Shown here in pieces: positions 1 through 64,000 of a stretch of DNA of 64,000 nucleotides. A program made the translations under genes and the position numbers. Location: positions 24,683-88,682 of the forward strand of contig MEPR01000035.1 in NCBI GenBank assembly GCA_001769835.1, given 5' to 3'. Below the pieces are notes generated by a model. It was not told the origin of the DNA and did no database searches. It worked only from the letters and a program-made list of their open reading frames with translations. The DNA is from Bdellovibrionales bacterium GWB1_55_8. GTDB lineage: Bacteria; Bdellovibrionota; UBA1018. How positions within the stretch are numbered: the first letter of the stretch is position 1; each line of letters starts with the position of its first letter.

Positions 1-389
1 TCGTTCTGATCAACGATCTTCACGACGCAAATCTGCCCGAACTCCGCCACCTGCGCTCCCTCTGCCTGGAGATTTTGCGGCTCGCCAGCCTCGCCAAGAG
101 ATCGATCGTTTTCCTTCCCATTCAAAACCTCGATGAGGTTCACCACAGAATGACGTTCCTGCAGGCCCAGTCTGTCATCGTGCCATTTGTCGAGGATGGA
201 ATTTTGCCGTTCCTTGAGTCATGGTTGATCTCCGAGCCGAAAGCCTCAGTCCGTATCCTGTTCAATTCGGCACAAGGGAAGTCTTCCGTGGAAACGGTCA
301 CCACAATTCTGCGCGCCCAAGACAGTTTGATAACCTACGACGACGACCTCTCCAACATCACCAGAGCAGCGGCGGGAGCACTCGCTTGA
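1..389 (+). CDS. hypothetical protein, 5' end lies outside the window; frame +3 is open from base 3 to the TGA at 387-389
   Basis: Read by eye: no stop codon in frame 3 from the window start to the TGA at 387-389. The track's ORF 75..389 is the internal TTG-started part of this frame. No recognisable family motif. Confidence 0.35.
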   Translation, partial: VLINDLHDANLPELRHLRSLCLEILRLASLAKRSIVFLPIQNLDEVHHRMTFLQAQSVIVPFVEDGILPFLESWLISEPKASVRILFNSAQGKSSVETVTTILRAQDSLITYDDDLSNITRAAAGALA

Positions 390-790
390 CTGAGCTGATC
401 GATTCCGCGCAATGCAACCGTGACGCTTTCAACGCCTATCGATCCATTCTCAAGAAAGCAGGACGCTTGTCCTGCCGCATTCTCAGCGATTCCATGCACC
501 CGCTCATCAGTGCCGGCGAAACAGTGAACATCGCCCCCGTTCCGGAACTTGGCGAACTGCGACGGTTCGATATCATCGTATTTCTGTACGGAGACCGGTT
601 GTATTGCCATTATGTCTGGTCGATGTGGGAAAATCCGGTACAGATCCAGACACGTTCCCTGAAGGAATGCCGGTCGGATGATTTGCCCACCTTGCCTGAC
701 TTCCTTCTTGGAAAAGTCATAGATCAGAAGATCGGGATCCGGACGCGTATCTGGATAATTCTGCTGAACTGGTTCAAAGGAACGGCGTGA
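386..790 (+). CDS. S24/S26-like (LexA/signal-peptidase fold) peptidase, about 134 aa from TTG 386
   Basis: Motif SDSMHPLISAGETVNI followed by FDIIVF...GDRLY resembles the GDSMxP...GDxVxV...GDIVVF pattern of S24/S26 peptidases. A TTG start at 386-388 overlaps the upstream TGA (TTGA coupling). The track ORF 221..790 starts further upstream, but that N-terminal part carries no motif. Confidence 0.4.
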   Translation: MTELIDSAQCNRDAFNAYRSILKKAGRLSCRILSDSMHPLISAGETVNIAPVPELGELRRFDIIVFLYGDRLYCHYVWSMWENPVQIQTRSLKECRSDDLPTLPDFLLGKVIDQKIGIRTRIWIILLNWFKGTA

Positions 791-1808
791 ACTCGTCCAG
801 CGCCCCCATCTTTGAAACAAGATGGTGGGCAAGCGATTCGACGGCGGGCGCGCAGTATCGGACCTGCCCGGAAAAGCACCTCTTCGTCCTGAAGCTTCTC
901 ACGTCGCGCAGGAAAAGCGGATCCATGGTGTAGCGGTCCCACTCAGACCTGACTTCCTGAAAAAGACCGGGACCATATTCACGTCCCGTCGCCGAAATCG
1001 AGTAATAATGGGTAAACGACAAAGGAAGGTTCAACACCGGCCGCTCAGGAGTTTGCTGACCGAAAGACTTTCCGCCTTTGCTCAAGAACTGGTGGGTCAC
1101 GAAACTGTCCGAATAAAAAAACCGTCGCGGGTTGAATTCAAAAAACGCGCTAGCCCCGAGTTTACGATTCTGAACTTCCGGCCAGGGCACATAATCGACA
1201 TCGTCACCGAAGACATCCAACGCGGCACGGGTCATCTCAAAGTGAAGACGACTTCTCGCGTCCCGTTCCGTCGAATTCTTGCCAAAGACATGCGCAGCCA
1301 GAAAAGTGACATGATATCTCACCGTCTCGTCCGCAAAGAACCGCTTCACAGCATGAAGTCGTGCCGAAAACTGACTTAACGAACATTGCTTGTCATCTAT
1401 AACACTCACCACTAAATAGACGTCGTTCACTTGTTTCGCATCAAGCGGGCTCACCGAATGCACGCGGTAATACGCAACTGACGCGTCCCATGCCGCTGGA
1501 ACCGTCCACGCCAGGTCAGCATGAAGAAAAACATGGCAATCGCGATCCGGAGGGGCTGGATACCGAAGAAAGAAGTCCAGAAGTCCGAGAGCCCCGTCCC
1601 GAACCAGGAGCGGGCGGTAGGCGCTTAGAACGTCCGCACTTTTTATCTGGTGAAGGAAAACGGGCTTCAGGACCGAGAAATACTCTTCGGAATGAGGGTA
1701 AAGGAACTTTGCGGTATTCCTTCCGGAACGGCTGTTGGCGCTCCACTCTGACCTGATCGCGAATCGACTCAGCTCCCCGACGGAGCGGCTCAGGCTGATC
1801 AGCTCCAT
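774..1808 (-). CDS. hypothetical protein (344 aa from internal Met; the track ORF extends to 1904 but would overlap the upstream GT gene by 74 nt)
   Basis: Long minus-strand ORF in series with the GT4 gene. An ATG at 1808-1806 leaves a 22-nt spacer after the GT4 stop. No confident family assignment; a possible IDD motif hints at a GT-A-like fold, but only weakly. Confidence 0.4.
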   Translation of the reverse strand: MELISLSRSVGELSRFAIRSEWSANSRSGRNTAKFLYPHSEEYFSVLKPVFLHQIKSADVLSAYRPLLVRDGALGLLDFFLRYPAPPDRDCHVFLHADLAWTVPAAWDASVAYYRVHSVSPLDAKQVNDVYLVVSVIDDKQCSLSQFSARLHAVKRFFADETVRYHVTFLAAHVFGKNSTERDARSRLHFEMTRAALDVFGDDVDYVPWPEVQNRKLGASAFFEFNPRRFFYSDSFVTHQFLSKGGKSFGQQTPERPVLNLPLSFTHYYSISATGREYGPGLFQEVRSEWDRYTMDPLFLRDVRSFRTKRCFSGQVRYCAPAVESLAHHLVSKMGALDEFTPFL

Positions 1809-1830
1809 GATCTCACGGGTTCGATCCCGC

Positions 1831-3120
1831 TCAGAAATACGAGTCATACAATTCCCGATAAAGGTTGGAGTATCCTTCGGCCGCCCGGAACGGAGCTTTC
1901 GCATTCAAGCGATACGCACGCGCCAGCTGTTCAAATGCCTGGGTGAAACCTGAAAACGGTTCCCTTGAATCGCTCCCATTCCGCACCATATCGCCGATTT
2001 TTCGCCCCACTGATTCACACGAGCAAAACTCCCGCGCGCCCTCAGAAACGTTCCGCCGATCAGCATCCGTGCGATTCCGAGAAGCCATTGACGCCATTCC
2101 TTTGATGCAGGCTTTCAGCTCGGGTTGAATGCGGCGCCCCGATATCTGTACAGGGATGTGATCCACCGATCCCGGCCTCTGGCCACCGAAGGAGGAATAC
2201 CCCCCCCAATCTGACAGCAGCAACTGTTGTCCACAGCACCATGCCTCCGCGGGAGCCATTCCGAAGTCCTCGTCATTATGAGTGCTGAAGCTTACGAAGA
2301 CATCGGCCATCGCATAAAGATCCGCCAGACGCGCAGCCTCAAGATCTCCCAAATATTGAACGCGTTCACGATCCGGATCGGCCACCAATGTGTCGCGCAG
2401 CTCAATCAAATCAGCGGCGAGCAAACCGGTTAAAGGAGTCTTCCCGATATACGGGATTCCAAGATCGTCTATCGGCCCCGCGAGCCAGAGTCGTGCTTGA
2501 GGGTTGAATCGAAGATAGGCCGCAAAGGCCCTCATCAGAAGCAGCACGTTTTTTTGTAAACTCAGCCTGCCTGAGTAAAGCAAAATGGTTTCCGAAGTGG
2601 AAATGCCCTGCTCCTTCCGTAACCCTGAATAGGCGCCTTCCCGAAACGAAAACAAGGAGGAGTCCACCGGGAACGGAACCCAGGCAACCCGTCCAGAGAT
2701 GAACGACCGGAGCAGCTTTTGCTGCTTTTCTGATGCACCGACAAACACCGGCTGAGCGCTGCGAAACAACTCCTCCATCCGAAGCCACTCATTCGGATTG
2801 ATTGTGAAATCACCAAAAGCATGGATCACGAGTCTTGGCCAGGATTTCAGCTTTCTCGCAAGTAATTCGAACAGAACGGCCGGATGCGGCTTGTGGTCGA
2901 CAATTGCGATCAGGTCGGGCTTGAACGAGACAATGCCCTCCGCAAGCTGGTCCAAATCCAAGAAAGAAGCGGACTCTTCCATGTAAAACTGCCGGATCTC
3001 CGCTGAGGGGAACTCCAGTGAATAACTGTTGATCAGGTTTTGAGTGATGGATCGACAGCTCACCCAGTCCGAAGGGCGCTGCCGGCAAATGAGAGCGATT
3101 TTGCGCATAAACTTGTGCAA
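1831..3120 (-). CDS. glycosyltransferase, GT4 (GT-B fold, RfaG/WcaL-like)
   Basis: C-terminal GT1/GT4 signature: ILLYSGRLSLQKNVLLLMRAF ... DVFVSFSTHNDEDFGMAPAEAWCCG (E-x7-E motif). Confidence 0.7.
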   Translation of the reverse strand: MHKFMRKIALICRQRPSDWVSCRSITQNLINSYSLEFPSAEIRQFYMEESASFLDLDQLAEGIVSFKPDLIAIVDHKPHPAVLFELLARKLKSWPRLVIHAFGDFTINPNEWLRMEELFRSAQPVFVGASEKQQKLLRSFISGRVAWVPFPVDSSLFSFREGAYSGLRKEQGISTSETILLYSGRLSLQKNVLLLMRAFAAYLRFNPQARLWLAGPIDDLGIPYIGKTPLTGLLAADLIELRDTLVADPDRERVQYLGDLEAARLADLYAMADVFVSFSTHNDEDFGMAPAEAWCCGQQLLLSDWGGYSSFGGQRPGSVDHIPVQISGRRIQPELKACIKGMASMASRNRTDADRRNVSEGAREFCSCESVGRKIGDMVRNGSDSREPFSGFTQAFEQLARAYRLNAKAPFRAAEGYSNLYRELYDSYF

Positions 3121-3143
3121 TCGTAGTCTAATTGCAAATACTT

Positions 3144-3171
3144 TGGCAATGAAGTAACTTTCGCTTAAAAT
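3144..3171 (+). promoter_or_regulatory. sigma70-like promoter for the PqqD-led operon: TTGGCA-16 nt-TAAAAT
   Basis: TTGGCA at 3144-3149 and TAAAAT at 3166-3171, then GAGGG SD at 3172-3176 and ATG at 3181. Sits in the 60-bp gap between divergent GT4 and pqqD-like genes. Confidence 0.4.
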
Positions 3172-3180
3172 GAGGGCTCT

Positions 3181-3504
3181 ATGAGCGATACCACGCCTTT
3201 GAAAACCGGTTCCATTGAATCTGCCATTATTCCGGGAGCACGCCTGGAAATGAGCAAGGACCTCGTTGCGCGGAAAAACCAGGATGGAACCGTGATCGTC
3301 ATGAAGCTGGATGACAGCGCCGTTTTTTACAAGATTGACGGCATCGCCGCAGCGGTCTGGACCGAACTGGGGAACAAGCCGACCTTATCTGAGCTAGTAT
3401 CCAAATTCTCGGAACAGCATCCGAACCATCGCGATGAGATCGGTCGCGATGTGACAAACCTGATTACAGCGCTGCTCGGAAAACAGCTGATTGAAAAAAC
3501 CTGA
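3181..3504 (+). CDS. PqqD-family protein (RiPP recognition element-type peptide chaperone)
   Basis: 107 aa. VARKNQDGTVIVMKLDDSAVFYKIDGIAAAVWTELGNKPTLSELVSKFSEQ...EIGRDVTNLITALLGKQLIE is the canonical PqqD/RRE pattern (beta-strands then a wH-like helix, ending in a protein-binding helix). Confidence 0.7.
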   Translation: MSDTTPLKTGSIESAIIPGARLEMSKDLVARKNQDGTVIVMKLDDSAVFYKIDGIAAAVWTELGNKPTLSELVSKFSEQHPNHRDEIGRDVTNLITALLGKQLIEKT

Positions 3505-3519
3505 CGGAATGGTGAAATT

Positions 3520-3975
3520 ATGAGCGATACCGACAAGACCAAGAAAACAGAACAAAAAGACTACTACTTCGGCGGCATCAAGGAATTCAACCTTGAGCAG
3601 ATCGAGACGGAAGTACTGAACGAAAGCATTTACCTCGACGTTTTTGCCGGATCGGATCTCCGTCTGAAGAAAAATGTTTTGCCGATCGAGGACGCATTGT
3701 CGAAGGTCCTGCAAATCGAGGGAGTTCGCTTTGAATGGAACCCTGAAGCGCCCGGGGCGCCGAAAAACGGAACGCCGCAAGCAGGGCTGATCGCGCAGGA
3801 CGTGGCTGCAGTGATGCCGGAACTTGTCCGGGCCGACCGCGATACCGGAATGCTCGCGGTTGAGTACAGCAAGCTCGTCAGCTATCTTGTCGAGGCGGTC
3901 AAAGATCTGAACGCCATCGTACTCAAACAGGAAGCCCGGATCCGGGCACTGGAAAAGCCTGATTCGCGCCACTGA
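3520..3975 (+). CDS. small protein made of a 44-aa N-terminal peptide plus a C-terminal intramolecular chaperone auto-processing domain (Peptidase S74 / tail-fibre CIMCD-like)
   Basis: Residues 45-150 read SDLRLKKNVLPIEDALSKVLQIEGVRFEWNP...AGLIAQDVAAVMPELV...LAVEYSKLVSYLVEAVKDLNAIVLKQEARIRALE. This matches the S74/CIMCD consensus (SDxRLK...Y.W...GfIAQEv..v.PE.V.......l.V.Y..L..lliEAiKeL...i..L) and includes the Ser-x4-Lys catalytic dyad (S45/K50). The gene sits 15 nt after pqqD and 8 nt before an rSAM gene. Confidence 0.7.
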   Translation: MSDTDKTKKTEQKDYYFGGIKEFNLEQIETEVLNESIYLDVFAGSDLRLKKNVLPIEDALSKVLQIEGVRFEWNPEAPGAPKNGTPQAGLIAQDVAAVMPELVRADRDTGMLAVEYSKLVSYLVEAVKDLNAIVLKQEARIRALEKPDSRH

Positions 3976-3983
3976 CGCAACCC

Positions 3984-5072
3984 ATGGAGTCGCGATCTGC
4001 CGAGTCGACTAGAAAAAAACTACTGGTAAAGGGTTTATCCCCGAATTTCTGCCTGGTCCCGTTCACGACCTTGACCATTGAACCCGACGGCCACCTCGGC
4101 TGCTGCAGGCAGAAAGGGTCTCAGTTTTCGATAGGCAATCTTCATACGCAATCGCTGGCGGAAGCATGGAATGGCGATCCACTGAGAAGGTGGAGACGCG
4201 AGTTCCTAGAAGGCTCCCCGCAGACGTGCCGTAGCGAGATACGCCACTCCTCCTGCAATCTGTGTCCTGATTACAACTCGCTCCTTGACGCGATCGATCC
4301 ACGGGAAATTCAGCCCGGACCACCGCTCCGGCTCGGACTCAATCTCAATGGCAAGTGCAACCTGCGCTGCCGAATGTGTGTAGTCTGGAAGCAACCCAAC
4401 GGCATCTTCGATCGGCTTGACCTTCAGAGTTCCCTGGAGCCCCACATAAAGACGCTTCGCGAAGTCGAACTTCACTCAGGCGAGCCCTTTATCCAAAAGG
4501 ATACCTATCGTCTGATCAGCTGGATCAGCGATCATAATCCCGAATGCCTCTGGACGATCACCACCAACGCCCACTGGCGGCTTTCTGGGAGAATCGAAGA
4601 ACATCTGGATAAGATCCGATTCAAGAACCTGATCATAAGCATCGACAGCCTGGATGCGGCCACTTACGCAAAAATACGACAAGGCGGACGCCTCGGAACG
4701 GTCATGAAGAACGTCAACCTCCTGCGGGACTACAACTCCAGGAGAGTCGCCCGCGGCCAAGGCACAATGAACATCAGGGCAAACTTCCTTATTCAACAGG
4801 ATAACTGGTCTGAGCTGCCGCAGATCTTCGACTTTGAGAGGAAAACAGGAATCGATTGCTTCCGCACGTTTCTTTACGAACCGAGGAGGTTTTCGCTCCT
4901 CGACCTTCCCTCATCCGAACGGGAGGCGATTCTTACGTTCTATGAAACGGCGCTATCGCCTCAGCAAATTCGAGGCTCATTTCGAATATTGCTGCCCCTG
5001 ATCGACAGTCTTCCCAGAATCGATCAAGTGCTTCACTGGGAAAGGATGCAGCAGTCACTCAAGGGGAATTGA
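3984..5072 (+). CDS. radical SAM protein with N-terminal SPASM/twitch-like Cys-rich domain (paralog 1)
   Basis: N-terminus NFCLVPFTTLTIEPDGHLGCC...SLAEAWNGDPLRRWRREFLEG...C...CNLC is SPASM-like. The core motif CNLRCRMC (CxxxCxxC) follows at about residue 125. Shares the SGEPFIQKDTYRLI block with paralog 2. Confidence 0.75.
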   Translation: MESRSAESTRKKLLVKGLSPNFCLVPFTTLTIEPDGHLGCCRQKGSQFSIGNLHTQSLAEAWNGDPLRRWRREFLEGSPQTCRSEIRHSSCNLCPDYNSLLDAIDPREIQPGPPLRLGLNLNGKCNLRCRMCVVWKQPNGIFDRLDLQSSLEPHIKTLREVELHSGEPFIQKDTYRLISWISDHNPECLWTITTNAHWRLSGRIEEHLDKIRFKNLIISIDSLDAATYAKIRQGGRLGTVMKNVNLLRDYNSRRVARGQGTMNIRANFLIQQDNWSELPQIFDFERKTGIDCFRTFLYEPRRFSLLDLPSSEREAILTFYETALSPQQIRGSFRILLPLIDSLPRIDQVLHWERMQQSLKGN

Positions 5073-5835
5073 ACAGCTCGTACGCGAGCAATGCCTTCGG
5101 AACCGCCCCGTCGAATACAATGCGATTCTGATGTAAAACGATCGCCCGATTGCAGTGTTGAAGAATCAGCTCTCTCGAGTGACTGACAAAAATAAGCGCT
5201 TTCGATGCATGAATCACCTGCTGCATGCGCGCCATCATTTTTGCCTGAAAGAATTGATCGGCGTTGTCGTACGCCTCATCGAGAATCAGGAGATCACCGC
5301 TCCTCGCGGTCAAGACGGCCAGACAGAGCCGGCTCTTCATTCCCTGGCTGTAAGTTTCGTAAGGAGCATCCAAGAACGCACCGAGCTCGGAAAAAGCGAT
5401 CGCCTCCTCAACAACCTGCTGAACGCCAGCGCCGATCTCGTTCGGGTAGAGGAGCCGAACCAGCAGCTCCGCATTTTCCCGCCCTGTAAGTTCCGGAACA
5501 ATGCCAGCGGTGGTATTGAATATCGCGCGACAGACCCCGTTCACCTGAATGCTCCCGGTATTCGGGCGATACATGCCTGCGATACAGCGGCACAACGTGG
5601 TTTTTCCGCTTCCGTTCACCCCCAGAATTCCCAGGCGGTCTCCTGATCGGATCTGAAGATTGATGTCATTCAGGACGTGAAGCATTCTTCGCGGCTTCAA
5701 GAGTAATCGCACTGGATCGCTCACCGCGTCCACGAAGAGCTGCCGAAGGGATCCGTTGGCATAATGCCGGAGCCGAAAAGCCAGATTTACGCCCGAAAGA
5801 GTCGCTATATTGTCAGAGCTGGTGATAGAATTCAT
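5059..5835 (-). CDS. ABC transporter ATP-binding protein (Wzt/TagH/KpsT-like, ABC-2 type exporter ATPase)
   Basis: Walker A GVNGSGKTTL, signature YSQGMKSRL, Walker B LLILDEA. Overall resemblance to polysaccharide/teichoic-acid exporter ATPases. Overlaps the permease gene by 23 nt. Confidence 0.8.
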   Translation of the reverse strand: MNSITSSDNIATLSGVNLAFRLRHYANGSLRQLFVDAVSDPVRLLLKPRRMLHVLNDINLQIRSGDRLGILGVNGSGKTTLCRCIAGMYRPNTGSIQVNGVCRAIFNTTAGIVPELTGRENAELLVRLLYPNEIGAGVQQVVEEAIAFSELGAFLDAPYETYSQGMKSRLCLAVLTARSGDLLILDEAYDNADQFFQAKMMARMQQVIHASKALIFVSHSRELILQHCNRAIVLHQNRIVFDGAVPKALLAYELFNSP

Positions 5836-6565
5836 TTTTCATTCGCTTCCAATACGTGACAGCGGCCACCCCAAAGAGCGCGGCGCAGACAGTCGCCTTT
5901 GCCAACGATCCGATGAAACCTTCCGAGCTGAAGCTGTAGATGCAGATTCTCACCGGCTCGATGAGAACATAGATCGGGTTAATGCCAATCAACCACTGAT
6001 ACTGATCAGGGACAAATTCCTTCGGGTAAAAGATCGGAGTCACGAAGAAAAGAACGCCGATCATGAAATGCACCACATACCGAACATCCCTGTAAAAAAC
6101 GTTCAACATGGATAAAAACCAGAGCAAACCTCCTGTTCCAGCAAGAAGAGGCAACAAGGCGAGCGGAAGGAACCAGAGCCCCGTTTTTTGCACATCCGTG
6201 ATCAGAACAGTCGGGACCAGAATGATCGAGAAGGCGGCCACAAAATTGACGGCATTATCCAGCAAGGACGAGAAAACAAGCAGATAGGGCTTCACCTTCA
6301 ACGCGAGAAACACCTCGCGTGCCCCGACGGGAACCGCGATCCCCATTTCGAGCGAGGAAACAACGAATACCCAGGGCAGCAAACCACCCAACAGAAACAG
6401 TCCGTAATTCGGGATTCCGATTCGCAGTATTTCCTTGAAGGCCAGTGCTTGAGCTGCGTAGAGCACGATGGGACTGAGAATCACCCATACAAAGCCCGCA
6501 AAGGTCCGCCGATAGCGGGCCCGCATCTGCGCTTTGGTCATGAAAACAAGCAGGCTCCAGTTCAT
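5813..6565 (-). CDS. ABC-2 type transporter permease (Wzm/TagG/KpsM-like)
   Basis: 250 aa, six predicted TM segments, typical ABC-2 N-terminus (KAQMRARYRRTFAGFVWVILSP). Confidence 0.75.
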   Translation of the reverse strand: MNWSLLVFMTKAQMRARYRRTFAGFVWVILSPIVLYAAQALAFKEILRIGIPNYGLFLLGGLLPWVFVVSSLEMGIAVPVGAREVFLALKVKPYLLVFSSLLDNAVNFVAAFSIILVPTVLITDVQKTGLWFLPLALLPLLAGTGGLLWFLSMLNVFYRDVRYVVHFMIGVLFFVTPIFYPKEFVPDQYQWLIGINPIYVLIEPVRICIYSFSSEGFIGSLAKATVCAALFGVAAVTYWKRMKNEFYHQL

Positions 6566-6590
6566 TTATCGAGCTCCTCCAATGAGCTTC

Positions 6591-7382
6591 TCAGGAAACC
6601 ACCAGTATGTAATCGCATTCACTGCAAACGGAATGAGCGGCCCTCTTGCCTTCTCTCAGCCGGTTACGAAAGTCGATGTACTTCTGCGATGCCCAGATAT
6701 CTCCAAAGTGCTGTTCCTGGACATTACCCATGACATTCCGCTGAAGGAAATCCTGAAAACAGGGAAGGACGTTCCCCTTGACCGTAATCACTGACGTGGA
6801 AATCGGAACAAAACACGGTCTGTCAAGCGGTGGCGTCACCTTGAAAGAACCGAAGCCCTGAACAAGCCCCCCCCTGTTCGTGAAAATCAGGTCTTGATGG
6901 GAGTAATAGATGATCTTGCCTTTATCGGATTCCGACAAGCGCGCATAAGCATCCTCAAATTCCGCCAAGTCCGAACCTATATGCCGCGTGACGGTGAACT
7001 TATGAACGCCGAGGTCCAGGAGTTCCCGGAGCTTCTCCTGGTTCAACAGAGTTCCATTCGTGAAAATCTCGATCCTGCTTCGCGGAAGAATATCACGCGT
7101 GAGCGCCACAAATCGGGACAGGGAAGGCGACAACAACGGTTCATTGAAGAAATGATACGAGATGCGGCCTTCGTAATTCAGGTCGGAAAGCTGCTTCAGG
7201 ATTCCAAGAAAGAGCGTGTCTTCCATCGCGCCGCGCTCCGGCCTCTCGAAACTGGAATTCGGGCAATAAGGGCACCTCCTATTGCAGTCACTTCCAATCT
7301 CGATCTCGACCGCGAGTGGCGGCTTGAGTCCTTTAGGGTTCATCTTCCTCGCATTATCCGACATTTTCCGTGATTTCGCCAT
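6591..7382 (-). CDS. radical SAM protein with C-terminal twitch/SPASM-like domain (conventional order)
   Basis: EIEIGSDCNRRCPYCPNS (CxxxCxxC) near the N-terminus. C-terminal Cys pattern RPC...LPC...GNVQEQHFGDIWASQKY...CSEC. The start is taken at ATG 7382 (ATG 7364 also possible); the track's extension to 7604 has no support and would run into the divergent gene. Confidence 0.7.
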   Translation of the reverse strand: MAKSRKMSDNARKMNPKGLKPPLAVEIEIGSDCNRRCPYCPNSSFERPERGAMEDTLFLGILKQLSDLNYEGRISYHFFNEPLLSPSLSRFVALTRDILPRSRIEIFTNGTLLNQEKLRELLDLGVHKFTVTRHIGSDLAEFEDAYARLSESDKGKIIYYSHQDLIFTNRGGLVQGFGSFKVTPPLDRPCFVPISTSVITVKGNVLPCFQDFLQRNVMGNVQEQHFGDIWASQKYIDFRNRLREGKRAAHSVCSECDYILVVS

Positions 7383-7453
7383 GGACTGCTCACAAATGGC
7401 ACCTTTACTGAATCGGACTGGACGGGCACCCGGCACACCCATAGAATCTCTGC

Positions 7454-8551
7454 GTGAAACCTCAGCTGACCCCGGGAGAAATCCTCGAAATCTACAGGAA
7501 GAAGGGACTTCCGGAAAACTTCTGCCCGGTGCCTTTTTCCACTCTGCTTTTTGAGGCGAACGGGAATGTCTGCATGTGCCGCAGAAAGGGTTCGGAGTTC
7601 GCAATCGGCAACATCCAGGAGCAGGACTACCTTGAAATCTGGAACGGGGAAAAGCTGAAGAACATACGCGCCGAGTTTTTGACCGGCAGGCTTCGCACCT
7701 GCGCCGTTGAAGTCGAGCGCGACCATTGTAATCTCGATGCCAACAATGCCGACTCCCTTCCTTTCATCGAACTGGCGGTCGAGCAGCAGAGGCATCCTCT
7801 CCGCATAAGTCCCAACTTCAACGGACACTGCAATGTTCAGTGTGAGATGTGTCACATCTGGCGCTATCCGGACGGCTTGTATGACAAAATCGGTTTCTGG
7901 CGAACACTCGAGAACGACATCCTGCCGCACTTGCGCGAAATCGACACATTCTCAGGAGAGCCGTTCATCCAGAAAGACACCTACCGCCTCATCGAAATGG
8001 CCGCGCACGCGAATCCAAACATTTTCTGGAGCTTCACCACAAACGCGAACTGGCGCCTGAATGACACTATTCGGCGCTATCTCGACATGATCCAGGTGAA
8101 AACATTCAACTTGAGCATTGATAGCGTCGATCCGGCCGTCTATGCCTCGATTCGCCGCGGAGGAAACCTGGACAAGGTCCTCATCAACTTCGACCTGCTC
8201 CAGCTTTACGAACAGGAAAGAATCGCGGCTGGAAAGAGCGCACTCGGACTTACCATCCATTCGGTTATTCAGCGATCGAACTGGAAAGGCATTCCGGCGC
8301 TCCTCACACTGAGAAAGCAGAGGAATGCGCGAATTCATCTGAAATGCCTTTTTGAGCCTCCGGAACTCTCGCTCATCGGGATGACGGCGGCGGAAAAGCG
8401 GCAAATTCTGGCATACCTGCTTGAATCGCTTGGCCGCGAGGAACTGATGATGACTGCTGCGCTCTGGAAAGTGCTGTTGAAGGATATTCCCAAATCAGAC
8501 AGGCTGGAATTAATTCTGGAGTTTCAGAAGAAGACGGGAATCTTTCGCTGA
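7454..8551 (+). CDS. radical SAM protein with N-terminal SPASM/twitch-like domain (paralog 2)
   Basis: GTG start. NFCPVPFSTLLFEANGNVCMC...IGNIQEQDYLEIWNGEKLKNIRAEFLTG...C...C, then CNVQCEMC (CxxxCxxC). The SGEPFIQKDTYRLI block is identical to paralog 1. Confidence 0.75.
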   Translation: MKPQLTPGEILEIYRKKGLPENFCPVPFSTLLFEANGNVCMCRRKGSEFAIGNIQEQDYLEIWNGEKLKNIRAEFLTGRLRTCAVEVERDHCNLDANNADSLPFIELAVEQQRHPLRISPNFNGHCNVQCEMCHIWRYPDGLYDKIGFWRTLENDILPHLREIDTFSGEPFIQKDTYRLIEMAAHANPNIFWSFTTNANWRLNDTIRRYLDMIQVKTFNLSIDSVDPAVYASIRRGGNLDKVLINFDLLQLYEQERIAAGKSALGLTIHSVIQRSNWKGIPALLTLRKQRNARIHLKCLFEPPELSLIGMTAAEKRQILAYLLESLGREELMMTAALWKVLLKDIPKSDRLELILEFQKKTGIFR

Positions 8552-8592
8552 TTGCAGATGTGCTCGCGTCGGCATTCTGATATTTTTTCCAC

Positions 8593-9957
8593 ATGCCACG
8601 ACAATTCCTCGAGCGCCGCACCCTCGCAATCGTGTCGGCCCTGGGTCTGCTCAGCGCTCTCTCACTCAGCCTGACTCTGCGCCCTCAGCCTGGCGGCGTG
8701 GGATCTTGCCACGAAATTCGTGCCGCGCGATATTTTGACAGCACAACCAAAAAGGTCCGCAGCCCTGCTAAAATTCTTGTCGAAGGCGGAAAAATTCAAC
8801 GCCACATCAGTACGCCACGATCTGAGCCTTGCAAAGTGATCGACCTACCGGACGCAACGCTATTGCCCGGCCTGATTGACACCCACACGCACTTATTCAT
8901 GCGCGATTCAGCCTATTACCGCGGTTTTTCAACGGAGCTTCTTTCCGTGGTCAAACACAGTGACGCCGAACGGTTGGCTTGGGGGAAGGAGAGCGCCCAA
9001 CAGCTTTTGTTTGCGGGAATCACGACGGTTCGCGATCTGGGTAATTCGGGATTATTCCTGGACGCGCAGTTCGAAAAATTCCTGAACAGCAATGGCGGGT
9101 TCGCGAGCCCCAGGATCATCTATTCGGGACCCGGTATCAGCGGAAGTGGCGGTCAGTTTCCGGAAAACACCCCCTTGGCCATCGTCCAGAAGGAGTACTT
9201 TCCCCTCCTGGAACCTGGCTTGGCCGCCGGAATAGTCGCCCGCTTAAACGAGAACGGCGCCACCTGGGTGAAAGTATTCGCTGACGGTGATCCAAATCCG
9301 GAAAAGATGGAACAAATCGTTCTCGAGTCAATTGTGCGCGAGGCGCGGAGGCTCGGAAAAAAAATCGCTGCGCACAGTACGGAAGACGCAACGGCCTTGC
9401 ATGCCGTTGCCGCGGGAGTCGACAGCATCGAGCATGGGTTTGGAATTTCGACCTCCACCCTGTCTCAAATGGCGAAAAAGGGTATTTTTCTGGTACCAAC
9501 CGATTTCAGTCGCAGGGTTTGTGACATCATTCGCATGAAAAATCCGGATCCTCAATACCAGGACCCCGGGCGGTACCTCCAAGAACGCGGAATACGCCTC
9601 AAGGAGGCGGTTCGACTGGGTGTTCCGGTTGCGTTCGGTTCCGATGCCTACTCTGATATGAGCGCCGAAGGCCTGAACATGGGCCAGGCAGCGAAAGAGG
9701 GCCTTTACGCTTACTGGGAAGAGGGCATGAATGCCCCGGACGTGCTTCACGCCGCAACATTGGGTTCCGCCGAACTTCTCGGGATGGCGGATCAACTCGG
9801 GACGCTGGAGGCCGGCTCGAGCGCGGACATCATCGCGATCAAAGGAGATCCATTGGAGGATCTCCGAAACCTTGATCAGGTGATCTTTGTCATGAAAGAA
9901 GGCACCGTGTTCACAAGTCCGGAAACAGTTTCAAGCGTGGCAAGCCATGGCCAATAA
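8593..9957 (+). CDS. amidohydrolase-family metal-dependent hydrolase, predicted secreted
   Basis: Hydrophobic N-terminus LAIVSALGLLSALSLS. Metal-binding start GLIDTHTHL, later HSTEDAT...AAGVDSIEHG and VAFGSDAYS motifs typical of the amidohydrolase TIM-barrel superfamily. The stop overlaps the next start (ATGGCCAATAA). Confidence 0.7.
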   Translation: MPRQFLERRTLAIVSALGLLSALSLSLTLRPQPGGVGSCHEIRAARYFDSTTKKVRSPAKILVEGGKIQRHISTPRSEPCKVIDLPDATLLPGLIDTHTHLFMRDSAYYRGFSTELLSVVKHSDAERLAWGKESAQQLLFAGITTVRDLGNSGLFLDAQFEKFLNSNGGFASPRIIYSGPGISGSGGQFPENTPLAIVQKEYFPLLEPGLAAGIVARLNENGATWVKVFADGDPNPEKMEQIVLESIVREARRLGKKIAAHSTEDATALHAVAAGVDSIEHGFGISTSTLSQMAKKGIFLVPTDFSRRVCDIIRMKNPDPQYQDPGRYLQERGIRLKEAVRLGVPVAFGSDAYSDMSAEGLNMGQAAKEGLYAYWEEGMNAPDVLHAATLGSAELLGMADQLGTLEAGSSADIIAIKGDPLEDLRNLDQVIFVMKEGTVFTSPETVSSVASHGQ

Positions 9958-11275
9958 CGACCGCCAGGACAATGTCACCCGGAAGCTCAGCCAGGTCTCT
10001 CCGTGCTTTTGCCTGGCCAAGTGGCTTCAGGTCACCATCGATATCGTCCATGGGACGACTCACAGCTGTCATCACCCTGCGCGCCACCCCATCCCGCTTC
10101 AGGAGCTCCAATCGAACTTGCATGCCCTTCACAATACGAACTTCAAAAAGCAGCAGCGAAAAGCCATGCTCGAGGGGCATCGCCCTGCCGAGTGCGTTTA
10201 TTGCTGGGACATTGAAGACGCAGGTTCTGCCTATTCCGATCGGATCGTGAAATCCTCCGACCCCTGGGCTCTGCCTTTTCTTGATGAAATAAAATCTCTT
10301 CCCTGGGATGCGGATGTCCTCCCAACCTACCTCGAAGTGATGCTCGACGATCGCTGCAATCTCTCATGCGCCTACTGCATGGCCGACATCAGCAGTTCCA
10401 TTGCCGCCGAGATGGCGAAATTCGGTCCTTACCCAGTCAGCGACAAGGGGCATCGGATGCCCACCCATCCCGTGCCGGACGACCCCAATCCCTACGTCGC
10501 CGCGTTTTGGAAATGGATCCCTGCGGTTTTACCGAATTTGAAAGTACTGAGGGTCACAGGGGGTGAGCCGCTTTTAAGCGGACGCCTTCAGGAATTGCTG
10601 ACGATCCTGCGTCAGGACAAGCACCCGGATCTCACGTTGATCATCAACTCCCATCTGAGCGTGGGTTCTCAAGCCCTCGAGTTATTTTTCGATCAGGTTG
10701 AAGACCTGTTGGAAACCCAAGCGATCGGCCACTTTGAACTCTACACCAGCCTGGATGCCGCTGGCCCCCCCGCTGAATACATTCGCTGCGGAATGGAGTA
10801 CCGAAAGGTCATGAACACCATTGCGACGGCAGCCAGACGTTTTCCAGAAGCAAAAGTGGTTGCCATGTGCGCCTTCAATCTGCTCTCTCTTTCCTCATTC
10901 GGATTGCTCCTTGCGGAAATATGCGCGCTGAAGCGGGAGCTACCGAACGTCTTTCTGGATACGGCATACCTGCGGAACCCACGGTACCTCTCCTCCAATC
11001 TGGCGACTGCCGGTCTGAAACGATCCGCGGCTGAAGCGATGGCCGGGTTCATCGGGAGCCCCCGGTCGTATACGAACCATGAGATCGCGAAAATCGAGAA
11101 CTCGCTGCGGTGGATGCAAAGCGAGCCCGGATCGACGGAGCTTGCGCGCGGAAGGCGGGATTTCCTGCTGTTCGTCTCCGAGTACGACCGCCGAAAGAAC
11201 AAGTCGTTCTTAGGTGTATTTCCGGAATACAGGGAGTTTTACCGGGAGTGCAAAAGGTCAGTTCTCACGACCTAA
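9947..11275 (+). CDS. radical SAM protein with N-terminal twitch/SPASM-like domain (paralog 3, 442 aa)
   Basis: N-terminal Cys cluster SPCFCLAKW...HSCHH...ECVYCWDIE. Core motif DDRCNLSCAYC (CxxxCxxC). Translationally coupled to the amidohydrolase gene. Confidence 0.75.
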   Translation: MANNDRQDNVTRKLSQVSPCFCLAKWLQVTIDIVHGTTHSCHHPARHPIPLQELQSNLHALHNTNFKKQQRKAMLEGHRPAECVYCWDIEDAGSAYSDRIVKSSDPWALPFLDEIKSLPWDADVLPTYLEVMLDDRCNLSCAYCMADISSSIAAEMAKFGPYPVSDKGHRMPTHPVPDDPNPYVAAFWKWIPAVLPNLKVLRVTGGEPLLSGRLQELLTILRQDKHPDLTLIINSHLSVGSQALELFFDQVEDLLETQAIGHFELYTSLDAAGPPAEYIRCGMEYRKVMNTIATAARRFPEAKVVAMCAFNLLSLSSFGLLLAEICALKRELPNVFLDTAYLRNPRYLSSNLATAGLKRSAAEAMAGFIGSPRSYTNHEIAKIENSLRWMQSEPGSTELARGRRDFLLFVSEYDRRKNKSFLGVFPEYREFYRECKRSVLTT

Positions 11276-11392
11276 TTTGGACAATGGGCAACTCAGGTTG
11301 ACAGTACTACGAGCTAATCAGTTGAGGCTTGATGGTCGCCTTGTGTAAGATGAGGGAACCGATTACAATTAAAGAAAAGAAACGACTATTTT

Positions 11393-12205
11393 ATGAAAAA
11401 GAAACTACCTGGACTTGTCAATAATGCGGGTTTTTCGCTCGTTGAAGTCATGGTCGCCGCCGGGGTTTTGGGCGTCGTGACGATGGGATCGATGCAGTTG
11501 ATGAACACCATGAGCGATGGTCAAAGACGAATGTGGCAGATGCTGAATCTCACTGACGCCATTGCCGAAGTCCAGAACGCTGTGCGCAATCAAGAGACCT
11601 GCCTAGCGACTCTGAACCCCGCTGGTCCTCCGATACTCATCTCTACAACTGGTGGAGCCAGCAACTTCACAGTCCTGCGAAGGGCGGACGGCACGGCTTT
11701 AGTCACGGCGCCTACCGAATACGGAACGGGCGCAGGGCGAATTCGCGTGGACGTTTTCCAACTTACGAGCACCGGTCCAAACAACGTCGGACAAGCAAAA
11801 ACCGCCTCTGTCGTACTCCGCTATAGAAAGCGAGAGGGCGCGGTTTGGGGCGCGCAGTTAGTGAGAGACATCCCAATTAAGGTGATTCCGACTGCCGCCA
11901 ATCGAGTATCGCGTTGCTACTTATCGGATATGTCGGGGCCGGCATGCGACGCTTTGGGCGGCGACTTCGATGAACTCACCGGCCGCTGCACCACCATCGA
12001 CCTCTCCTTGCAGGCAGGCGCAGACCTGAGACTTCCGGCCGACGGCGAGATTTGCCGAGGAGGCGTCTGCCAGACTGTCTTCAATTCAAATCAGACCTGC
12101 CCATGGGGCTCCATGAACGCAAGATGTGTTAACGTCGTGGGCATTTCCCCAGGAGGTACCCTCATGTGTGGAGCCGCGCCGGCAGGAACAGCGTGCACCC
12201 CCTGA
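11393..12205 (+). CDS. type IV pilin-like protein (prepilin-type N-terminal cleavage/methylation domain) with a Cys-rich C-terminal region
   Basis: MKKKLPGLVNNAG|FSLVEVMVAAGVLGVV is the class-III signal with G-1/F+1/E+5. The mature protein is about 257 aa. The last 95 aa contain 11 Cys together with many Asp/Glu/Gly. Confidence 0.7.
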   Translation: MKKKLPGLVNNAGFSLVEVMVAAGVLGVVTMGSMQLMNTMSDGQRRMWQMLNLTDAIAEVQNAVRNQETCLATLNPAGPPILISTTGGASNFTVLRRADGTALVTAPTEYGTGAGRIRVDVFQLTSTGPNNVGQAKTASVVLRYRKREGAVWGAQLVRDIPIKVIPTAANRVSRCYLSDMSGPACDALGGDFDELTGRCTTIDLSLQAGADLRLPADGEICRGGVCQTVFNSNQTCPWGSMNARCVNVVGISPGGTLMCGAAPAGTACTP

Positions 12206-13605
12206 TACGCCGCGGTTTGCCTCGCGGTCGACCGAGCTGGAACGTTTTTGTTTTGATTTTTCTGTCAGTGATCGGAGCACTCGTTTACGGGCAGTCGCTC
12301 GGCTTCGGGTTCTTCATCTTTGATGATGCGGTTCACATCACACTGAATCCGCGATTTCGACCGGTTTCGCCCGGTAACCTGTGGTGGATCTGGACACATT
12401 CACTGATGTCGGTGACGTATACCTTCTGGGCTTTCCTTGCGTCCCTCTTCGGGACGGCAAATCCTGTCCCTTACCGGGTCGCGAATCTCGGATTGCATAT
12501 CCTGAACTCTTATCTGGTCTTCAACTGGATCAGAACTGTCCTGGAGCAGCTTCATAAAACAGGTGAACAGAAGAAACTGACCCTGGCTGCCTTTCTAGCT
12601 GGTTTCATTTTCCTCGCTCATCCTGTTCACGTTGAAAACGTAGCCTGGATTTCATCGACCAAGGATCTCCTCAGCTTCTTTTTTGGGATGATTTCGTTTC
12701 ATTTTTATTTTCGCTCCAGAAAAGTCATTGGCGATACGTTCGAGTTAAAAAACGTTTTCTGGACTTACGTGTTTTTCCTGGCTGCAGTCCTTTCCAAACC
12801 AGCTGCCGCGATTCTGCCGCTCCTCTATATCTGGCTTGACCGGGTTCTTTTCGCGCGCCAGGTACAGAAGTCCATGCTCGAGTACTCCATCGCGGCAATC
12901 GCTTCCGCATTTGCCGTGCATGCCTATCTCCGCGTCGTTCCCATGAGTAATCTCGGATTCGTTCCAGATTTGGGCTGGCGCGCCCTGCTTTCACTGGACG
13001 CTCTCGGATTTTACCTCGCGAAGCTTTTGCTTCCATTCGAATACTACTTTGATTACGGTCGCACTCCGCTTGAAGTGATTCGTCAGTTCGCGCTGAACCC
13101 AGCGGCCCAGGCGCTGACAGTCATTGCGAGCTCGCTCGTGGTCGCCGGCTTCGTGTTGTCTTATTTTCGAAAAAATCTGCAAGGCGTCCATGTCGCACTG
13201 GGCGTGATCATTCTCGGACTGCTGCCTTACCTGGGGCTGATCCCCTTCGCCTTTCAAAATCTGTCCTCGGTCGCCGATCGTTATCTCTATTTTCCCTCGC
13301 TTGGGCTCTCACTGGCAGCATCGCTGGCCTATTTGCATGCGAGTCGCCCACGCGCCGCTCTGGTGATCGCAGGAACATTCGGGATTTTCCTGAGCATCCA
13401 AACAGTCCTGCAAACCTCTACCTGGAAATCCTCCATCAGCGTTCTGTCGCATTCTGTAGCGAGGAACCCATCCAGCCCCCATTCACGCAAAGCGCTTGCA
13501 CATGCATTGTTCGCAAGGGGACTTGTGGAGGAAGCCATGAACGAGATGAAGGTCTTGGAACTGTTGAAGGCTGAACGACTGAACGAGTCTTCGAATTCCG
13601 AATAA
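12166..13605 (+). CDS. GT-C-fold membrane glycosyltransferase-like protein (TMTC/PMT/DUF1736-like) with C-terminal TPR-like tail
   Basis: About 10 TM segments. The conserved first-loop motif FIFDDAVHI follows TM1, as in TMTC/PMT-type O-mannosyltransferases. The soluble C-terminus ARNPSSPHSRKALAHALFARGLVEEAMNEMKVLE is TPR-like. The track start at 12166 (GTG) overlaps the pilin gene by 40 nt, so the true start may lie downstream. Confidence 0.5.
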   Translation: MWSRAGRNSVHPLIRRGLPRGRPSWNVFVLIFLSVIGALVYGQSLGFGFFIFDDAVHITLNPRFRPVSPGNLWWIWTHSLMSVTYTFWAFLASLFGTANPVPYRVANLGLHILNSYLVFNWIRTVLEQLHKTGEQKKLTLAAFLAGFIFLAHPVHVENVAWISSTKDLLSFFFGMISFHFYFRSRKVIGDTFELKNVFWTYVFFLAAVLSKPAAAILPLLYIWLDRVLFARQVQKSMLEYSIAAIASAFAVHAYLRVVPMSNLGFVPDLGWRALLSLDALGFYLAKLLLPFEYYFDYGRTPLEVIRQFALNPAAQALTVIASSLVVAGFVLSYFRKNLQGVHVALGVIILGLLPYLGLIPFAFQNLSSVADRYLYFPSLGLSLAASLAYLHASRPRAALVIAGTFGIFLSIQTVLQTSTWKSSISVLSHSVARNPSSPHSRKALAHALFARGLVEEAMNEMKVLELLKAERLNESSNSE

Positions 13606-13650
13606 ACGAGTGGCCCAACCTCTCGGCTGAGCCACCTGAACTACTGCAAG

Positions 13651-14223
13651 TTACTGAGTAACGCTTTCGTCCGACTCTCCAGACTGACCCTGGCCCATGC
13701 CCGGCTCAGGGAACGTCGTATCACTCGGCTGTTGCGTCATTTCCTCCCCTGTCTCACCGGCCTGGTCATCACTCGGAACGCCACTCGTATCCGTACCCAT
13801 TTCCTCGCCCTCACCCAGCTCTCCTGCAGCTTGAGTCCCGGTATCAACTCCGAGTGCCGAGAGCGTCTTTTCGTCCAGCTTTCCGGTCGATTCCCAGCCC
13901 TGGGATTTCTGAAATTTCTCGACCGCGGAGCGGGTGTCTTTACTGAATTTTCCGTCGACCTTGCTGATCTTGTAACCCCGATCCTTTAATGACTGCTGAA
14001 CGTCTTTCACGATTTCAGGATCTTTCGAGTACTCCTTGCTCACACTCGCCTGATCAGGTGATTTCATTTCCTCGGATTGGCCCGGTTGATCGTAACTCTC
14101 GCCGTATGTCCCGCCCGCCTGGCCGGAGTGGTTTGTGCCGCCCGTAGCCTGCGCAAGCGTCGGCATTACAGCGAGCGCGAATGTCGCCGCCAACGCCGCC
14201 ATCCATGTCGATTGAGTTTTCAT
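13651..14223 (-). CDS. secreted protein with peptidoglycan-binding domain (PG_binding_1-like) and acidic low-complexity tail
   Basis: Signal peptide MKTQSTWMAALAATFALAVMPTLAQA. VKDVQQSLKDRGYKISKVDGKFSKDTRSAVEKFQKSQGWESTGKLDEKTLSALGV matches the PG-binding helical repeat. Confidence 0.55.
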   Translation of the reverse strand: MKTQSTWMAALAATFALAVMPTLAQATGGTNHSGQAGGTYGESYDQPGQSEEMKSPDQASVSKEYSKDPEIVKDVQQSLKDRGYKISKVDGKFSKDTRSAVEKFQKSQGWESTGKLDEKTLSALGVDTGTQAAGELGEGEEMGTDTSGVPSDDQAGETGEEMTQQPSDTTFPEPGMGQGQSGESDESVTQ

Positions 14224-14325
14224 GATTGTCTCCTTTTTTCGTAGTTCTTATTTGCGTCTGAAACTGCAATTTGCGGACAATTTCGTGGCGCCTGACGGCC
14301 GAGTCTGGCAAACAGAAAACTCAAG

Positions 14326-15123
14326 ATGGAACATATCTGGCTGCTTGTGATCATCGGGTTCCTGATTGGAACGCTCGGAACCATGCTTGGCATCGGAGGC
14401 GGCTTTATCCTGATGCCACTCCTCGCTTACCTTTATCCTGATTGGCCGCCGGAACAGCTGACGAGCATTTCTCTCGCCGTCATCTTTCTGAATTCGATGT
14501 CCGGTTCGATCGCCTACGCGAAAAAAAAACGGATCCATTACCGCAGCGGCGTTCTATTCCTGCTTGCTGCCATTCCAGGCACCATTGCTGGCGCGAATCT
14601 GACCGCGCTGATCTCGCGCGCCGCGTTTGACCCGATTTTTGGTTTATTTCTTCTGATATTCAGCAGCTTCCTGCTTAAAAAGTCCCTGTTCAGAAATCCA
14701 GCCACGCGCACGCCGGAGCCACAGCCGGTTGAAAAGCCACGCCACCTGAACATCACCTATAACATGCCGATGGGACTCCTCATCAGTATGATCGTGGGTT
14801 TGATCTCCTCGATTTTCGGAATCGGGGGCGGCATCGTTCATGTGCCCGCGATGGTTCACTTCCTCCAATTTCCCGTCCACGTGGCAACAGCCACTTCGCA
14901 TCTGATCCTTGCGGGAATGTCTTTTGCCGCGACTTTGGTGCACATCGCCCGTGGAGATCTCGATCACACTTATAAGATCGTTCTCCTCCTCGCGCCCAGT
15001 GTGATTCTGGGAGCCCAGATCGGCGCACGCATGTCTCATCGCGTGAACGGAACCTGGATCATGCGAATACTTTCGGTTCTCCTCGCCTTCCTTGGACTCA
15101 GACTGCTGCTAAGCAGCGGATAA
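14326..15123 (+). CDS. sulfite exporter TauE/SafE family membrane protein
   Basis: Two-fold repeat of 4-TM units with GIGGG motifs (LGIGGGFILMPLL and FGIGGGIVHVPAM). Confidence 0.75.
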   Translation: MEHIWLLVIIGFLIGTLGTMLGIGGGFILMPLLAYLYPDWPPEQLTSISLAVIFLNSMSGSIAYAKKKRIHYRSGVLFLLAAIPGTIAGANLTALISRAAFDPIFGLFLLIFSSFLLKKSLFRNPATRTPEPQPVEKPRHLNITYNMPMGLLISMIVGLISSIFGIGGGIVHVPAMVHFLQFPVHVATATSHLILAGMSFAATLVHIARGDLDHTYKIVLLLAPSVILGAQIGARMSHRVNGTWIMRILSVLLAFLGLRLLLSSG

Positions 15124-15153
15124 ACTATATAAATATTTGAAATTACACCAGGT

Positions 15154-15180
15154 TTGACAATTGATACTCAGGGATATAGG
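15154..15180 (+). promoter_or_regulatory. possible sigma70-like promoter (TTGACA-15 nt-TATAGG)
   Basis: TTGACA at 15154-15159, in the 70-bp gap after the tauE-like gene and 35 nt before the ATG at 15194. Confidence 0.3.
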
Positions 15181-15193
15181 TTGCGGCCAATTT

Positions 15194-16948
15194 ATGTCTT
15201 CACGATTTTTTTTAGTCCTGATCCTGTCGCTCCTCAGTTTCTCAAATGCGCGGGCGTTCACGCCGGCCCCAGCGCCAGAGCACACCGAACAGATCCCGAC
15301 TTCTCCTGATTATCGATCCGTAAACGGATACTACTACGGCCTTCAGTTCTCACCCGAATGGGGCGGTGGTCTGTTCCTGGGCCTGGACATCTCCAATCGG
15401 ATCATCAATCTGACCCCCACGGCACTGTCTCCGGGTCATGTCCCGGAACTCAGTTTGGATGACTTCAGAAACGGGCTTCGCTTCACGCGCACCCGCGGGT
15501 TCGATGCCGCGCTTGGGCCGAATGGCTTTCTGGAATCCGCCGAAGATTGGGGCAAATGGACCCCGTTCGTCGGCCTCATGCCCGTTTACGGACGAAGAAG
15601 CACCTCTTCTCAGTACGTCAGCGATCATCAGCAAATGTCCGATCTGCCGAAGCTGAAAGTTCCGGGCGCACCGACGGACCTGGAGCAATGGAACCTGAAT
15701 GACTGGCTGGTTTATGAAACAACCGGCGGCGTAATGTTCCATGGAGGATCCGGGAGCACGGTTCTGGCTGCTGCCGAGCTTCGATTCATGGCTGCGGGAG
15801 AGTGGAGCGTTGCGATTGAAAAAACAGGAATCCGGACCGTTTACGTTCGCATCGGGAAAAAGAATATTCAGTCCTTTACGCAGATCATCGGAGCGCTGAC
15901 GGTCGTCATTGATAACAACCTGTTCCAAAACAAGGACGAAAGCTTTTCGTATTCCTTTGATCTGGATGATCCTGAAGCCTTGGTCGCCTATCATTATATG
16001 CTGGGGGGCAATCTCCTTCCAGCCGAAGAACTCTCTGTTCGCGCTACTGGCGCGGTACGAGCCGTGGCATCAACAAAATCGAAGGGGGCTGGGCGCCTGA
16101 CCACTCTTCGGTTCGGATTTCCCTTCTTTTCTTACACCGGCAAAACGAAAGGAAGGATTCAAATCAGCCAATTGCGGGCCGAACATGCAGACGGATCGGA
16201 GTCCTCGGTGGAAAGCGGAATTCATCTGAATGAGCGCGCGACAGGCGGGGTTCTTCTGATTCAGAGACGAACGGTGAACGATTTCATCGCGACCTCCGCC
16301 GTGACCAAAAACAAGGAACAGGTGGTCACGCAGAATACGTATTCCGGAGAATTCGTCTGGGCCTATGAAAACGAAAAGGCAAGCTACAAGCGGGTAAGGA
16401 AGCAGCTCGATAAGATCGTGGCTCAGACCGGCCTTCGAGACGAACTGGCCGTCATTATCCCCAATGTCCCCCTGGGCTACTTCCAGACCTCGCTTCGCGT
16501 CTTGATCGACGAGAAAACGACGAACGAGCTGATTGAAGCGAGTCGTGACAGGCTCTCGGACGACGGCGGAGTACGAAGTCTCTCATCCAGCTTCGTACAG
16601 CAGTACTTCGCTGACGGTGATGACAAAGACAGGCTCTGCGGACGGATTCACCGGATCCGCGGGTCGCTGGCAAGGTGTGCGCGAAAGCTAGAGAAGGATA
16701 CGGGCGCCGCGTTGAAAGAAGCGGCCGTCTGGCTTCAAGAGATGGAAAACGCCAAGCGGGCATCGAACAGGCGTGCTTTCGTCGCGGCTTATGCTGCCGC
16801 TGGTAAATTCCTGTTCGCAAACCAATTCACGGTCAAAGCAACGCTCGCGCTGCTCCGCAACCGACCGCCCGCAATTCAGTTCGCGGTTGCAGGAGAACGC
16901 GTTTCCCTCCTGAAAAAGACTATTGAGCAGAAGATCACGATACCGTAG
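15194..16948 (+). CDS. hypothetical secreted protein (584 aa from ATG 15194)
   Basis: Signal peptide MSSRFFLVLILSLLSFSNARA. No family motif recognised. The track's TTG start at 15161 adds a non-signal N-terminus. Confidence 0.5.
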   Translation: MSSRFFLVLILSLLSFSNARAFTPAPAPEHTEQIPTSPDYRSVNGYYYGLQFSPEWGGGLFLGLDISNRIINLTPTALSPGHVPELSLDDFRNGLRFTRTRGFDAALGPNGFLESAEDWGKWTPFVGLMPVYGRRSTSSQYVSDHQQMSDLPKLKVPGAPTDLEQWNLNDWLVYETTGGVMFHGGSGSTVLAAAELRFMAAGEWSVAIEKTGIRTVYVRIGKKNIQSFTQIIGALTVVIDNNLFQNKDESFSYSFDLDDPEALVAYHYMLGGNLLPAEELSVRATGAVRAVASTKSKGAGRLTTLRFGFPFFSYTGKTKGRIQISQLRAEHADGSESSVESGIHLNERATGGVLLIQRRTVNDFIATSAVTKNKEQVVTQNTYSGEFVWAYENEKASYKRVRKQLDKIVAQTGLRDELAVIIPNVPLGYFQTSLRVLIDEKTTNELIEASRDRLSDDGGVRSLSSSFVQQYFADGDDKDRLCGRIHRIRGSLARCARKLEKDTGAALKEAAVWLQEMENAKRASNRRAFVAAYAAAGKFLFANQFTVKATLALLRNRPPAIQFAVAGERVSLLKKTIEQKITIP

Positions 16949-16957
16949 TTTGCGTCC

Positions 16958-18088
16958 ATGTTCAGCCCTGGTTCAGCTCGCTCGCTCTACGTGCATTTTC
17001 CTTTTTGCGAGAGCAAGTGCCATTACTGCGACTTCTATTCAATCGGTCGGGACGACCTGAACGGCACGCGTGAATTCACGGAAAAAACGCGATTCGAGGC
17101 AGCGCTTCAGATGGAAGCCAGCCGAATGACCTCGTTTCTGGCAAAACCTCTTCAGACGGTTTTTTTTGGAGGCGGAACGCCCTCGCTGACCACGGCGGAG
17201 TCCATGCGCCGCGCCCTTGAAGCCGTTCTCCCGACGGGAAGCCCCTCACTCGAGTGGACAATGGAGGCAAACCCCTCCTCTCTGACGCCGGGATCACTCC
17301 GTGAATATCGGAATCTGGGCGTCAATCGCCTGAGCCTGGGCATTCAGTCCCTGGATGCCGATCTCCTGCTCAAGTTGGGGCGGGTACATTCTCGAGAACG
17401 GGCGCTTACAGCGCTAGATGAGGTTTTTTCATCCGGTTTCACAAATGTGTCCGTCGATCTTCTTTGCGGGGTCCCGGGTCAGACCCGGGACCATCTCGAT
17501 AAAACCGTTTCCGAGCTGCTCCGTTTTCCCCTCACCCACCTGAGTTGTTACATCCTCACACTGGCACCCGGTAATCGTCTTTTCTCGCAGCTCCCCGGCG
17601 ATGAAGAACAGCTTGGGCAATATCTCTGGCTACATGAGCGCATGTGCCAGGATGGATTTGAGCATTATGAGATCTCGAACTTCTCGAGGCCAGGCTATCG
17701 GGCCCAGCACAATCTGAACTATTGGCGCGGTCGCTCTTATCTCGGGTTGGGACCCTCGGCTCATTCTTATGACGCCGAACGAAAAACCCGCTTCAAGAAT
17801 GCCTCATCCCTGGAGTCTTATTTTCAGCTCATCCAAAACAATGGGAATGCACGGGACTTCGAGGAGCAACTCACGGAAGAGCAGGAAAATCTGGAACGCT
17901 GGATGCTTGCCTTACGCCTTGAGGAAGGGATTCCGTCAGATTGGCTCAGCACTGCGGAACGGCAGGCCTGGGCAGCCGAGCTTGAAAGACAAAAGCTTCT
18001 TGAGCCGCACCCGGTCATCCCGGATCGCAAACGCCTGACCCCAAAAGGTTTTGCCCTGTCGGATCAAATCATTGCGGCTTTGGCTTAG
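16958..18088 (+). CDS. hemW: radical SAM family heme chaperone HemW (oxygen-independent coproporphyrinogen-III oxidase-like)
   Basis: LYVHFPFCESKCHYCDF (CxxxCxxC), GGGTPS, and HemN-like C-terminal domain. Sits immediately upstream of grpE, as in many bacteria. Confidence 0.85.
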   Translation: MFSPGSARSLYVHFPFCESKCHYCDFYSIGRDDLNGTREFTEKTRFEAALQMEASRMTSFLAKPLQTVFFGGGTPSLTTAESMRRALEAVLPTGSPSLEWTMEANPSSLTPGSLREYRNLGVNRLSLGIQSLDADLLLKLGRVHSRERALTALDEVFSSGFTNVSVDLLCGVPGQTRDHLDKTVSELLRFPLTHLSCYILTLAPGNRLFSQLPGDEEQLGQYLWLHERMCQDGFEHYEISNFSRPGYRAQHNLNYWRGRSYLGLGPSAHSYDAERKTRFKNASSLESYFQLIQNNGNARDFEEQLTEEQENLERWMLALRLEEGIPSDWLSTAERQAWAAELERQKLLEPHPVIPDRKRLTPKGFALSDQIIAALA

Positions 18089-18103
18089 AACGAAAATTCT
18101 GAT

Positions 18104-18132
18104 TTGACTCGCGATATTTCGTCCCCATAACT
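18104..18132 (+). promoter_or_regulatory. sigma32 (RpoH)-type heat-shock promoter upstream of grpE: TTGACT-13 nt-CCCCATAA
   Basis: TTGACT at 18104-18109 and CCCCATAA at 18123-18130 match the sigma32 consensus CTTGAAA-N13-15-CCCCATNT. The GGAGGG SD and the GTG start of grpE follow. Confidence 0.45.
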
Positions 18133-18162
18133 AGGGGCAAATCCAGTTCCTGGAGGGAACCC

Positions 18163-18771
18163 GTGTCTTTTTCATCTCCGCCGCCAGCAAGCAACGAACC
18201 CAAAAAAGAGCCGACTATCGATAAAAACGATAATGATAATGGCGTTGACCAACTGAACAAAGAGCCTGGCACACCCGAATCCGGCGTTGATGAATCGACC
18301 CTGGTCGCTCAGAAAAAAATCGAGGAGCTTGAAGGAAAACTCAAGGAGCAGGAATCCAAATACTCGTACCTTTATGCCGACTTCGACAATTACAAGAAAC
18401 GAGTCATTAAGGAACGCGCCGACCTGCTGAAATTCGGCTGGGAAGCGCCCGCCCGCGACCTGCTCCAGGTGCTCGATAACCTGGAAAGAGGGCTTGCGCA
18501 TGCTCCGGCAGGCACGGACAAAGCACTGACTCAAGGCTTGGAGATGGTGGTCAGCCAGTTCAAAGGAATCCTCGAGAAGCAAGGGATTCAGACGGTTACC
18601 TCTCTCGGGAAGCCCTTTGATCCGAACTACGGAGAAGCGGTGGCACAGGAACCTTCAGACCAGCCATCCGGCACGGTCATCCGGGAGCACAGCCCGGGTT
18701 ACACTCTCCACGGACGCCTTTTGCGACCGGCGCGTGTTGTGGTCAGCAGTGGAAAAGAAGGCGGCGGGTAG
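18163..18771 (+). CDS. grpE: nucleotide exchange factor GrpE
   Basis: GTG start. GrpE coiled-coil plus beta-domain: KYSYLYADFDNYKKRVIKERADLLKFGWEAPARDLLQVLDNLERGL ... FDPNYGEAV. Confidence 0.9.
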   Translation: MSFSSPPPASNEPKKEPTIDKNDNDNGVDQLNKEPGTPESGVDESTLVAQKKIEELEGKLKEQESKYSYLYADFDNYKKRVIKERADLLKFGWEAPARDLLQVLDNLERGLAHAPAGTDKALTQGLEMVVSQFKGILEKQGIQTVTSLGKPFDPNYGEAVAQEPSDQPSGTVIREHSPGYTLHGRLLRPARVVVSSGKEGGG

Positions 18772-18794
18772 GATCAATTTTTTGCGCGGCATCA

Positions 18795-18822
18795 TTGACT
18801 TAGGAATTTGAGAACCCATTTT
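18795..18822 (+). promoter_or_regulatory. second sigma32-type promoter upstream of dnaK: TTGACT-14 nt-CCCATTTT
   Basis: TTGACT at 18795-18800 and aCCCATTTT at 18814-18822. The AGGAAG SD and the dnaK ATG at 18842 follow. Confidence 0.4.
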
Positions 18823-18841
18823 CAGTTGAAACGAGGAAGTT

Positions 18842-20764
18842 ATGGCAAAAATTATCGGAATTGACCTTGGAACAACCAACTCATGCGTAGCGATCCTGGA
18901 AGGCGGCGATCCGAAAGTGATCCCGAACGCGGAAGGCGGGAATACAACCCCGTCTGTGGCGGCTTTCACGCCAAGCGGTGAGAAACTCGTCGGGCAGACC
19001 GCCAAAAGACAGGCCATAACCAACCCGGAAAAAACCGTTTTCGAAGCCAAGCGGCTGATCGGACGGAAATTCGACACCCGCGAAGTCCAGGAATTCAAGA
19101 AAGTTGCTCCTTTTAAAGTCGAATCGAAAAACGGCGATGCCTGGGTGAAAATCGGCGATCGCGAGTATTCTCCTCAAGAGATCTCGGCCCTGGTCCTACA
19201 GAAAATGAAGAAGACCGCTGAGGACTACCTCGGCGAACCCGTCACCGAAGCCGTCGTTACAGTACCGGCCTATTTCAACGACGCCCAGCGCCAGGCGACG
19301 AAAGACGCAGGCCGCATTGCGGGTCTGGAAGTGAAGCGCATCATCAATGAGCCCACTGCTGCGGCCCTCGCCTACGGGCTTGATAAAAAGGGCAAAGACG
19401 AAGTCGTCGCGGTGTTTGACCTGGGCGGCGGTACGTTCGACATCTCGATCCTCGAACTCGGCGATGGTGTTTTCGAGGTGAAGGCCACCAATGGCGACAC
19501 TTTTCTGGGTGGCGGCAACTTCGACCAACGGATCATCGACTGGCTTGCCGACGAATTCAAAAAGGAACATGGCATCGATCTGCGCTCAGACCGCATGGCC
19601 CTGCAGCGCCTGAAAGAAGCCGCTGAAAAAGCAAAACACGAACTCTCCAGCACGATGGAGACCGAGATCAATCTTCCTTTCATCACGGCGGACGCAACGG
19701 GCCCGAAACATCTGAACACCCGCCTCACACGCGGTAAACTCGAAGCACTCGTAAACGACCTCATCGAGGCGTTAGTTGCCCCTTGTGAAACCTGTATCCG
19801 CGATTCCGGAATCGCAAAAAACCGCATTAACGAGGTCATTCTCGTCGGCGGGATGACCCGCATGCCACGAGTTCAACAGAAGGTGAAGGACATCTTCGGG
19901 AAAGAACCGCACAAGGGTGTGAACCCCGACGAAGTCGTCGCGATCGGCGCTGCCATTCAGGGCGGCGTGCTTCGCGGTGAAGTCAAAGACGTTCTCCTCC
20001 TCGACGTGACCCCGCTTTCGCTCGGCATCGAAACCCTCGGCGGAGTCTTTACAAAACTGATCGAGAAAAACACGACGATTCCAACCAAAAAGTCACAGGT
20101 CTTCTCGACGGCCGCGGACAATCAGTCGGCAGTGACAATTCACTGTCTCCAAGGCGAGCGCGAATTCGCCGAATACAACAAATCGCTCGGGCGTTTTGAC
20201 CTGGTCGGAATTCCTCCCGCGCCACGCGGCGTACCGCAGGTGGAGGTCACCTTCGACATCGATGCGAACGGCATCGTCCACGTAGGAGCTAAAGACCTAG
20301 GCACCGGAAAAGAACAATCCATCCGGATCACCGCCTCGGGCGGTCTGACGGAAGACGAGATCAAGCGCATGACCAAGGAGGCCGAAGCTCACAAGGCGGA
20401 GGACGAAAAGCGCAAGGAACTTGTCAATGCCCGCAATACCTTGGATGGGCTCATCTACACGATCGAAAAGACCGTGAAAGAGAACGCCGACAAGATCGAG
20501 GCCGATACCAAGAAACAGGTCGAAGACGCCGTCACGGAAGCGCGCAAGCATCTGGACAGCAAAGATGTTTCGGAGCTTCAGAAAGCCACCGAGCAACTGA
20601 CGACCGCCTCGAATAAAATGGCTGAGCAGATTTACAAGACAGCCGGCGCTCAAGCCCAGCAGCAGCAGGCCGAAGGCCAGGCGCCCGGTGCAAATGCAAA
20701 AGGTCCTGAGCAGGACAGTAAAAAGCCCGACGATGTGATTGATGCCGACTTTAAAGAAGTCTAA
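18842..20764 (+). CDS. dnaK: molecular chaperone DnaK (Hsp70)
   Basis: [29 protein letters not shown] and the rest of the Hsp70 family signatures; 640 aa. Confidence 0.97.
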
Positions 20765-20816
20765 GATCTCTTTGCATCCCTTTCAGCATCTGTCTCGCTG
20801 ATGGGCGCGGAACCCT

Positions 20817-21971
20817 ATGGCGAATAAACGGGATTATTACGAAGTACTCGGACTTGGTCGGGACTCCTCAGCTGAGGAGATCAAACGGGCTTATCGTAAG
20901 CTCGCGGTCCAGCACCACCCGGACAAAAACCCGGGCGACAAGAGCTCCGAGGATAAGTTCAAGGAAGTGTCCGAAGCGTACGAGGTTCTCTCGGATCCGC
21001 AGAAGCGCCAAATGTACGACCAGTTCGGGCATGCTGCCGCGGGCGGCGGCGGACCGGGTGGCTTCGACTTCCAGGGCTTCGGGCAGCAAGGCTTCGGCTC
21101 GATGAACGATATCTTCGGTGATATTTTCGGCGACATTTTCGGAGCTTCGGCCGGCGCAGGGGCCGGGGGGCGCGCACGTGGCCGTCGTCGAGGCGGCCGT
21201 CCGGGGGCCGATCTCAGAACGACCGTGGATGTCACCTTCGAAGAAGCCGCGTTTGGCGCCGAAAAGGTGATCACGGTTCCGAAAGCCGTGCGCTGTGACA
21301 CCTGTGAAGGAAGTGGCGCGAAGCCGGGGACGTCCGCGCAGACCTGCGCCCAGTGCGGAGGCAGGGGCGAAGTCGCTTTTCAGCAGGGCTTTTTCGCAAT
21401 TTCACGTCCTTGCCCTCAATGTAACGGAAACGGGCAGATCATTCCGAACCCGTGTTCGAGTTGTCGAGGCAGCGGACAGGTCAAAAAACGCACCCAAATC
21501 GCTGTGAAAATCCCATCAGGAGTCGACAGCGGGCAGCGCCTGAAACTCACCGGCGAGGGCGAAGCGGGTGAACGGGGCGGCATGCCAGGCGATCTGTACG
21601 TGGTCATCAACATATTGCCTCACGACCTGTTCAGCCGGGACGGCTTTGATGTGATCTGTGATGTGCCGCTCACTTTCGCCCAGGCCGCAATCGGTGACGA
21701 GATCGAAGTTCCAACACTTGAAGGCAAAGTGAAGGTGAAGATTCCAGCCGGCACGCAGCCGCAAACCACGCTGCGGCTCAAGGGAAAAGGGATGAACCGA
21801 CTGGGCTCGTACGGTCGCGGCGATCAGCTGGTCAAAATCTCTCTTGAAGTCCCGATGAAGCTAAGCAGTGAGCAGAAAGAGCTCCTTAAGAAGTTTGACG
21901 AACTTGGGAGCAATTCCTCTCAACCCCTGCATCATAACTTTTTTGAAAAGGTGAAAAATTTCTTTGGCTGA
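20817..21971 (+). CDS. dnaJ: molecular chaperone DnaJ (Hsp40)
   Basis: J-domain with HPDKNP, G/F-rich linker, four CxxCxGxG zinc-finger repeats, C-terminal domain. Confidence 0.95.
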
Positions 21972-24000
21972 TAATCGCTCTGCGAAACCGCAGCATCGCC
22001 AGAACCTGGTATTTCTGTTTGCAGCGCTGATTGCTGTCGGTCTCCAAGGCTGTGCGACTGCCGGCGGTCCGCGCTCAGGCGATCCGGGCGCACGCGCAGC
22101 CCTCCCTCCGGGAGAGACGCCCGCGAACGAGGCAGCCGAACTTCGGGATATCCAGACGCTGTATGTGAAGGGAGCGCACGAAGCAGCCCTGCTCCGCCTC
22201 GACGCATTCGAAAGCCGATACCCGAAGAGCGCCTATCGTGGCTATTCAGATAATCTGCGCGGACTCGTTTATCTCGCGAAGAAAGATTACGCCAAAGCCG
22301 CGAATCTGTTCACCCGTGCCCTGGGGCGCAAGGGATCCGCGACCGGATTCGAAAATTACGTCCTGTATAATCTTGCCAGCACTCAGCTCGAGTTGAACGA
22401 TGTCGAAGCAGCCATAGGAACTCTTGGTCGGATCCGCGCCGAGCACCTCGATCCGGACAATCGGCTCAAATACCACCAGCTGAAATCGCAGATTCATCTT
22501 CGTCGTGAACTCTTTTACGAAGCGGCTAAAGAAGCCCTGCTGGCCGGAAAATATTTCTCAAAGGATCAGATCGCCGCGGCACACGAGGACAATTCGAACA
22601 TCGGTGGACCGCTGGCGAGGGCCCTTTCCCGCACGACGAATACTCTGGCGCTGGATCAGCTTTATCGAGAACTCGAGGAGAGCCCCTTGTCCGATATGGT
22701 TCTCATCGAGCTGATCTCGAAAGAACTCGTAGCCGGCAATTTCGGAAAGGCGCACGAGTATTACGACCTTCTCACGCGCAATCATCCCAAGAGCATGCTC
22801 CTGTCCCGCGCCCGGGATTTGGTCGATGATTCCCGTAAAGAGATGCCCGCCGATATGAAAGTCGTCGGACTCCTGCTGCCGATGACCGGAAAATTCGCGC
22901 GCTTCGGTGAACGTACCCTTCACGCAATTCAGCTCGGCTTTCGAATTTTCAACGAGCGGGAACCCAATTCAGGAATCACTCTTGTGATCGAAGACAGTGG
23001 CGAAGAGCCGGCGCAGGCCATTGCTGCACTGAACCGTCTGGTCCACGAACACCGTGCAGGCGCGGTGCTTGGTCCGATGACCAGCAAAGGACTGGATCAG
23101 GTCATGCGGCGCGCGGAAGAGCTGGGAGTTCCGCTGATCTCCATCGCCCGGTACGGGGGCGCGCCCGGCCAGCACGTGATCAACGGCGGCATCACCATGA
23201 AAAATCAGGCGCGGGAACTCGCGCGACACGCCATAGACCAGCTCGGCATAAAAAAATTCGCCATTCTCACTCCACAAGACAAAACCGGACAAGAGACCTC
23301 TCAGCACTTCTGGGACGCCGTCGAGGAATTCGGAGGCGAGATAACAGGTCATGAATCCTACCCGGTCGGTGAAACGGACTTCCGACAGGCGGTCGACAAG
23401 CTTTCGGGACTCCACTATACCGAAGCGAGACAGCGAGAGCTCGACGAGCTGGCGAAGCTCAGAGAAGAAAACGAGATCACGAAACGCAACCGCCGGACCG
23501 AGCAGTTCTTCGCACTTCCGCCGATCGTGGACTATGAAGCGGTCTTCATCCCTGACGAGCCCGGCGTGTCAGGGCAGATACTCCCGACCTTCGCCTATCG
23601 CGACGTCGACAAGGTGATTTTCCTGGGGACGTCCGCCTGGAACTCAGCCGAGCTGCCAAGGCGAGCAAAACAGGAAGCCTCCAAGGCTATTTTCGTCGAT
23701 GCTTTTTATCCAGACTCAAACGCGCCGGCCACTGTGAGATTCCTGGACCGCTACAGAGCGACTTTCAATCAGGAGCCCGGAGCCATGGAAGCGACGGCTT
23801 ACGACGCCGCACGCATCCTGGAGCAGGCTCTTTCCACGGGCTCGGGCTCAAGGGATGACCTCCTCGAAAATTTGAAATCGTTACGCGATTTTCCGGGCGC
23901 GACAGGAACTATTCGTTATGAAGACGGTACCTTACCCAGGACCATTCAATTTCTGACTTTTTCAGGCGAGAAGGTCGTCCCAGCCCCCGGCAAACGCTAG
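21964..24000 (+). CDS. LpoA/LppC-like lipoprotein (N-terminal TPR-like domain plus C-terminal type-I periplasmic-binding-protein fold), 678 aa
   Basis: Lipobox LQGC after a hydrophobic signal. TPR-like helices. C-terminal [27 protein letters not shown]...[12 protein letters not shown] resembles LivK/Peripla_BP_6, which is the LpoA architecture. The TTG start overlaps the dnaJ stop. Confidence 0.55.
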
Positions 24001-24009
24001 GAAATATCT

Positions 24010-24027
24010 GCCGCTTGCGGCTTTTTT
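24010..24027 (+). terminator. short GC stem-loop plus T6 tract (GCCG-CTTG-CGGC-TTTTTT), candidate intrinsic terminator after the lpoA-like gene
   Basis: Read directly at 24010-24027; the stem is only 4 bp. Confidence 0.4.
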
Positions 24028-24114
24028 CGCAAGTCTCCATACTAAGTGAAGGGGTGGGACATCACGGAGCAGGACGCTTCCGTGCACCTCGCGCTAGCCG
24101 CGTCAGGAGGACGG

Positions 24115-25512
24115 GTGGGGCTTCGATTTGACCCGATGGGTGGGGGTCAGTTTCAACAAGCCATCAAGCAGATTATGGAAGCCGAGAGCCAGCCCGTGCG
24201 CCAGCTCGAGGCCAGGAAATCGCGCGAAGAGTCGCGCCTCAAGCTTTTCCAGGAATTCAAAACCAAATTCGCCAGCCTCGAAAAGTCGATCGCCGATGTG
24301 TCGAGCTTTTCCAAGCTCCGCGAACTCAAGGTTGACCTGGGCGACGGGCAGAACAACGTTTCCGTAACAGTCGATAAGGAAAAAGCGCAGGCAGGCTCCT
24401 ACTCCATTCAGATCGACGACCTGGCCGCGCGAACCTCTGTCATATCCAATGGGTTTGAAGATCCGGACGAAAAGATCCTGGGTATCGGCTTCGTCGTGAT
24501 GAACCTCGAAAACGGCGATAGCGCCGAGATTTTCGTGGACGAGGAGCACGGAAGTCTTCGTGGTGTTGCCAATGCCATCAACTCAAGGGAAAACTCACCT
24601 GTACGCGCGTCCGTCATCAAGGATGCCACAGATGCGGATGAACCGTGGAAGCTGATCCTGACGGCAAAAAAGGAAGGACTTCAAAACCAGATTGATTTTC
24701 CGGAGTTCTACTTTCTCGACGGCAGCTCCGACCTGTACATCGACGATGAAAAAGAATCGAAGAACGCGATCGTAAGCATCGATGGATTTCCGATTGAACT
24801 GGAAAGCAATGACATCCCGGATTTTCTGCCCGGCATGAACATGCATTTAAAACAGGCGAAGCCCGGCCAGCCCTTCACCATCACGGTCAGCGAGGACCAC
24901 CAGAAGGTCGCCGGCAAGGTGAAGGCCCTTGTCGATCAAATGAACCAGGTTCTTCAATTCATCGTTCAGCAGAACACCATCGATGCGAAAAGCGATACCC
25001 GGAACACTTTTGCGGGGGACTCAGGTCTCCAGAACATTGAATTCCGCCTTCGTAACCTCATGCACGAGGGCTTTCCCGCTGGAAATCCGGAGACGGGTGA
25101 TTTTAGGCTCGTCCACATGAACCAGCTGGGCATCGAGTTCGATAAAACCGGCGTCCTCACGTTCAAAGAAGAGAAATTCACAAAGGCTCTCGAGAAGGAC
25201 TTCGAGGGCATCGCGCAGGGCATTTCCGGAGCCATGGGATTTGCCTTTCAGCTTCGAAATGTGGTCGGCAATTACACCCGTCCAGGCGACGGGCTTCTCT
25301 CGATGCGGGAGCAGGGACTGCGAAACCGCGTGACCGAAATAGATCGCCAGATCGAGAACAAAACCCGGCACCTCGAGAGAAGACAGCAGTCACTGACTGA
25401 GCAGTTTTCAAGGCTGCAATCGTCGCTTGCGGGGATGCAGCAACAGCAACAATACCTGAGCGCAGCCATGGGGGGCGGCGGCGGGAATGTGATTTCACAA
25501 CTGATGGGATAA
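24115..25512 (+). CDS. fliD: flagellar filament capping protein FliD (hook-associated protein 2)
   Basis: N-terminal GLRFDPMGGGQFQQAIKQIMEAESQPVRQLE and C-terminal LSMREQGLRNRVTEIDRQIENKTRHLERRQQSLTEQFSRLQSSLAGMQQQQQYLS are FliD N- and C-terminal coiled-coil regions. Start taken at GTG 24115, 4 nt after AGGAGG; the track start at 24046 is less likely. Confidence 0.8.
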   Translation: MGLRFDPMGGGQFQQAIKQIMEAESQPVRQLEARKSREESRLKLFQEFKTKFASLEKSIADVSSFSKLRELKVDLGDGQNNVSVTVDKEKAQAGSYSIQIDDLAARTSVISNGFEDPDEKILGIGFVVMNLENGDSAEIFVDEEHGSLRGVANAINSRENSPVRASVIKDATDADEPWKLILTAKKEGLQNQIDFPEFYFLDGSSDLYIDDEKESKNAIVSIDGFPIELESNDIPDFLPGMNMHLKQAKPGQPFTITVSEDHQKVAGKVKALVDQMNQVLQFIVQQNTIDAKSDTRNTFAGDSGLQNIEFRLRNLMHEGFPAGNPETGDFRLVHMNQLGIEFDKTGVLTFKEEKFTKALEKDFEGIAQGISGAMGFAFQLRNVVGNYTRPGDGLLSMREQGLRNRVTEIDRQIENKTRHLERRQQSLTEQFSRLQSSLAGMQQQQQYLSAAMGGGGGNVISQLMG

Positions 25513-25531
25513 ATTAGGGGAGAGATAAATC

Positions 25532-25918
25532 ATGTACGGTGCGAAGCAATACAGACAGACGCAGATCACAACGGCTAATCGGGGCCAGGTCCTGCTCATG
25601 CTCTATGAGGCGGCGATTCAGAACGTGAGGAAGGCGTCCATCGCCATAGACAAGAAGCATGTGGAGGCCAAAGGCATCGCCATTGGCAAGGCGCATGACA
25701 TCATTAACGAGCTGGTGAACACTTTGGACTTCGAGGTGGGCGGAAACATTGCCGTTGAGCTGGAGCGCCTGTATAATTTCATGATCGAACAGTTGATGAA
25801 GGCAAACCTCGAAAACTCGAAAGAGAAGCTGCTTGCGGTTGAGAAGCTGCTAGGAACCCTTCTCGAAGGCTGGCGCGGTGCAGTCGCTCAGGCGAATAAG
25901 GAAGGGATCACGAAATAG
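25532..25918 (+). CDS. fliS: flagellar export chaperone FliS
   Basis: YRQTQITTANRGQVLLMLYEAAIQNVRKA and helical-bundle size (128 aa). Confidence 0.85.
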   Translation: MYGAKQYRQTQITTANRGQVLLMLYEAAIQNVRKASIAIDKKHVEAKGIAIGKAHDIINELVNTLDFEVGGNIAVELERLYNFMIEQLMKANLENSKEKLLAVEKLLGTLLEGWRGAVAQANKEGITK

Positions 25919-25945
25919 ATCCCCTGTCCGTCACATAAGGAACAC

Positions 25946-26374
25946 ATGGAAGTGCTGAAACTGATCCGCTCCCAAATTCGCTGCCTCGAACGCTTCAAGG
26001 AGGCGTCTTCCTGCTTTCTTGCCGCGGCCGACGCAGGTGACTTCGGGGGGCTTGACCAGTTTGAGAGAAATCGCGCCTCCCTCCTCAAGGGATTTGACCT
26101 CTTCGACAGGAAAATAACTGAATCAGTCGCTCAGATGGGCCCAGGGGACCGCACACCGGCCCTCCTGGCCGAAGCTGAGGAACTGCTTTTCACGAAATCC
26201 TCGCTGATTCAGGAGATCATGGGCATTGATGACCGGATCATCGAAAGGATCTCTACGGAACAACTGCGGATCAGCACCGAAATATCCCGTACGCAGCGAA
26301 GCAATTCGCTGATGAAGCGCTTCAAAAGCGGCTGGGTCCCGGAATCCGGGGAACAGCTGGATGAAATCTTATGA
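25946..26374 (+). CDS. hypothetical helical protein in FliT position (possible FliT-like flagellar chaperone)
   Basis: 142 aa, helical. The position immediately after fliS matches the usual fliD-fliS-fliT order. No sequence-level proof. Confidence 0.35.
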   Translation: MEVLKLIRSQIRCLERFKEASSCFLAAADAGDFGGLDQFERNRASLLKGFDLFDRKITESVAQMGPGDRTPALLAEAEELLFTKSSLIQEIMGIDDRIIERISTEQLRISTEISRTQRSNSLMKRFKSGWVPESGEQLDEIL

Positions 26375-27588
26375 ACGACCAGACACACTCGATCGCACAC
26401 ACGATCCAGACATTGCTTGAACCCTCTCTGAAACGGGAGAACCTCGACGTGCTGGATATAGTTCCCATCCCGAAGCAGGGCGATCGAATGGTCCGTCTTC
26501 GCACCCTCGAGGAGGCCCTGGACGATTTTGATCGTTCGGATGATGCCGGCGAAGTCATGGGGTACCTCGTCCAGTTGAAGCGGGCCGCTCCGGGAAAGCC
26601 TGAAAAGGCGCAATCCCCCGCCCCCGCTCCCTACGCGATCACCAACGGAGAAGCACCGGAACCATCCGCTCAGAAATCCGGCATCGATTCCATTTATCTG
26701 CCGGATGGCAAACTGAACGTGCCGTTTCTGAAGCAAAACGCGGATCTGCTTTTCGAGGCGGGCGAATATACGCTCGCGCGTAATGTTTACAAGGCGATCG
26801 TCCAATCAGGAGAGAAGACCGCAGCGGCCCTGTTCGGGCTCGCCCGATGCTACGATATCGAGGGACGCATCGCGGAGGCGCAGGCGCATTACGAGGAATC
26901 CATCGCCTATCATCCGCAGGTCGAGGCTTACCAGAATCTGGCTCGACTTCTCATTCGACAACAGAAAGACCAGGAAGCCGCGGAAATGATCGCGCGCGCG
27001 CTCCTCTTGAAGGAGCTGGACGAGAAACAGCGCTTTGAACTGCACAAGGCGTGCGGCAACTGCTGGACACGCGTGAATCACGTGGTCAACGCGGAGAAAC
27101 ATTTCCAAAAAGCGCTGGAGCTCGAAACCGCTGCCGATGAGGTTCGCGCGAACCTTGGCGCGCTTTATCTTCAGAATAACCGGCATGTCGATGCCAAACG
27201 CCAGTTCCAGGATGCCGTAGCGTCCAATCCCAGGAACACCAAGGCGCTTCATGGCCTGGCCTCCTGCCATCTCGCGACCGGTGACAAGCGCCAGGCTCAC
27301 GATTTCTTTGCTAAATCACTGGATATTGAACTGAACAATCCGGCCGCCGTGTTCAACCTTGTGAAGTGCGCTTTCGAGATCAAGAGTTATGCCACGGCAG
27401 CACGAATCCTCGAAGAGTACGTTGAGACAGCTCCCATCAGCGCAAGCTTGCTTTACAGTCTGGCCGGGTTACAGTTCCACTTAGGGCGGTATCAAGACGC
27501 TAGGGCGACCACGGGAAGGATCCTGGAAATCGCCCCTCAGCATACCGCTACCATCGAGCTTCAAGCGATGATCGATCAAGTTCGTTAG
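26371..27588 (+). CDS. tetratricopeptide repeat protein
   Basis: Multiple 34-aa TPR units (for example AAALFGLARCYDIEGRIAEAQAHYEESIAYHPQ). The start overlaps the previous stop (ATGA). Confidence 0.6.
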   Translation: MNDQTHSIAHTIQTLLEPSLKRENLDVLDIVPIPKQGDRMVRLRTLEEALDDFDRSDDAGEVMGYLVQLKRAAPGKPEKAQSPAPAPYAITNGEAPEPSAQKSGIDSIYLPDGKLNVPFLKQNADLLFEAGEYTLARNVYKAIVQSGEKTAAALFGLARCYDIEGRIAEAQAHYEESIAYHPQVEAYQNLARLLIRQQKDQEAAEMIARALLLKELDEKQRFELHKACGNCWTRVNHVVNAEKHFQKALELETAADEVRANLGALYLQNNRHVDAKRQFQDAVASNPRNTKALHGLASCHLATGDKRQAHDFFAKSLDIELNNPAAVFNLVKCAFEIKSYATAARILEEYVETAPISASLLYSLAGLQFHLGRYQDARATTGRILEIAPQHTATIELQAMIDQVR

Positions 27589-27626
27589 CTGGAAGCTCGA
27601 TAGCTGGCAGTCTGTTAGGAGGACAG

Positions 27627-27776
27627 ATGGCAGTAAATCCCAATCTGCTCCAAGGCGAGCTGAACGACGGGACAAACGACGACTCGACACTGAAGGTTGA
27701 GCAACTCCTGGCTGGATTTTTGCGCACTCTATTGGAAGAGGCAAAGGATTCAGAGCCACAGGAGCGCTCTCCATGA
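27627..27776 (+). CDS. unannotated small ORF, 49 aa (MAVNPNLLQGELNDGTNDDSTLKVEQLLAGFLRTLLEEAKDSEPQERSP)
   Basis: AGGAGGA SD 5 nt upstream of ATG 27627. Its TGA overlaps ATG 27773 of the GT9 gene (ATGA coupling). It is below the size cutoff of the ORF track. Confidence 0.35.
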   Translation: MAVNPNLLQGELNDGTNDDSTLKVEQLLAGFLRTLLEEAKDSEPQERSP

Positions 27777-29611
27777 AACTTCGTTGTGTTGTGCTTCAAT
27801 TGGGTCCGCTGCGGTCCACGTTTCAGGCAATCGCGGCCTTGAAGTCAGCAAAGGAACTCTATCCCGGGCTGGAACTCCACGTGGTCACGACCGAGAGCTC
27901 CACGGAAGCGCTCCAGCGAGTGGCCTGGATTGACGAGGTCATCACACTTCCCGCGAAGGCCTTGGTCCGCGACATCACCTCCGGGGAGCTCCGGGAGAAA
28001 CACGCGTTGGGCAACCTGGCCCGCTGGATCGGGCCTCTCGTTCAATTCCGCTGGGACTTTCTGATCAACTGGACCTATTCAGGCTCGAGCAGTTATCTTG
28101 CGGCAATGATCCCGGCTCGCGTGAAGCTCGGACTGACCCGGCGAATGAACGACCTGACCGTCTCAGCGCCCGACGGCTGGAGCCGCTATTTTCAAGCAAT
28201 CGTTCAGGGCGATTTGCCACAGAACATCCATGTCACCGACATTCTGAGCACCCAACTGCTCACGGCGCTCCAGATCCATTGCGGCCCTCCGGCAACGGGC
28301 GCCAAGAGCCTTGGTATTTTCTCCGTGGATTTGGGGGCCGACGGCCGAAAACTCTCGAAAATCACGGACACCGTATGGGCTTCGCGCGATCGTGGCAAGA
28401 AATGGATCGCCTTCCAGCTGGAACCAACCGGCAAAAAACCAGGGTGGGGGACCGAAAACTGGGGCAAACTCGCGGCCAGGATTTTGCGCAGGCATCCGAG
28501 CCACGCGATTGTCCTGCTCGGAATGCACTCTGAATCCCGTGCTGCAACTCACCTGCTTTCGAATATTCGCGGCGAGGGACAGGATCCGGCAAGAGTTCTG
28601 AACCTGGTTGGAAAAACTGACTTCAATCTCTGGAGCACGATCGCGGGGAGCGTTTCCTGGGTCCTCAGCGGAAATGAAACCGCCATCCCGCTCGCGAGTC
28701 TGCTTGGCACTCGCGTCGTTCAGATATCCACGGGGTCCTCGCGGCTTGATTTCGGTCCCTACGGAAACGGGCACTACGTGATCAGCACAGCCGTTGATTG
28801 TGCCGCATGCCTTGGCGCAATCGGAGCTCCGCACGAATGTCGCCGATCCATCACACCGGACGCAGCCTACGCCATCTGGTCCTATGGCTCGAGCGAGTGG
28901 TCACATCTCCGAAAAAACAGCCTTGAGAAACACTTTTCACGCCTTGGACTGACTGACGACATCCGCGAACTCCGCGTCCACCGTTCCAGAATCCGGACAA
29001 TTGACCAGGGTGGAGGCATGGAATTTGAAGCCTTGACCAAACGTCCTACCCATATACGCGAATGGACAGCGATGGTGCTCGAACATCTTGCCCGCGAACT
29101 CTACTGCGGCTGGACACCTGAAATTCCGCAGCAACTGGCAAATGTTCGCCTCGGAACCGAACTGTTGCGCGAACTTCGGGCCATCAAGGAAAAGGGCGCA
29201 GCCCTGGCGAAAATCGGTGCCGAGGCGAATCGAATCTCGGCAAAGCTTTCCGGGCGATCCGCCGCACTCAAATCCGAGAACGTCATGAGCCTCGATGAGC
29301 GCGCGGAACTACAAAGTCTTTCGTCCGAGCTTCATCAGCTGGAAAACCTTTTAAAACGTCTCGCAGAGGGCCAGCCGGCCATTTCCGCGCTCGTGCGTCT
29401 TCACGCGGTCATGATGCACAACCTGACTGGTGCCCAGCTCGCGGAACTCAGCTCTGAGGCGAGCCTCTGGTACACGCAGCTTGCTGACTCAGCGGAGCGC
29501 TTGAGTGAATGGGCGAAGGAATCCCTTCTGCTTGCCCGGCCTGTGGCAATCGCTTCGTCTCAATCAACCCACGTGTCGGAGCGGACGTTCCCGGTCGATA
29601 CGCTCGAATAG
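27773..29611 (+). CDS. glycosyltransferase family 9 (heptosyltransferase-like) with about 250-aa C-terminal coiled-coil extension
   Basis: N-terminus LRCVVLQLGPLRSTFQAIAALKSAKELYPGLELHVVTTE is the GT9 N-terminal Rossmann-domain signature. Confidence 0.6.
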   Translation: MKLRCVVLQLGPLRSTFQAIAALKSAKELYPGLELHVVTTESSTEALQRVAWIDEVITLPAKALVRDITSGELREKHALGNLARWIGPLVQFRWDFLINWTYSGSSSYLAAMIPARVKLGLTRRMNDLTVSAPDGWSRYFQAIVQGDLPQNIHVTDILSTQLLTALQIHCGPPATGAKSLGIFSVDLGADGRKLSKITDTVWASRDRGKKWIAFQLEPTGKKPGWGTENWGKLAARILRRHPSHAIVLLGMHSESRAATHLLSNIRGEGQDPARVLNLVGKTDFNLWSTIAGSVSWVLSGNETAIPLASLLGTRVVQISTGSSRLDFGPYGNGHYVISTAVDCAACLGAIGAPHECRRSITPDAAYAIWSYGSSEWSHLRKNSLEKHFSRLGLTDDIRELRVHRSRIRTIDQGGGMEFEALTKRPTHIREWTAMVLEHLARELYCGWTPEIPQQLANVRLGTELLRELRAIKEKGAALAKIGAEANRISAKLSGRSAALKSENVMSLDERAELQSLSSELHQLENLLKRLAEGQPAISALVRLHAVMMHNLTGAQLAELSSEASLWYTQLADSAERLSEWAKESLLLARPVAIASSQSTHVSERTFPVDTLE

Positions 29612-30034
29612 GCTTCTTAGTTTCACGGGAAGTTCGTGCGGCTTCGCCCAAGCCAGATTTTTCGGCAAAACGTCCAACACCCGGTGAAGCGTCTGTTGCT
29701 CCAATGCGCCGCGGACCATCCCTAGCATCGGCGGGTCGGCGATCAAGACCAGATGGTCATAGGAATTATGAGTTCGTCCCTGATCCAGTTTTTTTGCGAT
29801 TTCCCGCGCAAATCCCAACGCGGCAGCCTGGTCTGGCGGCATCGACGCCATGTAGCCATGCCGACTCACGCTCGTCGGGCTGAATCCGCGTCCGGGCTTG
29901 TCTGAATTGATGTCGTGCTTCCTCAGTCGTCCCTTTGGATTTTCCAAGAGATCAACCAGCTCCAGCTCGTGAGCATAGGGCCTTCTTCTAAATATTCGTG
30001 CTCCTGTCTGACTCGCGATGACTATCCATTCCAT
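29564..30034 (-). CDS. host-attachment-protein family (baeRF12-like) protein
   Basis: MEWIVIASQTGARIF... and YDHLVLIADPPMLGMVRGAL fit the WxLVADgxrARIF / LVLVAPP pattern of this family. Start taken at ATG 30034; the track start at 30085 is also possible. Confidence 0.5.
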   Translation of the reverse strand: MEWIVIASQTGARIFRRRPYAHELELVDLLENPKGRLRKHDINSDKPGRGFSPTSVSRHGYMASMPPDQAAALGFAREIAKKLDQGRTHNSYDHLVLIADPPMLGMVRGALEQQTLHRVLDVLPKNLAWAKPHELPVKLRSLFERIDRERPLRHVG

Positions 30035-30106
30035 GGAGATCAGAAGTGCAAACATTCGACCCAAATTGCGCCGCCGGACGGGCATATGCGTTGCTACGTC
30101 CCGAGT

Positions 30107-30583
30107 ATGGCGAAGCTAGTTGAGGTTCGGAGCGGGCGCCCGTCGTTGGTCTTTATTTTTACCACGGGCGTTATCGCCGCTTTCATCGTCTCGCTTTTCA
30201 TCGCGACAGGAATCTGGATGCACTGGTTTCCCACGCCGGCAGGAGCTGGACCGATCACCTGGATTCTGGGCCTTTTTCTGCATCTTCTGATGGGTGGGGG
30301 TTTCGCTCTCATCTACTCAGCGCTTTTCCGTTCACTTGCGAAATCCGGCGCTGCCACAGGAGCGGTGATCGGGTTCTTCCACTGGGTTGTCGTAGGCATT
30401 CTGATCAGCTTGCTGCTCGGGCCCTCGAACAGGGCCTATTGGATCATGTATGGGCGGCCCACATTCTTCAGTTCGCTGACCCTGCACCTTTTATTCGGAG
30501 CAATCGTGGGTGGCTTCCATCGGTTTGCAATCCAGGCGAATCGAAAACAGCAGACCCTTCGAAGATCGGAGCGTGCAGCGTGA
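30107..30583 (+). CDS. hypothetical membrane protein (4 TM)
   Basis: Hydrophobic segments begin right after MAKLVEVRSGRPSLVFIFTTGVIAAFIV. The track's longer form from 29915 would overlap the convergent gene. Confidence 0.45.
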   Translation: MAKLVEVRSGRPSLVFIFTTGVIAAFIVSLFIATGIWMHWFPTPAGAGPITWILGLFLHLLMGGGFALIYSALFRSLAKSGAATGAVIGFFHWVVVGILISLLLGPSNRAYWIMYGRPTFFSSLTLHLLFGAIVGGFHRFAIQANRKQQTLRRSERAA

Positions 30584-30729
30584 AATGGATATTGATCTCC
30601 TTGCTAGGTGTTTTCGTGTTATCCGGGTCCGGTTGCAATCAACCCCGCGACACGGACGTCCCGGAGCCCATGGTGCAGGCCGAACCCGAACACACGCCGA
30701 TCCCTGTCACAAGTCCCGAGTTAGATTGA
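30580..30729 (+). CDS. possible small lipoprotein, 49 aa (MKWILISLLGVFVLSGSGC NQPRDTDVPEP...)
   Basis: GTG at 30580 overlaps the upstream TGA (GTGA). Signal peptide plus lipobox-like LSGSGC. It forms part of the track ORF 30439..30729. Confidence 0.3.
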   Translation: MKWILISLLGVFVLSGSGCNQPRDTDVPEPMVQAEPEHTPIPVTSPELD

Positions 30730-30772
30730 GTTAGTGCCCGGCTGCCGCTAGAATCCAAACCTGGAGCCATTT

Positions 30773-32050
30773 ATGAATCCTGGAACGATGGAGATTCTGG
30801 CCACGGTCATTTTTTCAATCGCCGTTGCCCACACTTTTCTCTGCAGCCGATTTCAGCACCTCGCCGGAAATTATCCGGAAGGGTCCATCGCTGAAAATGT
30901 CTTTCATCTTCTGGGTGAGGTCGAAATCGTCTTTGGCCTCTGGGCCGGCGTTCTGGTTATCGCGCTGTCCCTTTTCGTAGGCACCCACGAGGCCGTGAGA
31001 TACACCGACAGGCTGAATTTCACTGAACCGCTCTTTGTGTTTGCAATCATGGCTGCCGCTGCGACCCGCCCGGTGATTGATTTCGCCACGCGATCCGTCC
31101 TGCTGTTTGGGAGAATTCTTCCCCTGCCCCGTGAGTTCGCCGTCTATTTTTCAGCTCTGTCGATCGCACCGCTTTTCGGAAGCTTCATAACCGAACCGGC
31201 GGCTATGACCGTGACCGCCCTTATTCTGCGCAAGCGGTACTATGAAAAGAACATTTCGGCCTACTTCAAATACATCACGCTTGCCGTGCTCTTCGTGAAT
31301 GTTTCGATAGGTGGAGTCCTGACCCCCTATGCGGCTCCTCCTGTCCTGATGGTAGCGGGCAAATGGAACTTTGACTTGGCATTCATGCTGGGCCACTTCG
31401 GATGGAAGTCCGCCGTAGCCACCATGATCAACGCATTCGGGGCGGCGTTCCTGCTTCGAAAGGAACTTGGCTCGCTGAACGGTGCGCCCGAAAACTCCGT
31501 CCGGGCTTCCGTACCGATCTGGCTCACGGTCATCCATCTTCTATTTCTCGGTCTTATTGTCATCAGCGCTCATCATCCGGTCATTTTCCTGGGTATTTTC
31601 ATGTTCTTCCTGGGTGTGGCGACGATCACGCGCGAATACCAGGACGAACTCAAGATTCGCGAAAGCCTGCTGGTCGCGTTTTTTCTCGGGGGCCTGGTGG
31701 TGCTCGGCGGCCTGCAGGCCTGGTGGCTCGAGCCTCTGATCCGCGGCCTGGATACCCTGCCCCTTTTCCTGGGCGCCACCGCGCTCACTGCCTTCACCGA
31801 CAACGCCGCTCTGACGTACCTTGGGTCCCAGGTCCCCAATGTCTCTGACGCTTTCAAGTACGCCCTCGTGGGTGGGGCGATCGCGGGCGGAGGGCTCACG
31901 GTAATCGCAAACGCTCCGAATCCCGCGGGCTATTCCATTCTTCAGGACCGCTTTGGTCCTGACGGCATCAGCCCCGCAAAGCTCGCTCTTGCCGCACTCG
32001 TACCCACGCTGGTGGCAATGGCTTGCCTTTGGCTGCTTCCCTCGTTTTAA
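30773..32050 (+). CDS. polytopic integral membrane protein (transporter-like, family not assigned)
   Basis: 425 aa, about 11-12 TM segments. No signature recognised with certainty. Confidence 0.5.
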   Translation: MNPGTMEILATVIFSIAVAHTFLCSRFQHLAGNYPEGSIAENVFHLLGEVEIVFGLWAGVLVIALSLFVGTHEAVRYTDRLNFTEPLFVFAIMAAAATRPVIDFATRSVLLFGRILPLPREFAVYFSALSIAPLFGSFITEPAAMTVTALILRKRYYEKNISAYFKYITLAVLFVNVSIGGVLTPYAAPPVLMVAGKWNFDLAFMLGHFGWKSAVATMINAFGAAFLLRKELGSLNGAPENSVRASVPIWLTVIHLLFLGLIVISAHHPVIFLGIFMFFLGVATITREYQDELKIRESLLVAFFLGGLVVLGGLQAWWLEPLIRGLDTLPLFLGATALTAFTDNAALTYLGSQVPNVSDAFKYALVGGAIAGGGLTVIANAPNPAGYSILQDRFGPDGISPAKLALAALVPTLVAMACLWLLPSF

Positions 32051-32135
32051 AAGGAGACCGGCAGCACGTTATTGCGGCAGGTCAAATGCCTTTTTCCTTG
32101 AGTTCGCCTTCGCCGGCTCGTAACAAAGGGGGACC

Positions 32136-32492
32136 ATGATTTCCTATCCGATTTATAAAATTATTCACATCTCGGGCGTGCTGATGCTTTTCCTCGCGCT
32201 CGGTGGAATGCTCTTGAATCGAACCCGGCCTCATCCCGAAAAAAAATTGATCTCGATCACTCATGGGATTTCGCTGGTCTTTCTTCTGATCGGAGGTTTT
32301 GGCGCTCTTGCACGTCTTGGCTTCGTTGGAACGCTGCCGGGCTGGGCCATGGCGAAGCTTGCGATCTGGGTGGTTTTTGCCGCTGGCACCTTCTTCATGG
32401 CTCGACGCCCGACGCTTTCGCTATCTTTCTGGTGGATCACATTATCGCTTGGCGTGGTTGCTACGGTGTTAGCCACAACCAAGCCGTTTTGA
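32136..32492 (+). CDS. small 4-TM membrane protein
   Basis: 118 aa; hydrophobicity pattern only. Confidence 0.4.
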   Translation: MISYPIYKIIHISGVLMLFLALGGMLLNRTRPHPEKKLISITHGISLVFLLIGGFGALARLGFVGTLPGWAMAKLAIWVVFAAGTFFMARRPTLSLSFWWITLSLGVVATVLATTKPF

Positions 32493-32504
32493 CAGGAACA
32501 GACA

Positions 32505-33449
32505 ATGGAAACCGCACCACTCTCAGCATGGATTGGCTTCAACATTTTCGTGCTCTTGATGCTGGCTCTTGACCTTGGTATTTTCAACCGCAAGGCACAC
32601 GAGATCCGTTTCAAGGAGGCGATGGGCTGGACTGCCGTGTGGATCTCACTCGCCCTGATCTTCAACATCGGACTGGGGCATTGGTACGGCCACCAAAAAG
32701 CTCTCGAATTCCTGACCGGCTATCTGATCGAGAAGTCGCTGAGCGTGGACAATATTTTCATTTTCCTCGTCATCTTCTCATATTTTCGCGTGCCGCCGAA
32801 GTATCAGCACAAGGTCCTTTTCTGGGGCATTCTTGGCGCACTCCTGATGCGCGGCGCATTCATCTATGCGGGCGTTCAGATGATCCTGCGATTCCACTGG
32901 ATCATTTACGTGTTCGGCGGGTTCCTGATTTTCACCGGGATCAAGATGTTCTTTCACAAAGAGCAGGAATTGGACCCGGAGAAGAACCTCGCTGTACGAC
33001 TCGTCAGAAAGATTCTCCCCGTCACGATGTCAGGCGCCACTGATGGAAAATTCCTGATTCGTGAGAACGGAAAGTGGATGGCGACGCCTCTTCTGCTCGT
33101 TCTTGTTCTGGTTGAAACGACGGACCTGATTTTCGCGATGGACTCGATTCCGGCGATTCTTGCCATTTCACAGGATTCGTTCATCGTTTATACGTCGAAC
33201 GTTTTCGCAATCCTCGGGCTCCGGTCCCTCTATTTCGCGCTCGCGGGTCTGCTGCAGCTCTTCCACTACCTGCATTACGGGTTGAGTGCGGTCCTCATTT
33301 TCGTCGGTGCGAAGATGATCCTGGCCGACTGGGTCAAGATTCCAACGGGTATCGCGCTCTCCGTGGTGCTTGGAATTCTGCTCATCTCTGTTGCAGCTTC
33401 CTTCGCCTTTCCACCTAAGAAAGACGCGCCTGACTCCCATGAAACCTGA
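32505..33449 (+). CDS. TerC family membrane protein
   Basis: SVDNIFIFLVIF and repeated TerC motifs (DSIPAILAIS). Confidence 0.85.
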   Translation: METAPLSAWIGFNIFVLLMLALDLGIFNRKAHEIRFKEAMGWTAVWISLALIFNIGLGHWYGHQKALEFLTGYLIEKSLSVDNIFIFLVIFSYFRVPPKYQHKVLFWGILGALLMRGAFIYAGVQMILRFHWIIYVFGGFLIFTGIKMFFHKEQELDPEKNLAVRLVRKILPVTMSGATDGKFLIRENGKWMATPLLLVLVLVETTDLIFAMDSIPAILAISQDSFIVYTSNVFAILGLRSLYFALAGLLQLFHYLHYGLSAVLIFVGAKMILADWVKIPTGIALSVVLGILLISVAASFAFPPKKDAPDSHET

Positions 33450-33570
33450 CTCATTCAGTCCGCCTATCATTGTATAATTACTTCAGTTTTTATATTCAGT
33501 GTCCGAAGAGCCTAGCGACCCTTCCGGTCTCATTACCCAACCAGCAGTACCGAATTTAGAGGACGACAGG

Positions 33571-35400
33571 ATGAAATCGATTCTCGCACTTGCCCTCGGT
33601 CTCGCGTTTTTGGGTCTCTCAATCCCCCAGGCCAATGCTGAAGGAAGCACTCCTGAAAAAGATTGGACCCTGATGGTTTTTCTGAACGGTGACAACAATC
33701 TCGATTCGTTCGGAACCGCGGATATGAAAGAGATGGAAATGGTCGGCTCGAATGAACGAGTGAACGTCGTCGTTCTTCGGGACACAAACAAATTGAATGT
33801 CAGCTCCAAGATCTTTCACGTCGAAAAAGGAAGCTCCCGAATGGTGAAGGACTACGGGTCCAACATCGATATGGGAGACTGGCAGAACCTGGTCGAATTC
33901 TTCAGATATACGAAAGAGAACTTTCCCGCGAAAAATTATTTCGTGGATATCTGGAATCACGGTGGGGGCTGGAAGAAAAAACTGGAGGAGAACGACCCGC
34001 AGCGCGGGATCTCCTACGATGATCACAGCGGCAATCACATCACGACACCCCAGCTCGGAGAGGCTTTCCGGCAGATGCAGCAGCTGAACGGTGGGAAAAA
34101 AATCGGAATCCTCGGAATGGACGCCTGCGTGATGCAGATGGCGGAAGTTGCGTATGAAGTGAAGGATTCGGCGCGGATCGTGATCGGATCGGAAGATAAC
34201 GAACCGGCAGATGGCTGGGCTTATCAGCTCTTTCTGACGGAGCTGCTGAAAAAACCTGAAATGTCCGCCGAAGAGCTGGGTGTTATCGTCGAACGCGAAT
34301 ATGCCCGATCCTATGACGGAGGAGTGCAAGGCAGGAAGACGGTCCAGGGCAGCGCGGTCTCGACGGAAAAGCTGACGACGTCAGTTGAAAGCCTGAACGC
34401 ATTCCTCAGCCAGGCCATTGCGCTGGCGCCTATTTATCACAGCCAGTTCAAGGATGCGATGAAGCGTGTGCAACAGTTCGGAGAACCCGCCTTTAAGGAT
34501 CTTCAGCACTATTTGATGCTCCTCCGCGGAACCGTGGACCCGGGGCTTCAGCAGCTGATTGATGATGCTTTGAAAGCTCTCGGCGAGGCAGTTCTTGGGA
34601 ACTTCATCACGGGCAGCGGCCTCGGAAACTCTCATGGCATCGCAATCTGGATTCCAGATGCCACTTATCTTCAAGCCAAGCGTTCCCAATATGCCGAACT
34701 CAATTGGGCTCGCGACAGTCTCTGGGATGAGTTTCTCGACGCCATCCTGGTTCCAAAGTTCCCTCTGCTAAGCATTGGAAACATGAACGTGCGTGACCAG
34801 GACGGCGATGGTTTCCTCAAGCCTGGTGAAGCGTTCACCGTTGAAGTGGAGATGAAAAACGAATCCACCACTGCGGCACGAGACGTTCGACTCTCAATGA
34901 CAGGACCGTCCGGGGTCGCCGTGATAAGCCCGCCGATAGTGATCCCTGCCATTGAGAAAGGCAGCATGAAGTTTGATGGTCCCTCCGCGATTCTGGATGC
35001 GGGGGTTTCTCCCGGAAGTTACTCGTTTCGAATTCAGGCGGAAATCAACGGGATCGGTATGATCGAAAAAGATTTCCAGGTCCAGGTCGACAAGGAATAC
35101 ACACTCGAGGACTACGCTGTTTCCACTCCTCATCCATATCCCTCGAATATGAAACAGGAATGGGAGATTTCGAAGGCCGGAGCGGAAGGAATTCGTATTC
35201 ATTTCGCGCGTTTTGAGACCGAAACCCGTTTTGATACGGTGCAAGTCTTTGACAAGGCCGGCAATCTCGTCCTGACGCTGGATGGCATAAAAGACGCGTT
35301 CTGGACTCCCGTGATTCCCGGGGATCTGGTCCGCATTCGGATACAGACCGATGGTTCTGTTGCGCAGTACGGCTTCGACATCGATCGCATCGCTTACTAA
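33571..35400 (+). CDS. clostripain-family (C11) cysteine peptidase with C-terminal beta-rich extension, secreted
   Basis: Signal peptide MKSILALALGLAFLGLSIPQANA. WTLMVFLNGDNNLD, the His in DIWNHGGGW and the Cys in LGMDACVMQ form the C11 His/Cys dyad context. Confidence 0.75.
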   Translation: MKSILALALGLAFLGLSIPQANAEGSTPEKDWTLMVFLNGDNNLDSFGTADMKEMEMVGSNERVNVVVLRDTNKLNVSSKIFHVEKGSSRMVKDYGSNIDMGDWQNLVEFFRYTKENFPAKNYFVDIWNHGGGWKKKLEENDPQRGISYDDHSGNHITTPQLGEAFRQMQQLNGGKKIGILGMDACVMQMAEVAYEVKDSARIVIGSEDNEPADGWAYQLFLTELLKKPEMSAEELGVIVEREYARSYDGGVQGRKTVQGSAVSTEKLTTSVESLNAFLSQAIALAPIYHSQFKDAMKRVQQFGEPAFKDLQHYLMLLRGTVDPGLQQLIDDALKALGEAVLGNFITGSGLGNSHGIAIWIPDATYLQAKRSQYAELNWARDSLWDEFLDAILVPKFPLLSIGNMNVRDQDGDGFLKPGEAFTVEVEMKNESTTAARDVRLSMTGPSGVAVISPPIVIPAIEKGSMKFDGPSAILDAGVSPGSYSFRIQAEINGIGMIEKDFQVQVDKEYTLEDYAVSTPHPYPSNMKQEWEISKAGAEGIRIHFARFETETRFDTVQVFDKAGNLVLTLDGIKDAFWTPVIPGDLVRIRIQTDGSVAQYGFDIDRIAY

Positions 35401-35498
35401 AAAGAGCATCTGAAATTCCCTGAGCCAAGACTCTGCATGTCAGGGTCTTGGCTTTTGTTTTTCGTGCTTTTAGAGCCATGAATGGCTATGCTGGCCGC

Positions 35499-35885
35499 AT
35501 GAAATTCGATCACTCACTTGTTCAAAGATTCCTCTCGGCGGCTCTGATCACGTTTGCGTTGGCCACTGTCGCTCCGGTTGCACAAGCCGCTGACCTGAAC
35601 CCGCCCAGCACTCCGGTCAATGTACGCGCGTGGTGGGTCGAGCCTGATCACATTTACCTGAAATGGGATGCCGCGAACGATGATGTGGAAGTGTCGACTT
35701 ACCGGATCTATCGCAACGATGAACTCGTCGCGACCACGATCAAAACCTACTTCCTGGACATGGAATACGACCGGGAGATCTACAACAGCTACTCCATTAC
35801 GGCCGTCGATGCGGCTGGAAATGAATCTCCGGCTTCGGAAATCATCGACTCGCCGGCCGATCCGATTTTTGACATGGCAAATTGA
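35499..35885 (+). CDS. secreted fibronectin type III domain protein
   Basis: Signal peptide, then PSTPVNVRAWWVEPDHIYLKWDAANDDVEVSTYRIYRNDELVATT...YSITAVDAAGNESPAS (FN3 with W/Y/L core). Confidence 0.5.
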   Translation: MKFDHSLVQRFLSAALITFALATVAPVAQAADLNPPSTPVNVRAWWVEPDHIYLKWDAANDDVEVSTYRIYRNDELVATTIKTYFLDMEYDREIYNSYSITAVDAAGNESPASEIIDSPADPIFDMAN

Positions 35886-35950
35886 CCGCCGGCTAAACCA
35901 GCAAAGAGGGAAGCTTTTACGGAAGCTCTGTGCTAAGGTTTGCTGACGCA

Positions 35951-37231
35951 ATGAATAAAAACGAAAATACGACTTTAGATACTACTGCCGCGCCCAGCGC
36001 GCCGCGCTCTTCCTGGACCGACCTTGGACTTTCGAAACCCGCCCTGGATCTGATTCAGAAAGCCGGCTTTCTTGCCCCCACCCCCGTGCAGGCAGAAGCC
36101 ATTCCACTCGCGCTCGATAATTGGGACGTAATCGCCTCTGCTCAGACCGGAACTGGCAAAACCGCCAGCTTTGTTCTGCCCATGGTTGAAAAATTTGTCG
36201 GCCGCGAAGGTACATACGGCCTGATTCTTTGCCCCACCCGCGAAATCGCTCAGCAAACCCAAGCCACGATCGAACTGTTCGGCACTCCTCGCGGCGTTCG
36301 TTCCATCGTCCTTATCGGTGGCATTAACATGCGGTACGACACCCAGGCCTTGGCAACGTACCCGCAAATCATCGTGGCGACTCCCGGCCGCCTTTGCGAC
36401 CATCTTGACCGCGGAAACATCTGGCTCGATTTCATCCAGACAGTGGTTTTAGATGAAGCTGATCGCATGCTCGACATGGGATTCGCGGATCAACTTTCCC
36501 GGATCATGGCGGACGTTCCGACCAGTCGCCAGACACTGCTGTTTTCGGCGACCATGCCTCCGAACGTCGAGCGCTTCGCCCAGCGCATTCTGTATGAGCC
36601 CAAGCGTGTTGCTATTGGCAAACCGCTGGCGGCCGCCGCAACAGTCGAACAACACCTTCTGTGGATGAAAGAGGAGTCCAAGAACCGCGAACTCCGTCGC
36701 CTGATTCGCGAAGAGCCGGGCAGCATTATCGTTTTCACCCGGTCCAAGGACATGGCGTCCCGAGTCTGGCGCTCACTCCATAGCCGCTGTGTTTATGACG
36801 CCACTTTCATTCACTCGGACCGCCCGCAGGACCAGCGCGAACAGGCTCTTGCCGACTTCAAATCAGGAAAATTCCGCATCTTGATCGCCACCGACGTCGC
36901 GGGACGAGGCATTCATGTGGACGCGGTTGCACACGTCATCAATTACGACCTTCCGCTCGAGCCGGAAGATTACGTTCACCGCATCGGTCGCACCGGCCGT
37001 GCCGAAGCAAGCGGAAAGGCCACGAGTTTCGCCACGCCTCGTGACCGCCGACTTCTTCAACAGATCGAAACGCTCATCGGGAAACCGATTCCTGCGGACT
37101 TCGCTGATCAAATCGATCTCAACGCACGCTCCTCACATAGCCCTTCTCGTGGCCCATCACGAGGGGGTGACCGCGGCCGCAGCAGCGGCTCCCGCAGTGG
37201 CCCCTCAAGACGCGGCAAATCAACCCGTTAA
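35951..37231 (+). CDS. DEAD-box ATP-dependent RNA helicase (RhlE-like) with basic RG/S-rich tail
   Basis: Q motif TPVQAEAIP, AQTGTGKT, PTRELA, DEAD, SAT, HRIGRTGR. A GTG start at 35930 is also possible. Confidence 0.9.
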   Translation: MNKNENTTLDTTAAPSAPRSSWTDLGLSKPALDLIQKAGFLAPTPVQAEAIPLALDNWDVIASAQTGTGKTASFVLPMVEKFVGREGTYGLILCPTREIAQQTQATIELFGTPRGVRSIVLIGGINMRYDTQALATYPQIIVATPGRLCDHLDRGNIWLDFIQTVVLDEADRMLDMGFADQLSRIMADVPTSRQTLLFSATMPPNVERFAQRILYEPKRVAIGKPLAAAATVEQHLLWMKEESKNRELRRLIREEPGSIIVFTRSKDMASRVWRSLHSRCVYDATFIHSDRPQDQREQALADFKSGKFRILIATDVAGRGIHVDAVAHVINYDLPLEPEDYVHRIGRTGRAEASGKATSFATPRDRRLLQQIETLIGKPIPADFADQIDLNARSSHSPSRGPSRGGDRGRSSGSRSGPSRRGKSTR

Positions 37232-37246
37232 CAAGCAGTAAGAACC

Positions 37247-38875
37247 ATGATTCATCTCACCGGAATTACCAAACAATACGGCTCGCGCGTTCTATTTTCG
37301 AATGCCAGCTTTCAGGTCCGCCCGAACGATAAAATCGGACTTGTTGGTCCGAACGGCGCAGGAAAGTCCACCGTCTTTCGAATCATCATGCGACATGAAG
37401 GCATTGATTCCGGAACAGTTAACATCGCCGATAAACTGGTCGTCGGATACTTTTCCCAGGAAGTCGGTGAAATGCGCGGACGTTCCGCGCTAGAAGAAGT
37501 GAAAGCCGGCGCTGGAAAAGTCTCAGATCTGGCCGCGAAAATCGCCGAATACGAGGCACGCCTTCAAGACTCAGCCGAGCACCCGCTTTCCGATGACGAC
37601 ATGGCAACCCTGCTCGATCGATACGGTGAAGCCCAACTCGAATTCGAACAGCGTGGCGGCTATGACCTGGATTCCCGTGCGAAGGAAATCCTGACCGGCC
37701 TGGGAGTTCACCCCGAGGAACACAATAATCCGGTAGAGACCTTCAGCGGCGGCTGGAAAATGCGGATCGCCCTGGCCCGTATTTTGGCCCTGAACCCTGA
37801 TGTCCTCCTGATGGACGAACCCACCAATCACCTGGACCTCGAGTCGATTGTCTGGCTGGAACAGTGGCTCGTCGACTTCAAGGGCGCACTGGTGATGACG
37901 AGCCATGACCGGGATTTCATGAACCGCATTGTGAGCCGAATCGTGGAAGTGGCAAACAAGAGCATCACCACCTATAGCGGCAATTACGAGTTTTACGTAC
38001 GTGAACGCGACATCCGCAAAACCCAGCTTCTTGCTGCGCATCAGAAGCAGCAGGACATGTTGGCGAAGGAAGAGGAGTTCATCGCACGATTCGCGGCGCG
38101 CGCATCCCACGCCGCTCAGGTGCAATCGCGGGTGAAGAAGCTCGACAAAATCGACCGGATTGAGATCCCCGCCGAGGAGAAGACCATCCGCTTTGATTTT
38201 CCCATCCCACCTCGCAGTGGCAACGATGTCGTCAAGATGACGAACCTGGCCAAATCATGGAAACGGCCTGATGGCACCCTTAAACCTGTTTTCAACGGCG
38301 TGACGGGAATCGTGAAACGCCTCGATCGCATCGCCGTGGTCGGCGTGAACGGCGCCGGAAAGTCCACGCTCCTGAAAACAATCTGCGGCATGACTGAAGC
38401 CACCACGGGCGACGTGAATCTAGGCGCGAATGTTCGCCTCGGCTACTTCAGCCAGCACTCGCTGGATGTGCTCAATCCACAGAAATCCATGTTTGACGAA
38501 ATTCACGACCGAATCCCGGAAGCGACGATCGGATACGTCAGGAACCTGCTGGGCGCCTTTGCCTTCAGTGGCGACGATGTTTATAAAAAAATATCGGTAC
38601 TTTCAGGCGGGGAAAAGAGCAGGGTCGTTCTCGCAACGATCCTCGCGTCACCGGTGAATTTCCTGGTCCTCGACGAACCAACGAACCACCTCGACATTCG
38701 CTCTCGTGAAGTACTGCTGGACGCAATCCGCAACTTCGATGGAACGGTCATGCTTGTCAGTCATGATCGTCACTTCCTCCGTTCAATCGCGAACCGGGTG
38801 TTTGAAGTGGGCCACGGCGAACTTCGCGTCTACGAAGGCGGGTACGAATATTACCGCTCGCAGACGGTTCACTGA
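37247..38875 (+). CDS. ABC-F family ATPase (two ABC domains, no TMD; EttA/Uup/YheS-like)
   Basis: Two Walker A sites (GPNGAGKST and GVNGAGKST), two LSGG signatures, inter-domain linker. Confidence 0.9.
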   Translation: MIHLTGITKQYGSRVLFSNASFQVRPNDKIGLVGPNGAGKSTVFRIIMRHEGIDSGTVNIADKLVVGYFSQEVGEMRGRSALEEVKAGAGKVSDLAAKIAEYEARLQDSAEHPLSDDDMATLLDRYGEAQLEFEQRGGYDLDSRAKEILTGLGVHPEEHNNPVETFSGGWKMRIALARILALNPDVLLMDEPTNHLDLESIVWLEQWLVDFKGALVMTSHDRDFMNRIVSRIVEVANKSITTYSGNYEFYVRERDIRKTQLLAAHQKQQDMLAKEEEFIARFAARASHAAQVQSRVKKLDKIDRIEIPAEEKTIRFDFPIPPRSGNDVVKMTNLAKSWKRPDGTLKPVFNGVTGIVKRLDRIAVVGVNGAGKSTLLKTICGMTEATTGDVNLGANVRLGYFSQHSLDVLNPQKSMFDEIHDRIPEATIGYVRNLLGAFAFSGDDVYKKISVLSGGEKSRVVLATILASPVNFLVLDEPTNHLDIRSREVLLDAIRNFDGTVMLVSHDRHFLRSIANRVFEVGHGELRVYEGGYEYYRSQTVH

Positions 38876-38881
38876 GCGACT

Positions 38882-39937
38882 TCAGAATCTCCAGAACGCA
38901 AAGACGTGCGGAACGTAACCGTCCACCCCGAATTTCAGCTTTGTGACGTCATACACGTTCAAATTGAGCGACACGTTTAAGTGGTCCCACACGAAAACGT
39001 AGGCGATGTATCCACCCACCGTGCGCGTTTCGAACATGTATTGGGGACCGTAAAGTAGCCTGTCCCAGTTATCGAAGATGTGTTGCGATCCTGTCCGAAT
39101 GGAAGACGTCAAGGACGCCAGCACATCGCCCGGGCGGGTCACCTGTCGATAAAGGTCGGGCGGCGATGCGAGCGTGATAACGGTATGCGAAATCGATTTC
39201 GTATTCGACTTCACATCATAATAAAAGGATAGCCCGGCGCTATACAGATGCAGGCCCTCTTCCGCTGCGTAGCCGGTCCCGACAAGCGAAGTCCCGAGTG
39301 ACAGTGTCGACCACGGACGAGACCAGACCCGGTATTTGAGACCAACATTCGGGTACGCAACTGCGGCCACAAGCACGGTCGATAGCGTCACATCATCACT
39401 GACGCCGTAAAAGACCCGGCTCGCGATATCGAGAAGGACTTCATGCTTATCCAGCGTTTCCGCGGTTTCACCGGTGATACCAAGATACGTCAACGGCTTG
39501 TGACGCCCCTTTCGGCCCGGACCGGACATGAGCAAATCCGTCCGCCCGGGAAAGGCCTCAGCCCCTTTTTCCAGGATCAGGAGCCGATCGCCGGGACGTA
39601 TGAGACCCTGGCCCTCGTGAGCGATGAAACCGAGGGTTGCCTGCCAGGTGTCCAGTGTGGCGCAATTAGATCGAAGAACTTCTGTATAGCCGAGGATCGC
39701 CTTTGTTTCGCGCCCTTCGACTCGATAGCGCTCACCTCGGACCGGGCACGTTCCAGTTCCCTGAGCCTGAAGTTCTGTTTCAGAAAGAACCGCTGAGATA
39801 TGCGCATCCGCAATAGACATAGCATCGGCAAAAGCGAAAGAGCCAGAGGTCGCCGACAAGAGGAGCGCAGCAGTAATAATAGATTGAGCGATACAGATCT
39901 TCACCAGCTTCGCACCTGTCTCAGTCCACGGGGTCAC
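38882..39937 (-). CDS. hypothetical secreted protein, possible outer-membrane beta-barrel (C-terminal F)
   Basis: Signal-like N-terminus, alternating amphipathic strands, terminal ...FAFWRF. Confidence 0.45.
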   Translation of the reverse strand: MTPWTETGAKLVKICIAQSIITAALLLSATSGSFAFADAMSIADAHISAVLSETELQAQGTGTCPVRGERYRVEGRETKAILGYTEVLRSNCATLDTWQATLGFIAHEGQGLIRPGDRLLILEKGAEAFPGRTDLLMSGPGRKGRHKPLTYLGITGETAETLDKHEVLLDIASRVFYGVSDDVTLSTVLVAAVAYPNVGLKYRVWSRPWSTLSLGTSLVGTGYAAEEGLHLYSAGLSFYYDVKSNTKSISHTVITLASPPDLYRQVTRPGDVLASLTSSIRTGSQHIFDNWDRLLYGPQYMFETRTVGGYIAYVFVWDHLNVSLNLNVYDVTKLKFGVDGYVPHVFAFWRF

Positions 39938-39991
39938 AAGATACCATTAAACTACCTTGTGATCCCCGTGCCAAGCCATTCCAGTTCGGAC

Positions 39992-41284
39992 TTAGGCTTT
40001 TCGCTGATCAATGATCCGCTTCAGCTTCCCCGTACGCGGATTTGTAGTCAGGAGACGCGGATCCACCCATTCGATCTCCAGCGGATGGATCAGACCCTTG
40101 GCCACGGACTCTGCAAACATTGGACGCTCCGTACTGAACTCCGCGATGACCTTTTTCTCGAATGCCTTCAATTCATCGATCTGGGCCGATGCGCCGATCC
40201 GCACAACCAAGAGGTCCCGGCCCATTCTGTGCGCGATGACGAGTTGAAATTGATTGAAGTTCATGCCCAGAAGACGTGGAGCTAGAAACGCTCGCATGTC
40301 CTCGTAATAGATCGAAACCGGCCCAACCCTTGCGGCCTCTCCCGAGCGCCCGAGAATAACGTACTTCCGATCCCGAAAACCCGGGGACACTTCCTCGACC
40401 CACTGAGCGCGATCGCCGACCGGGTAACGAATGATCGGCATTAAAATACGCGTCCGGTTGGTGAGAAGAATCCTTCCAGGCCGTTTCGGCTCGAGAATGA
40501 CTTCACCTGTATCCTCATCCACGATTTCCAAATGTGTTGCGTCACCGAAAACACGGTGTTCATCCTGACCGCATTCCGGATCGGCATAGCCGATCGGTCC
40601 GGCATCCACGCTCGCATACCCGATTGAGCGGATATCCACGCCCGGGAAGATCTCCTGCAACCTCTCGCGCTGATCTGAATACATGGACTCTCCGCCAAAG
40701 AGAATCTTCCTTGGCGACACCTTCGGATATCGGGATTTGTTGCGTGAAAAGTACTCTGCCAGGACCAGCAGGGTGGTTGGCACTCCGGCGATCACATCAA
40801 CATCAAAATCGCCGACTATCTTAAGAACCTCTTCCGGGGAGGTAGTGCCCGCGATGGGAAAATGAAGAGCCGGCTCTACGGCTTGCTCGATCGATTTCAT
40901 GATGAAGATGAAAGAAGCGTACAGCTCACCCACGTAAAACAGATTGGCAATGCGTTGGCCCGACTTCAACCCGTTGGCAGACAAGCCACGAGAAAAGACC
41001 TCAGTAAAGCTGTCCCACTCCTCCTGCGAGAATACGGAAAATTTAGGACTGCCGGTGGTACCACCACTCTTGAAAACGATTCCATCAGCCATTGGACGTG
41101 TCAGGAGCTGATTGTGCTGAATTGTATTCGCCGCCCAGAATTCGGTCTGATCGACAATTGGAAGCTGAGATAGTTCCGGAACCCTACCGTCCGCGAACTC
41201 GGCCACACCCACGTATAACTTGCGATAGTAGGACGACTGCTCACGAGCTGTCCGCAGCAACTCTGCCAGTGAGTAGATTTTCAC
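39992..41284 (-). CDS. phenylacetate-CoA ligase-like (PaaK/F390-synthetase-like, ANL superfamily) adenylate-forming enzyme
   Basis: VFKSGGTTGSPKFSVFSQEEW (P-loop-like A3 motif) and PaaK-like size and order. The start overlaps the upstream stop. Confidence 0.7.
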   Translation of the reverse strand: MKIYSLAELLRTAREQSSYYRKLYVGVAEFADGRVPELSQLPIVDQTEFWAANTIQHNQLLTRPMADGIVFKSGGTTGSPKFSVFSQEEWDSFTEVFSRGLSANGLKSGQRIANLFYVGELYASFIFIMKSIEQAVEPALHFPIAGTTSPEEVLKIVGDFDVDVIAGVPTTLLVLAEYFSRNKSRYPKVSPRKILFGGESMYSDQRERLQEIFPGVDIRSIGYASVDAGPIGYADPECGQDEHRVFGDATHLEIVDEDTGEVILEPKRPGRILLTNRTRILMPIIRYPVGDRAQWVEEVSPGFRDRKYVILGRSGEAARVGPVSIYYEDMRAFLAPRLLGMNFNQFQLVIAHRMGRDLLVVRIGASAQIDELKAFEKKVIAEFSTERPMFAESVAKGLIHPLEIEWVDPRLLTTNPRTGKLKRIIDQRKA

Positions 41285-43833
41285 CCGCGGCTCCTGTCTT
41301 CCTCGTCGCGTTCATCGATGATATGCCTGAGCTTGCCGCTTCCAGCGGTCTTCTCGAACTGTTCCGGTGTTATCAACTTCACCTCAAACTCAAGAATACC
41401 GTCCTGCGATACCGATTCGTCCAGGTCCTTGTACTCCGCCAACAAAAGCCCCCTGACCATTTCAGCAGTGAGGCCTCGGTCGCGAAGCACCGATAGCTCC
41501 AGCTTTTCCAGGCCTCGGATACCCGATCCTTTCAAGCGAATCTGGAGTTCCTCCCCATAATCGCGATGATCGGCCAGGATTTTCAGGAATTTCTGGTAAC
41601 TATAGTAGGTCGCCCCGATACGGAAAACGTCTCCATGCCTTCCCAGCAGTTCAAAACGCGGGGATCGACGCCCGCAGGCACAGTCACCTGTGATCCATCT
41701 GCCCACATCACCGATTTCATAGCGCGTCAGGCTCTGCCCCTTTCGGACAAGGGAGGTGAAGATCAGCCTGCCTGCCGTGGCGCCTTCCACCGGCTGATCA
41801 TTATCGAGACCAAGAATCTCCAGTCGATGCAAGCGTCCATGAAGGTGGTGAACGCCTCCCTCCGAGTGCCGGCACTGATAACCCAGCGGGCCAGCGTCGA
41901 CACTGCCATAAGTCGCCGATTTGATCAGATTAATTCCGAACGCGTCCATGAAATAGCGTTTTTGAACTGCATTGAAATGCTCTCCACCATAAAATACTTT
42001 TTCGACTCCGCGGTACGTGCGAAAAAGCTCCTCGTTTTCACGGAAGAGCTGAATCAGGTAGGACGGCATTCCAAGAAGGACATTCACCCGATGCTCCACT
42101 ATCGTACGCGCGACCATCTTGAGGTCGACATGCGCTCCCATCGGAAACTGCACCGTCCCGAGGTGCTCCAGGATAGTGAAGAAACTCACAAAGCCGCCGT
42201 AGAGCCCGCCCGCGAAAAACAGGTTCATGCAACGATCGGCGGCCGGATCCAGCCCCGCTGCGTACAAACCTTCCGCTGCCAGCTGCATCTGGCGGTGATA
42301 ATCGTCATACGTGAACACCGAAAGTTTAGGATCTCCTGAGCTGCCTCCACTCTTGAAGAATAGCTCAGAGAAGCGCGGGTCCACGTCCGCGTTCTGAAAC
42401 ATCGCCTTTGTCAGTATCGGGCCGACGTTAGCCGTCTGGGGCTGCGCCCCTGTCTCCAGATCAGCAAAGTTCGAAATCCCTTTCAAGGACCCGTCTGATT
42501 GGAAGCTCACTCCGCGGCAATACCGTTGCAAGGCATACACACCGTCGTGGGGTTCGCCCGTATAGCCATCAAGCATTTTGCCGGACTCGGTAATGCGAAG
42601 GACGCCTGCACGCAAAAGCAGTCCACCCAGTTCGCTCGCTCGCGAGGCATCGCAAGACAATGCAGCAGTCTGCAGATAGGCGCGCAAAGGCCGCAGAGCG
42701 GAGATAATCTTGTTCTTAGGCAGCGGCTTCAGCCACACGGTCCGATAAAGCGGAGACGCCCTCAAGCCTGAGGCGAACTCAATCAGGATTCTCCAGGCCC
42801 CGTCCTTTGCCTCCATGACTTGCGTAAAATCCAGACAGGACTCCAGACGGCAGAGTTCAGTCACGGAAGTGATCTCAGCCTGTTCGGCGATGCTGGGCTC
42901 GACGGGCGCAACTTTCGGCGACTCAAGGTCCATCACGCGCGCCAGGCGCTCGCCAAAGCGCCTCAACTCACTCCTGTCTTCCGTTTCGACGTACACACAT
43001 TGCGGACTCGAACACGCCTGCTGCTCGATCGCGCAACACTCGCGAGCGATTTTCTCGATTAACTGCTGATCTTCCAGTCGCTCACGTGCAACATAGACGA
43101 AAGAGATTTTTGGCCCCCAGTCCACGAAGCGAGCGGATGAAGGCGTAAGCTTCCGAGCACCCTCGATGCCAGCCTCTCCACCCCACGCGGCAACACCATC
43201 CGCATTGGCCAGAATCTGTTTCAAAAGATCCCGGCCTTCCTCGGTTCGCGAGGAAATGCGCGCGCAATAGATATAATCCCTGAGCATTCCCGCTGAGTCG
43301 CTGTCCACGAGCATGCGAAGCAGGGTCGGCGTAAAAAGAGTATCGTCTCCGCCAATTTTTAGAAAATTCACGTTGCCGGCGAGCAGACCCTCAATGACGC
43401 TCAGAAACCCGACGCTCGGCGAATTCGTTGGCGCAAGGTGAACCAGACATCCCAGAGGAGCCCAGCACTCAAACAGATGTCTGGAGTATTCCACACGGGC
43501 AAGATGAAACGGATCCGCTGAGCCCAACTCCCTTCTTAGCTTCAACTCCAAATTCTCGCGGCGAAGAAAGTCAGCGATTCCGGAAATCGTCTCAGCGACC
43601 TCCGCCTCGGTTACCCCCCCGCCCGCCTGCAAGATATCCGTAAGCTTTCGCGTCTCTGTTCCAGAATCAAGCGTCTTCGACAACGCAGCACACGCATCTA
43701 TCAGCGCGCGGAGATCGAGAGGCGTACCGACAGTTTCTCCGATCAAACCGGAAAGCCCTGAAACGCGCGACTTAAGCTCGGACTCGGAAATCCATTCGCC
43801 TCGCCACAGATGGGGAGCTATCGACCCGTTCAT
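41281..43833 (-). CDS. fusion protein: LuxC-like acyl-CoA reductase domain plus PaaK-like adenylation domain (about 850 aa)
   Basis: The N-terminal half matches the LuxC/ALDH-like fold, with a candidate catalytic Cys in CCAIEQQACSSPQC. The C-terminal half carries FFKSGGSSGDPKLSVFTYDDY and is paralogous to the downstream PaaK-like protein. Start taken at ATG 43833, which overlaps the luxE-like stop (ATGA); the track start at 43935 would overlap by 106 nt. Confidence 0.6.
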   Translation of the reverse strand: MNGSIAPHLWRGEWISESELKSRVSGLSGLIGETVGTPLDLRALIDACAALSKTLDSGTETRKLTDILQAGGGVTEAEVAETISGIADFLRRENLELKLRRELGSADPFHLARVEYSRHLFECWAPLGCLVHLAPTNSPSVGFLSVIEGLLAGNVNFLKIGGDDTLFTPTLLRMLVDSDSAGMLRDYIYCARISSRTEEGRDLLKQILANADGVAAWGGEAGIEGARKLTPSSARFVDWGPKISFVYVARERLEDQQLIEKIARECCAIEQQACSSPQCVYVETEDRSELRRFGERLARVMDLESPKVAPVEPSIAEQAEITSVTELCRLESCLDFTQVMEAKDGAWRILIEFASGLRASPLYRTVWLKPLPKNKIISALRPLRAYLQTAALSCDASRASELGGLLLRAGVLRITESGKMLDGYTGEPHDGVYALQRYCRGVSFQSDGSLKGISNFADLETGAQPQTANVGPILTKAMFQNADVDPRFSELFFKSGGSSGDPKLSVFTYDDYHRQMQLAAEGLYAAGLDPAADRCMNLFFAGGLYGGFVSFFTILEHLGTVQFPMGAHVDLKMVARTIVEHRVNVLLGMPSYLIQLFRENEELFRTYRGVEKVFYGGEHFNAVQKRYFMDAFGINLIKSATYGSVDAGPLGYQCRHSEGGVHHLHGRLHRLEILGLDNDQPVEGATAGRLIFTSLVRKGQSLTRYEIGDVGRWITGDCACGRRSPRFELLGRHGDVFRIGATYYSYQKFLKILADHRDYGEELQIRLKGSGIRGLEKLELSVLRDRGLTAEMVRGLLLAEYKDLDESVSQDGILEFEVKLITPEQFEKTAGSGKLRHIIDERDEEDRSRG

Positions 43834-45014
43834 CGTGACCCCTGGATGAGCTCTGCAGCCGCTACCGCACAGCTCTTGTTCTTGGATGTGCCCGCACGAC
43901 CATGGACCGCAAAATACGGCGTTCCGGTTCCACAAGAACAGCTGCTGCCCTCATGCAGGGAAGCGAGATCGCCCATCAGCACGCTTTGCGCCGGCATGGA
44001 AGTGATATAGGGCGAAACAAAATGAAGGAAGCCACGCTCTCCATACGGCAGAACCTTGAGCGTTCTCACATCCCTGATAAATACCCGCGACCAGACGGGA
44101 ATATGGAACTGATGGGCCCGGCACTCAACGTAAGGAATGCAGTGCTCCACCGAACCAAAGCCGTCGCGCAGCCGTGCATTCGGAATTCCCAGCTGCTCTT
44201 CCACTTGCGCATAGAGCTGGGTCTTGTTGATTGCCTGATCGGCGTGTCCCTTCCAACCGCCACCCAGAAATACCAGGGAATCCGGCGAGAGCCTCAAAGG
44301 CGGAATTCCAAGATCCTTCATCCGCTGCACGGTGAAATACAGGAACGCCGGAAAACCGAAAATTCTGACCGGCAATCCCTCCTCGGCATAGCGCTGAAGC
44401 GCCCCAATGCAGCCGAAGACATCAAAATCGTGCGTCCCGGTTCCAGTCATCCGGAGCGCGTAGAAGCCATTCTTCACGGGAGCATATTTGCACAGGAAAT
44501 TATCCGTGTACGCCGTACCCAGCTTTGATCCCGTCTCGGTTTCGTAGCTGTAAAGAAGGTAATTGGCGCTTTGGCCAGGAGTGACCCAGCCGTACTTATC
44601 AAAGATAAAATCCACCATTCGCTGTGCGCTTCGGATCGACCATTCATCAAAAAAAACCTGCGACTTCTGGCCGGTTGTCCCGGAAGACGTAAGGTGAAGA
44701 AATACCTCGTCGCGCCCGACCGAAAGAGCTTCATGCGCCTTGAAAAAGCTGGCCAGAACGAATGGTACGCGCGCGCAATCCTCAATTTTGTGAATCGATT
44801 CCGGATCAAACGCCCTCTGGTCCAGCAAACGACGATAAAAGGGACTTTTCTCCGCATGCCACCGGATATTTTCCCGCATCGCCCGGACAAAGAGTCGATC
44901 AATCTCGCCTGTTCCGTAACCGGCATACGGATCAGAAAGCGAACAAAGCTTTTCGACAGCGGCCAAACGGCGGCTGTCGGGCACGCATGGTATGCGCGGC
45001 TCATTTTCGCTCAT
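43830..45014 (-). CDS. LuxE-like acyl-protein synthetase family protein
   Basis: 394 aa. HLTSSGTTGQKSQVFFDEWS plus the general LuxE-family pattern (PF04443-like). Confidence 0.65.
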   Translation of the reverse strand: MSENEPRIPCVPDSRRLAAVEKLCSLSDPYAGYGTGEIDRLFVRAMRENIRWHAEKSPFYRRLLDQRAFDPESIHKIEDCARVPFVLASFFKAHEALSVGRDEVFLHLTSSGTTGQKSQVFFDEWSIRSAQRMVDFIFDKYGWVTPGQSANYLLYSYETETGSKLGTAYTDNFLCKYAPVKNGFYALRMTGTGTHDFDVFGCIGALQRYAEEGLPVRIFGFPAFLYFTVQRMKDLGIPPLRLSPDSLVFLGGGWKGHADQAINKTQLYAQVEEQLGIPNARLRDGFGSVEHCIPYVECRAHQFHIPVWSRVFIRDVRTLKVLPYGERGFLHFVSPYITSMPAQSVLMGDLASLHEGSSCSCGTGTPYFAVHGRAGTSKNKSCAVAAAELIQGSR

Positions 45015-46149
45015 TGAATATCTCCAGGGTGTTCAGATACATGTCTTTCCAAAGTTCGATGTACTGCGCGACATAGGGTTTGAACCTCTTCTCGATTTCC
45101 ATTCCACGGAAATTCAAAGGCTCCATCGTGCGGCTCAAGACCACAAAATCGTGCATAGCCCCATCGACTTCGCGCATGGCCGGATAAATCGCGACGGGCA
45201 GGAACTGTGACTGCAGGAGAGTTTCCAGAGAACGGGTGTGTTCGACGCCCATGAGTACCTCGAGATAGGAAACACCAAAGCCTCTGAGTAAACGCAGCAG
45301 CCCCCTGAGCCGACCTTCCAGCGTGTAAACCGGCTGATCGAGCGCAACGATCGCGCAATAACCATCCACCTTTGAAAAATAGGCATAAATCTCCACCTCG
45401 CCGTTTTTCGATGCCATCAGGAGATTAGGGAGATGGAACGGGTAAAATCGATCATAAGGATCCTTGAACGCCTCATTGAAACGACGGAGCACATAATCGG
45501 GCGCGAAGACCAGCTCAAACTCGAGTTCAGGAGCCGCGGGCGCCGGAGTCCATTCATCGCGATCCGTCAGCTCCTGACTCTCTGTTACTCCCAATTGCGC
45601 ATGCAGGACTTCGTAGATCTTTGCCAGTTTGCGCGGAATCCTCTCAGGCCTTCGTCGCCGTTCGAGCACACCCGGCTTGAACTTGGCCAAAAGGGTCGTC
45701 GTTTCGAACTCGCGCAACCGATGTGCGTTGGGGAATATTCCAAGAGGGAGGTAACCATCCCTGAGGAAGGTCAGCTGCGGACCGACGGAAAGCGTGCGAG
45801 TCGTTGTGTATAACGTGTTGAGCGGCCCCGCCTCACTGATCAGGTCCCGACCACCCACGGAGACGAGAGTAGAGCCAACACTTTGCTTGCGGTAATCAGG
45901 GTGGACAACAAGAGCGGCTACTTTGCCCACTTTATTGATGGGATCGAGATCGAAAACAACGGATCCGGCAATCGCACCGGTTGCCTTGTCTCTCGCCACC
46001 AGCCAGTTGTGATCCACCGACGAGATCGTGTCAGCCATTACTTTGGGATCATTGTAAGAGAGCGGATAGCTGTTACCGTAAACGACAAAATACAGCTTCA
46101 GGAGTTCGTTGATATCCGCTAGATAGGCGCTTTCGATCGAGAAAGGCAT
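45001..46149 (-). CDS. two-domain protein with N-terminal GNAT-like acyltransferase domain
   Basis: HNWLVARDKATGAIAGSVVFDLDPINKVGKVAALVVHPDYRKQSVGSTLV resembles GNAT motifs A/B. Start at ATG 46149 with a GGGAG SD; the track start at 46218 would overlap the MFS gene. Confidence 0.45.
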   Translation of the reverse strand: MPFSIESAYLADINELLKLYFVVYGNSYPLSYNDPKVMADTISSVDHNWLVARDKATGAIAGSVVFDLDPINKVGKVAALVVHPDYRKQSVGSTLVSVGGRDLISEAGPLNTLYTTTRTLSVGPQLTFLRDGYLPLGIFPNAHRLREFETTTLLAKFKPGVLERRRRPERIPRKLAKIYEVLHAQLGVTESQELTDRDEWTPAPAAPELEFELVFAPDYVLRRFNEAFKDPYDRFYPFHLPNLLMASKNGEVEIYAYFSKVDGYCAIVALDQPVYTLEGRLRGLLRLLRGFGVSYLEVLMGVEHTRSLETLLQSQFLPVAIYPAMREVDGAMHDFVVLSRTMEPLNFRGMEIEKRFKPYVAQYIELWKDMYLNTLEIFNERK

Positions 46150-46151
46150 GA

Positions 46152-47375
46152 TTAGATCTCCCGAATCCCGGGAATCGCCCGGGTTCCTGCGGCCAGAGCC
46201 ATAAGAATCAATGCGCAAACTACGGCAAATACCTCGACCTGAATCGATTCAATGAAAAATCCGATTAACCCCATTGAAACGGGCAGCGAGGCAACGCTGA
46301 TCAGATTCACCAAACCCATGACTACGGGAACATCTTTCTCTTCGGGACGAGTCTGGAAAAAGTTCAGTATAAAGATGTTCGCAAGCGCCAGGAAAAGGCC
46401 AAGAAATCCTATAGCTATGCAACCAAACATCAACTGCGGCGCTAGAGTGAACCCCAAGTAACTGGCAGCCATCAAGACCAGACTTGCCAAGATCCTGATT
46501 CCCAATCCTCCGGGCACTCGACCAAACGAAAGCCACAGGCTGCCAAGCACGCTGCCCAGCCCCATGAAGAACTCCAGCGTGGCGAGAGTTGAGATCTGGC
46601 CGCCAAAGACATTCTTCGCGTACCACGGCAGGAACACCATCACAGGAGCCAACACAAGATTCATCAGAAGAAAACTCATCAGCATGCCGCGGATCACGCT
46701 TTCCTTTTTAAGAATTCGGAAAATACGCGCGGGTGGCTCCGCCTTCTGTTGAGTGGACGATTCGGGTCGCGGCGGCCGGATACCCATCTCCAAAATGCCG
46801 GAATAAATATAGCTCAGTCCGTTTACCACGAGCAGCCCCGGAAGCCCGACCCATTGGTAAACGAGCACGGAAAACAACGGGCCGAGCACATTTCCCAAAG
46901 AGAAACAGGAGTCGACCATGGCGGTCAGTTCCTGCAGAGATCCAGCAGGAGCAAGTTTCACGGGTAGAGTGAGAATCGCGGGATTAAAAAGGCTGCCCGC
47001 CATGCTGGAAACGAAGGAAACGAAGAACAACAGGGCAAGGACGCCGGAAAATGGCAGGGACTCTGCGCCTGACACAATCGGCAGAGCGGCGGCCGCAAGA
47101 AGGAAGAGCGCGCCCCGGAAAAAGTCAGTCAGGATCACGGTTCTGAGCGGCCCGATCCGCGCGACGATGCGGCCGGAATACGGTGCCAGCAGCAGATGAG
47201 GCAACGTGCTCACTGCGATAAACCAGGGTATCCACTTGGCCGCGAACTGATCCGAAATGATCCAGATCAGCCCGAGTGACATGACTTTATCGCAGACCTG
47301 TGAAATCAGCTGTCCTGCGACAAGCTTTCTGGAATTCGCATCACGAATCACGTCAAACCGGAAATGGGATTTCAT
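46152..47375 (-). CDS. MFS transporter
   Basis: 12 TM segments. GRIVARIGPLRTVILTD contains the MFS loop 2-3 motif. Confidence 0.75.
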   Translation of the reverse strand: MKSHFRFDVIRDANSRKLVAGQLISQVCDKVMSLGLIWIISDQFAAKWIPWFIAVSTLPHLLLAPYSGRIVARIGPLRTVILTDFFRGALFLLAAAALPIVSGAESLPFSGVLALLFFVSFVSSMAGSLFNPAILTLPVKLAPAGSLQELTAMVDSCFSLGNVLGPLFSVLVYQWVGLPGLLVVNGLSYIYSGILEMGIRPPRPESSTQQKAEPPARIFRILKKESVIRGMLMSFLLMNLVLAPVMVFLPWYAKNVFGGQISTLATLEFFMGLGSVLGSLWLSFGRVPGGLGIRILASLVLMAASYLGFTLAPQLMFGCIAIGFLGLFLALANIFILNFFQTRPEEKDVPVVMGLVNLISVASLPVSMGLIGFFIESIQVEVFAVVCALILMALAAGTRAIPGIREI

Positions 47376-48778
47376 TTTTTCGGCTCAGCCACTCGAATCA
47401 CGCGAACCCGGTCTTGTGAGTAGCCGCCCGTAAGCGCGGAGATAAGAATACCGGGTTCGGTGCCGGAACGGACAAAGTCGATGGGAACCTCGACAAAGTG
47501 TTCGAGCAACATACCCATCACATCGTTGTTGCCGATTCTTGCCAGATCGCTCTCGGATTCGCGGGTTGTATAGGGATCGGCCAGCACGGACCTCGGCGAA
47601 GCAATGAAGGTTCCGCCGTTCTGAAGGACAAGACCGGCAAGGTTCTTTACGAAGAGAGTACCTTTTTCACTCTTGGCCACCTGGCAGGAGACAAGATTGA
47701 TTCTTGCGTCTTCCGCAAACAGATCTTTGGGCCATTCTTCGACGAAGGGACGCAAACGTCCAAGGGCTTTCTGGTTCACCTCTCCCCGGCTGTCGAACCA
47801 TTTCCAAGGCTGAACGATGTCCTCTATACCACCCGAACGAAGATCAAAGTTGCCCTTGGATCCATGCGAGGTCAGAACCACCTCCTTGATTCGGCCTCTC
47901 TTTTGTAACTGTCCAAGTTTTTGAAGCATCTCCTCGGGCGTGGAGACTGTCATCGTGACGACTTGAGAGTCATCGAGTTGATTATACCTGGTCCTTTGAT
48001 TCACAAAAAAGTCTGAGCCCTTTTTTGCGAGCTCCGCCGCGCCGGCCGGCAAAACGACAACCATGAGTTCGTCTTTTTTAAATGGTTCACCGGGAGGCAC
48101 AGCCTGATCCAACTCATTGATGAATGTCGTCCCGCGATCTCGCAAAATGGAGGGCACGTTGTATCCAGCGACGGTCATCGCTGAATAGCCCACGGCGTAC
48201 GGTACATTCTTGTAGATGAGCTCGGCCGGCATGATCAGGATTTCCTTCACCTTCTCCACGGACCGATTGGATTTCCTGGCCAACATCAAAGTCTTCCCGA
48301 GCATCACAGGAGGAATGCGAACACCGTCCCAGAGAACGAAGGCAGGCGCGAAACTCGTGCGGATTCCCTTTTCCGCCAGACAATACGCGAAGTCAAAACA
48401 ACGATAGCTCTTCTTGAGAGCCTGCTTCGCCGGAACCGGGAGTCGGTTCAGCATCTTGTTATTCAAAACAGCTTCGGCATCGGACCGATCACTTTTCAGA
48501 AACTCAACGATGGGTGCGATTTCTCTTTTCCAGTGCTCGGAGGCACGGCTTTTCATGCTCGGTATGATTTGCTGAAAAAGCGGTTTCACGCACCCGGATT
48601 GTTTCGCGGCAAGATCCTGGTCCGCAAACGAAGGCACGCCGTGAGGCAGGACCAGGAGCGCCAGGAACACTATGATGCCAATGGAGCGACGGAGCTTCAC
48701 AGTGACTCTTCGGACATTGGTGAATAAAAACTCAGGAAATATCGAATAGCATCGCCTGGTTCCATCCAGTTCGGTCAA
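47372..48778 (-). CDS. hypothetical secreted protein with possible clan-CD (caspase/CHAT-like) His-Gly...Cys dyad in C-terminal domain
   Basis: Signal peptide (from GTG 48700: MKLRRSIGIIVFLALLVLPHGVPSFA). EVVLTSHGSKGNFDL and ARINLVSCQVAKS each follow a hydrophobic block, as in clan CD peptidases. Confidence 0.4.
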   Translation of the reverse strand: MTELDGTRRCYSIFPEFLFTNVRRVTVKLRRSIGIIVFLALLVLPHGVPSFADQDLAAKQSGCVKPLFQQIIPSMKSRASEHWKREIAPIVEFLKSDRSDAEAVLNNKMLNRLPVPAKQALKKSYRCFDFAYCLAEKGIRTSFAPAFVLWDGVRIPPVMLGKTLMLARKSNRSVEKVKEILIMPAELIYKNVPYAVGYSAMTVAGYNVPSILRDRGTTFINELDQAVPPGEPFKKDELMVVVLPAGAAELAKKGSDFFVNQRTRYNQLDDSQVVTMTVSTPEEMLQKLGQLQKRGRIKEVVLTSHGSKGNFDLRSGGIEDIVQPWKWFDSRGEVNQKALGRLRPFVEEWPKDLFAEDARINLVSCQVAKSEKGTLFVKNLAGLVLQNGGTFIASPRSVLADPYTTRESESDLARIGNNDVMGMLLEHFVEVPIDFVRSGTEPGILISALTGGYSQDRVRVIRVAEPKK

Positions 48779-48853
48779 AGAACTGACGCTGCCCGTAATT
48801 TGTCAAGCAGCCGGTCAGATATTCCGAAAGGAAATCGGAGCAAGGAGATCACC

Positions 48854-49552
48854 ATGGGAGAACTGAGAACTGCAATCATTTGGACCGCCGTTTGCGCCGG
48901 GCTCTTTGGCGCTTTTCCGACAGCCGGCGAAGCGGCGGAAGTCGATTCCGCGACACCCGAAGCAGCTGCTTCGCCGAGCGTACCGGAAACTGCAGCAATA
49001 CCGGCCCTTGCCCCTGCGCCAACGGATACGCCGCCATCTTCGCCGGTAACACAGGAAACGAGAGACGGCCTTGCGCTCGGCGGACAGATTTTTCTTTCCA
49101 TTCAGAACTGGTCCAAAGTCGGCATGGCCGGTGATGCGAAGCTCGGAATCGGGGTGGGCGGCTCGCTTGGACTCGGCTTTCGGCTGGGTGACATGAAGGT
49201 CACCGTTGGTCCGGCGCTTTGGACCAACTCCTGGTCAGCCGACTATTCGTCAAAGGCCCAGAGCGCCACAAGTCGCGTCTATGTGACAATGAACGACGCC
49301 GGGATTTCACTCGTCTCTTACCTGGATGACATGTTCATTGAGCTCGGAACGGGGAACTCAACCATCAAATCGGGGATGATGGTCAGCGGAGAAGATATTC
49401 CCTACCCCTATGACGGGACCAGCTATTCCTATAAGTGCTTCGGAATTGGCTTCAAGAATGAGTCGTTTTTGGTCGGTCTCGGAATCAAGAATTACGACGG
49501 TTACGCCAAGGCCGCGAACCACGCGAATTTCATGATCGGACTGGGATTCTAA
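48854..49552 (+). CDS. putative outer-membrane beta-barrel protein (porin-like), 232 aa
   Basis: AGGAG SD 6 nt before ATG 48854. Signal peptide, Pro/Ala-rich linker, alternating beta-strand pattern, C-terminal ...MIGLGF. Confidence 0.5.
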
Positions 49553-49558
49553 AAATAG

Positions 49559-49648
49559 TGGCGGAGAGAAAGGGATTCGAACCCTTGTTACGGTTGCCCG
49601 TAAACACGCTTTCCAAGCGTGCTCCTTCAACCACTCGGACATCTCTCC
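49559..49648 (-). tRNA. tRNA-Ser (anticodon GGA), CCA encoded
   Basis: Reverse complement reads GGAGAGATGTCCGAGTGGTTGAAGGAGCACGCTTGGAAAGCGTGTTTACGGGCAACCGTAACAAGGGTTCGAATCCCTTTCTCTCCGCCA. It has a 7-bp acceptor stem, a D-loop GTGGTTGAA, an anticodon loop TTGGAAA (GGA), a long variable arm and a T-loop GGTTCGAATCC. Confidence 0.85.
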
Positions 49649-49852
49649 GCATTTGAAAAGGGTTGAATATTAGCTGGTTAGCATATTGGAAATCTGCGGT
49701 CCACTACTTCTGAACCGTTGGTAAAGATTCCGGTTTTTTTCTTTTGGCGTCATGCCGGCGCACATGGCAGCCTGCTCTAAAATCGCCTGTCCTCAAAATA
49801 TTATGACATCGGAACGGTTTTCCGAAGTTCAACACCGTGTAAACTGAAATAT

Positions 49853-51253
49853 GTGCCGAAACTAAGTAACTATGGCGACTATCTATCAAAGTCGCCGCTT
49901 CTGGTTTTCCTCATCTCTGTTTTCGGAGTGTTTACGTTCGAGTTGCTGATCATGCTAATGATCGACGACTGGAATCTTTCTGTATTTCAAATCGCGGCGC
50001 TTGATTCCACCCTTCTCAGTCTGGTCACTGTGGCGCTCTTCTGGTTCGTCATATTCTCTCCAATGAAGGCATCTCTGGTGCGACGCCTGGACGCGGAAAA
50101 GCAGAAGGAAACACTTCAAAGTCAGCTCTTCCATTCGGCCAAGCTGGCAACTATCGGGACAATGGCCGCGGGAATCGCGCACGAAATCAACAATCCCCTG
50201 GCGATCATGCTTGGGAATGAGGAGTTACTCAGGGAGCGGATTAGAAAACTGGAACACCTGGACCCGCAGCTCCTGCGGCATCTCGATCGCCAAAAGGAAG
50301 CCGGGGAGAGAATCGCGCGGATCGTGAAGGGACTGAGGGCAGCGGCTAGAGCAGAAACTGATTCCTCCGAATCCGTCGACTTGCGGGAACTCTGGCCAAA
50401 GCTGACCGAAATTGCCGAGGTACTGCTGAGTTCCACTCCGATCCAACTCGTGCTTGAGGAGTGGGAGGGGGAACGATTTGTTCAGGCAAATCAGGATGAG
50501 CTGATGCAGGTGATTGCCAATCTTCTGTCGAACGCGAAAGACGCCTTGAAAGAGCAAACATCCGGATCGATCAGGGTCAGCGCGCGGGAGCTGGACGATA
50601 AAATCGACATTCTTGTCTCGGATACTGGCTCAGGTATTTCAAAAGAGAATCTTGCAAGAATATTTGATCCTTTCTACACGACGAAGGCACCAGGAGAGGG
50701 GACCGGTCTCGGGCTTTCGATATCCCACAGAATCGTAACCAACTTTGGCGGCACTATTACAGTTGAGTCGACACAAGGAGTTGGTACGACCTTCCTGATC
50801 CGTCTTCCTCGCGCGGCTGATCGGCCTAAACCAAAACTCCCGCCTGAGCAGCTTCCGCAGGGCCAATTCTTGAAAAAGAGTCGCGTCCTGGTGGCCGACG
50901 ACGAACCTGCGGTACGGGAAATTCTTTCGAAATGGCTTTCGAACAGCGGATATATCGTTGAGCTGGCCAGCGACGGCCACGACGCGCTTCGCAAACTTCA
51001 AAGCCAATCTTGCGACATTCTGATCACGGATCTGTGCATGCCTGGAATGTCCGGCGAAAAGCTGATTCAGACTATCAGAAACTCAAGCCTCTATCCCGAA
51101 ATGAAAATCGCTGTAATCACGGGCGGGATTTTTCCCGACAGCTCAAACTCCGAAGGCACTTCTCAACCACCTCTTGCCGATGGATATCTCGAAAAGCCAT
51201 TCACCCGCGACGCTCTTTCAAAGCTCCTGCTGTCTCTCCAAGCCCCTGTTTAG
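49853..51253 (+). CDS. hybrid sensor histidine kinase/response regulator
   Basis: Two TM segments. HisKA box GIAHEINNPL. HATPase motifs SDTGSGISKENLARIFDPFYTTK and GTGLGLSIS. C-terminal REC domain VLVADDEP...DILITDLCMPGMSG. Confidence 0.8.
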   Translation: MPKLSNYGDYLSKSPLLVFLISVFGVFTFELLIMLMIDDWNLSVFQIAALDSTLLSLVTVALFWFVIFSPMKASLVRRLDAEKQKETLQSQLFHSAKLATIGTMAAGIAHEINNPLAIMLGNEELLRERIRKLEHLDPQLLRHLDRQKEAGERIARIVKGLRAAARAETDSSESVDLRELWPKLTEIAEVLLSSTPIQLVLEEWEGERFVQANQDELMQVIANLLSNAKDALKEQTSGSIRVSARELDDKIDILVSDTGSGISKENLARIFDPFYTTKAPGEGTGLGLSISHRIVTNFGGTITVESTQGVGTTFLIRLPRAADRPKPKLPPEQLPQGQFLKKSRVLVADDEPAVREILSKWLSNSGYIVELASDGHDALRKLQSQSCDILITDLCMPGMSGEKLIQTIRNSSLYPEMKIAVITGGIFPDSSNSEGTSQPPLADGYLEKPFTRDALSKLLLSLQAPV

Positions 51254-51831
51254 GGAAACCGAATGCGCATACCGAGCGTGGACTGATATTCGTTCTGGCT
51301 CATGTCCGGAAACTTGTTGAAAACGACAGTCACCCCCCCGGAGAGCTCAAAACCAGGGATCATCTTGGAACTCAGGCCCAGACCCGCATAAGGACGGTAA
51401 GTGATATCGCCCACCGTTTGGGTCGTGACTCCGCTCGCTGTCTCCTCATGCGTGTTGCGTTTGGCCTGGCCACCCGCACGCGCCTGAAATGACAGTAGTG
51501 AACTCACGTTCATAGAGCTGCGCAGGCCGACTTTCAGTTTGTCATCCATGTCCTTGGTCGTCAGCGCTTGTGCGGGAAAATCCTCTGTATCAGTGCCGCG
51601 CGTGTATTCCGCCTCCCCGGACACGAGGGGAATTCCGGCAGTCACGCGTGCCCCGTAGGTCAGGCGGTCTTTCGTATGCCGCTCAGGAACGAACTTCTGC
51701 ACGCGTTCGTAGCCGATAATCGGTTCAACGCCGATCGTGACCGGCGAACCCACCGCGTGAGCAGAACGCGCGGACACGAAGCCAAAAGAGAGCAGCGCCA
51801 CCAGTACGTAAATTGTTTTCATACGCCTCAT
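51250..51831 (-). CDS. putative outer-membrane beta-barrel protein (OmpW/OmpA-barrel-like)
   Basis: Signal peptide MRRMKTIYVLVALLSFGFVSARSAHA (ATG 51831), then alternating strands to the C-terminus. Confidence 0.45.
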   Translation of the reverse strand: MRRMKTIYVLVALLSFGFVSARSAHAVGSPVTIGVEPIIGYERVQKFVPERHTKDRLTYGARVTAGIPLVSGEAEYTRGTDTEDFPAQALTTKDMDDKLKVGLRSSMNVSSLLSFQARAGGQAKRNTHEETASGVTTQTVGDITYRPYAGLGLSSKMIPGFELSGGVTVVFNKFPDMSQNEYQSTLGMRIRFP

Positions 51832-51894
51832 TGTAGTAGAAGCATGTCTGTGGCTGCGCAAATTATCGATCAGCCGCCCGCGAATGCCGAGCAC

Positions 51895-52917
51895 TCACCC
51901 TTCTCCGGCAATTTGTTGACGCCAGAGACGCTTGAAATCCGATCGCCGCTGCTGTCCAAGCAGAAGTGAAGCCTTCACAAAGCAACTCTCCAGCGTCATT
52001 CCCCCCGCCCAAAGGCAACCCTCCTCCAGAAGTATCTGACCGGCTTCATACGTCGAAGGGTCCGCGCCGGAACCGCCTTCGGATACGACAATCACGGGAG
52101 TGCTCGTGCGCTTTGCCGCACGCAGCATTTTACGAAACTCCGGATCGTGCGTGGGCGCAGTGCCGGATGCGAAGACGTTCAAAACGATTCCATCCAATTG
52201 CGGAAGCAGATGTTCTGAAATCACACGCGCAGGGAAGCCGGGCGTCGCATGAACCAGAGCCACTTTTGAACTGAAGGAGGGCCGCAGGCGACTTCGGCTC
52301 ACTTGCCGTTTGCCAGTCGTGGATTTCCGGTAACGGATATCCGTTCCGACAGTAGCGATGGGTTCCACGAAAGGACTGTCAAAAGCGTGATAGTCCGTCG
52401 CGCTCTTCTTGTGCACCCGATTGCCCTGAAAAAGTCGATCATCGAAGAACACGGAGACCTGATTCACAAGCGGCCTCGGACCGGACGCCGCGATCTCGAC
52501 GGCCGACACAAGATTCCTCCGAGCATCACTTCTCAGCGCCGCGAAAGGTCTTTGCGCTCCCGTGAGAATCACCGGCCGCGGGCAGGGCAATAGAAGAAAC
52601 GACAGCGCGCTTGCCGTATAGGCCAGAGTATCCGTCCCATGAAGCACAATGATGCCATCGTATTTCATCCATCGGGATCGGATGTGATCGGCGATCTCAC
52701 ACCACTCTTTCGGTCCGATGTGCGCGCTATCACAGTTCATGAGCACATCGACGTCACATTTCGCAAGTTCCTGCAGTTCCGGAGCGCGCGTCAGAAAGTT
52801 CTTTCGCAATATCGCGGAGGAAAGCCTCGGGACTGAGAGGCGATCACCCTTACCCGAGCGGGTGAGCTTCATACCGAAAGTGCCACCGGTGTAAACGATC
52901 AGAATACGGGGAAGCAT
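51895..52917 (-). CDS. ansA: L-asparaginase (type I/II family)
   Basis: ILIVYTGGTFGM (Thr nucleophile) and HGTDTLAYTA motifs. Confidence 0.85.
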   Translation of the reverse strand: MLPRILIVYTGGTFGMKLTRSGKGDRLSVPRLSSAILRKNFLTRAPELQELAKCDVDVLMNCDSAHIGPKEWCEIADHIRSRWMKYDGIIVLHGTDTLAYTASALSFLLLPCPRPVILTGAQRPFAALRSDARRNLVSAVEIAASGPRPLVNQVSVFFDDRLFQGNRVHKKSATDYHAFDSPFVEPIATVGTDIRYRKSTTGKRQVSRSRLRPSFSSKVALVHATPGFPARVISEHLLPQLDGIVLNVFASGTAPTHDPEFRKMLRAAKRTSTPVIVVSEGGSGADPSTYEAGQILLEEGCLWAGGMTLESCFVKASLLLGQQRRSDFKRLWRQQIAGEG

Positions 52918-52936
52918 TCATTCTCCCAATGGGTTC

Positions 52937-54181
52937 TCAAGGAGCCGCGATGTACTCATCCAGAACTTTGCCATCCATGCCGATTGCGCGGTAGGAATTT
53001 CGGCTCTGAGCCCCCTCATTCACATCAACGACCCAGAAATGCCGAGTGGCCGATGAGGACGCAACGTACCAGGGCCGAGCGGCGGAGAGCACCCTGGGAT
53101 GAATACCCCAGGCTCCGTCACCGAAATAGACGGTGCCACCGGCGCTCACCTCACGACCCTGTTGAAGCATTTTCGTGCGCTTCAGCGCGTGATCATGACT
53201 TTCAAAGCCCGCAGTAAGCCCGAAGAGATCAAAAAGAGGAAGCCACTGATCCCGACCCTTGCGGGAACCCATCGAGTTGAAGTCTCGATGACTCGGATAC
53301 AGAGGGATATGATAAAGCGCGAAGCGGTTTTTTGTTGAAACGTGTTTTGTCAGCTGCCCGAACAGCCAATCCCGCTGCTTGCCGCCATGACTGAAGATGT
53401 GACCCGTATCCAGAACATGAACAACCGTGTCGGCTCCGAAGGTGCGGGTAAAGTAAGTCTTTTCGCCGTTCTGCTTGAAAAGTCCGATGAAGAACGGCGC
53501 CTGGGCGAAAGCACGCGTCCCGAACAGCCCGTCCACTTCATGGTTTCCGACCGCGAGCACCATGGGAACCGTGAAGCCCTGCGGGGTAAGCATTTTTTCG
53601 CCCCAGTATTTCAGCCACATATCCCATTTCGGAAAATTGCTGATCTTTCCATTGTCACGGGCGATGTCTCCCCCGATCAGCGCGAACTGCGGCTCGAGGG
53701 CTGCTGCGTGCTGAAGTAGCTGAGGAACACTCTCATTCACGTCCATATCCCCCCCGACCACAAACCTGAGAGGGCTGGAATCGTTGGGGATCGTACGAAA
53801 CTTCCGCTCGGCACTAAAGCCCACGTCCGCGTCACCGGCGGCAAAGAAGTAGGTCGCGCCGGGGGTGAGGTCTTTCAGCTCTGCGGAATGAACGTGGACG
53901 CCGGTCTTTTCAAAATCCCAGGACTCCGCTTTCACCTCATGGCGGTAGAGCGCAGGCTCGGTACCCCGCGCTTCAGTGTCGTAGCGTACGACCGGCGTGT
54001 TCATAGTCCGGCCGGCATCGATAAAGAGTACGGTCATCGTCCTGCTTGTGTCTTCACTCTTCCAGGTCAGATAGACATGAAAGCCGCCCTGGATGGAATC
54101 ACGCGGATCGCAAGAGCCGGTCCCGAAGCCCAGACCGAGCAATCCGATCAGAATGGTGAATGAGGTCATTGTCTTTTTCAT
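52937..54181 (-). CDS. metallophosphoesterase (purple acid phosphatase-like), secreted
   Basis: Signal peptide from ATG 54181 with an AGGAG SD. Motifs GGDMDV, GGDIARDNG and VGNHE. N-terminal FN3-like region. Confidence 0.75.
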   Translation of the reverse strand: MKKTMTSFTILIGLLGLGFGTGSCDPRDSIQGGFHVYLTWKSEDTSRTMTVLFIDAGRTMNTPVVRYDTEARGTEPALYRHEVKAESWDFEKTGVHVHSAELKDLTPGATYFFAAGDADVGFSAERKFRTIPNDSSPLRFVVGGDMDVNESVPQLLQHAAALEPQFALIGGDIARDNGKISNFPKWDMWLKYWGEKMLTPQGFTVPMVLAVGNHEVDGLFGTRAFAQAPFFIGLFKQNGEKTYFTRTFGADTVVHVLDTGHIFSHGGKQRDWLFGQLTKHVSTKNRFALYHIPLYPSHRDFNSMGSRKGRDQWLPLFDLFGLTAGFESHDHALKRTKMLQQGREVSAGGTVYFGDGAWGIHPRVLSAARPWYVASSSATRHFWVVDVNEGAQSRNSYRAIGMDGKVLDEYIAAP

Positions 54182-54286
54182 CGAGCTGCTCCTGAGCGGA
54201 AAGATCAAACACGTCCGGGTGCGAAAAACCAGTCGCAATTGGCGCGTTATGAACCGTAACGCAGAGCGCCGGTGCACTGTTAATTT

Positions 54287-54312
54287 TATCAAATTTATTG
54301 ATATATTTATCA
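54287..54312. promoter_or_regulatory. overlapping inverted repeats TATCAA-N5-TTGATA and TGATA-N4-TATCA, candidate TetR operator
   Basis: Read directly. Located in the AT-rich divergent region 22-47 nt upstream of the TetR start. Confidence 0.4.
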
Positions 54313-54333
54313 GTCAGACATTAAGATGCCGAT

Positions 54334-54966
54334 ATGTCTCAACAATCTTACGCCCGCACTTTCTCCGAAACCGAAGTTCAGATCCTGGAAGCCTTCCTGA
54401 GATGCTGCAGCCGAACGGGAGTCGAGAGCGTCACTCTGGCGGAAATTTCGAAAGAAGCGGAACTCGCGTTCGGCACTGTTCACTATTATTTCGGAGGAAA
54501 AAAGAGACGGGACCTCCCCCTTTCGGCCGCGGTGCATGTCGCACGGAAGGCACAGGAGTTCACATCCCGGCTTGTGGACCAAGCCTCCCACCAGGAACAC
54601 TATGACCCTATTGCCAGCTACATCCGGTCCACCTTTGCCTGGGCGCGAAGCCACGAGGTGCACGCGAGCTATTGGATTCACCATCTCTATTTGACCTCCA
54701 TCCGATCGAAGCTTCGCGAGATCAACGGGACTGTGATTTCCAAAAGTAGAAAGAAGGTGGAAGGCCTACTGTTTGAGTCAACCGGCAGAGGCCGGGCGAC
54801 TACATCCAAGAACCCGGCACTTCAAGCGTCCCAGATTCATTCACTTCTCATGGGCTGCCTCACTCTTGGGCTCACCGATCCCACTCCCGGCGCACTGGAC
54901 CGGGAAGAACGGAGCGCACTCTCTGGAGTGAACGCCATGATGTCCGAGGCCGGCCGAGCGCTTTGA
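54334..54966 (+). CDS. TetR/AcrR family transcriptional regulator
   Basis: N-terminal HTH TLAEISKEAELAFGTVHYYF. Confidence 0.8.
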   Translation: MSQQSYARTFSETEVQILEAFLRCCSRTGVESVTLAEISKEAELAFGTVHYYFGGKKRRDLPLSAAVHVARKAQEFTSRLVDQASHQEHYDPIASYIRSTFAWARSHEVHASYWIHHLYLTSIRSKLREINGTVISKSRKKVEGLLFESTGRGRATTSKNPALQASQIHSLLMGCLTLGLTDPTPGALDREERSALSGVNAMMSEAGRAL

Positions 54967-55078
54967 TTTTATCTCTCTACTGAATCGGTTTCAGAGATCT
55001 TTTTTCAGCCAGAAATCAGGCAGTTTCTTTGGGCCTTTTTCGTTAGACTTTTTCAACATAATCCGAGAGTTTTGACCC

Positions 55079-57307
55079 ATGACGATCCTCCGAAAAGAGG
55101 GGCGAGAGAAGGCCCGGGGTGCGGCCTTTTACGTCGACGATATCGCCTTTTCCAACCTCTTGCATGGCACGACCGTGAGAAGCTCGATTGCGCGTGGGTG
55201 CATCAGCGGAATTTCATACCTTCCGGGTGTGCCCTGGGACGAATTCACGATCGTCACGTCCAAAGACATTCCTGGAAAGAATTGCATCGCCCACATCCTT
55301 CACGATCAGCCCTGCCTTGCAGACGGTCTGATTAATCACCCTGAAGAACCCGTGGTGCTCCTGGCTCATCCCGACCGCCACGTTCTTGAGAAGGCAAGAA
55401 GGCTCGTCCAGATCGAAACAAAAGAACTCCCTGCGGTCTTCACGATCGAAGACTCGCTGGCGAGGAAGCAGGTCATCTGGGGAGCGGACAACCTTTTTAA
55501 GTCCCTGCTCATCGAAAAAGGCAATGTAGATTCCGTCTGGGCTGGTGCGGACCGGATCATCGAGGGAGAGTATTCAACCGGAGCTCAGGAGCAGCTTTAT
55601 CTTGAGCCCAACGGAATGGTGGCCAAGGCGGACAACTTAAGCGGCGTCACCGTCTGGGGTTCGATGCAATGCCCCTTTTATGTGCACCATGCCCTGGTAA
55701 CCGCACTGGGATTGCAGGCGGACAAAGTCCGGGTGATTCAGACTGAAACTGGCGGCGGCTTCGGTGGCAAAGAGGATTACCCTTCCGTGATCGCCACCCA
55801 TGCGGCCCTGCTCTCCCTGAAAGCAGGAAAACCGGTCAAAATGATTTACGATCGGGCAGAGGACCTCGCCGCGACAACCAAGCGCCATCCTTCGCGCACG
55901 CGCCACAAGACAGCCGTGAGCAAATCCGGGAAACTTCTGGGAATGGAAGTGGACTTCGCTATCGATGGCGGAGCCTACGCGACGATTTCATCGGTGGTGC
56001 TCTCACGTGGCGCCATTCACGCCGCCGGCCCTTACCTCTGCCCAAACGTTCGCATTCGCGGACATGCGGTCGCAACGAACTCGCCCCCGAATGGGGCTTT
56101 TCGCGGCTTCGGAGCGCCCCAAAGCATCTTTGCGCTCGAGCGCCACATGGACACGATTGCGGCCGAGCTTGGGATCCCTCCCGAGGAACTCCGCAGAAGA
56201 AACTTCCTGCACCAGGGTGACCAGACAGCGACCGGGCAGGTCCTGCGCGAAAAGCCGGATATGGAAGGACTGCTTGAGAAAGCGCTGAATGCCGCTGGCT
56301 ATCACGAAAAACGAAAGGCGTTCGCCGAAGCGAACGCCAATCCTGAAACTCGCGTGAAAAAAGGGATCGGGTTTTCCGCCTTCATGCATGGAGCGGGATT
56401 CACGGGCTCCGGAGAAAAGATGCTTGCATCAGTTGCGGCCGTGCAAGCCACCGCCGCAGGTCGTATCGAAGTGCTGGCATCCAGCACTGAAATCGGGCAG
56501 GGCGCGAACACGGTATTCGCCCAGATCGTATCTCATGCGCTTGGAATTCCTTCGGACTGGGTGGACGTCGTCAGGCCTGACACTTCCATTGTACCGAACA
56601 GTGGCCCGACAGTCGCATCGCGGACGACCATGATCGTTGGGAAGCTGGTTGAAAACGCCGCACTTGGGCTCAGGGAGGTCCTTCGACAAAGCGGTCGCCT
56701 TGGGCTGAGTCATACCCCGAGCGATTTCCAGCAGGCGCTGAGTACCTATGTCCGCGAAGTGGGCCCACTTCGCTCGGACTCGACCTACAAACAACCCTCT
56801 CACATCGAGTGGGATGACATGAACTATCGGGGCGACGCGTACGGGACTTTTGCCTGGGCGGTTTACGTGGCCGAGGTGAGCGTCGATACCGTGACCTACG
56901 AGACGAAGGTGGATCACTTCGTCGCCGCGCAGGAGGTTGGAAAGGTCATTCACCCCATGCTCGCGGCCGGACAGATTGAGGGTGGCGTCACCCAGGGTAT
57001 CGGCTTCGCCATTTACGAGGAAGTGGTCAATCGGTCGGGCAGGATGGCCAACAATCGTTTGACGAATTACATCATCCCCACGTCGATGGATACGCCTAGA
57101 ATTCAGGTCATATTCGCGGAGAATCCGTATGCGCACGGGCCGCAGGGCGCCAAGGGAATCGGAGAACTCCCCTTGGACGGAGCGGCTCCCGCCATACTGA
57201 ACGCCGTCTCGTTTGCGACAGGAGCCCCCATCCACCAGATTCCGATGACTCCGGAACACCTGCTTCGCGCCCTGCACGGCGCGAAACCGGAGGGCCAACA
57301 GTTATGA
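55079..57307 (+). CDS. xanthine dehydrogenase/aldehyde oxidase family molybdopterin-binding subunit
   Basis: a/b-hammerhead N-terminus and MoCo-binding domains (GGGFGGKE, active-site region ...FRGFGAPQ..., C-terminal EVG...HP). Confidence 0.85.
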   Translation: MTILRKEGREKARGAAFYVDDIAFSNLLHGTTVRSSIARGCISGISYLPGVPWDEFTIVTSKDIPGKNCIAHILHDQPCLADGLINHPEEPVVLLAHPDRHVLEKARRLVQIETKELPAVFTIEDSLARKQVIWGADNLFKSLLIEKGNVDSVWAGADRIIEGEYSTGAQEQLYLEPNGMVAKADNLSGVTVWGSMQCPFYVHHALVTALGLQADKVRVIQTETGGGFGGKEDYPSVIATHAALLSLKAGKPVKMIYDRAEDLAATTKRHPSRTRHKTAVSKSGKLLGMEVDFAIDGGAYATISSVVLSRGAIHAAGPYLCPNVRIRGHAVATNSPPNGAFRGFGAPQSIFALERHMDTIAAELGIPPEELRRRNFLHQGDQTATGQVLREKPDMEGLLEKALNAAGYHEKRKAFAEANANPETRVKKGIGFSAFMHGAGFTGSGEKMLASVAAVQATAAGRIEVLASSTEIGQGANTVFAQIVSHALGIPSDWVDVVRPDTSIVPNSGPTVASRTTMIVGKLVENAALGLREVLRQSGRLGLSHTPSDFQQALSTYVREVGPLRSDSTYKQPSHIEWDDMNYRGDAYGTFAWAVYVAEVSVDTVTYETKVDHFVAAQEVGKVIHPMLAAGQIEGGVTQGIGFAIYEEVVNRSGRMANNRLTNYIIPTSMDTPRIQVIFAENPYAHGPQGAKGIGELPLDGAAPAILNAVSFATGAPIHQIPMTPEHLLRALHGAKPEGQQL

Positions 57308-57795
57308 GCGCTCCCAAGAAAATAAGCCTTCACTGCACGGTGAACGGGGAGCCACGCGAGCTGAACGCTTATCCGATGGCAAGACTTCTGGATGTTCTGC
57401 GCGAAGATCTTCGACTGACCGGCACGAAGGAAGGCTGCGGAGAAGGTGAATGCGGAGCCTGCGCCGTTATCCTGAACGGGGAACTGGTGAACAGCTGCCT
57501 GGTCCCGGCGATTCAGGTTCAGGGCGCTGAGATTCTGACGATCGAGGGTGCGGCAAACCATCCGATCGCGGCGCAGGTGCAAGAGGCATTTCTCAGGCAT
57601 GGAGGAGTCCAATGCGGCATCTGCAGCCCTGGAGTCATTCTTGCGGCGGCCAATCTTCTATCTCACGACAAAGCACCCTCCGAAGCAGACATTCGCGAAT
57701 CGCTCGCAGGAAACCTCTGCCGCTGCACCGGTTACTCGAAAATCGTTGATTCGGTGGCGTATGCCGCGTCAGATCTGAAGGGAACGCGGTCATGA
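57304..57795 (+). CDS. (2Fe-2S)-binding subunit of the molybdenum hydroxylase
   Basis: CGEGECGAC plant-type cluster and CRCTGY second cluster. The start overlaps the previous stop (ATGA). Confidence 0.85.
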   Translation: MSAPKKISLHCTVNGEPRELNAYPMARLLDVLREDLRLTGTKEGCGEGECGACAVILNGELVNSCLVPAIQVQGAEILTIEGAANHPIAAQVQEAFLRHGGVQCGICSPGVILAAANLLSHDKAPSEADIRESLAGNLCRCTGYSKIVDSVAYAASDLKGTRS

Positions 57796-58670
57796 GGGGT
57801 GACCCTGGAAATTTCGAAGTACTGACCCCGACCTCTTTACCCGAAGCGCTTCGGCTGATGTCGGAAGCGGCTCTCGATCAAGACAGTCCATTACTGAAGC
57901 CGCTGGCAGGCGGGACCGATCTCATGGTGCTCATGGAAATGGGCGCACTCCAGTGTGAAAGGTTTCTGAGCCTGCACGCCATAGACGAGTTGCGATCATT
58001 TCGCCCGGAAGAGGACAGCGTGGCGATCGGGGCCGCGATGACTTTCAGTCGCATTCGAACAGAGGCCATTCTCCGCGAGGAGTTTCCATTGCTTTGCGAA
58101 GCCGCAGGTCAGGTTGGTGCGCTCGCGATTCAGAACCGCGGCACTCTCGGTGGTAACATCGCGAATGCATCCCCGGCCGCGGACTCCGCTCCGGCGCTCC
58201 TGGCTTACGATGCGGAGCTTGAAATCGTCTCCCAGTCAGGTACACGACGCATCCCCTACTCCGCTTTTCATACGGGCTACAAGGAGATGCAACTCCGGCC
58301 CGATGAACTGATCAGATCCATCCTCCTTCCACGAAAGTGGAAAGGCTGCCATCAGTCTTTCAGAAAAGTGGGCGCCCGTGCGGCTCAGGCGATTTCGAAG
58401 GTTTCTTTTGCCGGCGTCCTCCGCATTTCCGACGGACTCATTCAGGAGGCGCGCATCGCGATGGGCAGTGTCGCTCCGACGCCGCTTCGATGCGTACATA
58501 CGGAAAGAGCGTTACAGGGGAAGAAACTGGACTTTTCTGCCATCGGACGTGCGAAAGAGGCGCTCTTCAAGGAAATATCTCCAGTAGATGACATTCGGTC
58601 CAATCGGGAATATCGCCTTCGTGTGTCGCTGAATCTGATCGAGGATTTCCTGCTCTCGGCCAGAAAATGA
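57792..58670 (+). CDS. FAD-binding subunit (CoxM/XdhA FAD_binding_5 plus CO-dehydrogenase flavoprotein C-terminal domain)
   Basis: LAGGTDLMVLM and GTLGGNIANASPAADS motifs. Confidence 0.8.
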   Translation: MRGDPGNFEVLTPTSLPEALRLMSEAALDQDSPLLKPLAGGTDLMVLMEMGALQCERFLSLHAIDELRSFRPEEDSVAIGAAMTFSRIRTEAILREEFPLLCEAAGQVGALAIQNRGTLGGNIANASPAADSAPALLAYDAELEIVSQSGTRRIPYSAFHTGYKEMQLRPDELIRSILLPRKWKGCHQSFRKVGARAAQAISKVSFAGVLRISDGLIQEARIAMGSVAPTPLRCVHTERALQGKKLDFSAIGRAKEALFKEISPVDDIRSNREYRLRVSLNLIEDFLLSARK

Positions 58671-58671
58671 T

Positions 58672-59472
58672 GTGACGATGATGTGGAACTGGATTACCCG
58701 AATTCACGACCTGACGAGAAAAGGCGATTCTTTCGTGATCGTCACGGTCACTCGTTGCAACGGGTCCACTCCGCGCGAGACCGGCGCGAAGATGCTGGTA
58801 TTATCCAATGAGCGAATTATCGGCACGATCGGCGGAGGCCAGCTCGAACAACAGGCTACCCGTGATGCTCTGGAGTGCCTGCGGCTGGGAACGACCAAAA
58901 CGATTACTTATCCGCTTTATGCCAGCGTCGGGCAATGCTGCGGCGGAGTCGTGGAGCTTCTGATGGAAACAGTGAATCGCAACCCGGTCCTTTATCTTTT
59001 CGGCGCAGGGCATGTCGGCCAGGCGCTTTGCAGGTCTCTTCATGGAACCTCGTTTGAGGTTCACGTGATTGACGAGCGTCAGGAGTGGATCGAATCCGAT
59101 GCGCTTCCCGCCGATGTGGTGAGACATTCAGGACCCTGGCAAAGCGTGCTCAACGAAATCACGTGGGATGAGGAACGGGCTTACGTCGCGATCATGACCC
59201 ACGACCATGGGCTGGACCTTCAGGTTCTCCAGGCTGTGATTGCAAAACCATCGCGGTACCTGGGAATGATCGGCAGCCAATCGAAATGGAAGTCATTCCA
59301 GAATCAGCTGCAGACGGCTGGCATAACCGAAAACCAGCTGGCACGCGTGCGATGCCCGATCGGAATTGAGATCGGCGGCAAGTCCCCGCAGGAAGTCGCC
59401 ATCAGCATCGCTGCCGAACTCATTGGCGTGCATCATCGCCAGATTCAACCCGGAGCGAGTGTTGGAAAATAG
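58672..59472 (+). CDS. XdhC/CoxI family molybdenum-cofactor insertion accessory protein
   Basis: N-terminal XdhC_CoxI region (FVIVTVTRCNGSTPRETGAKMLV) and C-terminal Rossmann-like LYLFGAGHVGQAL. Confidence 0.75.
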   Translation: MTMMWNWITRIHDLTRKGDSFVIVTVTRCNGSTPRETGAKMLVLSNERIIGTIGGGQLEQQATRDALECLRLGTTKTITYPLYASVGQCCGGVVELLMETVNRNPVLYLFGAGHVGQALCRSLHGTSFEVHVIDERQEWIESDALPADVVRHSGPWQSVLNEITWDEERAYVAIMTHDHGLDLQVLQAVIAKPSRYLGMIGSQSKWKSFQNQLQTAGITENQLARVRCPIGIEIGGKSPQEVAISIAAELIGVHHRQIQPGASVGK

Positions 59473-60142
59473 AATCATCCAAACTCCGCTGGTTCTGCTC
59501 GCGGGAGGTCAGTCCTCCCGGATGGGTGAACCCAAGGGATTGCTTCGGTTCGGGAAGCGCCGCTGGATCGAGGAGCAGCTCCATCGTTTCTCCTTTTGCG
59601 GCAACAAGGCCGTCGTGGTGCTGGGCTACGACCATGAAAAATACCTGGATGCGATTCCTGCGTTTCAAGACGCACTCCAGCTTTGGGCCCCCTGGCCCCT
59701 GCCTCACCGTGAGGAGCTTCAGCTTTCCGTTACCGTGAACCAGAAGCCGGAAAACGGCCCGTTTTCATCCCTTGGCCGCGGTCTGAATCGCCTTCTTCCG
59801 GATTCGGACGCTTTCATTTTGCCAGTGGACGTTCCCGTTGCAGTACCGGAAGTCTGGCGCCTTCTCGAGACGAGGGGGCGCCAGCGAAAACTCAGCGCCT
59901 GCATTCCGGAGCACCAGGGTAAGCGCGGGCACCCCGTCTGGCTTTCATCCCGATTTGCAGCTCACCTGAGGACGCTGGCGCCTGAATCGCCCGACAGCCG
60001 GCTCGACCAGCAGATCGCTGCCCTGGCCCAGCCACTAAGGGACACGATTGAGGTCACCGATCCCAAGGTGACCTGGAACATGAACACTCCGCAGGAATTC
60101 GCGGACATTAAGCAGAGACTTTCAAAGGAGTTCGTGCCGTGA
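59459..60142 (+). CDS. MobA-like NTP transferase (molybdenum cofactor cytidylyl/guanylyltransferase MocA/MobA-like)
   Basis: LVLLAGGQSSRMGEPKGLL glycine-rich motif. The start is a GTG/TTG at 59459/59462, just before the XdhC stop; the track's ATG at 59366 overlaps xdhC by about 100 nt. Confidence 0.65.
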   Translation: MLENRIIQTPLVLLAGGQSSRMGEPKGLLRFGKRRWIEEQLHRFSFCGNKAVVVLGYDHEKYLDAIPAFQDALQLWAPWPLPHREELQLSVTVNQKPENGPFSSLGRGLNRLLPDSDAFILPVDVPVAVPEVWRLLETRGRQRKLSACIPEHQGKRGHPVWLSSRFAAHLRTLAPESPDSRLDQQIAALAQPLRDTIEVTDPKVTWNMNTPQEFADIKQRLSKEFVP

Positions 60143-61479
60143 CAAAAACAATCGAACCGCTTCTCGTCCGGAATGGCCTGGTGCTCACGCTTGGAAAGAC
60201 AAACCAGGTCCTTCCCGGACACTCTGTATTGATCGAGGCCGCAAAGATTTCTCGAATTGCTCCTGACGCTGAGTTTCGGACGTATAAGGGCGCTGAAATT
60301 CAGGCCCGGGGCAAAGCCGTGCTTCCAGGATTCATCAACACCCACATGCATTTTTACTCCACCTTCGCGCGGGGCCTGATCAAGGCTGACCCTTCGCGCG
60401 ACTTCAATGAGATTCTCCGGAATCTCTGGTGGCGCCTGGATCGAAAACTCACCCTTGAAGACAGTTACATGAGCGCCATGATCCCGCTCATCGACTGCAT
60501 CCGAAAAGGCACTACAACCGTCATCGACCATCACGCCAGTCCAGGGGCGATTCGCGGATCGCTGCAGGCGATAGCGAACGCCGTTCAGGAATCCGGTCTT
60601 CGCGCTGCGCTTTGTTACGAGGTATCGGATCGGGACGGGGCCGAAATCACTGAACAGGGCCTTCTCGAAAACGTGGAATTCATCAAAGAGTGTCACAGAA
60701 ACCCGAGCGACAAGCTGAAGGGCCTGTTCGGGCTTCACGCATCCTTCACCGTTTCAGATCAAACGCTGAAGCGCGCGGTGGAACTCGCGTTCCCGCTGAA
60801 CGCAGGATTTCACGTCCACACGGCCGAAGCACTGAGCGATCAGGAAGAGTGCCTGCGCAACCATGGCATTCGCGTGGTGGAACGTTTCCGGAAGTTCGGA
60901 ATCCTTGGACCGAATACCATCTGCGCACATTGCGTTCACGTCGACGAAAACGAAATGGACCTCCTCGCGCGCACCGGAACCAGCGTGGTCCACAATCCTC
61001 AATCCAACATGAATAACGCGGTTGGCGTCGCGAACGTCCCGCGCATGGTCGAGAAAGGAATTTGTGTTGGGCTGGGAACCGACGCCATGACGGTGGACAT
61101 GCTGGAAGAGGCAAGGAGCGCTGTGTGGGCCCAGCGCCTGGGCCAACGCAATCCATCGGTGGGCTTCGTGGAAGCCATGCAAGCACTCACATTGAACAAC
61201 GGGCGGATTGCGGACCGCCATTGGAATCTTGGTCTTGGCGAACTGAAAGCGGGCGGCGCCGCTGATATTGCCATCCTGGACTATATTCCTCCAACTCCGA
61301 TCGGGCCAGAAAACGTGCTCGGACATATCTGCTTTGGGTTGGCCGAATCCCAGGTGGATACCACCATTTGTGGCGGCACCGTCCTGATGCAGGCAAAAGA
61401 ACTTAAAATTCCGATCGATGAGGAAAGAATTTCCGCTCGGTCGCGCGAACTGGCTTCCTCACTCTGGGCGCGGTTCTGA
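60139..61479 (+). CDS. SsnA-like chlorohydrolase/aminohydrolase (amidohydrolase superfamily)
   Basis: PGFINTHMHFYSTFARG, HTAE and further SsnA/guanine-deaminase-like metal-ligand motifs. Confidence 0.8.
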   Translation: MTKTIEPLLVRNGLVLTLGKTNQVLPGHSVLIEAAKISRIAPDAEFRTYKGAEIQARGKAVLPGFINTHMHFYSTFARGLIKADPSRDFNEILRNLWWRLDRKLTLEDSYMSAMIPLIDCIRKGTTTVIDHHASPGAIRGSLQAIANAVQESGLRAALCYEVSDRDGAEITEQGLLENVEFIKECHRNPSDKLKGLFGLHASFTVSDQTLKRAVELAFPLNAGFHVHTAEALSDQEECLRNHGIRVVERFRKFGILGPNTICAHCVHVDENEMDLLARTGTSVVHNPQSNMNNAVGVANVPRMVEKGICVGLGTDAMTVDMLEEARSAVWAQRLGQRNPSVGFVEAMQALTLNNGRIADRHWNLGLGELKAGGAADIAILDYIPPTPIGPENVLGHICFGLAESQVDTTICGGTVLMQAKELKIPIDEERISARSRELASSLWARF

Positions 61480-61544
61480 GGCAAGTTGCGGGAAATGCCC
61501 CTTTCAGCTATGTTTTTCAGACTTTCCGTTTATAGGAGTTCCCT

Positions 61545-64000
61545 TTGAAATACGTTCATCTGAGTGACGCCCAACTTCGGGCGGAGATCGAGAAATGTCT
61601 CTACTGCGCGGACAAGCCTTGCCTTGAGGCCTGCCCCTCGCACTGCTCCCCCGCTGACTTCATCATGGCGGCGAGGCGCGGAAAGGAGACGGACTTCGGA
61701 AGAGCGGCCGAGCTGATTCTGAGCAAGAACCCGATGGGCCATACCTGCGGAGTTGTTTGTCCTGACACTCTCTGCATGGACGCCTGCTCGCGAAAACATT
61801 TCGACGCACCGGTGAACATCCCCGCCATTCAGGCAGCGCTCATCGAGCGCGCACGCGGATCAGGGAGAATCAGAACACCGGAGCCAGCGGCTTTGAATGG
61901 AAAAAGGGTCGCCGTTATCGGCGCGGGCCCCGCGGGCCTGGCCGCAACAGCGAGCCTGGCAAGGAAAGGGTATTCAGTGGATCTCTTTGATTCACAGAAG
62001 AACCCGGGTGGCGCATGCCTCATGATTCCGGAAGACCGGCTTCCACGTACCGCATTGAAAGGCGACACGGACTACATCCTCAAGCTTGGGGCGATTCAGA
62101 CCCAGCTCGGAAAACCCGCGCCCGATCCTGCAAAGCTCTTGAAAGATGGCTTTGATGCCGTGCTCGTCGCGATCGGACAGCCTGAATCGGTCGGACTCGG
62201 AATTCCAGGCGAATCCCTTGCTGTTTCCTCGATCGAGTACCTCAGGAATCCATCAAAGTACCGCGGACGAAAACAAGTGGCGATTTTCGGAGGCGGAGCG
62301 GTAGCGACAGACTGTGCGATCATCGCGAGGAAAAACGGCGCTGCCTCGGTTGAACTCTTCGTCAGACGAACGATCGGTGAAATGCCTTTGACGGCACACG
62401 AGCGGCAGCAACTGCTCGATCTGCAGGTGGACATCACCACACGCACACGCGTACTCGGCATACGGCCCGCCGGAAAGAAGTTCACTTTGCGAACGGCAAA
62501 GCTTGAGCCCATTCCAGGGAAAGCAGATGCCAGAGCGCTGCGCGAAATCCCGGGCACAACGGTGAAACGACCCGGATTTGACCTGGTTGTGCTTGCGATC
62601 GGAAGCACCTGGAGCGGAGCAGACAAGAACAAGAAGATCATCCCGCTGGTTTTTTATGCAGGCGATTGCGTCGAAGGCGCCTCGACGGTGGTCGAAGCGG
62701 CAGCCTCAGGAAAAAACGCGGCGAACGAAATCGATCTCGCGCTGTCGAAGGCTACCACTGCCGAAAAGGCCGAACTCAAGAAGAGCAAGACACCCGGCTC
62801 GAAAAGCCGGATAAAAAGCCGCAGCTCCCTGGCCGGAATCGCCGGTAATCCGGTGGATCCGAAAGCGGATTTCTTCGGAATCCCGATTCGAAGTCCTTTT
62901 CTGCTCTCAGCCGCGCCTTCGACGGATGGTTTTGACCAGATGGTGAAGGCGTACGAAGCCGGCTGGGCGGGGGCCGTGATGAAAACCGCTTTTGACGGTC
63001 TTCATGTGCACATTCCGGGCGGCTACATGTTCACCTTCGGTGAAGGGGAAAAGACCCACGGCAATTGTGACAATGTTTCTGATCACCCGCTCGATCGGGT
63101 TTGCAGCGAACTGAAACAGATCAGGAAATTGTATCCCGACCGGCTGACCATGGCGTCGACGGGCGGTCCGGTCACCGGAAACGACGCGTCCGATGCACGT
63201 GTCTGGCAGGCAAACACGCTGAAGCTCGAGCAAGCCGGCGCGATGGGTGTCGAATACAGCCTTTCCTGCCCACAAGGAGGTGATGGCACCGAAGGTGACA
63301 TCGTTTCCCAGAACGCGGCCATCACAGCCAAGGTCATAGACTGGGTGATGCAGGTCAGCGATCCAGCGGTACCGAAGCTCTTCAAACTGACCGCCGCAGT
63401 CACCTCGATCAAACCGATTCTTTCGGCGATTCGCGAAGTGTTTGCCCGCTACCCCGGGAAAAAGGCGGGAGTGACTCTGGCTAACTCCTTCCCGGTCCTC
63501 GGGTTCCGTGAAGCCCCCGGAAGAAAGTGGCAGGAAGGCGTCGTTGTGGGAATGAGCGGCGAAGGCGTCGTTCCGATCAGCTATCTGACGCTGGCGAACG
63601 TCGCGAATTCCGGCGTGACCGTCTCCGGAAACGGCGGCGTCATGAATTATGAGGCGGCTGCAAACTTTCTCGCACTCGGGGCGCGTACGGTTCAGATGTG
63701 CACGATCGCGACTCACTACGGGCTCGGCATTATCAATGAACTGGAATCGGGCCTGAGCCATCTTTTGAAAGCCAAAGGCCTCAGCTCGGTGAAGGAACTG
63801 ATCGGGATCGCGCTTCCAAATCCCGTTACCGGGTTCATGGACCTTCCTGCGACAAAACAGGTCTCCGACGTTCAACCCGATATTTGCGAGAGCTGCGGCA
63901 ACTGCACCCGCTGCCCCTACCTTGCCATCACGCTCGACAAGAAAGGTCACCCGGTCACGGATGCCTCGCGCTGTGTGGGCTGCACCATCTGCGTGAAATC
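61545..64000 (+). CDS. YgfK/dihydropyrimidine-dehydrogenase-like Fe-S flavoprotein (GltD-like NAD/FAD domain plus DHODH/PreA-like TIM barrel plus 4Fe-4S ferredoxin), 3' end outside the window
   Basis: Hand translation from TTG 61545 (AGGAG SD at 61535) is open to the window end. CLYCADKPCLEACP, VAVIGAGPAGLA, GGDCVEGASTVVEAAASGKNAA, FGIPIRSPFLLSAAP, and near the end ICESCGNCTRCPY...CVGCTIC. It is not in the ORF track because there is no stop codon in the window. Confidence 0.7.
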   Translation, partial: MKYVHLSDAQLRAEIEKCLYCADKPCLEACPSHCSPADFIMAARRGKETDFGRAAELILSKNPMGHTCGVVCPDTLCMDACSRKHFDAPVNIPAIQAALIERARGSGRIRTPEPAALNGKRVAVIGAGPAGLAATASLARKGYSVDLFDSQKNPGGACLMIPEDRLPRTALKGDTDYILKLGAIQTQLGKPAPDPAKLLKDGFDAVLVAIGQPESVGLGIPGESLAVSSIEYLRNPSKYRGRKQVAIFGGGAVATDCAIIARKNGAASVELFVRRTIGEMPLTAHERQQLLDLQVDITTRTRVLGIRPAGKKFTLRTAKLEPIPGKADARALREIPGTTVKRPGFDLVVLAIGSTWSGADKNKKIIPLVFYAGDCVEGASTVVEAAASGKNAANEIDLALSKATTAEKAELKKSKTPGSKSRIKSRSSLAGIAGNPVDPKADFFGIPIRSPFLLSAAPSTDGFDQMVKAYEAGWAGAVMKTAFDGLHVHIPGGYMFTFGEGEKTHGNCDNVSDHPLDRVCSELKQIRKLYPDRLTMASTGGPVTGNDASDARVWQANTLKLEQAGAMGVEYSLSCPQGGDGTEGDIVSQNAAITAKVIDWVMQVSDPAVPKLFKLTAAVTSIKPILSAIREVFARYPGKKAGVTLANSFPVLGFREAPGRKWQEGVVVGMSGEGVVPISYLTLANVANSGVTVSGNGGVMNYEAAANFLALGARTVQMCTIATHYGLGIINELESGLSHLLKAKGLSSVKELIGIALPNPVTGFMDLPATKQVSDVQPDICESCGNCTRCPYLAITLDKKGHPVTDASRCVGCTICVK

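What the first reader, a model, noticed from the sequence alone, without database searches (positions are those of the whole stretch)
11393..13605. Unusually Cys-rich type IV pilin-like protein directly downstream of rSAM paralog 3 and overlapped by a GT-C glycosyltransferase
The prepilin signal (NAG|FSLVEV) is canonical, but typical pilins carry only a single disulfide pair. This mature protein ends with about 95 residues containing 11 Cys, interspersed with Asp/Glu/Gly (CDALGGDFDELTGRC ... CRGGVCQTVFNSNQTCPWGSMNARCVNV ... CGAAPAGTACTP). Cys and acidic residues are the substrates of sactionine/ranthipeptide- and QhpD-type rSAM crosslinking. The next gene, which may overlap by 40 nt, is a PMT/TMTC-like GT-C enzyme with a TPR tail, of the kind that O-glycosylates proteins in the periplasm. 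The pilin-like protein may therefore be a second, or the real, substrate of this cluster: a crosslinked and/or glycosylated pilin.
Basis: inference. Interest (0 to 1): 0.65.

Follow-up and report, generated by a model that had tools for sequence, protein, structure and literature searches.

The report
Disulfide-rich pilin paired with a glycosyltransferase
A rare pilin-like surface protein of predatory-type bacteria (Bdellovibrionota), held together by five probable disulfide bonds, is always encoded beside a membrane sugar-transferase that most likely glycosylates it; the neighbouring radical-SAM enzymes are consistently nearby but probably do not crosslink its cysteines.

Summary
The ORF at 11393-12205 is a real type IV prepilin (leader ...NAG|FSLVE, Glu+5). 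It has 10 Cys, not 11, and 9 of them lie in the last 96 residues. It belongs to a rare, unnamed family: about 16 clusters among 1.84 billion proteins, plus longer forms of 650-870 aa.

All 22 members examined have an even number of Cys (6-16). Eight positions are conserved, and every gain or loss is a pair. This points to disulfides and leaves no free Cys for thioether crosslinks.

The downstream ORF has a GT-C fold and the TMTC/ArnT catalytic motifs (DD, Lys, DRYLY). Its TPR tail is vestigial. The pilin and GT-C genes are adjacent or near each other in every lineage with enough flanking DNA. The closest known arrangement is pilA-tfpW of Pseudomonas.

Both genes sit in a conserved island with N-twitch rSAMs, PqqD, a small self-cleaving Peptidase_S74 protein, an S24/S26-like peptidase, an ABC-2 exporter and a GT4. 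The small S74 protein has a strongly conserved N-terminal peptide and is the better candidate rSAM substrate.

Verdict: a disulfide-knotted modular pilin that is most likely O-glycosylated by its partner GT-C. rSAM crosslinking of its Cys is unlikely.

The parts
11276..11392 (+). Intergenic region upstream of the pilin gene, probably holding its own promoter
   Evidence: It is about 90% identical to L002 although the loci are only 77% identical overall. The last 32 nt before the ATG are identical and include TACAAT, with TTGTGT 17 nt upstream. The consensus scanner did not call a sigma-70 site, so the promoter is inferred.
11393..11431 (+). Prepilin leader peptide MKKKLPGLVNNAG (13 aa), predicted to be cleaved after Gly13
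   Evidence: Pfam N_methyl and TIGR02532 are above cut-off. The G|F(S/T)L(V/I)E motif is conserved across the family.
11432..11920 (+). Pilin module: N-terminal alpha-1 helix (residues 16-74) plus an antiparallel beta-sheet (residues 89-176). The first conserved Cys is C70, which is mature position 57.
   Evidence: AF2 pLDDT is about 90 over residues 41-180. The family profile matches PilA, PilE1 and geopilin chains in the PDB out to residues 108-130. The first Cys sits at mature position 57 in 21 of 21 members.
11915..12202 (+). C-terminal Cys-rich module (C175 to P270, 9 Cys). It consists of a C175/C185-x13-C199 loop (RCY..D...C.ALGG.FD..TGRC), a short variable linker and a terminal C-x4-C-x9-C...VGIS.GG..MCG motif. 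The window clade also has the extra pair C245/C268.
   Evidence: Alignments A2 and A3; Cys table. No Pfam, NCBIfam or PDB match. AF2 confidence is low here, pLDDT 43-73.
12166..13605 (+). GT-C glycosyltransferase gene. It encodes 479 aa from GTG 12166, or 470 aa from GTG 12193 as annotated by NCBI.
   Evidence: The protein is 100% identical to a hypothetical protein of Bdellovibrionales bacterium GWB1_55_8. The AF2 model has pLDDT 89.5 and pTM 0.90 and is all-helical. The ten best Foldseek PDB hits are all GT-C enzymes: AglB, STT3, AftB, Pmt4 and EmbA/B.
12322..12327 (+). DD motif (D53 D54, in FIFDD) in the first periplasmic loop after TM1. This is the predicted catalytic or acceptor-binding site.
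   Evidence: It is invariant in 23 homologues. It corresponds to TMTC motif M1 (D52/D53 of TMTC1) and to D55/E56 of ArnT (PMC7801869).
12796..12798 (+). Invariant Lys211 (in LSKP). It is the candidate phosphate-binding Lys, equivalent to TMTC motif M4.
   Evidence: Invariant in alignments A4 and A5. The motif definition comes from PMC7801869. The correspondence is inferred from order and position.
13276..13290 (+). DRYLY motif (D371-Y375), matching the (E/D)RxxY motif M7 of TMTCs. The Arg binds the lipid-phosphate.
   Evidence: D371, R372, Y373 and Y375 are invariant or nearly so.
13432..13602 (+). Short C-terminal periplasmic tail (residues 423-479, three helices), a vestigial TPR-like remnant
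   Evidence: AF2 helices at 423-433, 438-450 and 454-478. The tail aligns with the first TPR of homologues of 550-800 aa, which carry many Pfam TPR hits. No TPR model matches this protein.
13609..13636 (.). 12-bp GC-rich hairpin between the GT-C stop and the convergent PG-binding gene. It probably acts as a terminator closing the pilin-GT-C unit.
9947..11275 (+). N-twitch radical SAM paralogue 3 (context)
   Evidence: NF033640 at 255.6 bits, cut-off 170. Orthologues are directly upstream of the pilin in L002 and L008/9, and elsewhere in the island in L003, L004, L012, L013, L014 and L016.
221..9957 (.). Rest of the conserved island (context):
- S24/S26-like peptidase, 221-790
- orf376, 774-1904 (-)
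- GT4, 1831-3120 (-)
- PqqD-like, 3181-3504
- small Peptidase_S74 protein, 3520-3975
- rSAM1, 3984-5072
- ABC ATPase, 5059-5835 (-)
- ABC-2 permease, 5813-6565 (-)
- rSAM/SPASM, 6591-7604 (-)
- rSAM2, 7454-8551
- signal-peptide amidohydrolase, 8593-9957
   Evidence: Pfam and NCBIfam. The same gene set recurs in L014, L072, L094, L095, L097, L098, L100 and L102-L106.

Best explanation
The pair 11393-13605 is a two-gene unit. It encodes a modular, disulfide-knotted type IV pilin and the GT-C glycosyltransferase that modifies it.

Proposed course of events:
1. The prepilin is inserted into the inner membrane by its class III signal. The short Lys-rich leader stays in the cytoplasm and the rest of the protein is in the periplasm.
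2. A prepilin peptidase, encoded elsewhere, cuts after Gly13.
3. The periplasmic part folds as an ordinary pilin head followed by a small Cys-rich cap. The cap is locked by oxidative folding: four conserved disulfides plus a fifth pair, C245-C268, specific to this clade.
4. The translationally coupled GT-C enzyme has its DD motif in the first periplasmic loop. It takes a sugar from a polyprenyl-phosphate carrier and transfers it to Ser/Thr of the pilin. The likeliest site is the Pro/Thr/Ser-rich loop just after the first conserved Cys (ILISTTGG in the window protein).
5. The surrounding island probably supplies or tailors the donor (GT4, ABC-2 exporter, possibly the rSAMs), or it makes a separate peptide product from the small S74 protein.

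What is shown: prepilin signal, pilin-like fold, even and pairwise-varying Cys, GT-C fold and motifs, conserved gene pairing.
What is inferred: the disulfide bonds themselves, transfer to the pilin, the acceptor site, the donor, and assembly into a pilus.
For: Pilin identity:
- N_methyl and TIGR02532 are above cut-off.
- The family profile hits PilA, PilE and geopilin chains (E=1e-5 to 6e-3) beyond the N-terminal helix.
- AF2 gives helix 16-74 plus a beta-sheet at pLDDT about 90.

Disulfides:
- 22 of 22 members have even Cys counts (6, 8, 10, 12, 14 or 16).
- 8 Cys positions are conserved.
- About 11 independent departures from eight Cys are all pairs.

GT-C:
- The AF2 model has pTM 0.90.
- The top 10 Foldseek hits are all GT-C enzymes at probability 0.93-1.00.
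- D53/D54, K211 and DRYLY are invariant and match TMTC motifs M1, M4 and M7.
- The positively charged N-terminus before TM1 places the DD loop in the periplasm.

Pairing:
- The genes overlap by 13-40 nt here, are 4 nt apart in L003 and 9 nt apart in L005.
- They are adjacent or within 4 kb in all lineages with enough flank.
- The association is reciprocal. The eight GT-C loci outside the window clade that are closest to the window enzyme (L003, L004, L005, L012, L013, L014, L016, L036) all have such a pilin. About 65 more distant TPR-bearing GT-C loci do not have one.
- An ArnC/GtrB-sized GT2 (323-356 aa), the size class of polyprenyl-phosphate sugar synthases, sits between or beside pilin and GT-C in L003, L004, L012, L016 and L036.

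Precedent: tfpW, a GT-C with a DDx motif, lies immediately downstream of pilA and glycosylates it (bioRxiv 10.1101/2020.04.19.049825).
Against: - No glycan, mass or thiol data exist. The organism is known only as a MAG.
- The window has no GT2 orthologue and no type IV pilus machinery genes.
- The Ser/Thr/Pro enrichment of the proposed acceptor loop is modest, 0.30 against 0.22 overall.
- Foldseek found no significant PDB match for the pilin model.
- The Cys-rich module is modelled with low confidence, so no disulfide geometry could be checked.
- The GT-C domain has no Pfam or PDB sequence match even as a profile.
- The Foldseek E-values for the GT-C model are only 8e-3 to 8e-2, with TM 0.3-0.5.
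- The GT-C enzyme could act on a different acceptor.
- The constant presence of rSAM genes remains unexplained.
Confidence: 0.55

Rival explanations
1. First reader's model. One or more of the N-twitch rSAM enzymes forms thioether (sactionine, ranthionine or QhpD-like Cys-to-Asp/Glu) crosslinks in the Cys-rich tail of the pilin before export.
For: - rSAM3 orthologues are directly upstream of the pilin in the window, L002 and L008/9, and within the locus in L003, L004, L012, L013, L014 and L016.
- In L016 a PqqD-like gene and rSAM3 diverge from the pilin gene.
- In L008/L014 the pilin lies between rSAM3 and another rSAM-related 667-aa protein.
- Precedents exist for cytoplasmic rSAM modification of proteins that are exported later, namely anSME and QhpD (established knowledge).
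Against: - Cys counts are even in 22 of 22 members, with strictly pairwise gain and loss. This leaves no unpaired Cys.
- Asp and Glu near the Cys are not conserved: D186, D191 and E194 vary, while G189 and G190 are the invariant residues.
- A class III signal anchor puts the module in the periplasm.
- L005/L006 has pilin and GT-C but no rSAM in 16.5 kb.
- rSAM3 scores far below cut-off for every peptide-maturase model, for example WgkB at 16.8 bits against 650, and it does not hit QhpD.
- 63 of 80 rSAM3 homologue loci lack any such pilin.
Confidence: 0.05
2. The rSAM enzymes, PqqD, the S24/S26-like peptidase and the ABC exporter mature the small Peptidase_S74 protein (3520-3975) into a peptide product. 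The pilin and GT-C form a linked but chemically separate module whose GT-C acceptor is not the pilin. In that case the pilin would be only an adhesin or a presenting scaffold.
For: - The S74 protein sits between PqqD and rSAM1.
- Its N-terminal about 30 aa, Y.FGGIKEFNLEQIE.EVLNES(I/V)YLDVFAG, is almost invariant in 12 loci. It ends exactly at the S74 self-cleavage motif G|SD(L/V)R(L/F)K.
- The core set S74 + PqqD + rSAMs + ABC + GT4 + orf376 recurs in loci where no pilin or GT-C was detected (L095, L102), although those contigs are short.
Against: - GT-C is translationally coupled or adjacent to the pilin, not to the S74 gene, in at least four lineages.
- The S74 protein has no signal peptide.
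- One family member (P0137) fuses a pilin module to a C-terminal S74 domain, which argues that the two parts are physically related rather than separate.
Confidence: 0.2
3. The adjacency of pilin, GT-C and rSAM genes is coincidental: an ordinary minor pilin has landed in a polysaccharide locus.
For: No pilus machinery genes are present in 64 kb. Distant TPR-bearing GT-C homologues mostly lack pilin neighbours.
Against: The pairing is kept across proteins only 26-49% identical, in more than 12 lineages and despite rearrangements. It holds whether loci are found through the pilin, through the GT-C or through rSAM3.
Confidence: 0.03

Closest known systems
Pseudomonas aeruginosa/paraeruginosa group IV pilA-tfpW(-tfpX) (Pa5196, PA7)
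   Same: - The pilin gene is immediately followed by a polytopic GT-C glycosyltransferase.
- That enzyme carries a DD(x) motif needed for pilin glycosylation.
- It acts in the periplasm with a polyprenyl-phosphate-linked donor.
   Different: - TfpW is 646 aa with a large periplasmic TPR domain. The enzyme here is 470-479 aa with only a vestigial repeat.
- The Pseudomonas pilin is about 150 aa with one disulfide. This one is 257 aa when mature, with five probable disulfides and a separate C-terminal module.
- No rSAM/PqqD/S74 island surrounds tfpW.
TMTC1-4 / PMT / ArnT branch of GT-C enzymes (GT-C/PMT clan)
   Same: Shared fold. DD in the first external loop at almost the same residue number (53/54 here, 52/53 in TMTC1). 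A conserved Lys and an (E/D)RxxY motif. Homologues of the window enzyme carry long TPR arrays, as TMTCs do, and JGI names some of them protein O-mannosyltransferase.
   Different: No Pfam PMT, PMT_2 or DUF1736 hit and no sequence-level PDB hit. The TPR domain is nearly lost. The acceptor is proposed to be a pilin rather than cadherins or alpha-dystroglycan. The donor sugar is unknown.
Modular type IV pilins (Streptococcus sanguinis PilB/PilC; PMC8179133)
   Same: A pilin module carries an extra C-terminal functional module. Family members range from 254 to about 870 aa because of an insert between the pilin head and the terminal Cys motif.
   Different: The grafted module here is a small Cys-knot, with or without a fibre-like repeat region. 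It is not a vWA or lectin domain. There is no evidence yet for a role in adhesion.
QhpC/QhpD and sacti-/ranthipeptide systems
   Same: A Cys-rich polypeptide is encoded next to rSAM enzymes that have auxiliary-cluster (SPASM/twitch) domains.
   Different: Cys parity indicates disulfides. The twitch domain is N-terminal. No maturase model is matched. The substrate would be a 257-aa membrane-anchored periplasmic protein.

Membership tests
Type IV pilin (class III signal peptide protein) | Short basic leader ending in Gly, cleavage before Phe/Met, Glu at +5, followed by about 20 hydrophobic residues | tested here: met
   MKKKLPGLVNNAG|FSLVEVMVAAGVLGVV. Pfam N_methyl 24.3 bits (cut-off 21.2) and TIGR02532 18.9 bits (cut-off 16.3).
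Type IV pilin (class III signal peptide protein) | Long N-terminal alpha-helix packed on an antiparallel beta-sheet | tested here: inconclusive
Type IV pilin (class III signal peptide protein) | Processed by a prepilin peptidase and polymerised by a type IV filament machinery | not testable with these tools
   No PilB/C/D/M-Q genes are present in the 64-kb window. The rest of the genome was not examined.
GT-C glycosyltransferase (PMT/TMTC/ArnT-like) | Polytopic membrane protein with the GT-C fold | tested here: met
   AF2 pLDDT 89.5, pTM 0.90, about 11-12 long helices. Foldseek ranks 1-10 are AglB, STT3, AftB, Pmt4 and EmbA/B, with probability 0.93-1.00, E 8e-3 to 8e-2 and TM up to 0.49.
GT-C glycosyltransferase (PMT/TMTC/ArnT-like) | Acidic DD/DE/DxD motif in the first extracytoplasmic loop, plus a conserved Lys and an (E/D)RxxY arginine for the lipid-phosphate | tested here: met
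   D53, D54, K211 and D371-R372-Y373-L374-Y375 are invariant or nearly so in 23 homologues. The motif definitions come from PMC7801869.
GT-C glycosyltransferase (PMT/TMTC/ArnT-like) | Match to a curated family model (Pfam PMT, PMT_2, DUF1736) | tested here: not met
   No Pfam or NCBIfam hit for the membrane domain, singly or for five members. No PDB sequence hit with a profile. A few distant homologues carry PF13231.
GT-C glycosyltransferase (PMT/TMTC/ArnT-like) | C-terminal TPR domain (TMTC, TfpW) | tested here: not met
   Only about 55 residues follow the last TM helix and no TPR model matches them. The four closest homologues (469-471 aa) also lack TPR hits, whereas most homologues of about 490-810 aa carry many.
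TfpW-type pilin glycosyltransferase | Gene immediately downstream of the pilin it modifies | tested here: met
   Overlap of 13-40 nt in the window; gaps of 4 nt (L003) and 9 nt (L005).
TfpW-type pilin glycosylation | Sequence homology to TfpW; glycosylation of the pilin shown | not tested
rSAM-crosslinked Cys peptides/proteins (sactipeptide, ranthipeptide, QhpC) | Cys residues act singly as thioether donors to non-Cys acceptors in a conserved register | tested here: not met
   Cys counts are even in 22 of 22 members, gains and losses are pairwise, and nearby acidic residues are not conserved.
rSAM-crosslinked Cys peptides/proteins (sactipeptide, ranthipeptide, QhpC) | Neighbouring rSAM belongs to a known peptide-maturase family | tested here: not met
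   rSAM3 passes only NF033640 (N_Twi_rSAM). All maturase models score 15-35 bits against cut-offs of 250-650.

The most novel reading that the evidence does not exclude
The whole island is one pathway that builds a new kind of decorated pilus subunit. The N-twitch rSAM enzymes would tailor either the lipid-linked glycan or the peptide released from the self-cleaving S74 protein. The TPR-less GT-C, or another island enzyme, would then attach that product to a disulfide-knotted modular pilin used by predatory Bdellovibrionota for surface or prey recognition. A stronger version, in which an rSAM directly modifies the pilin polypeptide at non-Cys residues, is not excluded either.
Probability: 0.15. 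Interest if true: 0.8.

Novelty: new variant of a known kind. Interest (0 to 1): 0.5.

Why it matters
- Pilin glycosylation by an adjacent GT-C is known from only a few Pseudomonas strains. Here the same logic appears in a different phylum, with a TMTC-like enzyme that has lost its TPR domain. Its partner is an unnamed pilin family carrying 3 to 8 probable disulfides and a length-variable insert.
- If the prediction holds, this gives a compact bacterial model of enzyme plus dedicated acceptor for the TMTC/PMT branch of protein O-glycosyltransferases.
- It also identifies a candidate surface adhesin family in predatory bacteria, whose type IV pili are needed for prey invasion.
- The consistent embedding in an island of uncharacterised N-twitch rSAM enzymes gives that large, unstudied rSAM family its first defined genomic context and two concrete candidate substrates.

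Tried and rejected
- The word-indexed protein search found only the query itself and one homologue. Repeating it with the family alignment was swamped by ordinary pilins. The exhaustive HMMER search and neighbourhood look-ups were what revealed the family.
- Pattern scans of metagenome contigs with the pilin alignment failed. One alignment had no usable conserved stretch and the other gave no confirmed hit.
- A GT-C profile that included TPR-bearing homologues only retrieved TPR proteins from the PDB. The trimmed profile found nothing.
- Two of the 18 'family' hits (P0136, P0138) are HAMP-repeat proteins and were discarded as false positives.
- I first read the Ser/Thr-rich inserts of some members (P0124, P0130, P0131) as O-glycosylation linkers. 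Their GN(A/I)T periodicity, and the S74 fusion in P0137, fit fibre-like repeats at least as well, so I do not use them as evidence.
- A literature search for the N-twitch rSAM family found nothing.
- No sigma-70 consensus promoter was called upstream of the pilin gene.
Full report
**What is at the coordinates.**
The window matches a MAG, Bdellovibrionales bacterium GWB1_55_8. The GT-C ORF is 100% identical to one of its proteins, and an ENA contig is 99.94% identical over 13.9 kb.

ORF 11393-12205 encodes 270 aa. It begins MKKKLPGLVNNAG|FSLVEVMVAAG, a canonical prepilin signal that passes Pfam N_methyl and TIGR02532.

The protein has 10 Cys, not 11, and nine of them lie between C175 and the C-terminus. 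This is 3.7% Cys against 1.02% in 40 other ORFs of the window (P=5.5e-4). For the tail alone, 9 in 96, P=7e-7.

The next ORF can start at GTG 12166 (40-nt overlap, AGGAGG 9 nt upstream) or at GTG 12193 (13-nt overlap, the NCBI annotation).

**A rare family with a fixed Cys framework.**
- The word-indexed search found only the protein itself and one 68%-identical homologue. That homologue sits on a 1.4-kb contig with the same order of rSAM3, pilin and GT-C.
- An exhaustive HMMER search of 1.84 billion cluster representatives, using residues 36-270, gave 18 hits. Two are HAMP-repeat false positives, which leaves 16.
- Neighbourhood surveys added long forms of 650-870 aa.
- All members have the G|F(S/T)L(V/A)E start, and the first Cys is at mature position 57 in 21 of 21.
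- All share the motif RCY..D...C.ALGG.F(D/N)..(T/S)G.C, then a variable insert of 0 to about 600 residues, then a terminal C-x4-5-C-x-T-x6-9-C...(V/I)G(I/L)..G...C motif.

Eight Cys positions are conserved. The window clade has an extra pair, C245 and C268, always together. P0139 has lost C185 and C199 together. P0125, P0127, P0132 and the long forms add 2, 4 or more Cys. All 22 mature proteins have an even count, from 6 to 16. With about 11 independent departures from eight, all of them even, chance is about 5e-4. This is what disulfide-bonded periplasmic domains look like, and it leaves no unpaired Cys.

**Structure of the pilin.**
AF2 with the 14-member alignment gives a helix at 16-74 and a beta-sheet at 89-176 with pLDDT about 90. 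The Cys-rich region is modelled at only 43-73. The family profile aligns to PilA, PilE1 and geopilin chains, in some cases out to residue 108-130. Foldseek against the PDB found nothing significant, and the other fold libraries were unavailable. The Cys-rich module has no Pfam, NCBIfam or PDB relative.

**The downstream enzyme.**
The 479-aa ORF has no Pfam, NCBIfam or PDB sequence match, even as a profile. Its homologues are the widespread bacterial 'TPR repeat protein / protein O-mannosyltransferase' group, which has a membrane domain plus TPR arrays.

Its AF2 model is confident (pLDDT 89.5, pTM 0.90). The ten best Foldseek matches in the PDB are all GT-C enzymes: AglB, STT3, AftB, Pmt4 and EmbA/B. 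Probabilities are 0.93-1.00, although E is only 8e-3 to 8e-2 and TM at most 0.49.

D53 and D54 (FIFDD) follow TM1 directly. K211 and D371-R372-Y373-L374-Y375 are invariant or nearly so. They correspond to TMTC motifs M1 (DD, residues 52/53 in TMTC1), M4 (Lys) and M7 (ERxxY) as defined in PMC7801869.

The Arg-rich N-terminus before TM1 places the DD loop in the periplasm, where the pilin's globular part also lies. The 'TPR tail' is three helices that align with the first repeat of longer homologues. The closest relatives (469-471 aa) lack TPR hits as well.

**Conserved pairing of pilin and GT-C.**

| Locus | Position of the GT-C relative to the pilin |
|---|---|
| Window | overlaps by 13-40 nt |
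| L003 | 4 nt downstream |
| L005/L006 | 9 nt downstream |
| L004 | 1.2 kb away |
| L012 | 2 kb away |
| L008/9 | 3 kb away |

A scan of one genome per GTDB species with the GT-C alignment returned 77 loci. Pilin-family genes lie beside the GT-C in L013 (Oligoflexia), L014 (Bdellovibrionales GWA1_52_35), L016 (Bacteriovoracaceae) and L036 (Bdellovibrio sp. ZAP7). Long forms lie beside it in L051 (Bacteriovorax sp. DB6_IX), L067 and L072 (Halobacteriovorax).

About 65 loci with more distant, TPR-bearing GT-C genes have no such pilin. The association therefore holds in both directions.

An ArnC/GtrB-sized GT2 sits beside the pair in L003, L004, L012, L016 and L036, but not in the window.

The closest known arrangement is pilA-tfpW of Pseudomonas. 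There a GT-C with a DDx motif and a TPR domain lies immediately downstream of pilA and glycosylates it.

**The rSAM question.**
rSAM3 passes only the uncharacterised model NF033640, and no literature on that family was found.

A metagenome scan with rSAM3 then gave 80 loci.
- The 17 closest share an island made of orf376, GT4, PqqD, a small Peptidase_S74 protein, several N-twitch rSAMs, an S24/S26-like peptidase and an ABC-2/ABC pair.
- Pilin, GT-C or both were detected in 11 of these 17: L092, L093, L094, L096, L097, L098, L099, L100, L103, L104 and L106.
- The other 63 loci, mostly tandem rSAM paralogue arrays, have neither pilin nor GT-C.
- L005/L006 has pilin and GT-C but no rSAM in 16.5 kb.

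The small S74 protein (3520-3975) lies between PqqD and rSAM1. Its N-terminal about 30 residues, Y.FGGIKEFNLEQIE.EVLNESIYLDVFAG, are almost invariant in 12 loci. They end at the S74 self-cleavage motif G|SDLRLK. That makes it a better candidate for the PqqD-guided rSAM substrate than the pilin.

Taken with the Cys parity and the periplasmic location of the Cys module, thioether crosslinking of the pilin is unlikely (about 0.05). What the rSAMs do, and why the pilin travels with them, remains open. One family member (P0137) fuses a pilin module to a C-terminal S74 domain, which hints at a physical link between the two parts of the island.

**Operon structure.**
The 117-nt region upstream of the pilin is about 90% identical to L002, against 77% for the locus as a whole, and contains TTGTGT-17-TACAAT. 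A 12-bp hairpin follows the GT-C stop. No type IV pilus machinery genes occur in the 64 kb.

**Verdict.**
The finding is a real and unusual pilin. Its most likely biology is five disulfides plus O-glycosylation by the coupled GT-C. This is a new variant of the pilA-tfpW theme, set in a conserved and uncharacterised rSAM/PqqD/S74 island.

Confidence by claim:

| Claim | Confidence |
|---|---|
| Prepilin identity | about 0.9 |
| Disulfides | about 0.85 |
| GT-C fold | about 0.9 |
| The GT-C glycosylates this pilin | about 0.55 |

Noticed in passing
window 3520-3975 (+), with PqqD-like 3181-3504 and rSAM1 3984-5072: A 151-aa protein consists of a nearly invariant about 30-aa N-terminal peptide (Y.FGGIKEFNLEQIE.EVLNESIYLDVFAG) followed by a Peptidase_S74 self-cleaving chaperone domain that starts G|SDLRLK. 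It is conserved in 12 related loci. It looks like a precursor whose peptide is released by autoproteolysis, and it is the likeliest substrate of the PqqD/rSAM set.
   Followed up: partly
window 221-790 (+): This ORF has an S24/S26-type SDSM peptidase motif (weak Pfam Peptidase_S26 hit). It has homologues in 10 related loci, and in L012 and L094 the homologue is directly upstream of the pilin. It is a further conserved island component of unknown role.
   Followed up: partly
P0137 (metagenomic protein, 502 aa): This relative of the pilin family has an N_methyl prepilin start, the first Cys motifs, a long repeat region and a C-terminal Peptidase_S74 domain. It is a pilin-anchored, tail-fibre-like architecture.
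   Followed up: partly
L092/L093, L098, L100, L103, L104, L106, L051, L067, L072: Long (650-870 aa) members of the pilin family carry several hundred residues of fibre-like GN(A/I)T-type repeats between the pilin head and the terminal Cys motif. They occur in marine and freshwater Bdellovibrionota, including Bacteriovorax sp. DB6_IX.
   Followed up: partly
window 8593-9957 (+): An amidohydrolase with an apparent signal peptide, so probably periplasmic, overlaps the start of rSAM3. Its orthologues are immediately next to the pilin gene in L010 and L011. Its role (glycan deacetylase or peptide trimming) is unknown.
   Followed up: no
L004 5544-6644, L012 10842-11927, L008 3573-4595, L014 6914-7984, L016 1632-2693: A conserved 340-366-aa protein with a P-loop (MGGGKTT) lies between pilin and GT-C in several loci but is absent from the window. 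It resembles HprK-related kinases by eye only and was not tested.
   Followed up: no
L107-L169 (metagenome loci): More distant rSAM3 homologues (36-44% identity) from marine and lake metagenomes occur as tandem arrays of two to four paralogues, without any of the island genes. The N-twitch rSAM family is therefore much broader than this system.
   Followed up: no
window 6591-7604 (-) and 7454-8551 (+): The mechanical ORFs of the rSAM/SPASM gene and rSAM2 overlap head to head by 151 nt. The minus-strand gene probably starts at an internal Met, which would leave a short divergent promoter region.
   Followed up: no
window 13651-14223 (-): A PG_binding_1 protein lies convergent to the GT-C and is conserved at the same position in L003. 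It weakly matches the PG-binding part of HxsA (48.6 bits against a cut-off of 121.65).
   Followed up: no
window 39992-45014 (-): A LuxC-like acyl-CoA reductase fused to an AMP-binding domain, a LuxE-like acyl-protein synthetase and a further AMP-binding enzyme form a cluster, next to a GNAT and an MFS transporter. It appears unrelated to the finding.
   Followed up: no
window 24046-25512 (+): The flagellar cap gene fliD lies about 12 kb downstream of the pilin, followed by a TPR protein and a GT9-like protein. No flagellin glycosylation link was examined.
   Followed up: no

Follow-up and report, generated by a model that had tools for sequence, protein, structure and literature searches.

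Leupeptin (Ac-Leu-Leu-argininal) is made without an NRPS by the products of leupABCD and an adjacent transporter gene, according to two reports (PMC8283571, PMC11480411, citing Li et al. 2020, Angew Chem 59:17872). The leup operon is known from Klebsiella michiganensis/oxytoca, Photorhabdus and Xenorhabdus (PMC8283571, PMC11480411), and its products are leupeptin, a Lys analogue and derived pyrazinones (PMC11480411). Descriptions of this ligase-based, NRPS-free route have hitherto been limited to a few gammaproteobacterial pathogens, and it was termed narrowly distributed (PMC11480411). Short N-acyl peptide aldehydes with protease-inhibiting activity, products of the same class, are formed by the NRPS pathways for Streptomyces leupeptin, livipeptin and flavopeptin, with ATP-dependent activation and NAD(P)H reduction needed likewise (PMC10548850). 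In the LuxC-LuxE fatty acid reductase of luminous bacteria (7xc6; PMC9157457), adenylation of the substrate is followed by thioester formation at a C-terminal Cys of LuxE, transfer to a Cys of LuxC and reduction with NADPH to the aldehyde. Leupeptin and other peptide aldehydes are in standard use as protease inhibitors; in Klebsiella, they additionally give rise to pyrazinone signals, which affect bacterial iron uptake and a human histamine receptor.

The locus compared here with these systems lies in a 64-kb stretch of DNA from a Bdellovibrionales MAG, the whole of which was analysed and is referred to as the window. Six co-directional genes, G1 to G6, are tightly chained (Table 1). An ORF check placed all six at the coordinates given in an earlier sequence-only reading, and its proposal that they form one operon was upheld. 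The junction coordinates were likewise correct, but their description as exclusively 4-nt overlaps or 2-nt gaps was not, as G3 and G4 overlap by 14 nt (ATGAGCGAAAATGA). The other junctions, read directly from the sequence, are ATGA overlaps (G1/G2 and G4/G5), a 2-nt gap (TAA-tc-ATG, G2/G3), and a GTGA overlap with GTG as the start codon of G6 (G5/G6). The internal starts chosen for G3 (46149) and G5 (43833) in place of the longest ORFs were supported by homologue alignment. For G1, the ORF does extend to the TTG from which it had been read, but the GTG at 48700, preceded by AAGAG, is the likelier start; the protein then begins MKLRRS..., carries a signal peptide and is identical to a public gene call of 442 aa (P0241). 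A promoter and terminator scan gave matches no more numerous than in shuffled sequence, and an Rfam scan returned a tRNA-Ser as its sole match.

Table 1. Genes of the operon and the adjoining downstream gene, with positions in the window
Gene	Position	Strand	Assignment	Basis or remark
G1	47372..48700	-	secreted 442-aa DUF4347 protein	ORF reaches TTG at 48778
G2	46152..47375	-	MFS transporter	Pfam MFS_1, 77.7 bits
G3	45001..46149	-	382-aa acyltransferase	Pfam Acetyltransf_1, residues 28-96
G4	43830..45014	-	LuxE-like acyl-protein synthetase	PF04443, 116 bits
G5	41281..43833	-	LuxC + PaaK-like ligase fusion	PF05893, 264 bits; PF00501
G6	39992..41284	-	stand-alone PaaK-like adenylating ligase	PF00501
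G7	38882..39937	-	351-aa protein, signal peptide	ORF call

The reference leup locus was located on K. michiganensis DSM 25444 DNA by the published leupA_f and leupB_r primers (PMC8283571), whose sites lie 1235 bp apart, equal to the published distance. In K. michiganensis, the published 5.83-kb leup span contains four genes, which encode a LuxE-like protein, a LuxC-PaaK fusion, a PaaK-like protein and a GNAT protein, and an MFS gene lies upstream of them; the lengths of the leup gene products are 375-378, 802, 444-446 and 305 aa, respectively. The same enzyme set, consisting of a LuxE-like synthetase, a LuxC-PaaK fusion, a PaaK-like ligase, a GNAT protein and an MFS transporter, is encoded by G2 to G6. 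G4 was 53% identical to K. michiganensis LeupA (E 4e-144), G5 41% identical to LeupB across 762 aa, and G6 39% identical to LeupC (E 7e-91), each pair being reciprocal best hits within the window. The three core enzymes were thereby identified as one-to-one orthologues of LeupA, LeupB and LeupC; for G6 and LeupC, the one-to-one relationship follows from the identity of only 29% between G6 and the ligase half of LeupB. The sequence-only reading had known of no characterised pathway with precisely these genes, a statement that does not hold, since leupABCD with its transporter is the same set and G4 to G6 are reciprocal best hits of its enzymes. Both operons are compact, translationally coupled and free of NRPS genes. 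Literature searches on LuxC/LuxE/PaaK clusters, LuxC-like and LuxE-like proteins, DUF4347 and leupeptin ligases brought up nothing else of relevance.

The locus differs from leup in several respects. The GNAT gene stands ahead of the LuxE gene here, whereas it comes last in leup; the acyltransferase belongs to a family of ~385 aa and shares the GNAT domain alone with LeupD (297-320 aa); the MFS protein is not an orthologue of the leup transporter; the operon carries an additional secreted DUF4347 protein gene; and, where leup is found in enterobacterial pathogens or symbionts, the host here is a Bdellovibrionales MAG. In an all-vs-all BLASTP comparison of the fusion proteins, identities were at least 50.2% inside the LeupB set and at most 47.5% between sets, which puts G5 outside the LeupB sequence clade. 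Because of this position, the substrates and the product may differ substantially from those of leup.

Pfam agreed with the domain calls made earlier for the transporter, the GNAT protein, the LuxE-like protein, the LuxC-PaaK fusion and the stand-alone ligase; the LuxE and LuxC families and AMP-binding domains in both G5 and G6 were all found. G4 and G5 thus belong to the same two protein families as the Lux reductase. Cys382, Lys255 and Arg373 of G4 align with Cys364, Lys238 and Arg355 of LuxE (chain 7xc6_E), the roles of which were taken from PMC9157457; Cys382 is the predicted self-acylation site, and adenylation is predicted to involve the pair Lys255 and Arg373. G5 consists of a LuxC-type thioester reductase (residues ~40-445) and a PaaK-like adenylating ligase (~490-850), and its Cys274, within EQQACSSPQ, aligns with the acylated QQAC cysteine of LuxC (chain 7xc6_A). 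All key residues of the Lux relay, including both acyl-cysteines, are conserved in G4 and G5, as are the acyl-cysteines in the comparison with leup. In contrast to the Lux reductase, the LuxC part of G5 is joined to a ligase, and the predicted substrate is an acyl-peptide instead of myristate. Furthermore, both proteins scored far below the NCBIfam equivalog cut-offs, with 89 versus 550 for G4 (LuxE) and 81.8 versus 750 for G5 (LuxC), and neither luxA, luxB nor a luxD-type acyl-ACP thioesterase was present among the operon and flanking genes scanned. The earlier conclusion that the locus does not serve light production, drawn from the lack of luxAB, is in agreement with this. A generic aldehyde dehydrogenase and a CoA ligase of primary metabolism, with orthologues scattered in related genomes, had been named as the finding that would speak against a dedicated cluster; this was rejected on account of the family-specific matches to LuxC and LuxE and of the conserved cassette, the genes of which were clustered in each related genome looked at.

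The C-terminal half of G5 matched PaaK structures (4r1l, E 1.5e-17). Together with G6 it also matched the PaaK-like ligases 6siw and 6wuq (AjiA1) and NCBIfam BagE/FevW, the PaaK-type NCBIfam models scoring under their cut-offs for G6. The similarity to 6siw and 6wuq is low (E 1e-7 to 1e-10), and the substrates of these enzymes are aromatic acids, different from those predicted for G5 and G6. We take 6wuq and 6siw to couple acyl-adenylates straight to the nucleophiles of their substrates without CoA. For G6 and the C-terminal half of G5, direct amide bond formation from acyl-adenylates is likewise predicted.

In G3, a GNAT domain at the N-terminus is followed by a conserved C-terminal half. Its homology to LeupD is confined to the GNAT domain of ~135 aa, and its C-terminal half does not align. 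Comparison of the two families by hhalign gave a probability of 97.5% (E 7e-12) across the GNAT domain only, BLASTP of G3 against LeupD gave an E value of 0.004, and tblastn with LeupD yielded no match in the 64-kb window. G3 is the probable functional counterpart of LeupD; judged by these alignments, it is not an orthologue. Orthologues of G3 with 31-54% identity were found in all G5-type cassettes examined except one (L016), and the family of ~385 aa comprises 254 representative clusters. Natural fusions of this GNAT family to MFS proteins exist, and G3 is linked to the exporter for this reason. A single-sequence structure model of G3 was unusable (pLDDT 29.6). G2 is 37-52% identical to the cassette MFS proteins of loci L001, L003, L007-L009, L014 and L015; it is presumed to export the product.

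The five-gene block G2-G6 was found again in eight further loci of the G5 type in distant taxa, a recurrence that places the arrangement beyond chance. The combination of MFS, ~385-aa GNAT, LuxE, LuxC/PaaK and PaaK genes is kept in Massilia and Bacteriovorax stolpii, and the same type of block was present in an Elusimicrobiota MAG, an Obscuribacterales MAG and three more MAGs. In the Magnetomoraceae locus L016, the LuxE/LuxC-PaaK/PaaK triad is retained with a GNAT protein and a transporter of other types. In total, the cassette type was seen in Bdellovibrionales MAGs, Bacteriovorax, Elusimicrobiota, Obscuribacterales, Smithellaceae, Magnetomoraceae and Beta-/Gammaproteobacteria. The cassette appears to be part of a broader, uncharacterised sister group to leup with a different acyltransferase. 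The leup-type core machinery is now seen across several bacterial phyla in combination with a different capping enzyme. The LuxE/LuxC-PaaK/PaaK triad provides genome miners with a signature of a kind that standard NRPS-centred tools tend to miss, and new inhibitor or signal chemotypes are predicted.

We consider it likely that G2-G6 (39992-47375, minus strand) constitute a five-gene, NRPS-independent leup-type cassette, the product of which would be an exported N-acyl (tri)peptide aldehyde. From the domain logic of the proteins, we infer the assignment of enzymes to steps, the chemistry and order of these steps, the residue identities and the acyl cap. The GNAT protein G3 would use an acyl-CoA to acylate the amino group of either the first residue or the finished peptide. 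G6 and the C-terminal half of G5 would each activate a carboxylate as acyl-adenylate, which would then be attacked by the amine of the next amino acid, giving two amide bonds. G4 would adenylate the C-terminal carboxylate of the acyl-peptide and hold it as a thioester on its own Cys382, from which the flexible tail of G4 would hand the acyl group to Cys274 in the LuxC domain of G5. Reduction of this thioester with NAD(P)H by the LuxC domain would free the C-terminal aldehyde, and export by the MFS protein G2 would follow. Such a peptide aldehyde would inhibit serine and cysteine proteases in a covalent-reversible manner and may be trimmed and cyclised to pyrazinone signals; a role as protease inhibitor and/or pyrazinone precursor is the most likely one on the basis of homology. 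The machinery differs entirely from that of the NRPS pathways to peptide aldehydes, as A-T-C modules, carrier proteins and SDR-type R domains are all absent; the two routes are convergent.

The earlier prediction of a small exported metabolite formed by LuxC/LuxE-type carboxylate reduction was sensible, but homology directs it from a fatty aldehyde, fatty alcohol or N-acyl amino acid to an N-acyl peptide aldehyde. Reduction of an activated fatty acid by the LuxC/LuxE pair, with export of a lipid-like product (fatty aldehyde/alcohol or N-acyl amino acid), would be in line with the definition of both Pfam families on the myristic-acid reductase of luminous bacteria and with the unique C-terminal half of G3. 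Nevertheless, we regard this as highly improbable: the closest characterised relatives of G4 to G6 are the leupeptin enzymes and not LuxC/LuxE, the equivalog scores given above point away from a fatty acid reductase, as does the lack of luxAB and of a LuxD-type thioesterase among the genes scanned, and two extra ligases of the amide-forming type would be needless for a fatty aldehyde while fitting a tripeptide exactly. A fatty aldehyde or an N-acyl amino acid is accordingly the less likely product.

The only Pfam match of G1 was DUF4347 (29.5 bits). Three homologues share His279-Gly280 and Ser338-Cys339 without change; this signature is caspase-like, and the order of His-Gly and then Cys is that of clan CD. 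The His-Gly and Ser-Cys pairs follow strands 270-277 and 328-337, respectively, in a low-confidence model (pLDDT 41.6) for which three sequences were used. A Foldseek search of the PDB with this poor model gave no match at E ≤0.001; caspase-1 and caspase-2 appeared at a non-significant E of ~0.06-0.1 among generic alpha/beta matches. Only two homologues of G1 were found among 5.8 billion proteins searched. G1 was absent from all 13 related loci examined, and one of its homologues stands alone (locus L010), with no cassette nearby and no synteny to the window besides G1 itself. The description of G1 as clan-CD-like was appropriate with respect to residue order, but its inclusion in the system was not, given its absence from all related cassettes and the solitary homologue. 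G1 is a lineage-specific accessory gene outside the conserved cassette, and a link to the cassette product is purely hypothetical.

Two versions of such a link were weighed. The cassette product might mainly be a precursor, with G1 as a co-transcribed, secreted cysteine protease that trims the aldehyde outside the cytoplasm; cyclisation of the trimmed product would then give a pyrazinone-type signal, in the way described for leupeptin in Klebsiella, Photorhabdus and Xenorhabdus. The translational coupling of G1 to G2 through the ATGA overlap, the signal peptide, the two invariant residue pairs, each after a predicted beta-strand, and the documented leupeptin-derived pyrazinones (PMC11480411) are consistent with this scenario. 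It is nonetheless quite unlikely in view of the distribution of G1, which is missing from the 13 other cassettes and has a homologue without one, and of its protease activity, which is putative given the unusable fold model and the non-significant caspase matches. A precedent would be a protease of Photorhabdus that reportedly cleaves leupeptin. Alternatively, G1 and/or a C11 clostripain-family peptidase with a CUB domain (33499-35400), located 4.6 kb from the operon, might be the targets, in which case the aldehyde would hold the secreted clan-CD proteases of the producing cell in a latent state until these proteases become diluted at a distance from it. Sensitivity to leupeptin is a classical feature of clostripain and gingipain-type enzymes, the dyad of G1 is clan-CD-like, and the situation would resemble the interplay of leupeptin and trypsin-like proteases in Streptomyces. 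However, this evidence is positional, predatory bacteria encode many proteases, so that the nearness may be due to chance, and no adjacent protease was found among the Pfam labels of the other cassettes; we consider such latency control very improbable.

In a wider and more speculative scheme, which is possible although on balance unlikely, enterobacterial leup would represent one narrow branch of a larger, multi-phylum, NRPS-independent LuxE/LuxC-PaaK/PaaK family. The branch described here, with its as yet undescribed two-domain and sometimes exporter-fused acyltransferase, would make chemically new acyl-peptide aldehydes. In this predatory-lineage genome, the cassette would be firmly tied to a secreted caspase-like protein, which would either convert the aldehyde into a signal or itself be under the control of the aldehyde. 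For a bacterial predator, self-protection, control of its own secreted proteases and signalling are testable roles of a protease inhibitor.

Downstream of the operon, G7 begins 54 nt after G6, with a hairpin at 39930-39967. It gave no Pfam or NCBIfam match, and it was rejected as a cassette member, as no homologue was present in any related locus; its membership in the system is doubtful. G7 may be co-transcribed. Its protein ends in ...FAFWRF, which is outer-membrane-protein-like.

All six ORFs of the sequence-only reading, G1 (first) to G6 (last), were located on the minus strand by ORF calling, and their junctions were read directly. G5 is 100% identical to protein P0001 of the metagenome-assembled genome Bdellovibrionales bacterium GWB1_55_8, the source of the window. 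The 4-nt overlaps or 2-nt gaps proposed for the junctions were found at four of them (ATGA overlaps at G1/G2 and G4/G5, a GTGA overlap at G5/G6, and a 2-nt gap at G2/G3); G3 and G4 overlap by 14 nt. G1 had been assigned a TTG start at 48778, but most probably starts with GTG at 48700. The resulting protein (MKLRRS...) carries a signal peptide and agrees in full with the 442-aa gene call in public data. Pfam and NCBIfam profile searches bore out the domain guesses made from the sequence (table). The LuxC and LuxE matches of G5 and G4 were family-specific, with scores far below the cut-offs of the NCBIfam luminescence equivalogs (82 versus 750 for LuxC, 89 versus 550 for LuxE). For the C-terminal half of G5, matches included PaaK structures as well as 6siw and 6wuq, two entries for PaaK-like ligases.

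Features of the operon, its surroundings, and compared loci (profile scores from Pfam/NCBIfam)
Feature	Position	Strand	Description	Score (bits)
G1		-	DUF4347 only	29.5
G2		-	MFS_1	77.7
G3		-	N-terminal GNAT	26.8
G4		-	LuxE, PF04443	116
G5		-	LuxC, PF05893, and PaaK-type AMP-binding half	264
G6		-	PaaK-type AMP-binding	34.9
G7	38882-39937	-	351 aa, signal peptide, ending ...FAFWRF, outer-membrane beta-barrel-like	
Hairpin	39930-39967	-	GGGGATCACAAG-N15-CTTGTGACCCC, overlaps GTG start of G7	
Small secreted protein	48800-49552	+	Ala/Pro-rich, ending ...MIGLGF	
tRNA-Ser(GGA)	49559-49648	-	Next after small secreted protein gene	
Hybrid histidine kinase	49853-51253	+	HisKA, HATPase_c, and receiver domain	
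Peptidase_C11	33499-35400	+	633 aa, clostripain family, clan CD, C-terminal CUB domain	
Cassette L016 (Candidatus Magnetomoraceae MAG)	303-8563		LuxE, LuxC/PaaK, PaaK, 492-aa HATPase_c_2+GNAT, SNF-family transporter	
Transposase/integrase, L001 (Massilia)	14006-14662			
Transposase/integrase, L012 (Chitinimonas)	14101-16333			
Transposase/integrase, L009 (MAG)	13439-14749			

The gene set G2-G6 resembles that of the ligase-based leupeptin pathway reportedly described by Li et al. in 2020. The leupABCD operon of K. oxytoca CAV1374 spans 315,353-321,183, and the primers leupA_f and leupB_r as well as an "adjacent transporter" have been given for it (PMC8283571). The leupA_f primer led to DNA of K. 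michiganensis DSM 25444 (L005), where leupB_r matched at the published distance of 1235 bp. This locus and a longer copy (L006) encode, in this order, an MFS transporter, the LuxE-like LeupA (375-378 aa), the LuxC-PaaK fusion LeupB (802 aa), the PaaK-like LeupC (444-446 aa), and the GNAT LeupD (305 aa); leupA to leupD together cover 5.83 kb, in agreement with the published figure. BLASTP analysis matched G4 to LeupA (53% identity, E = 4e-144), G5 to LeupB (41% over 762 aa, E = 0.0), and G6 to LeupC (39%, E = 7e-91), and these three genes were also the best tblastn matches of LeupA, LeupB, and LeupC in the whole window. The two ligases pair one-to-one, with 39-41% identity between orthologues versus 28-29% between paralogues. 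Both operons contain MFS, GNAT, LuxE-like, LuxC-PaaK fusion, and PaaK-like genes; thus, the statement that no characterised pathway has this gene set had to be abandoned. The finding is real and its annotation was largely right, but the pathway is not an orphan: judged by homology, the operon belongs, as a divergent representative, to the leupeptin-type family of NRPS-independent peptide-aldehyde biosynthesis. The leup operon yields leupeptin (Ac-Leu-Leu-argininal), its lysine analogue, and derived pyrazinones (PMC11480411).

Alignment to the cryo-EM LuxC-LuxE complex (7xc6) showed that G4 retains Lys255 and Arg373, equivalent to the LuxE adenylation pair Lys238/Arg355, and the C-terminal Cys382, equivalent to the self-acylation site Cys364; Cys274 of G5 (within EQQACSSPQ) corresponds to the cysteine of LuxC that becomes acylated (PMC9157457). 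The translations of G5 and G6 contain a P-loop (FKSGGSSGDPK and FKSGGTTGSPK, respectively) and, at the C-terminal end, the lysine motif GK(L)xxIID. From these assignments we infer a pathway in which G3 would N-acylate either the starting residue or the completed peptide. Two amide bonds would form via acyl-adenylates, one made by G6 and the other by the ligase half of the fusion protein G5. G4 would then adenylate the peptide at its C-terminal carboxylate and bind it as a thioester at Cys382; the LuxC domain would take over the acyl group on Cys274 and reduce it to the aldehyde with NAD(P)H. G2 would export the product. A single capping enzyme, two ligases that form amide bonds, and one pair of reductase proteins match in number what is required to make an N-acyl tripeptide aldehyde, of which leupeptin is an example. 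Given the homology to leup, an N-acyl peptide aldehyde is a more probable product than the lipid or N-acyl amino acid proposed earlier.

In leup the GNAT gene is last, whereas in the window operon it lies between the MFS and LuxE genes. An all-versus-all comparison of 165 LuxC-PaaK fusions gave a tight LeupB set (≥50.2% identity; including Klebsiella, Mixta, Erwinia, Yersinia, Morganella, Providencia, Pseudomonas, Chitinimonas, and Janthinobacterium) and a diverse G5 set (38-95%), with ≤47.5% identity between the two. The LeupB clade has the order MFS, LuxE, fusion, PaaK, and GNAT of 297-320 aa (L006, L012, and L013). The order MFS, ~385-aa GNAT, LuxE, fusion, PaaK was found in the window, Bacteriovorax (L003), L007-L009, and Obscuribacterales (L015); in Massilia (L001) and Elusimicrobiota (L014) the ~385-aa GNAT precedes the MFS. 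A Magnetomoraceae locus (L016) retains the LuxE/fusion/PaaK triad, but its GNAT is of another type and an SNF transporter takes the place of the MFS. The phyletic range is new, being far wider than the gammaproteobacterial pathogens in which the leupeptin-type pathway was described. At three loci (table) the cassette is bordered by transposase or integrase genes, consistent with horizontal spread. The acyltransferase and exporter form a distinct, new pair. G3 belongs to a separate family (about 254 clusters at 50% identity) homologous to LeupD over the N-terminal GNAT domain only (hhalign probability 97.5%, E = 7e-12), and its conserved C-terminal 230 residues had no matches in Pfam or PDB. 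Three G3 homologues (P0259, P0333, and P0289) are natural single-polypeptide MFS-GNAT385 fusions, which ties the ~385-aa acyltransferase functionally to the exporter and implies that capping and export may be physically or functionally coupled in G5-type cassettes.

G1 had been included in the gene set, but a homologue was absent from all 13 other cassette loci compared. Among 5.8 billion proteins only two homologues were found, and a Bdellovibrionales MAG is the source of at least one; one of the two stands alone, with neither cassette nor synteny to the window. His279-Gly280 and Ser338-Cys339 are invariant across the three aligned sequences and follow the order of clan CD peptidases, in line with the initial "clan-CD-like" description. 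G1 could thus plausibly be a secreted cysteine peptidase, added to the operon in one lineage; it may process the product, be inhibited by it, or have no connection with it. The structure model (pLDDT 41.6) was too poor for a fold test, and Foldseek gave no significant match. The coupling, at operon level and in a predatory lineage, to a putative secreted caspase-like protein is new.

The 54-nt spacer between G6 and the following gene, G7, contains a hairpin without a downstream T-tract, which may be a translational or processing element. G7 had no matches in the Pfam and NCBIfam searches, and no homologue at the 13 other cassette loci. Upstream, the gene of the small secreted protein is divergent from the operon; the tRNA-Ser(GGA) gene could mark an old integration site, with no island signature in the GC content of the window. 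The hybrid histidine kinase encoded directly upstream of the operon region is a candidate regulator. Clostripain-type enzymes are classical leupeptin-sensitive proteases, and the Peptidase_C11 gene lies 4.6 kb from the operon end, which suggests a possible producer-target relation.
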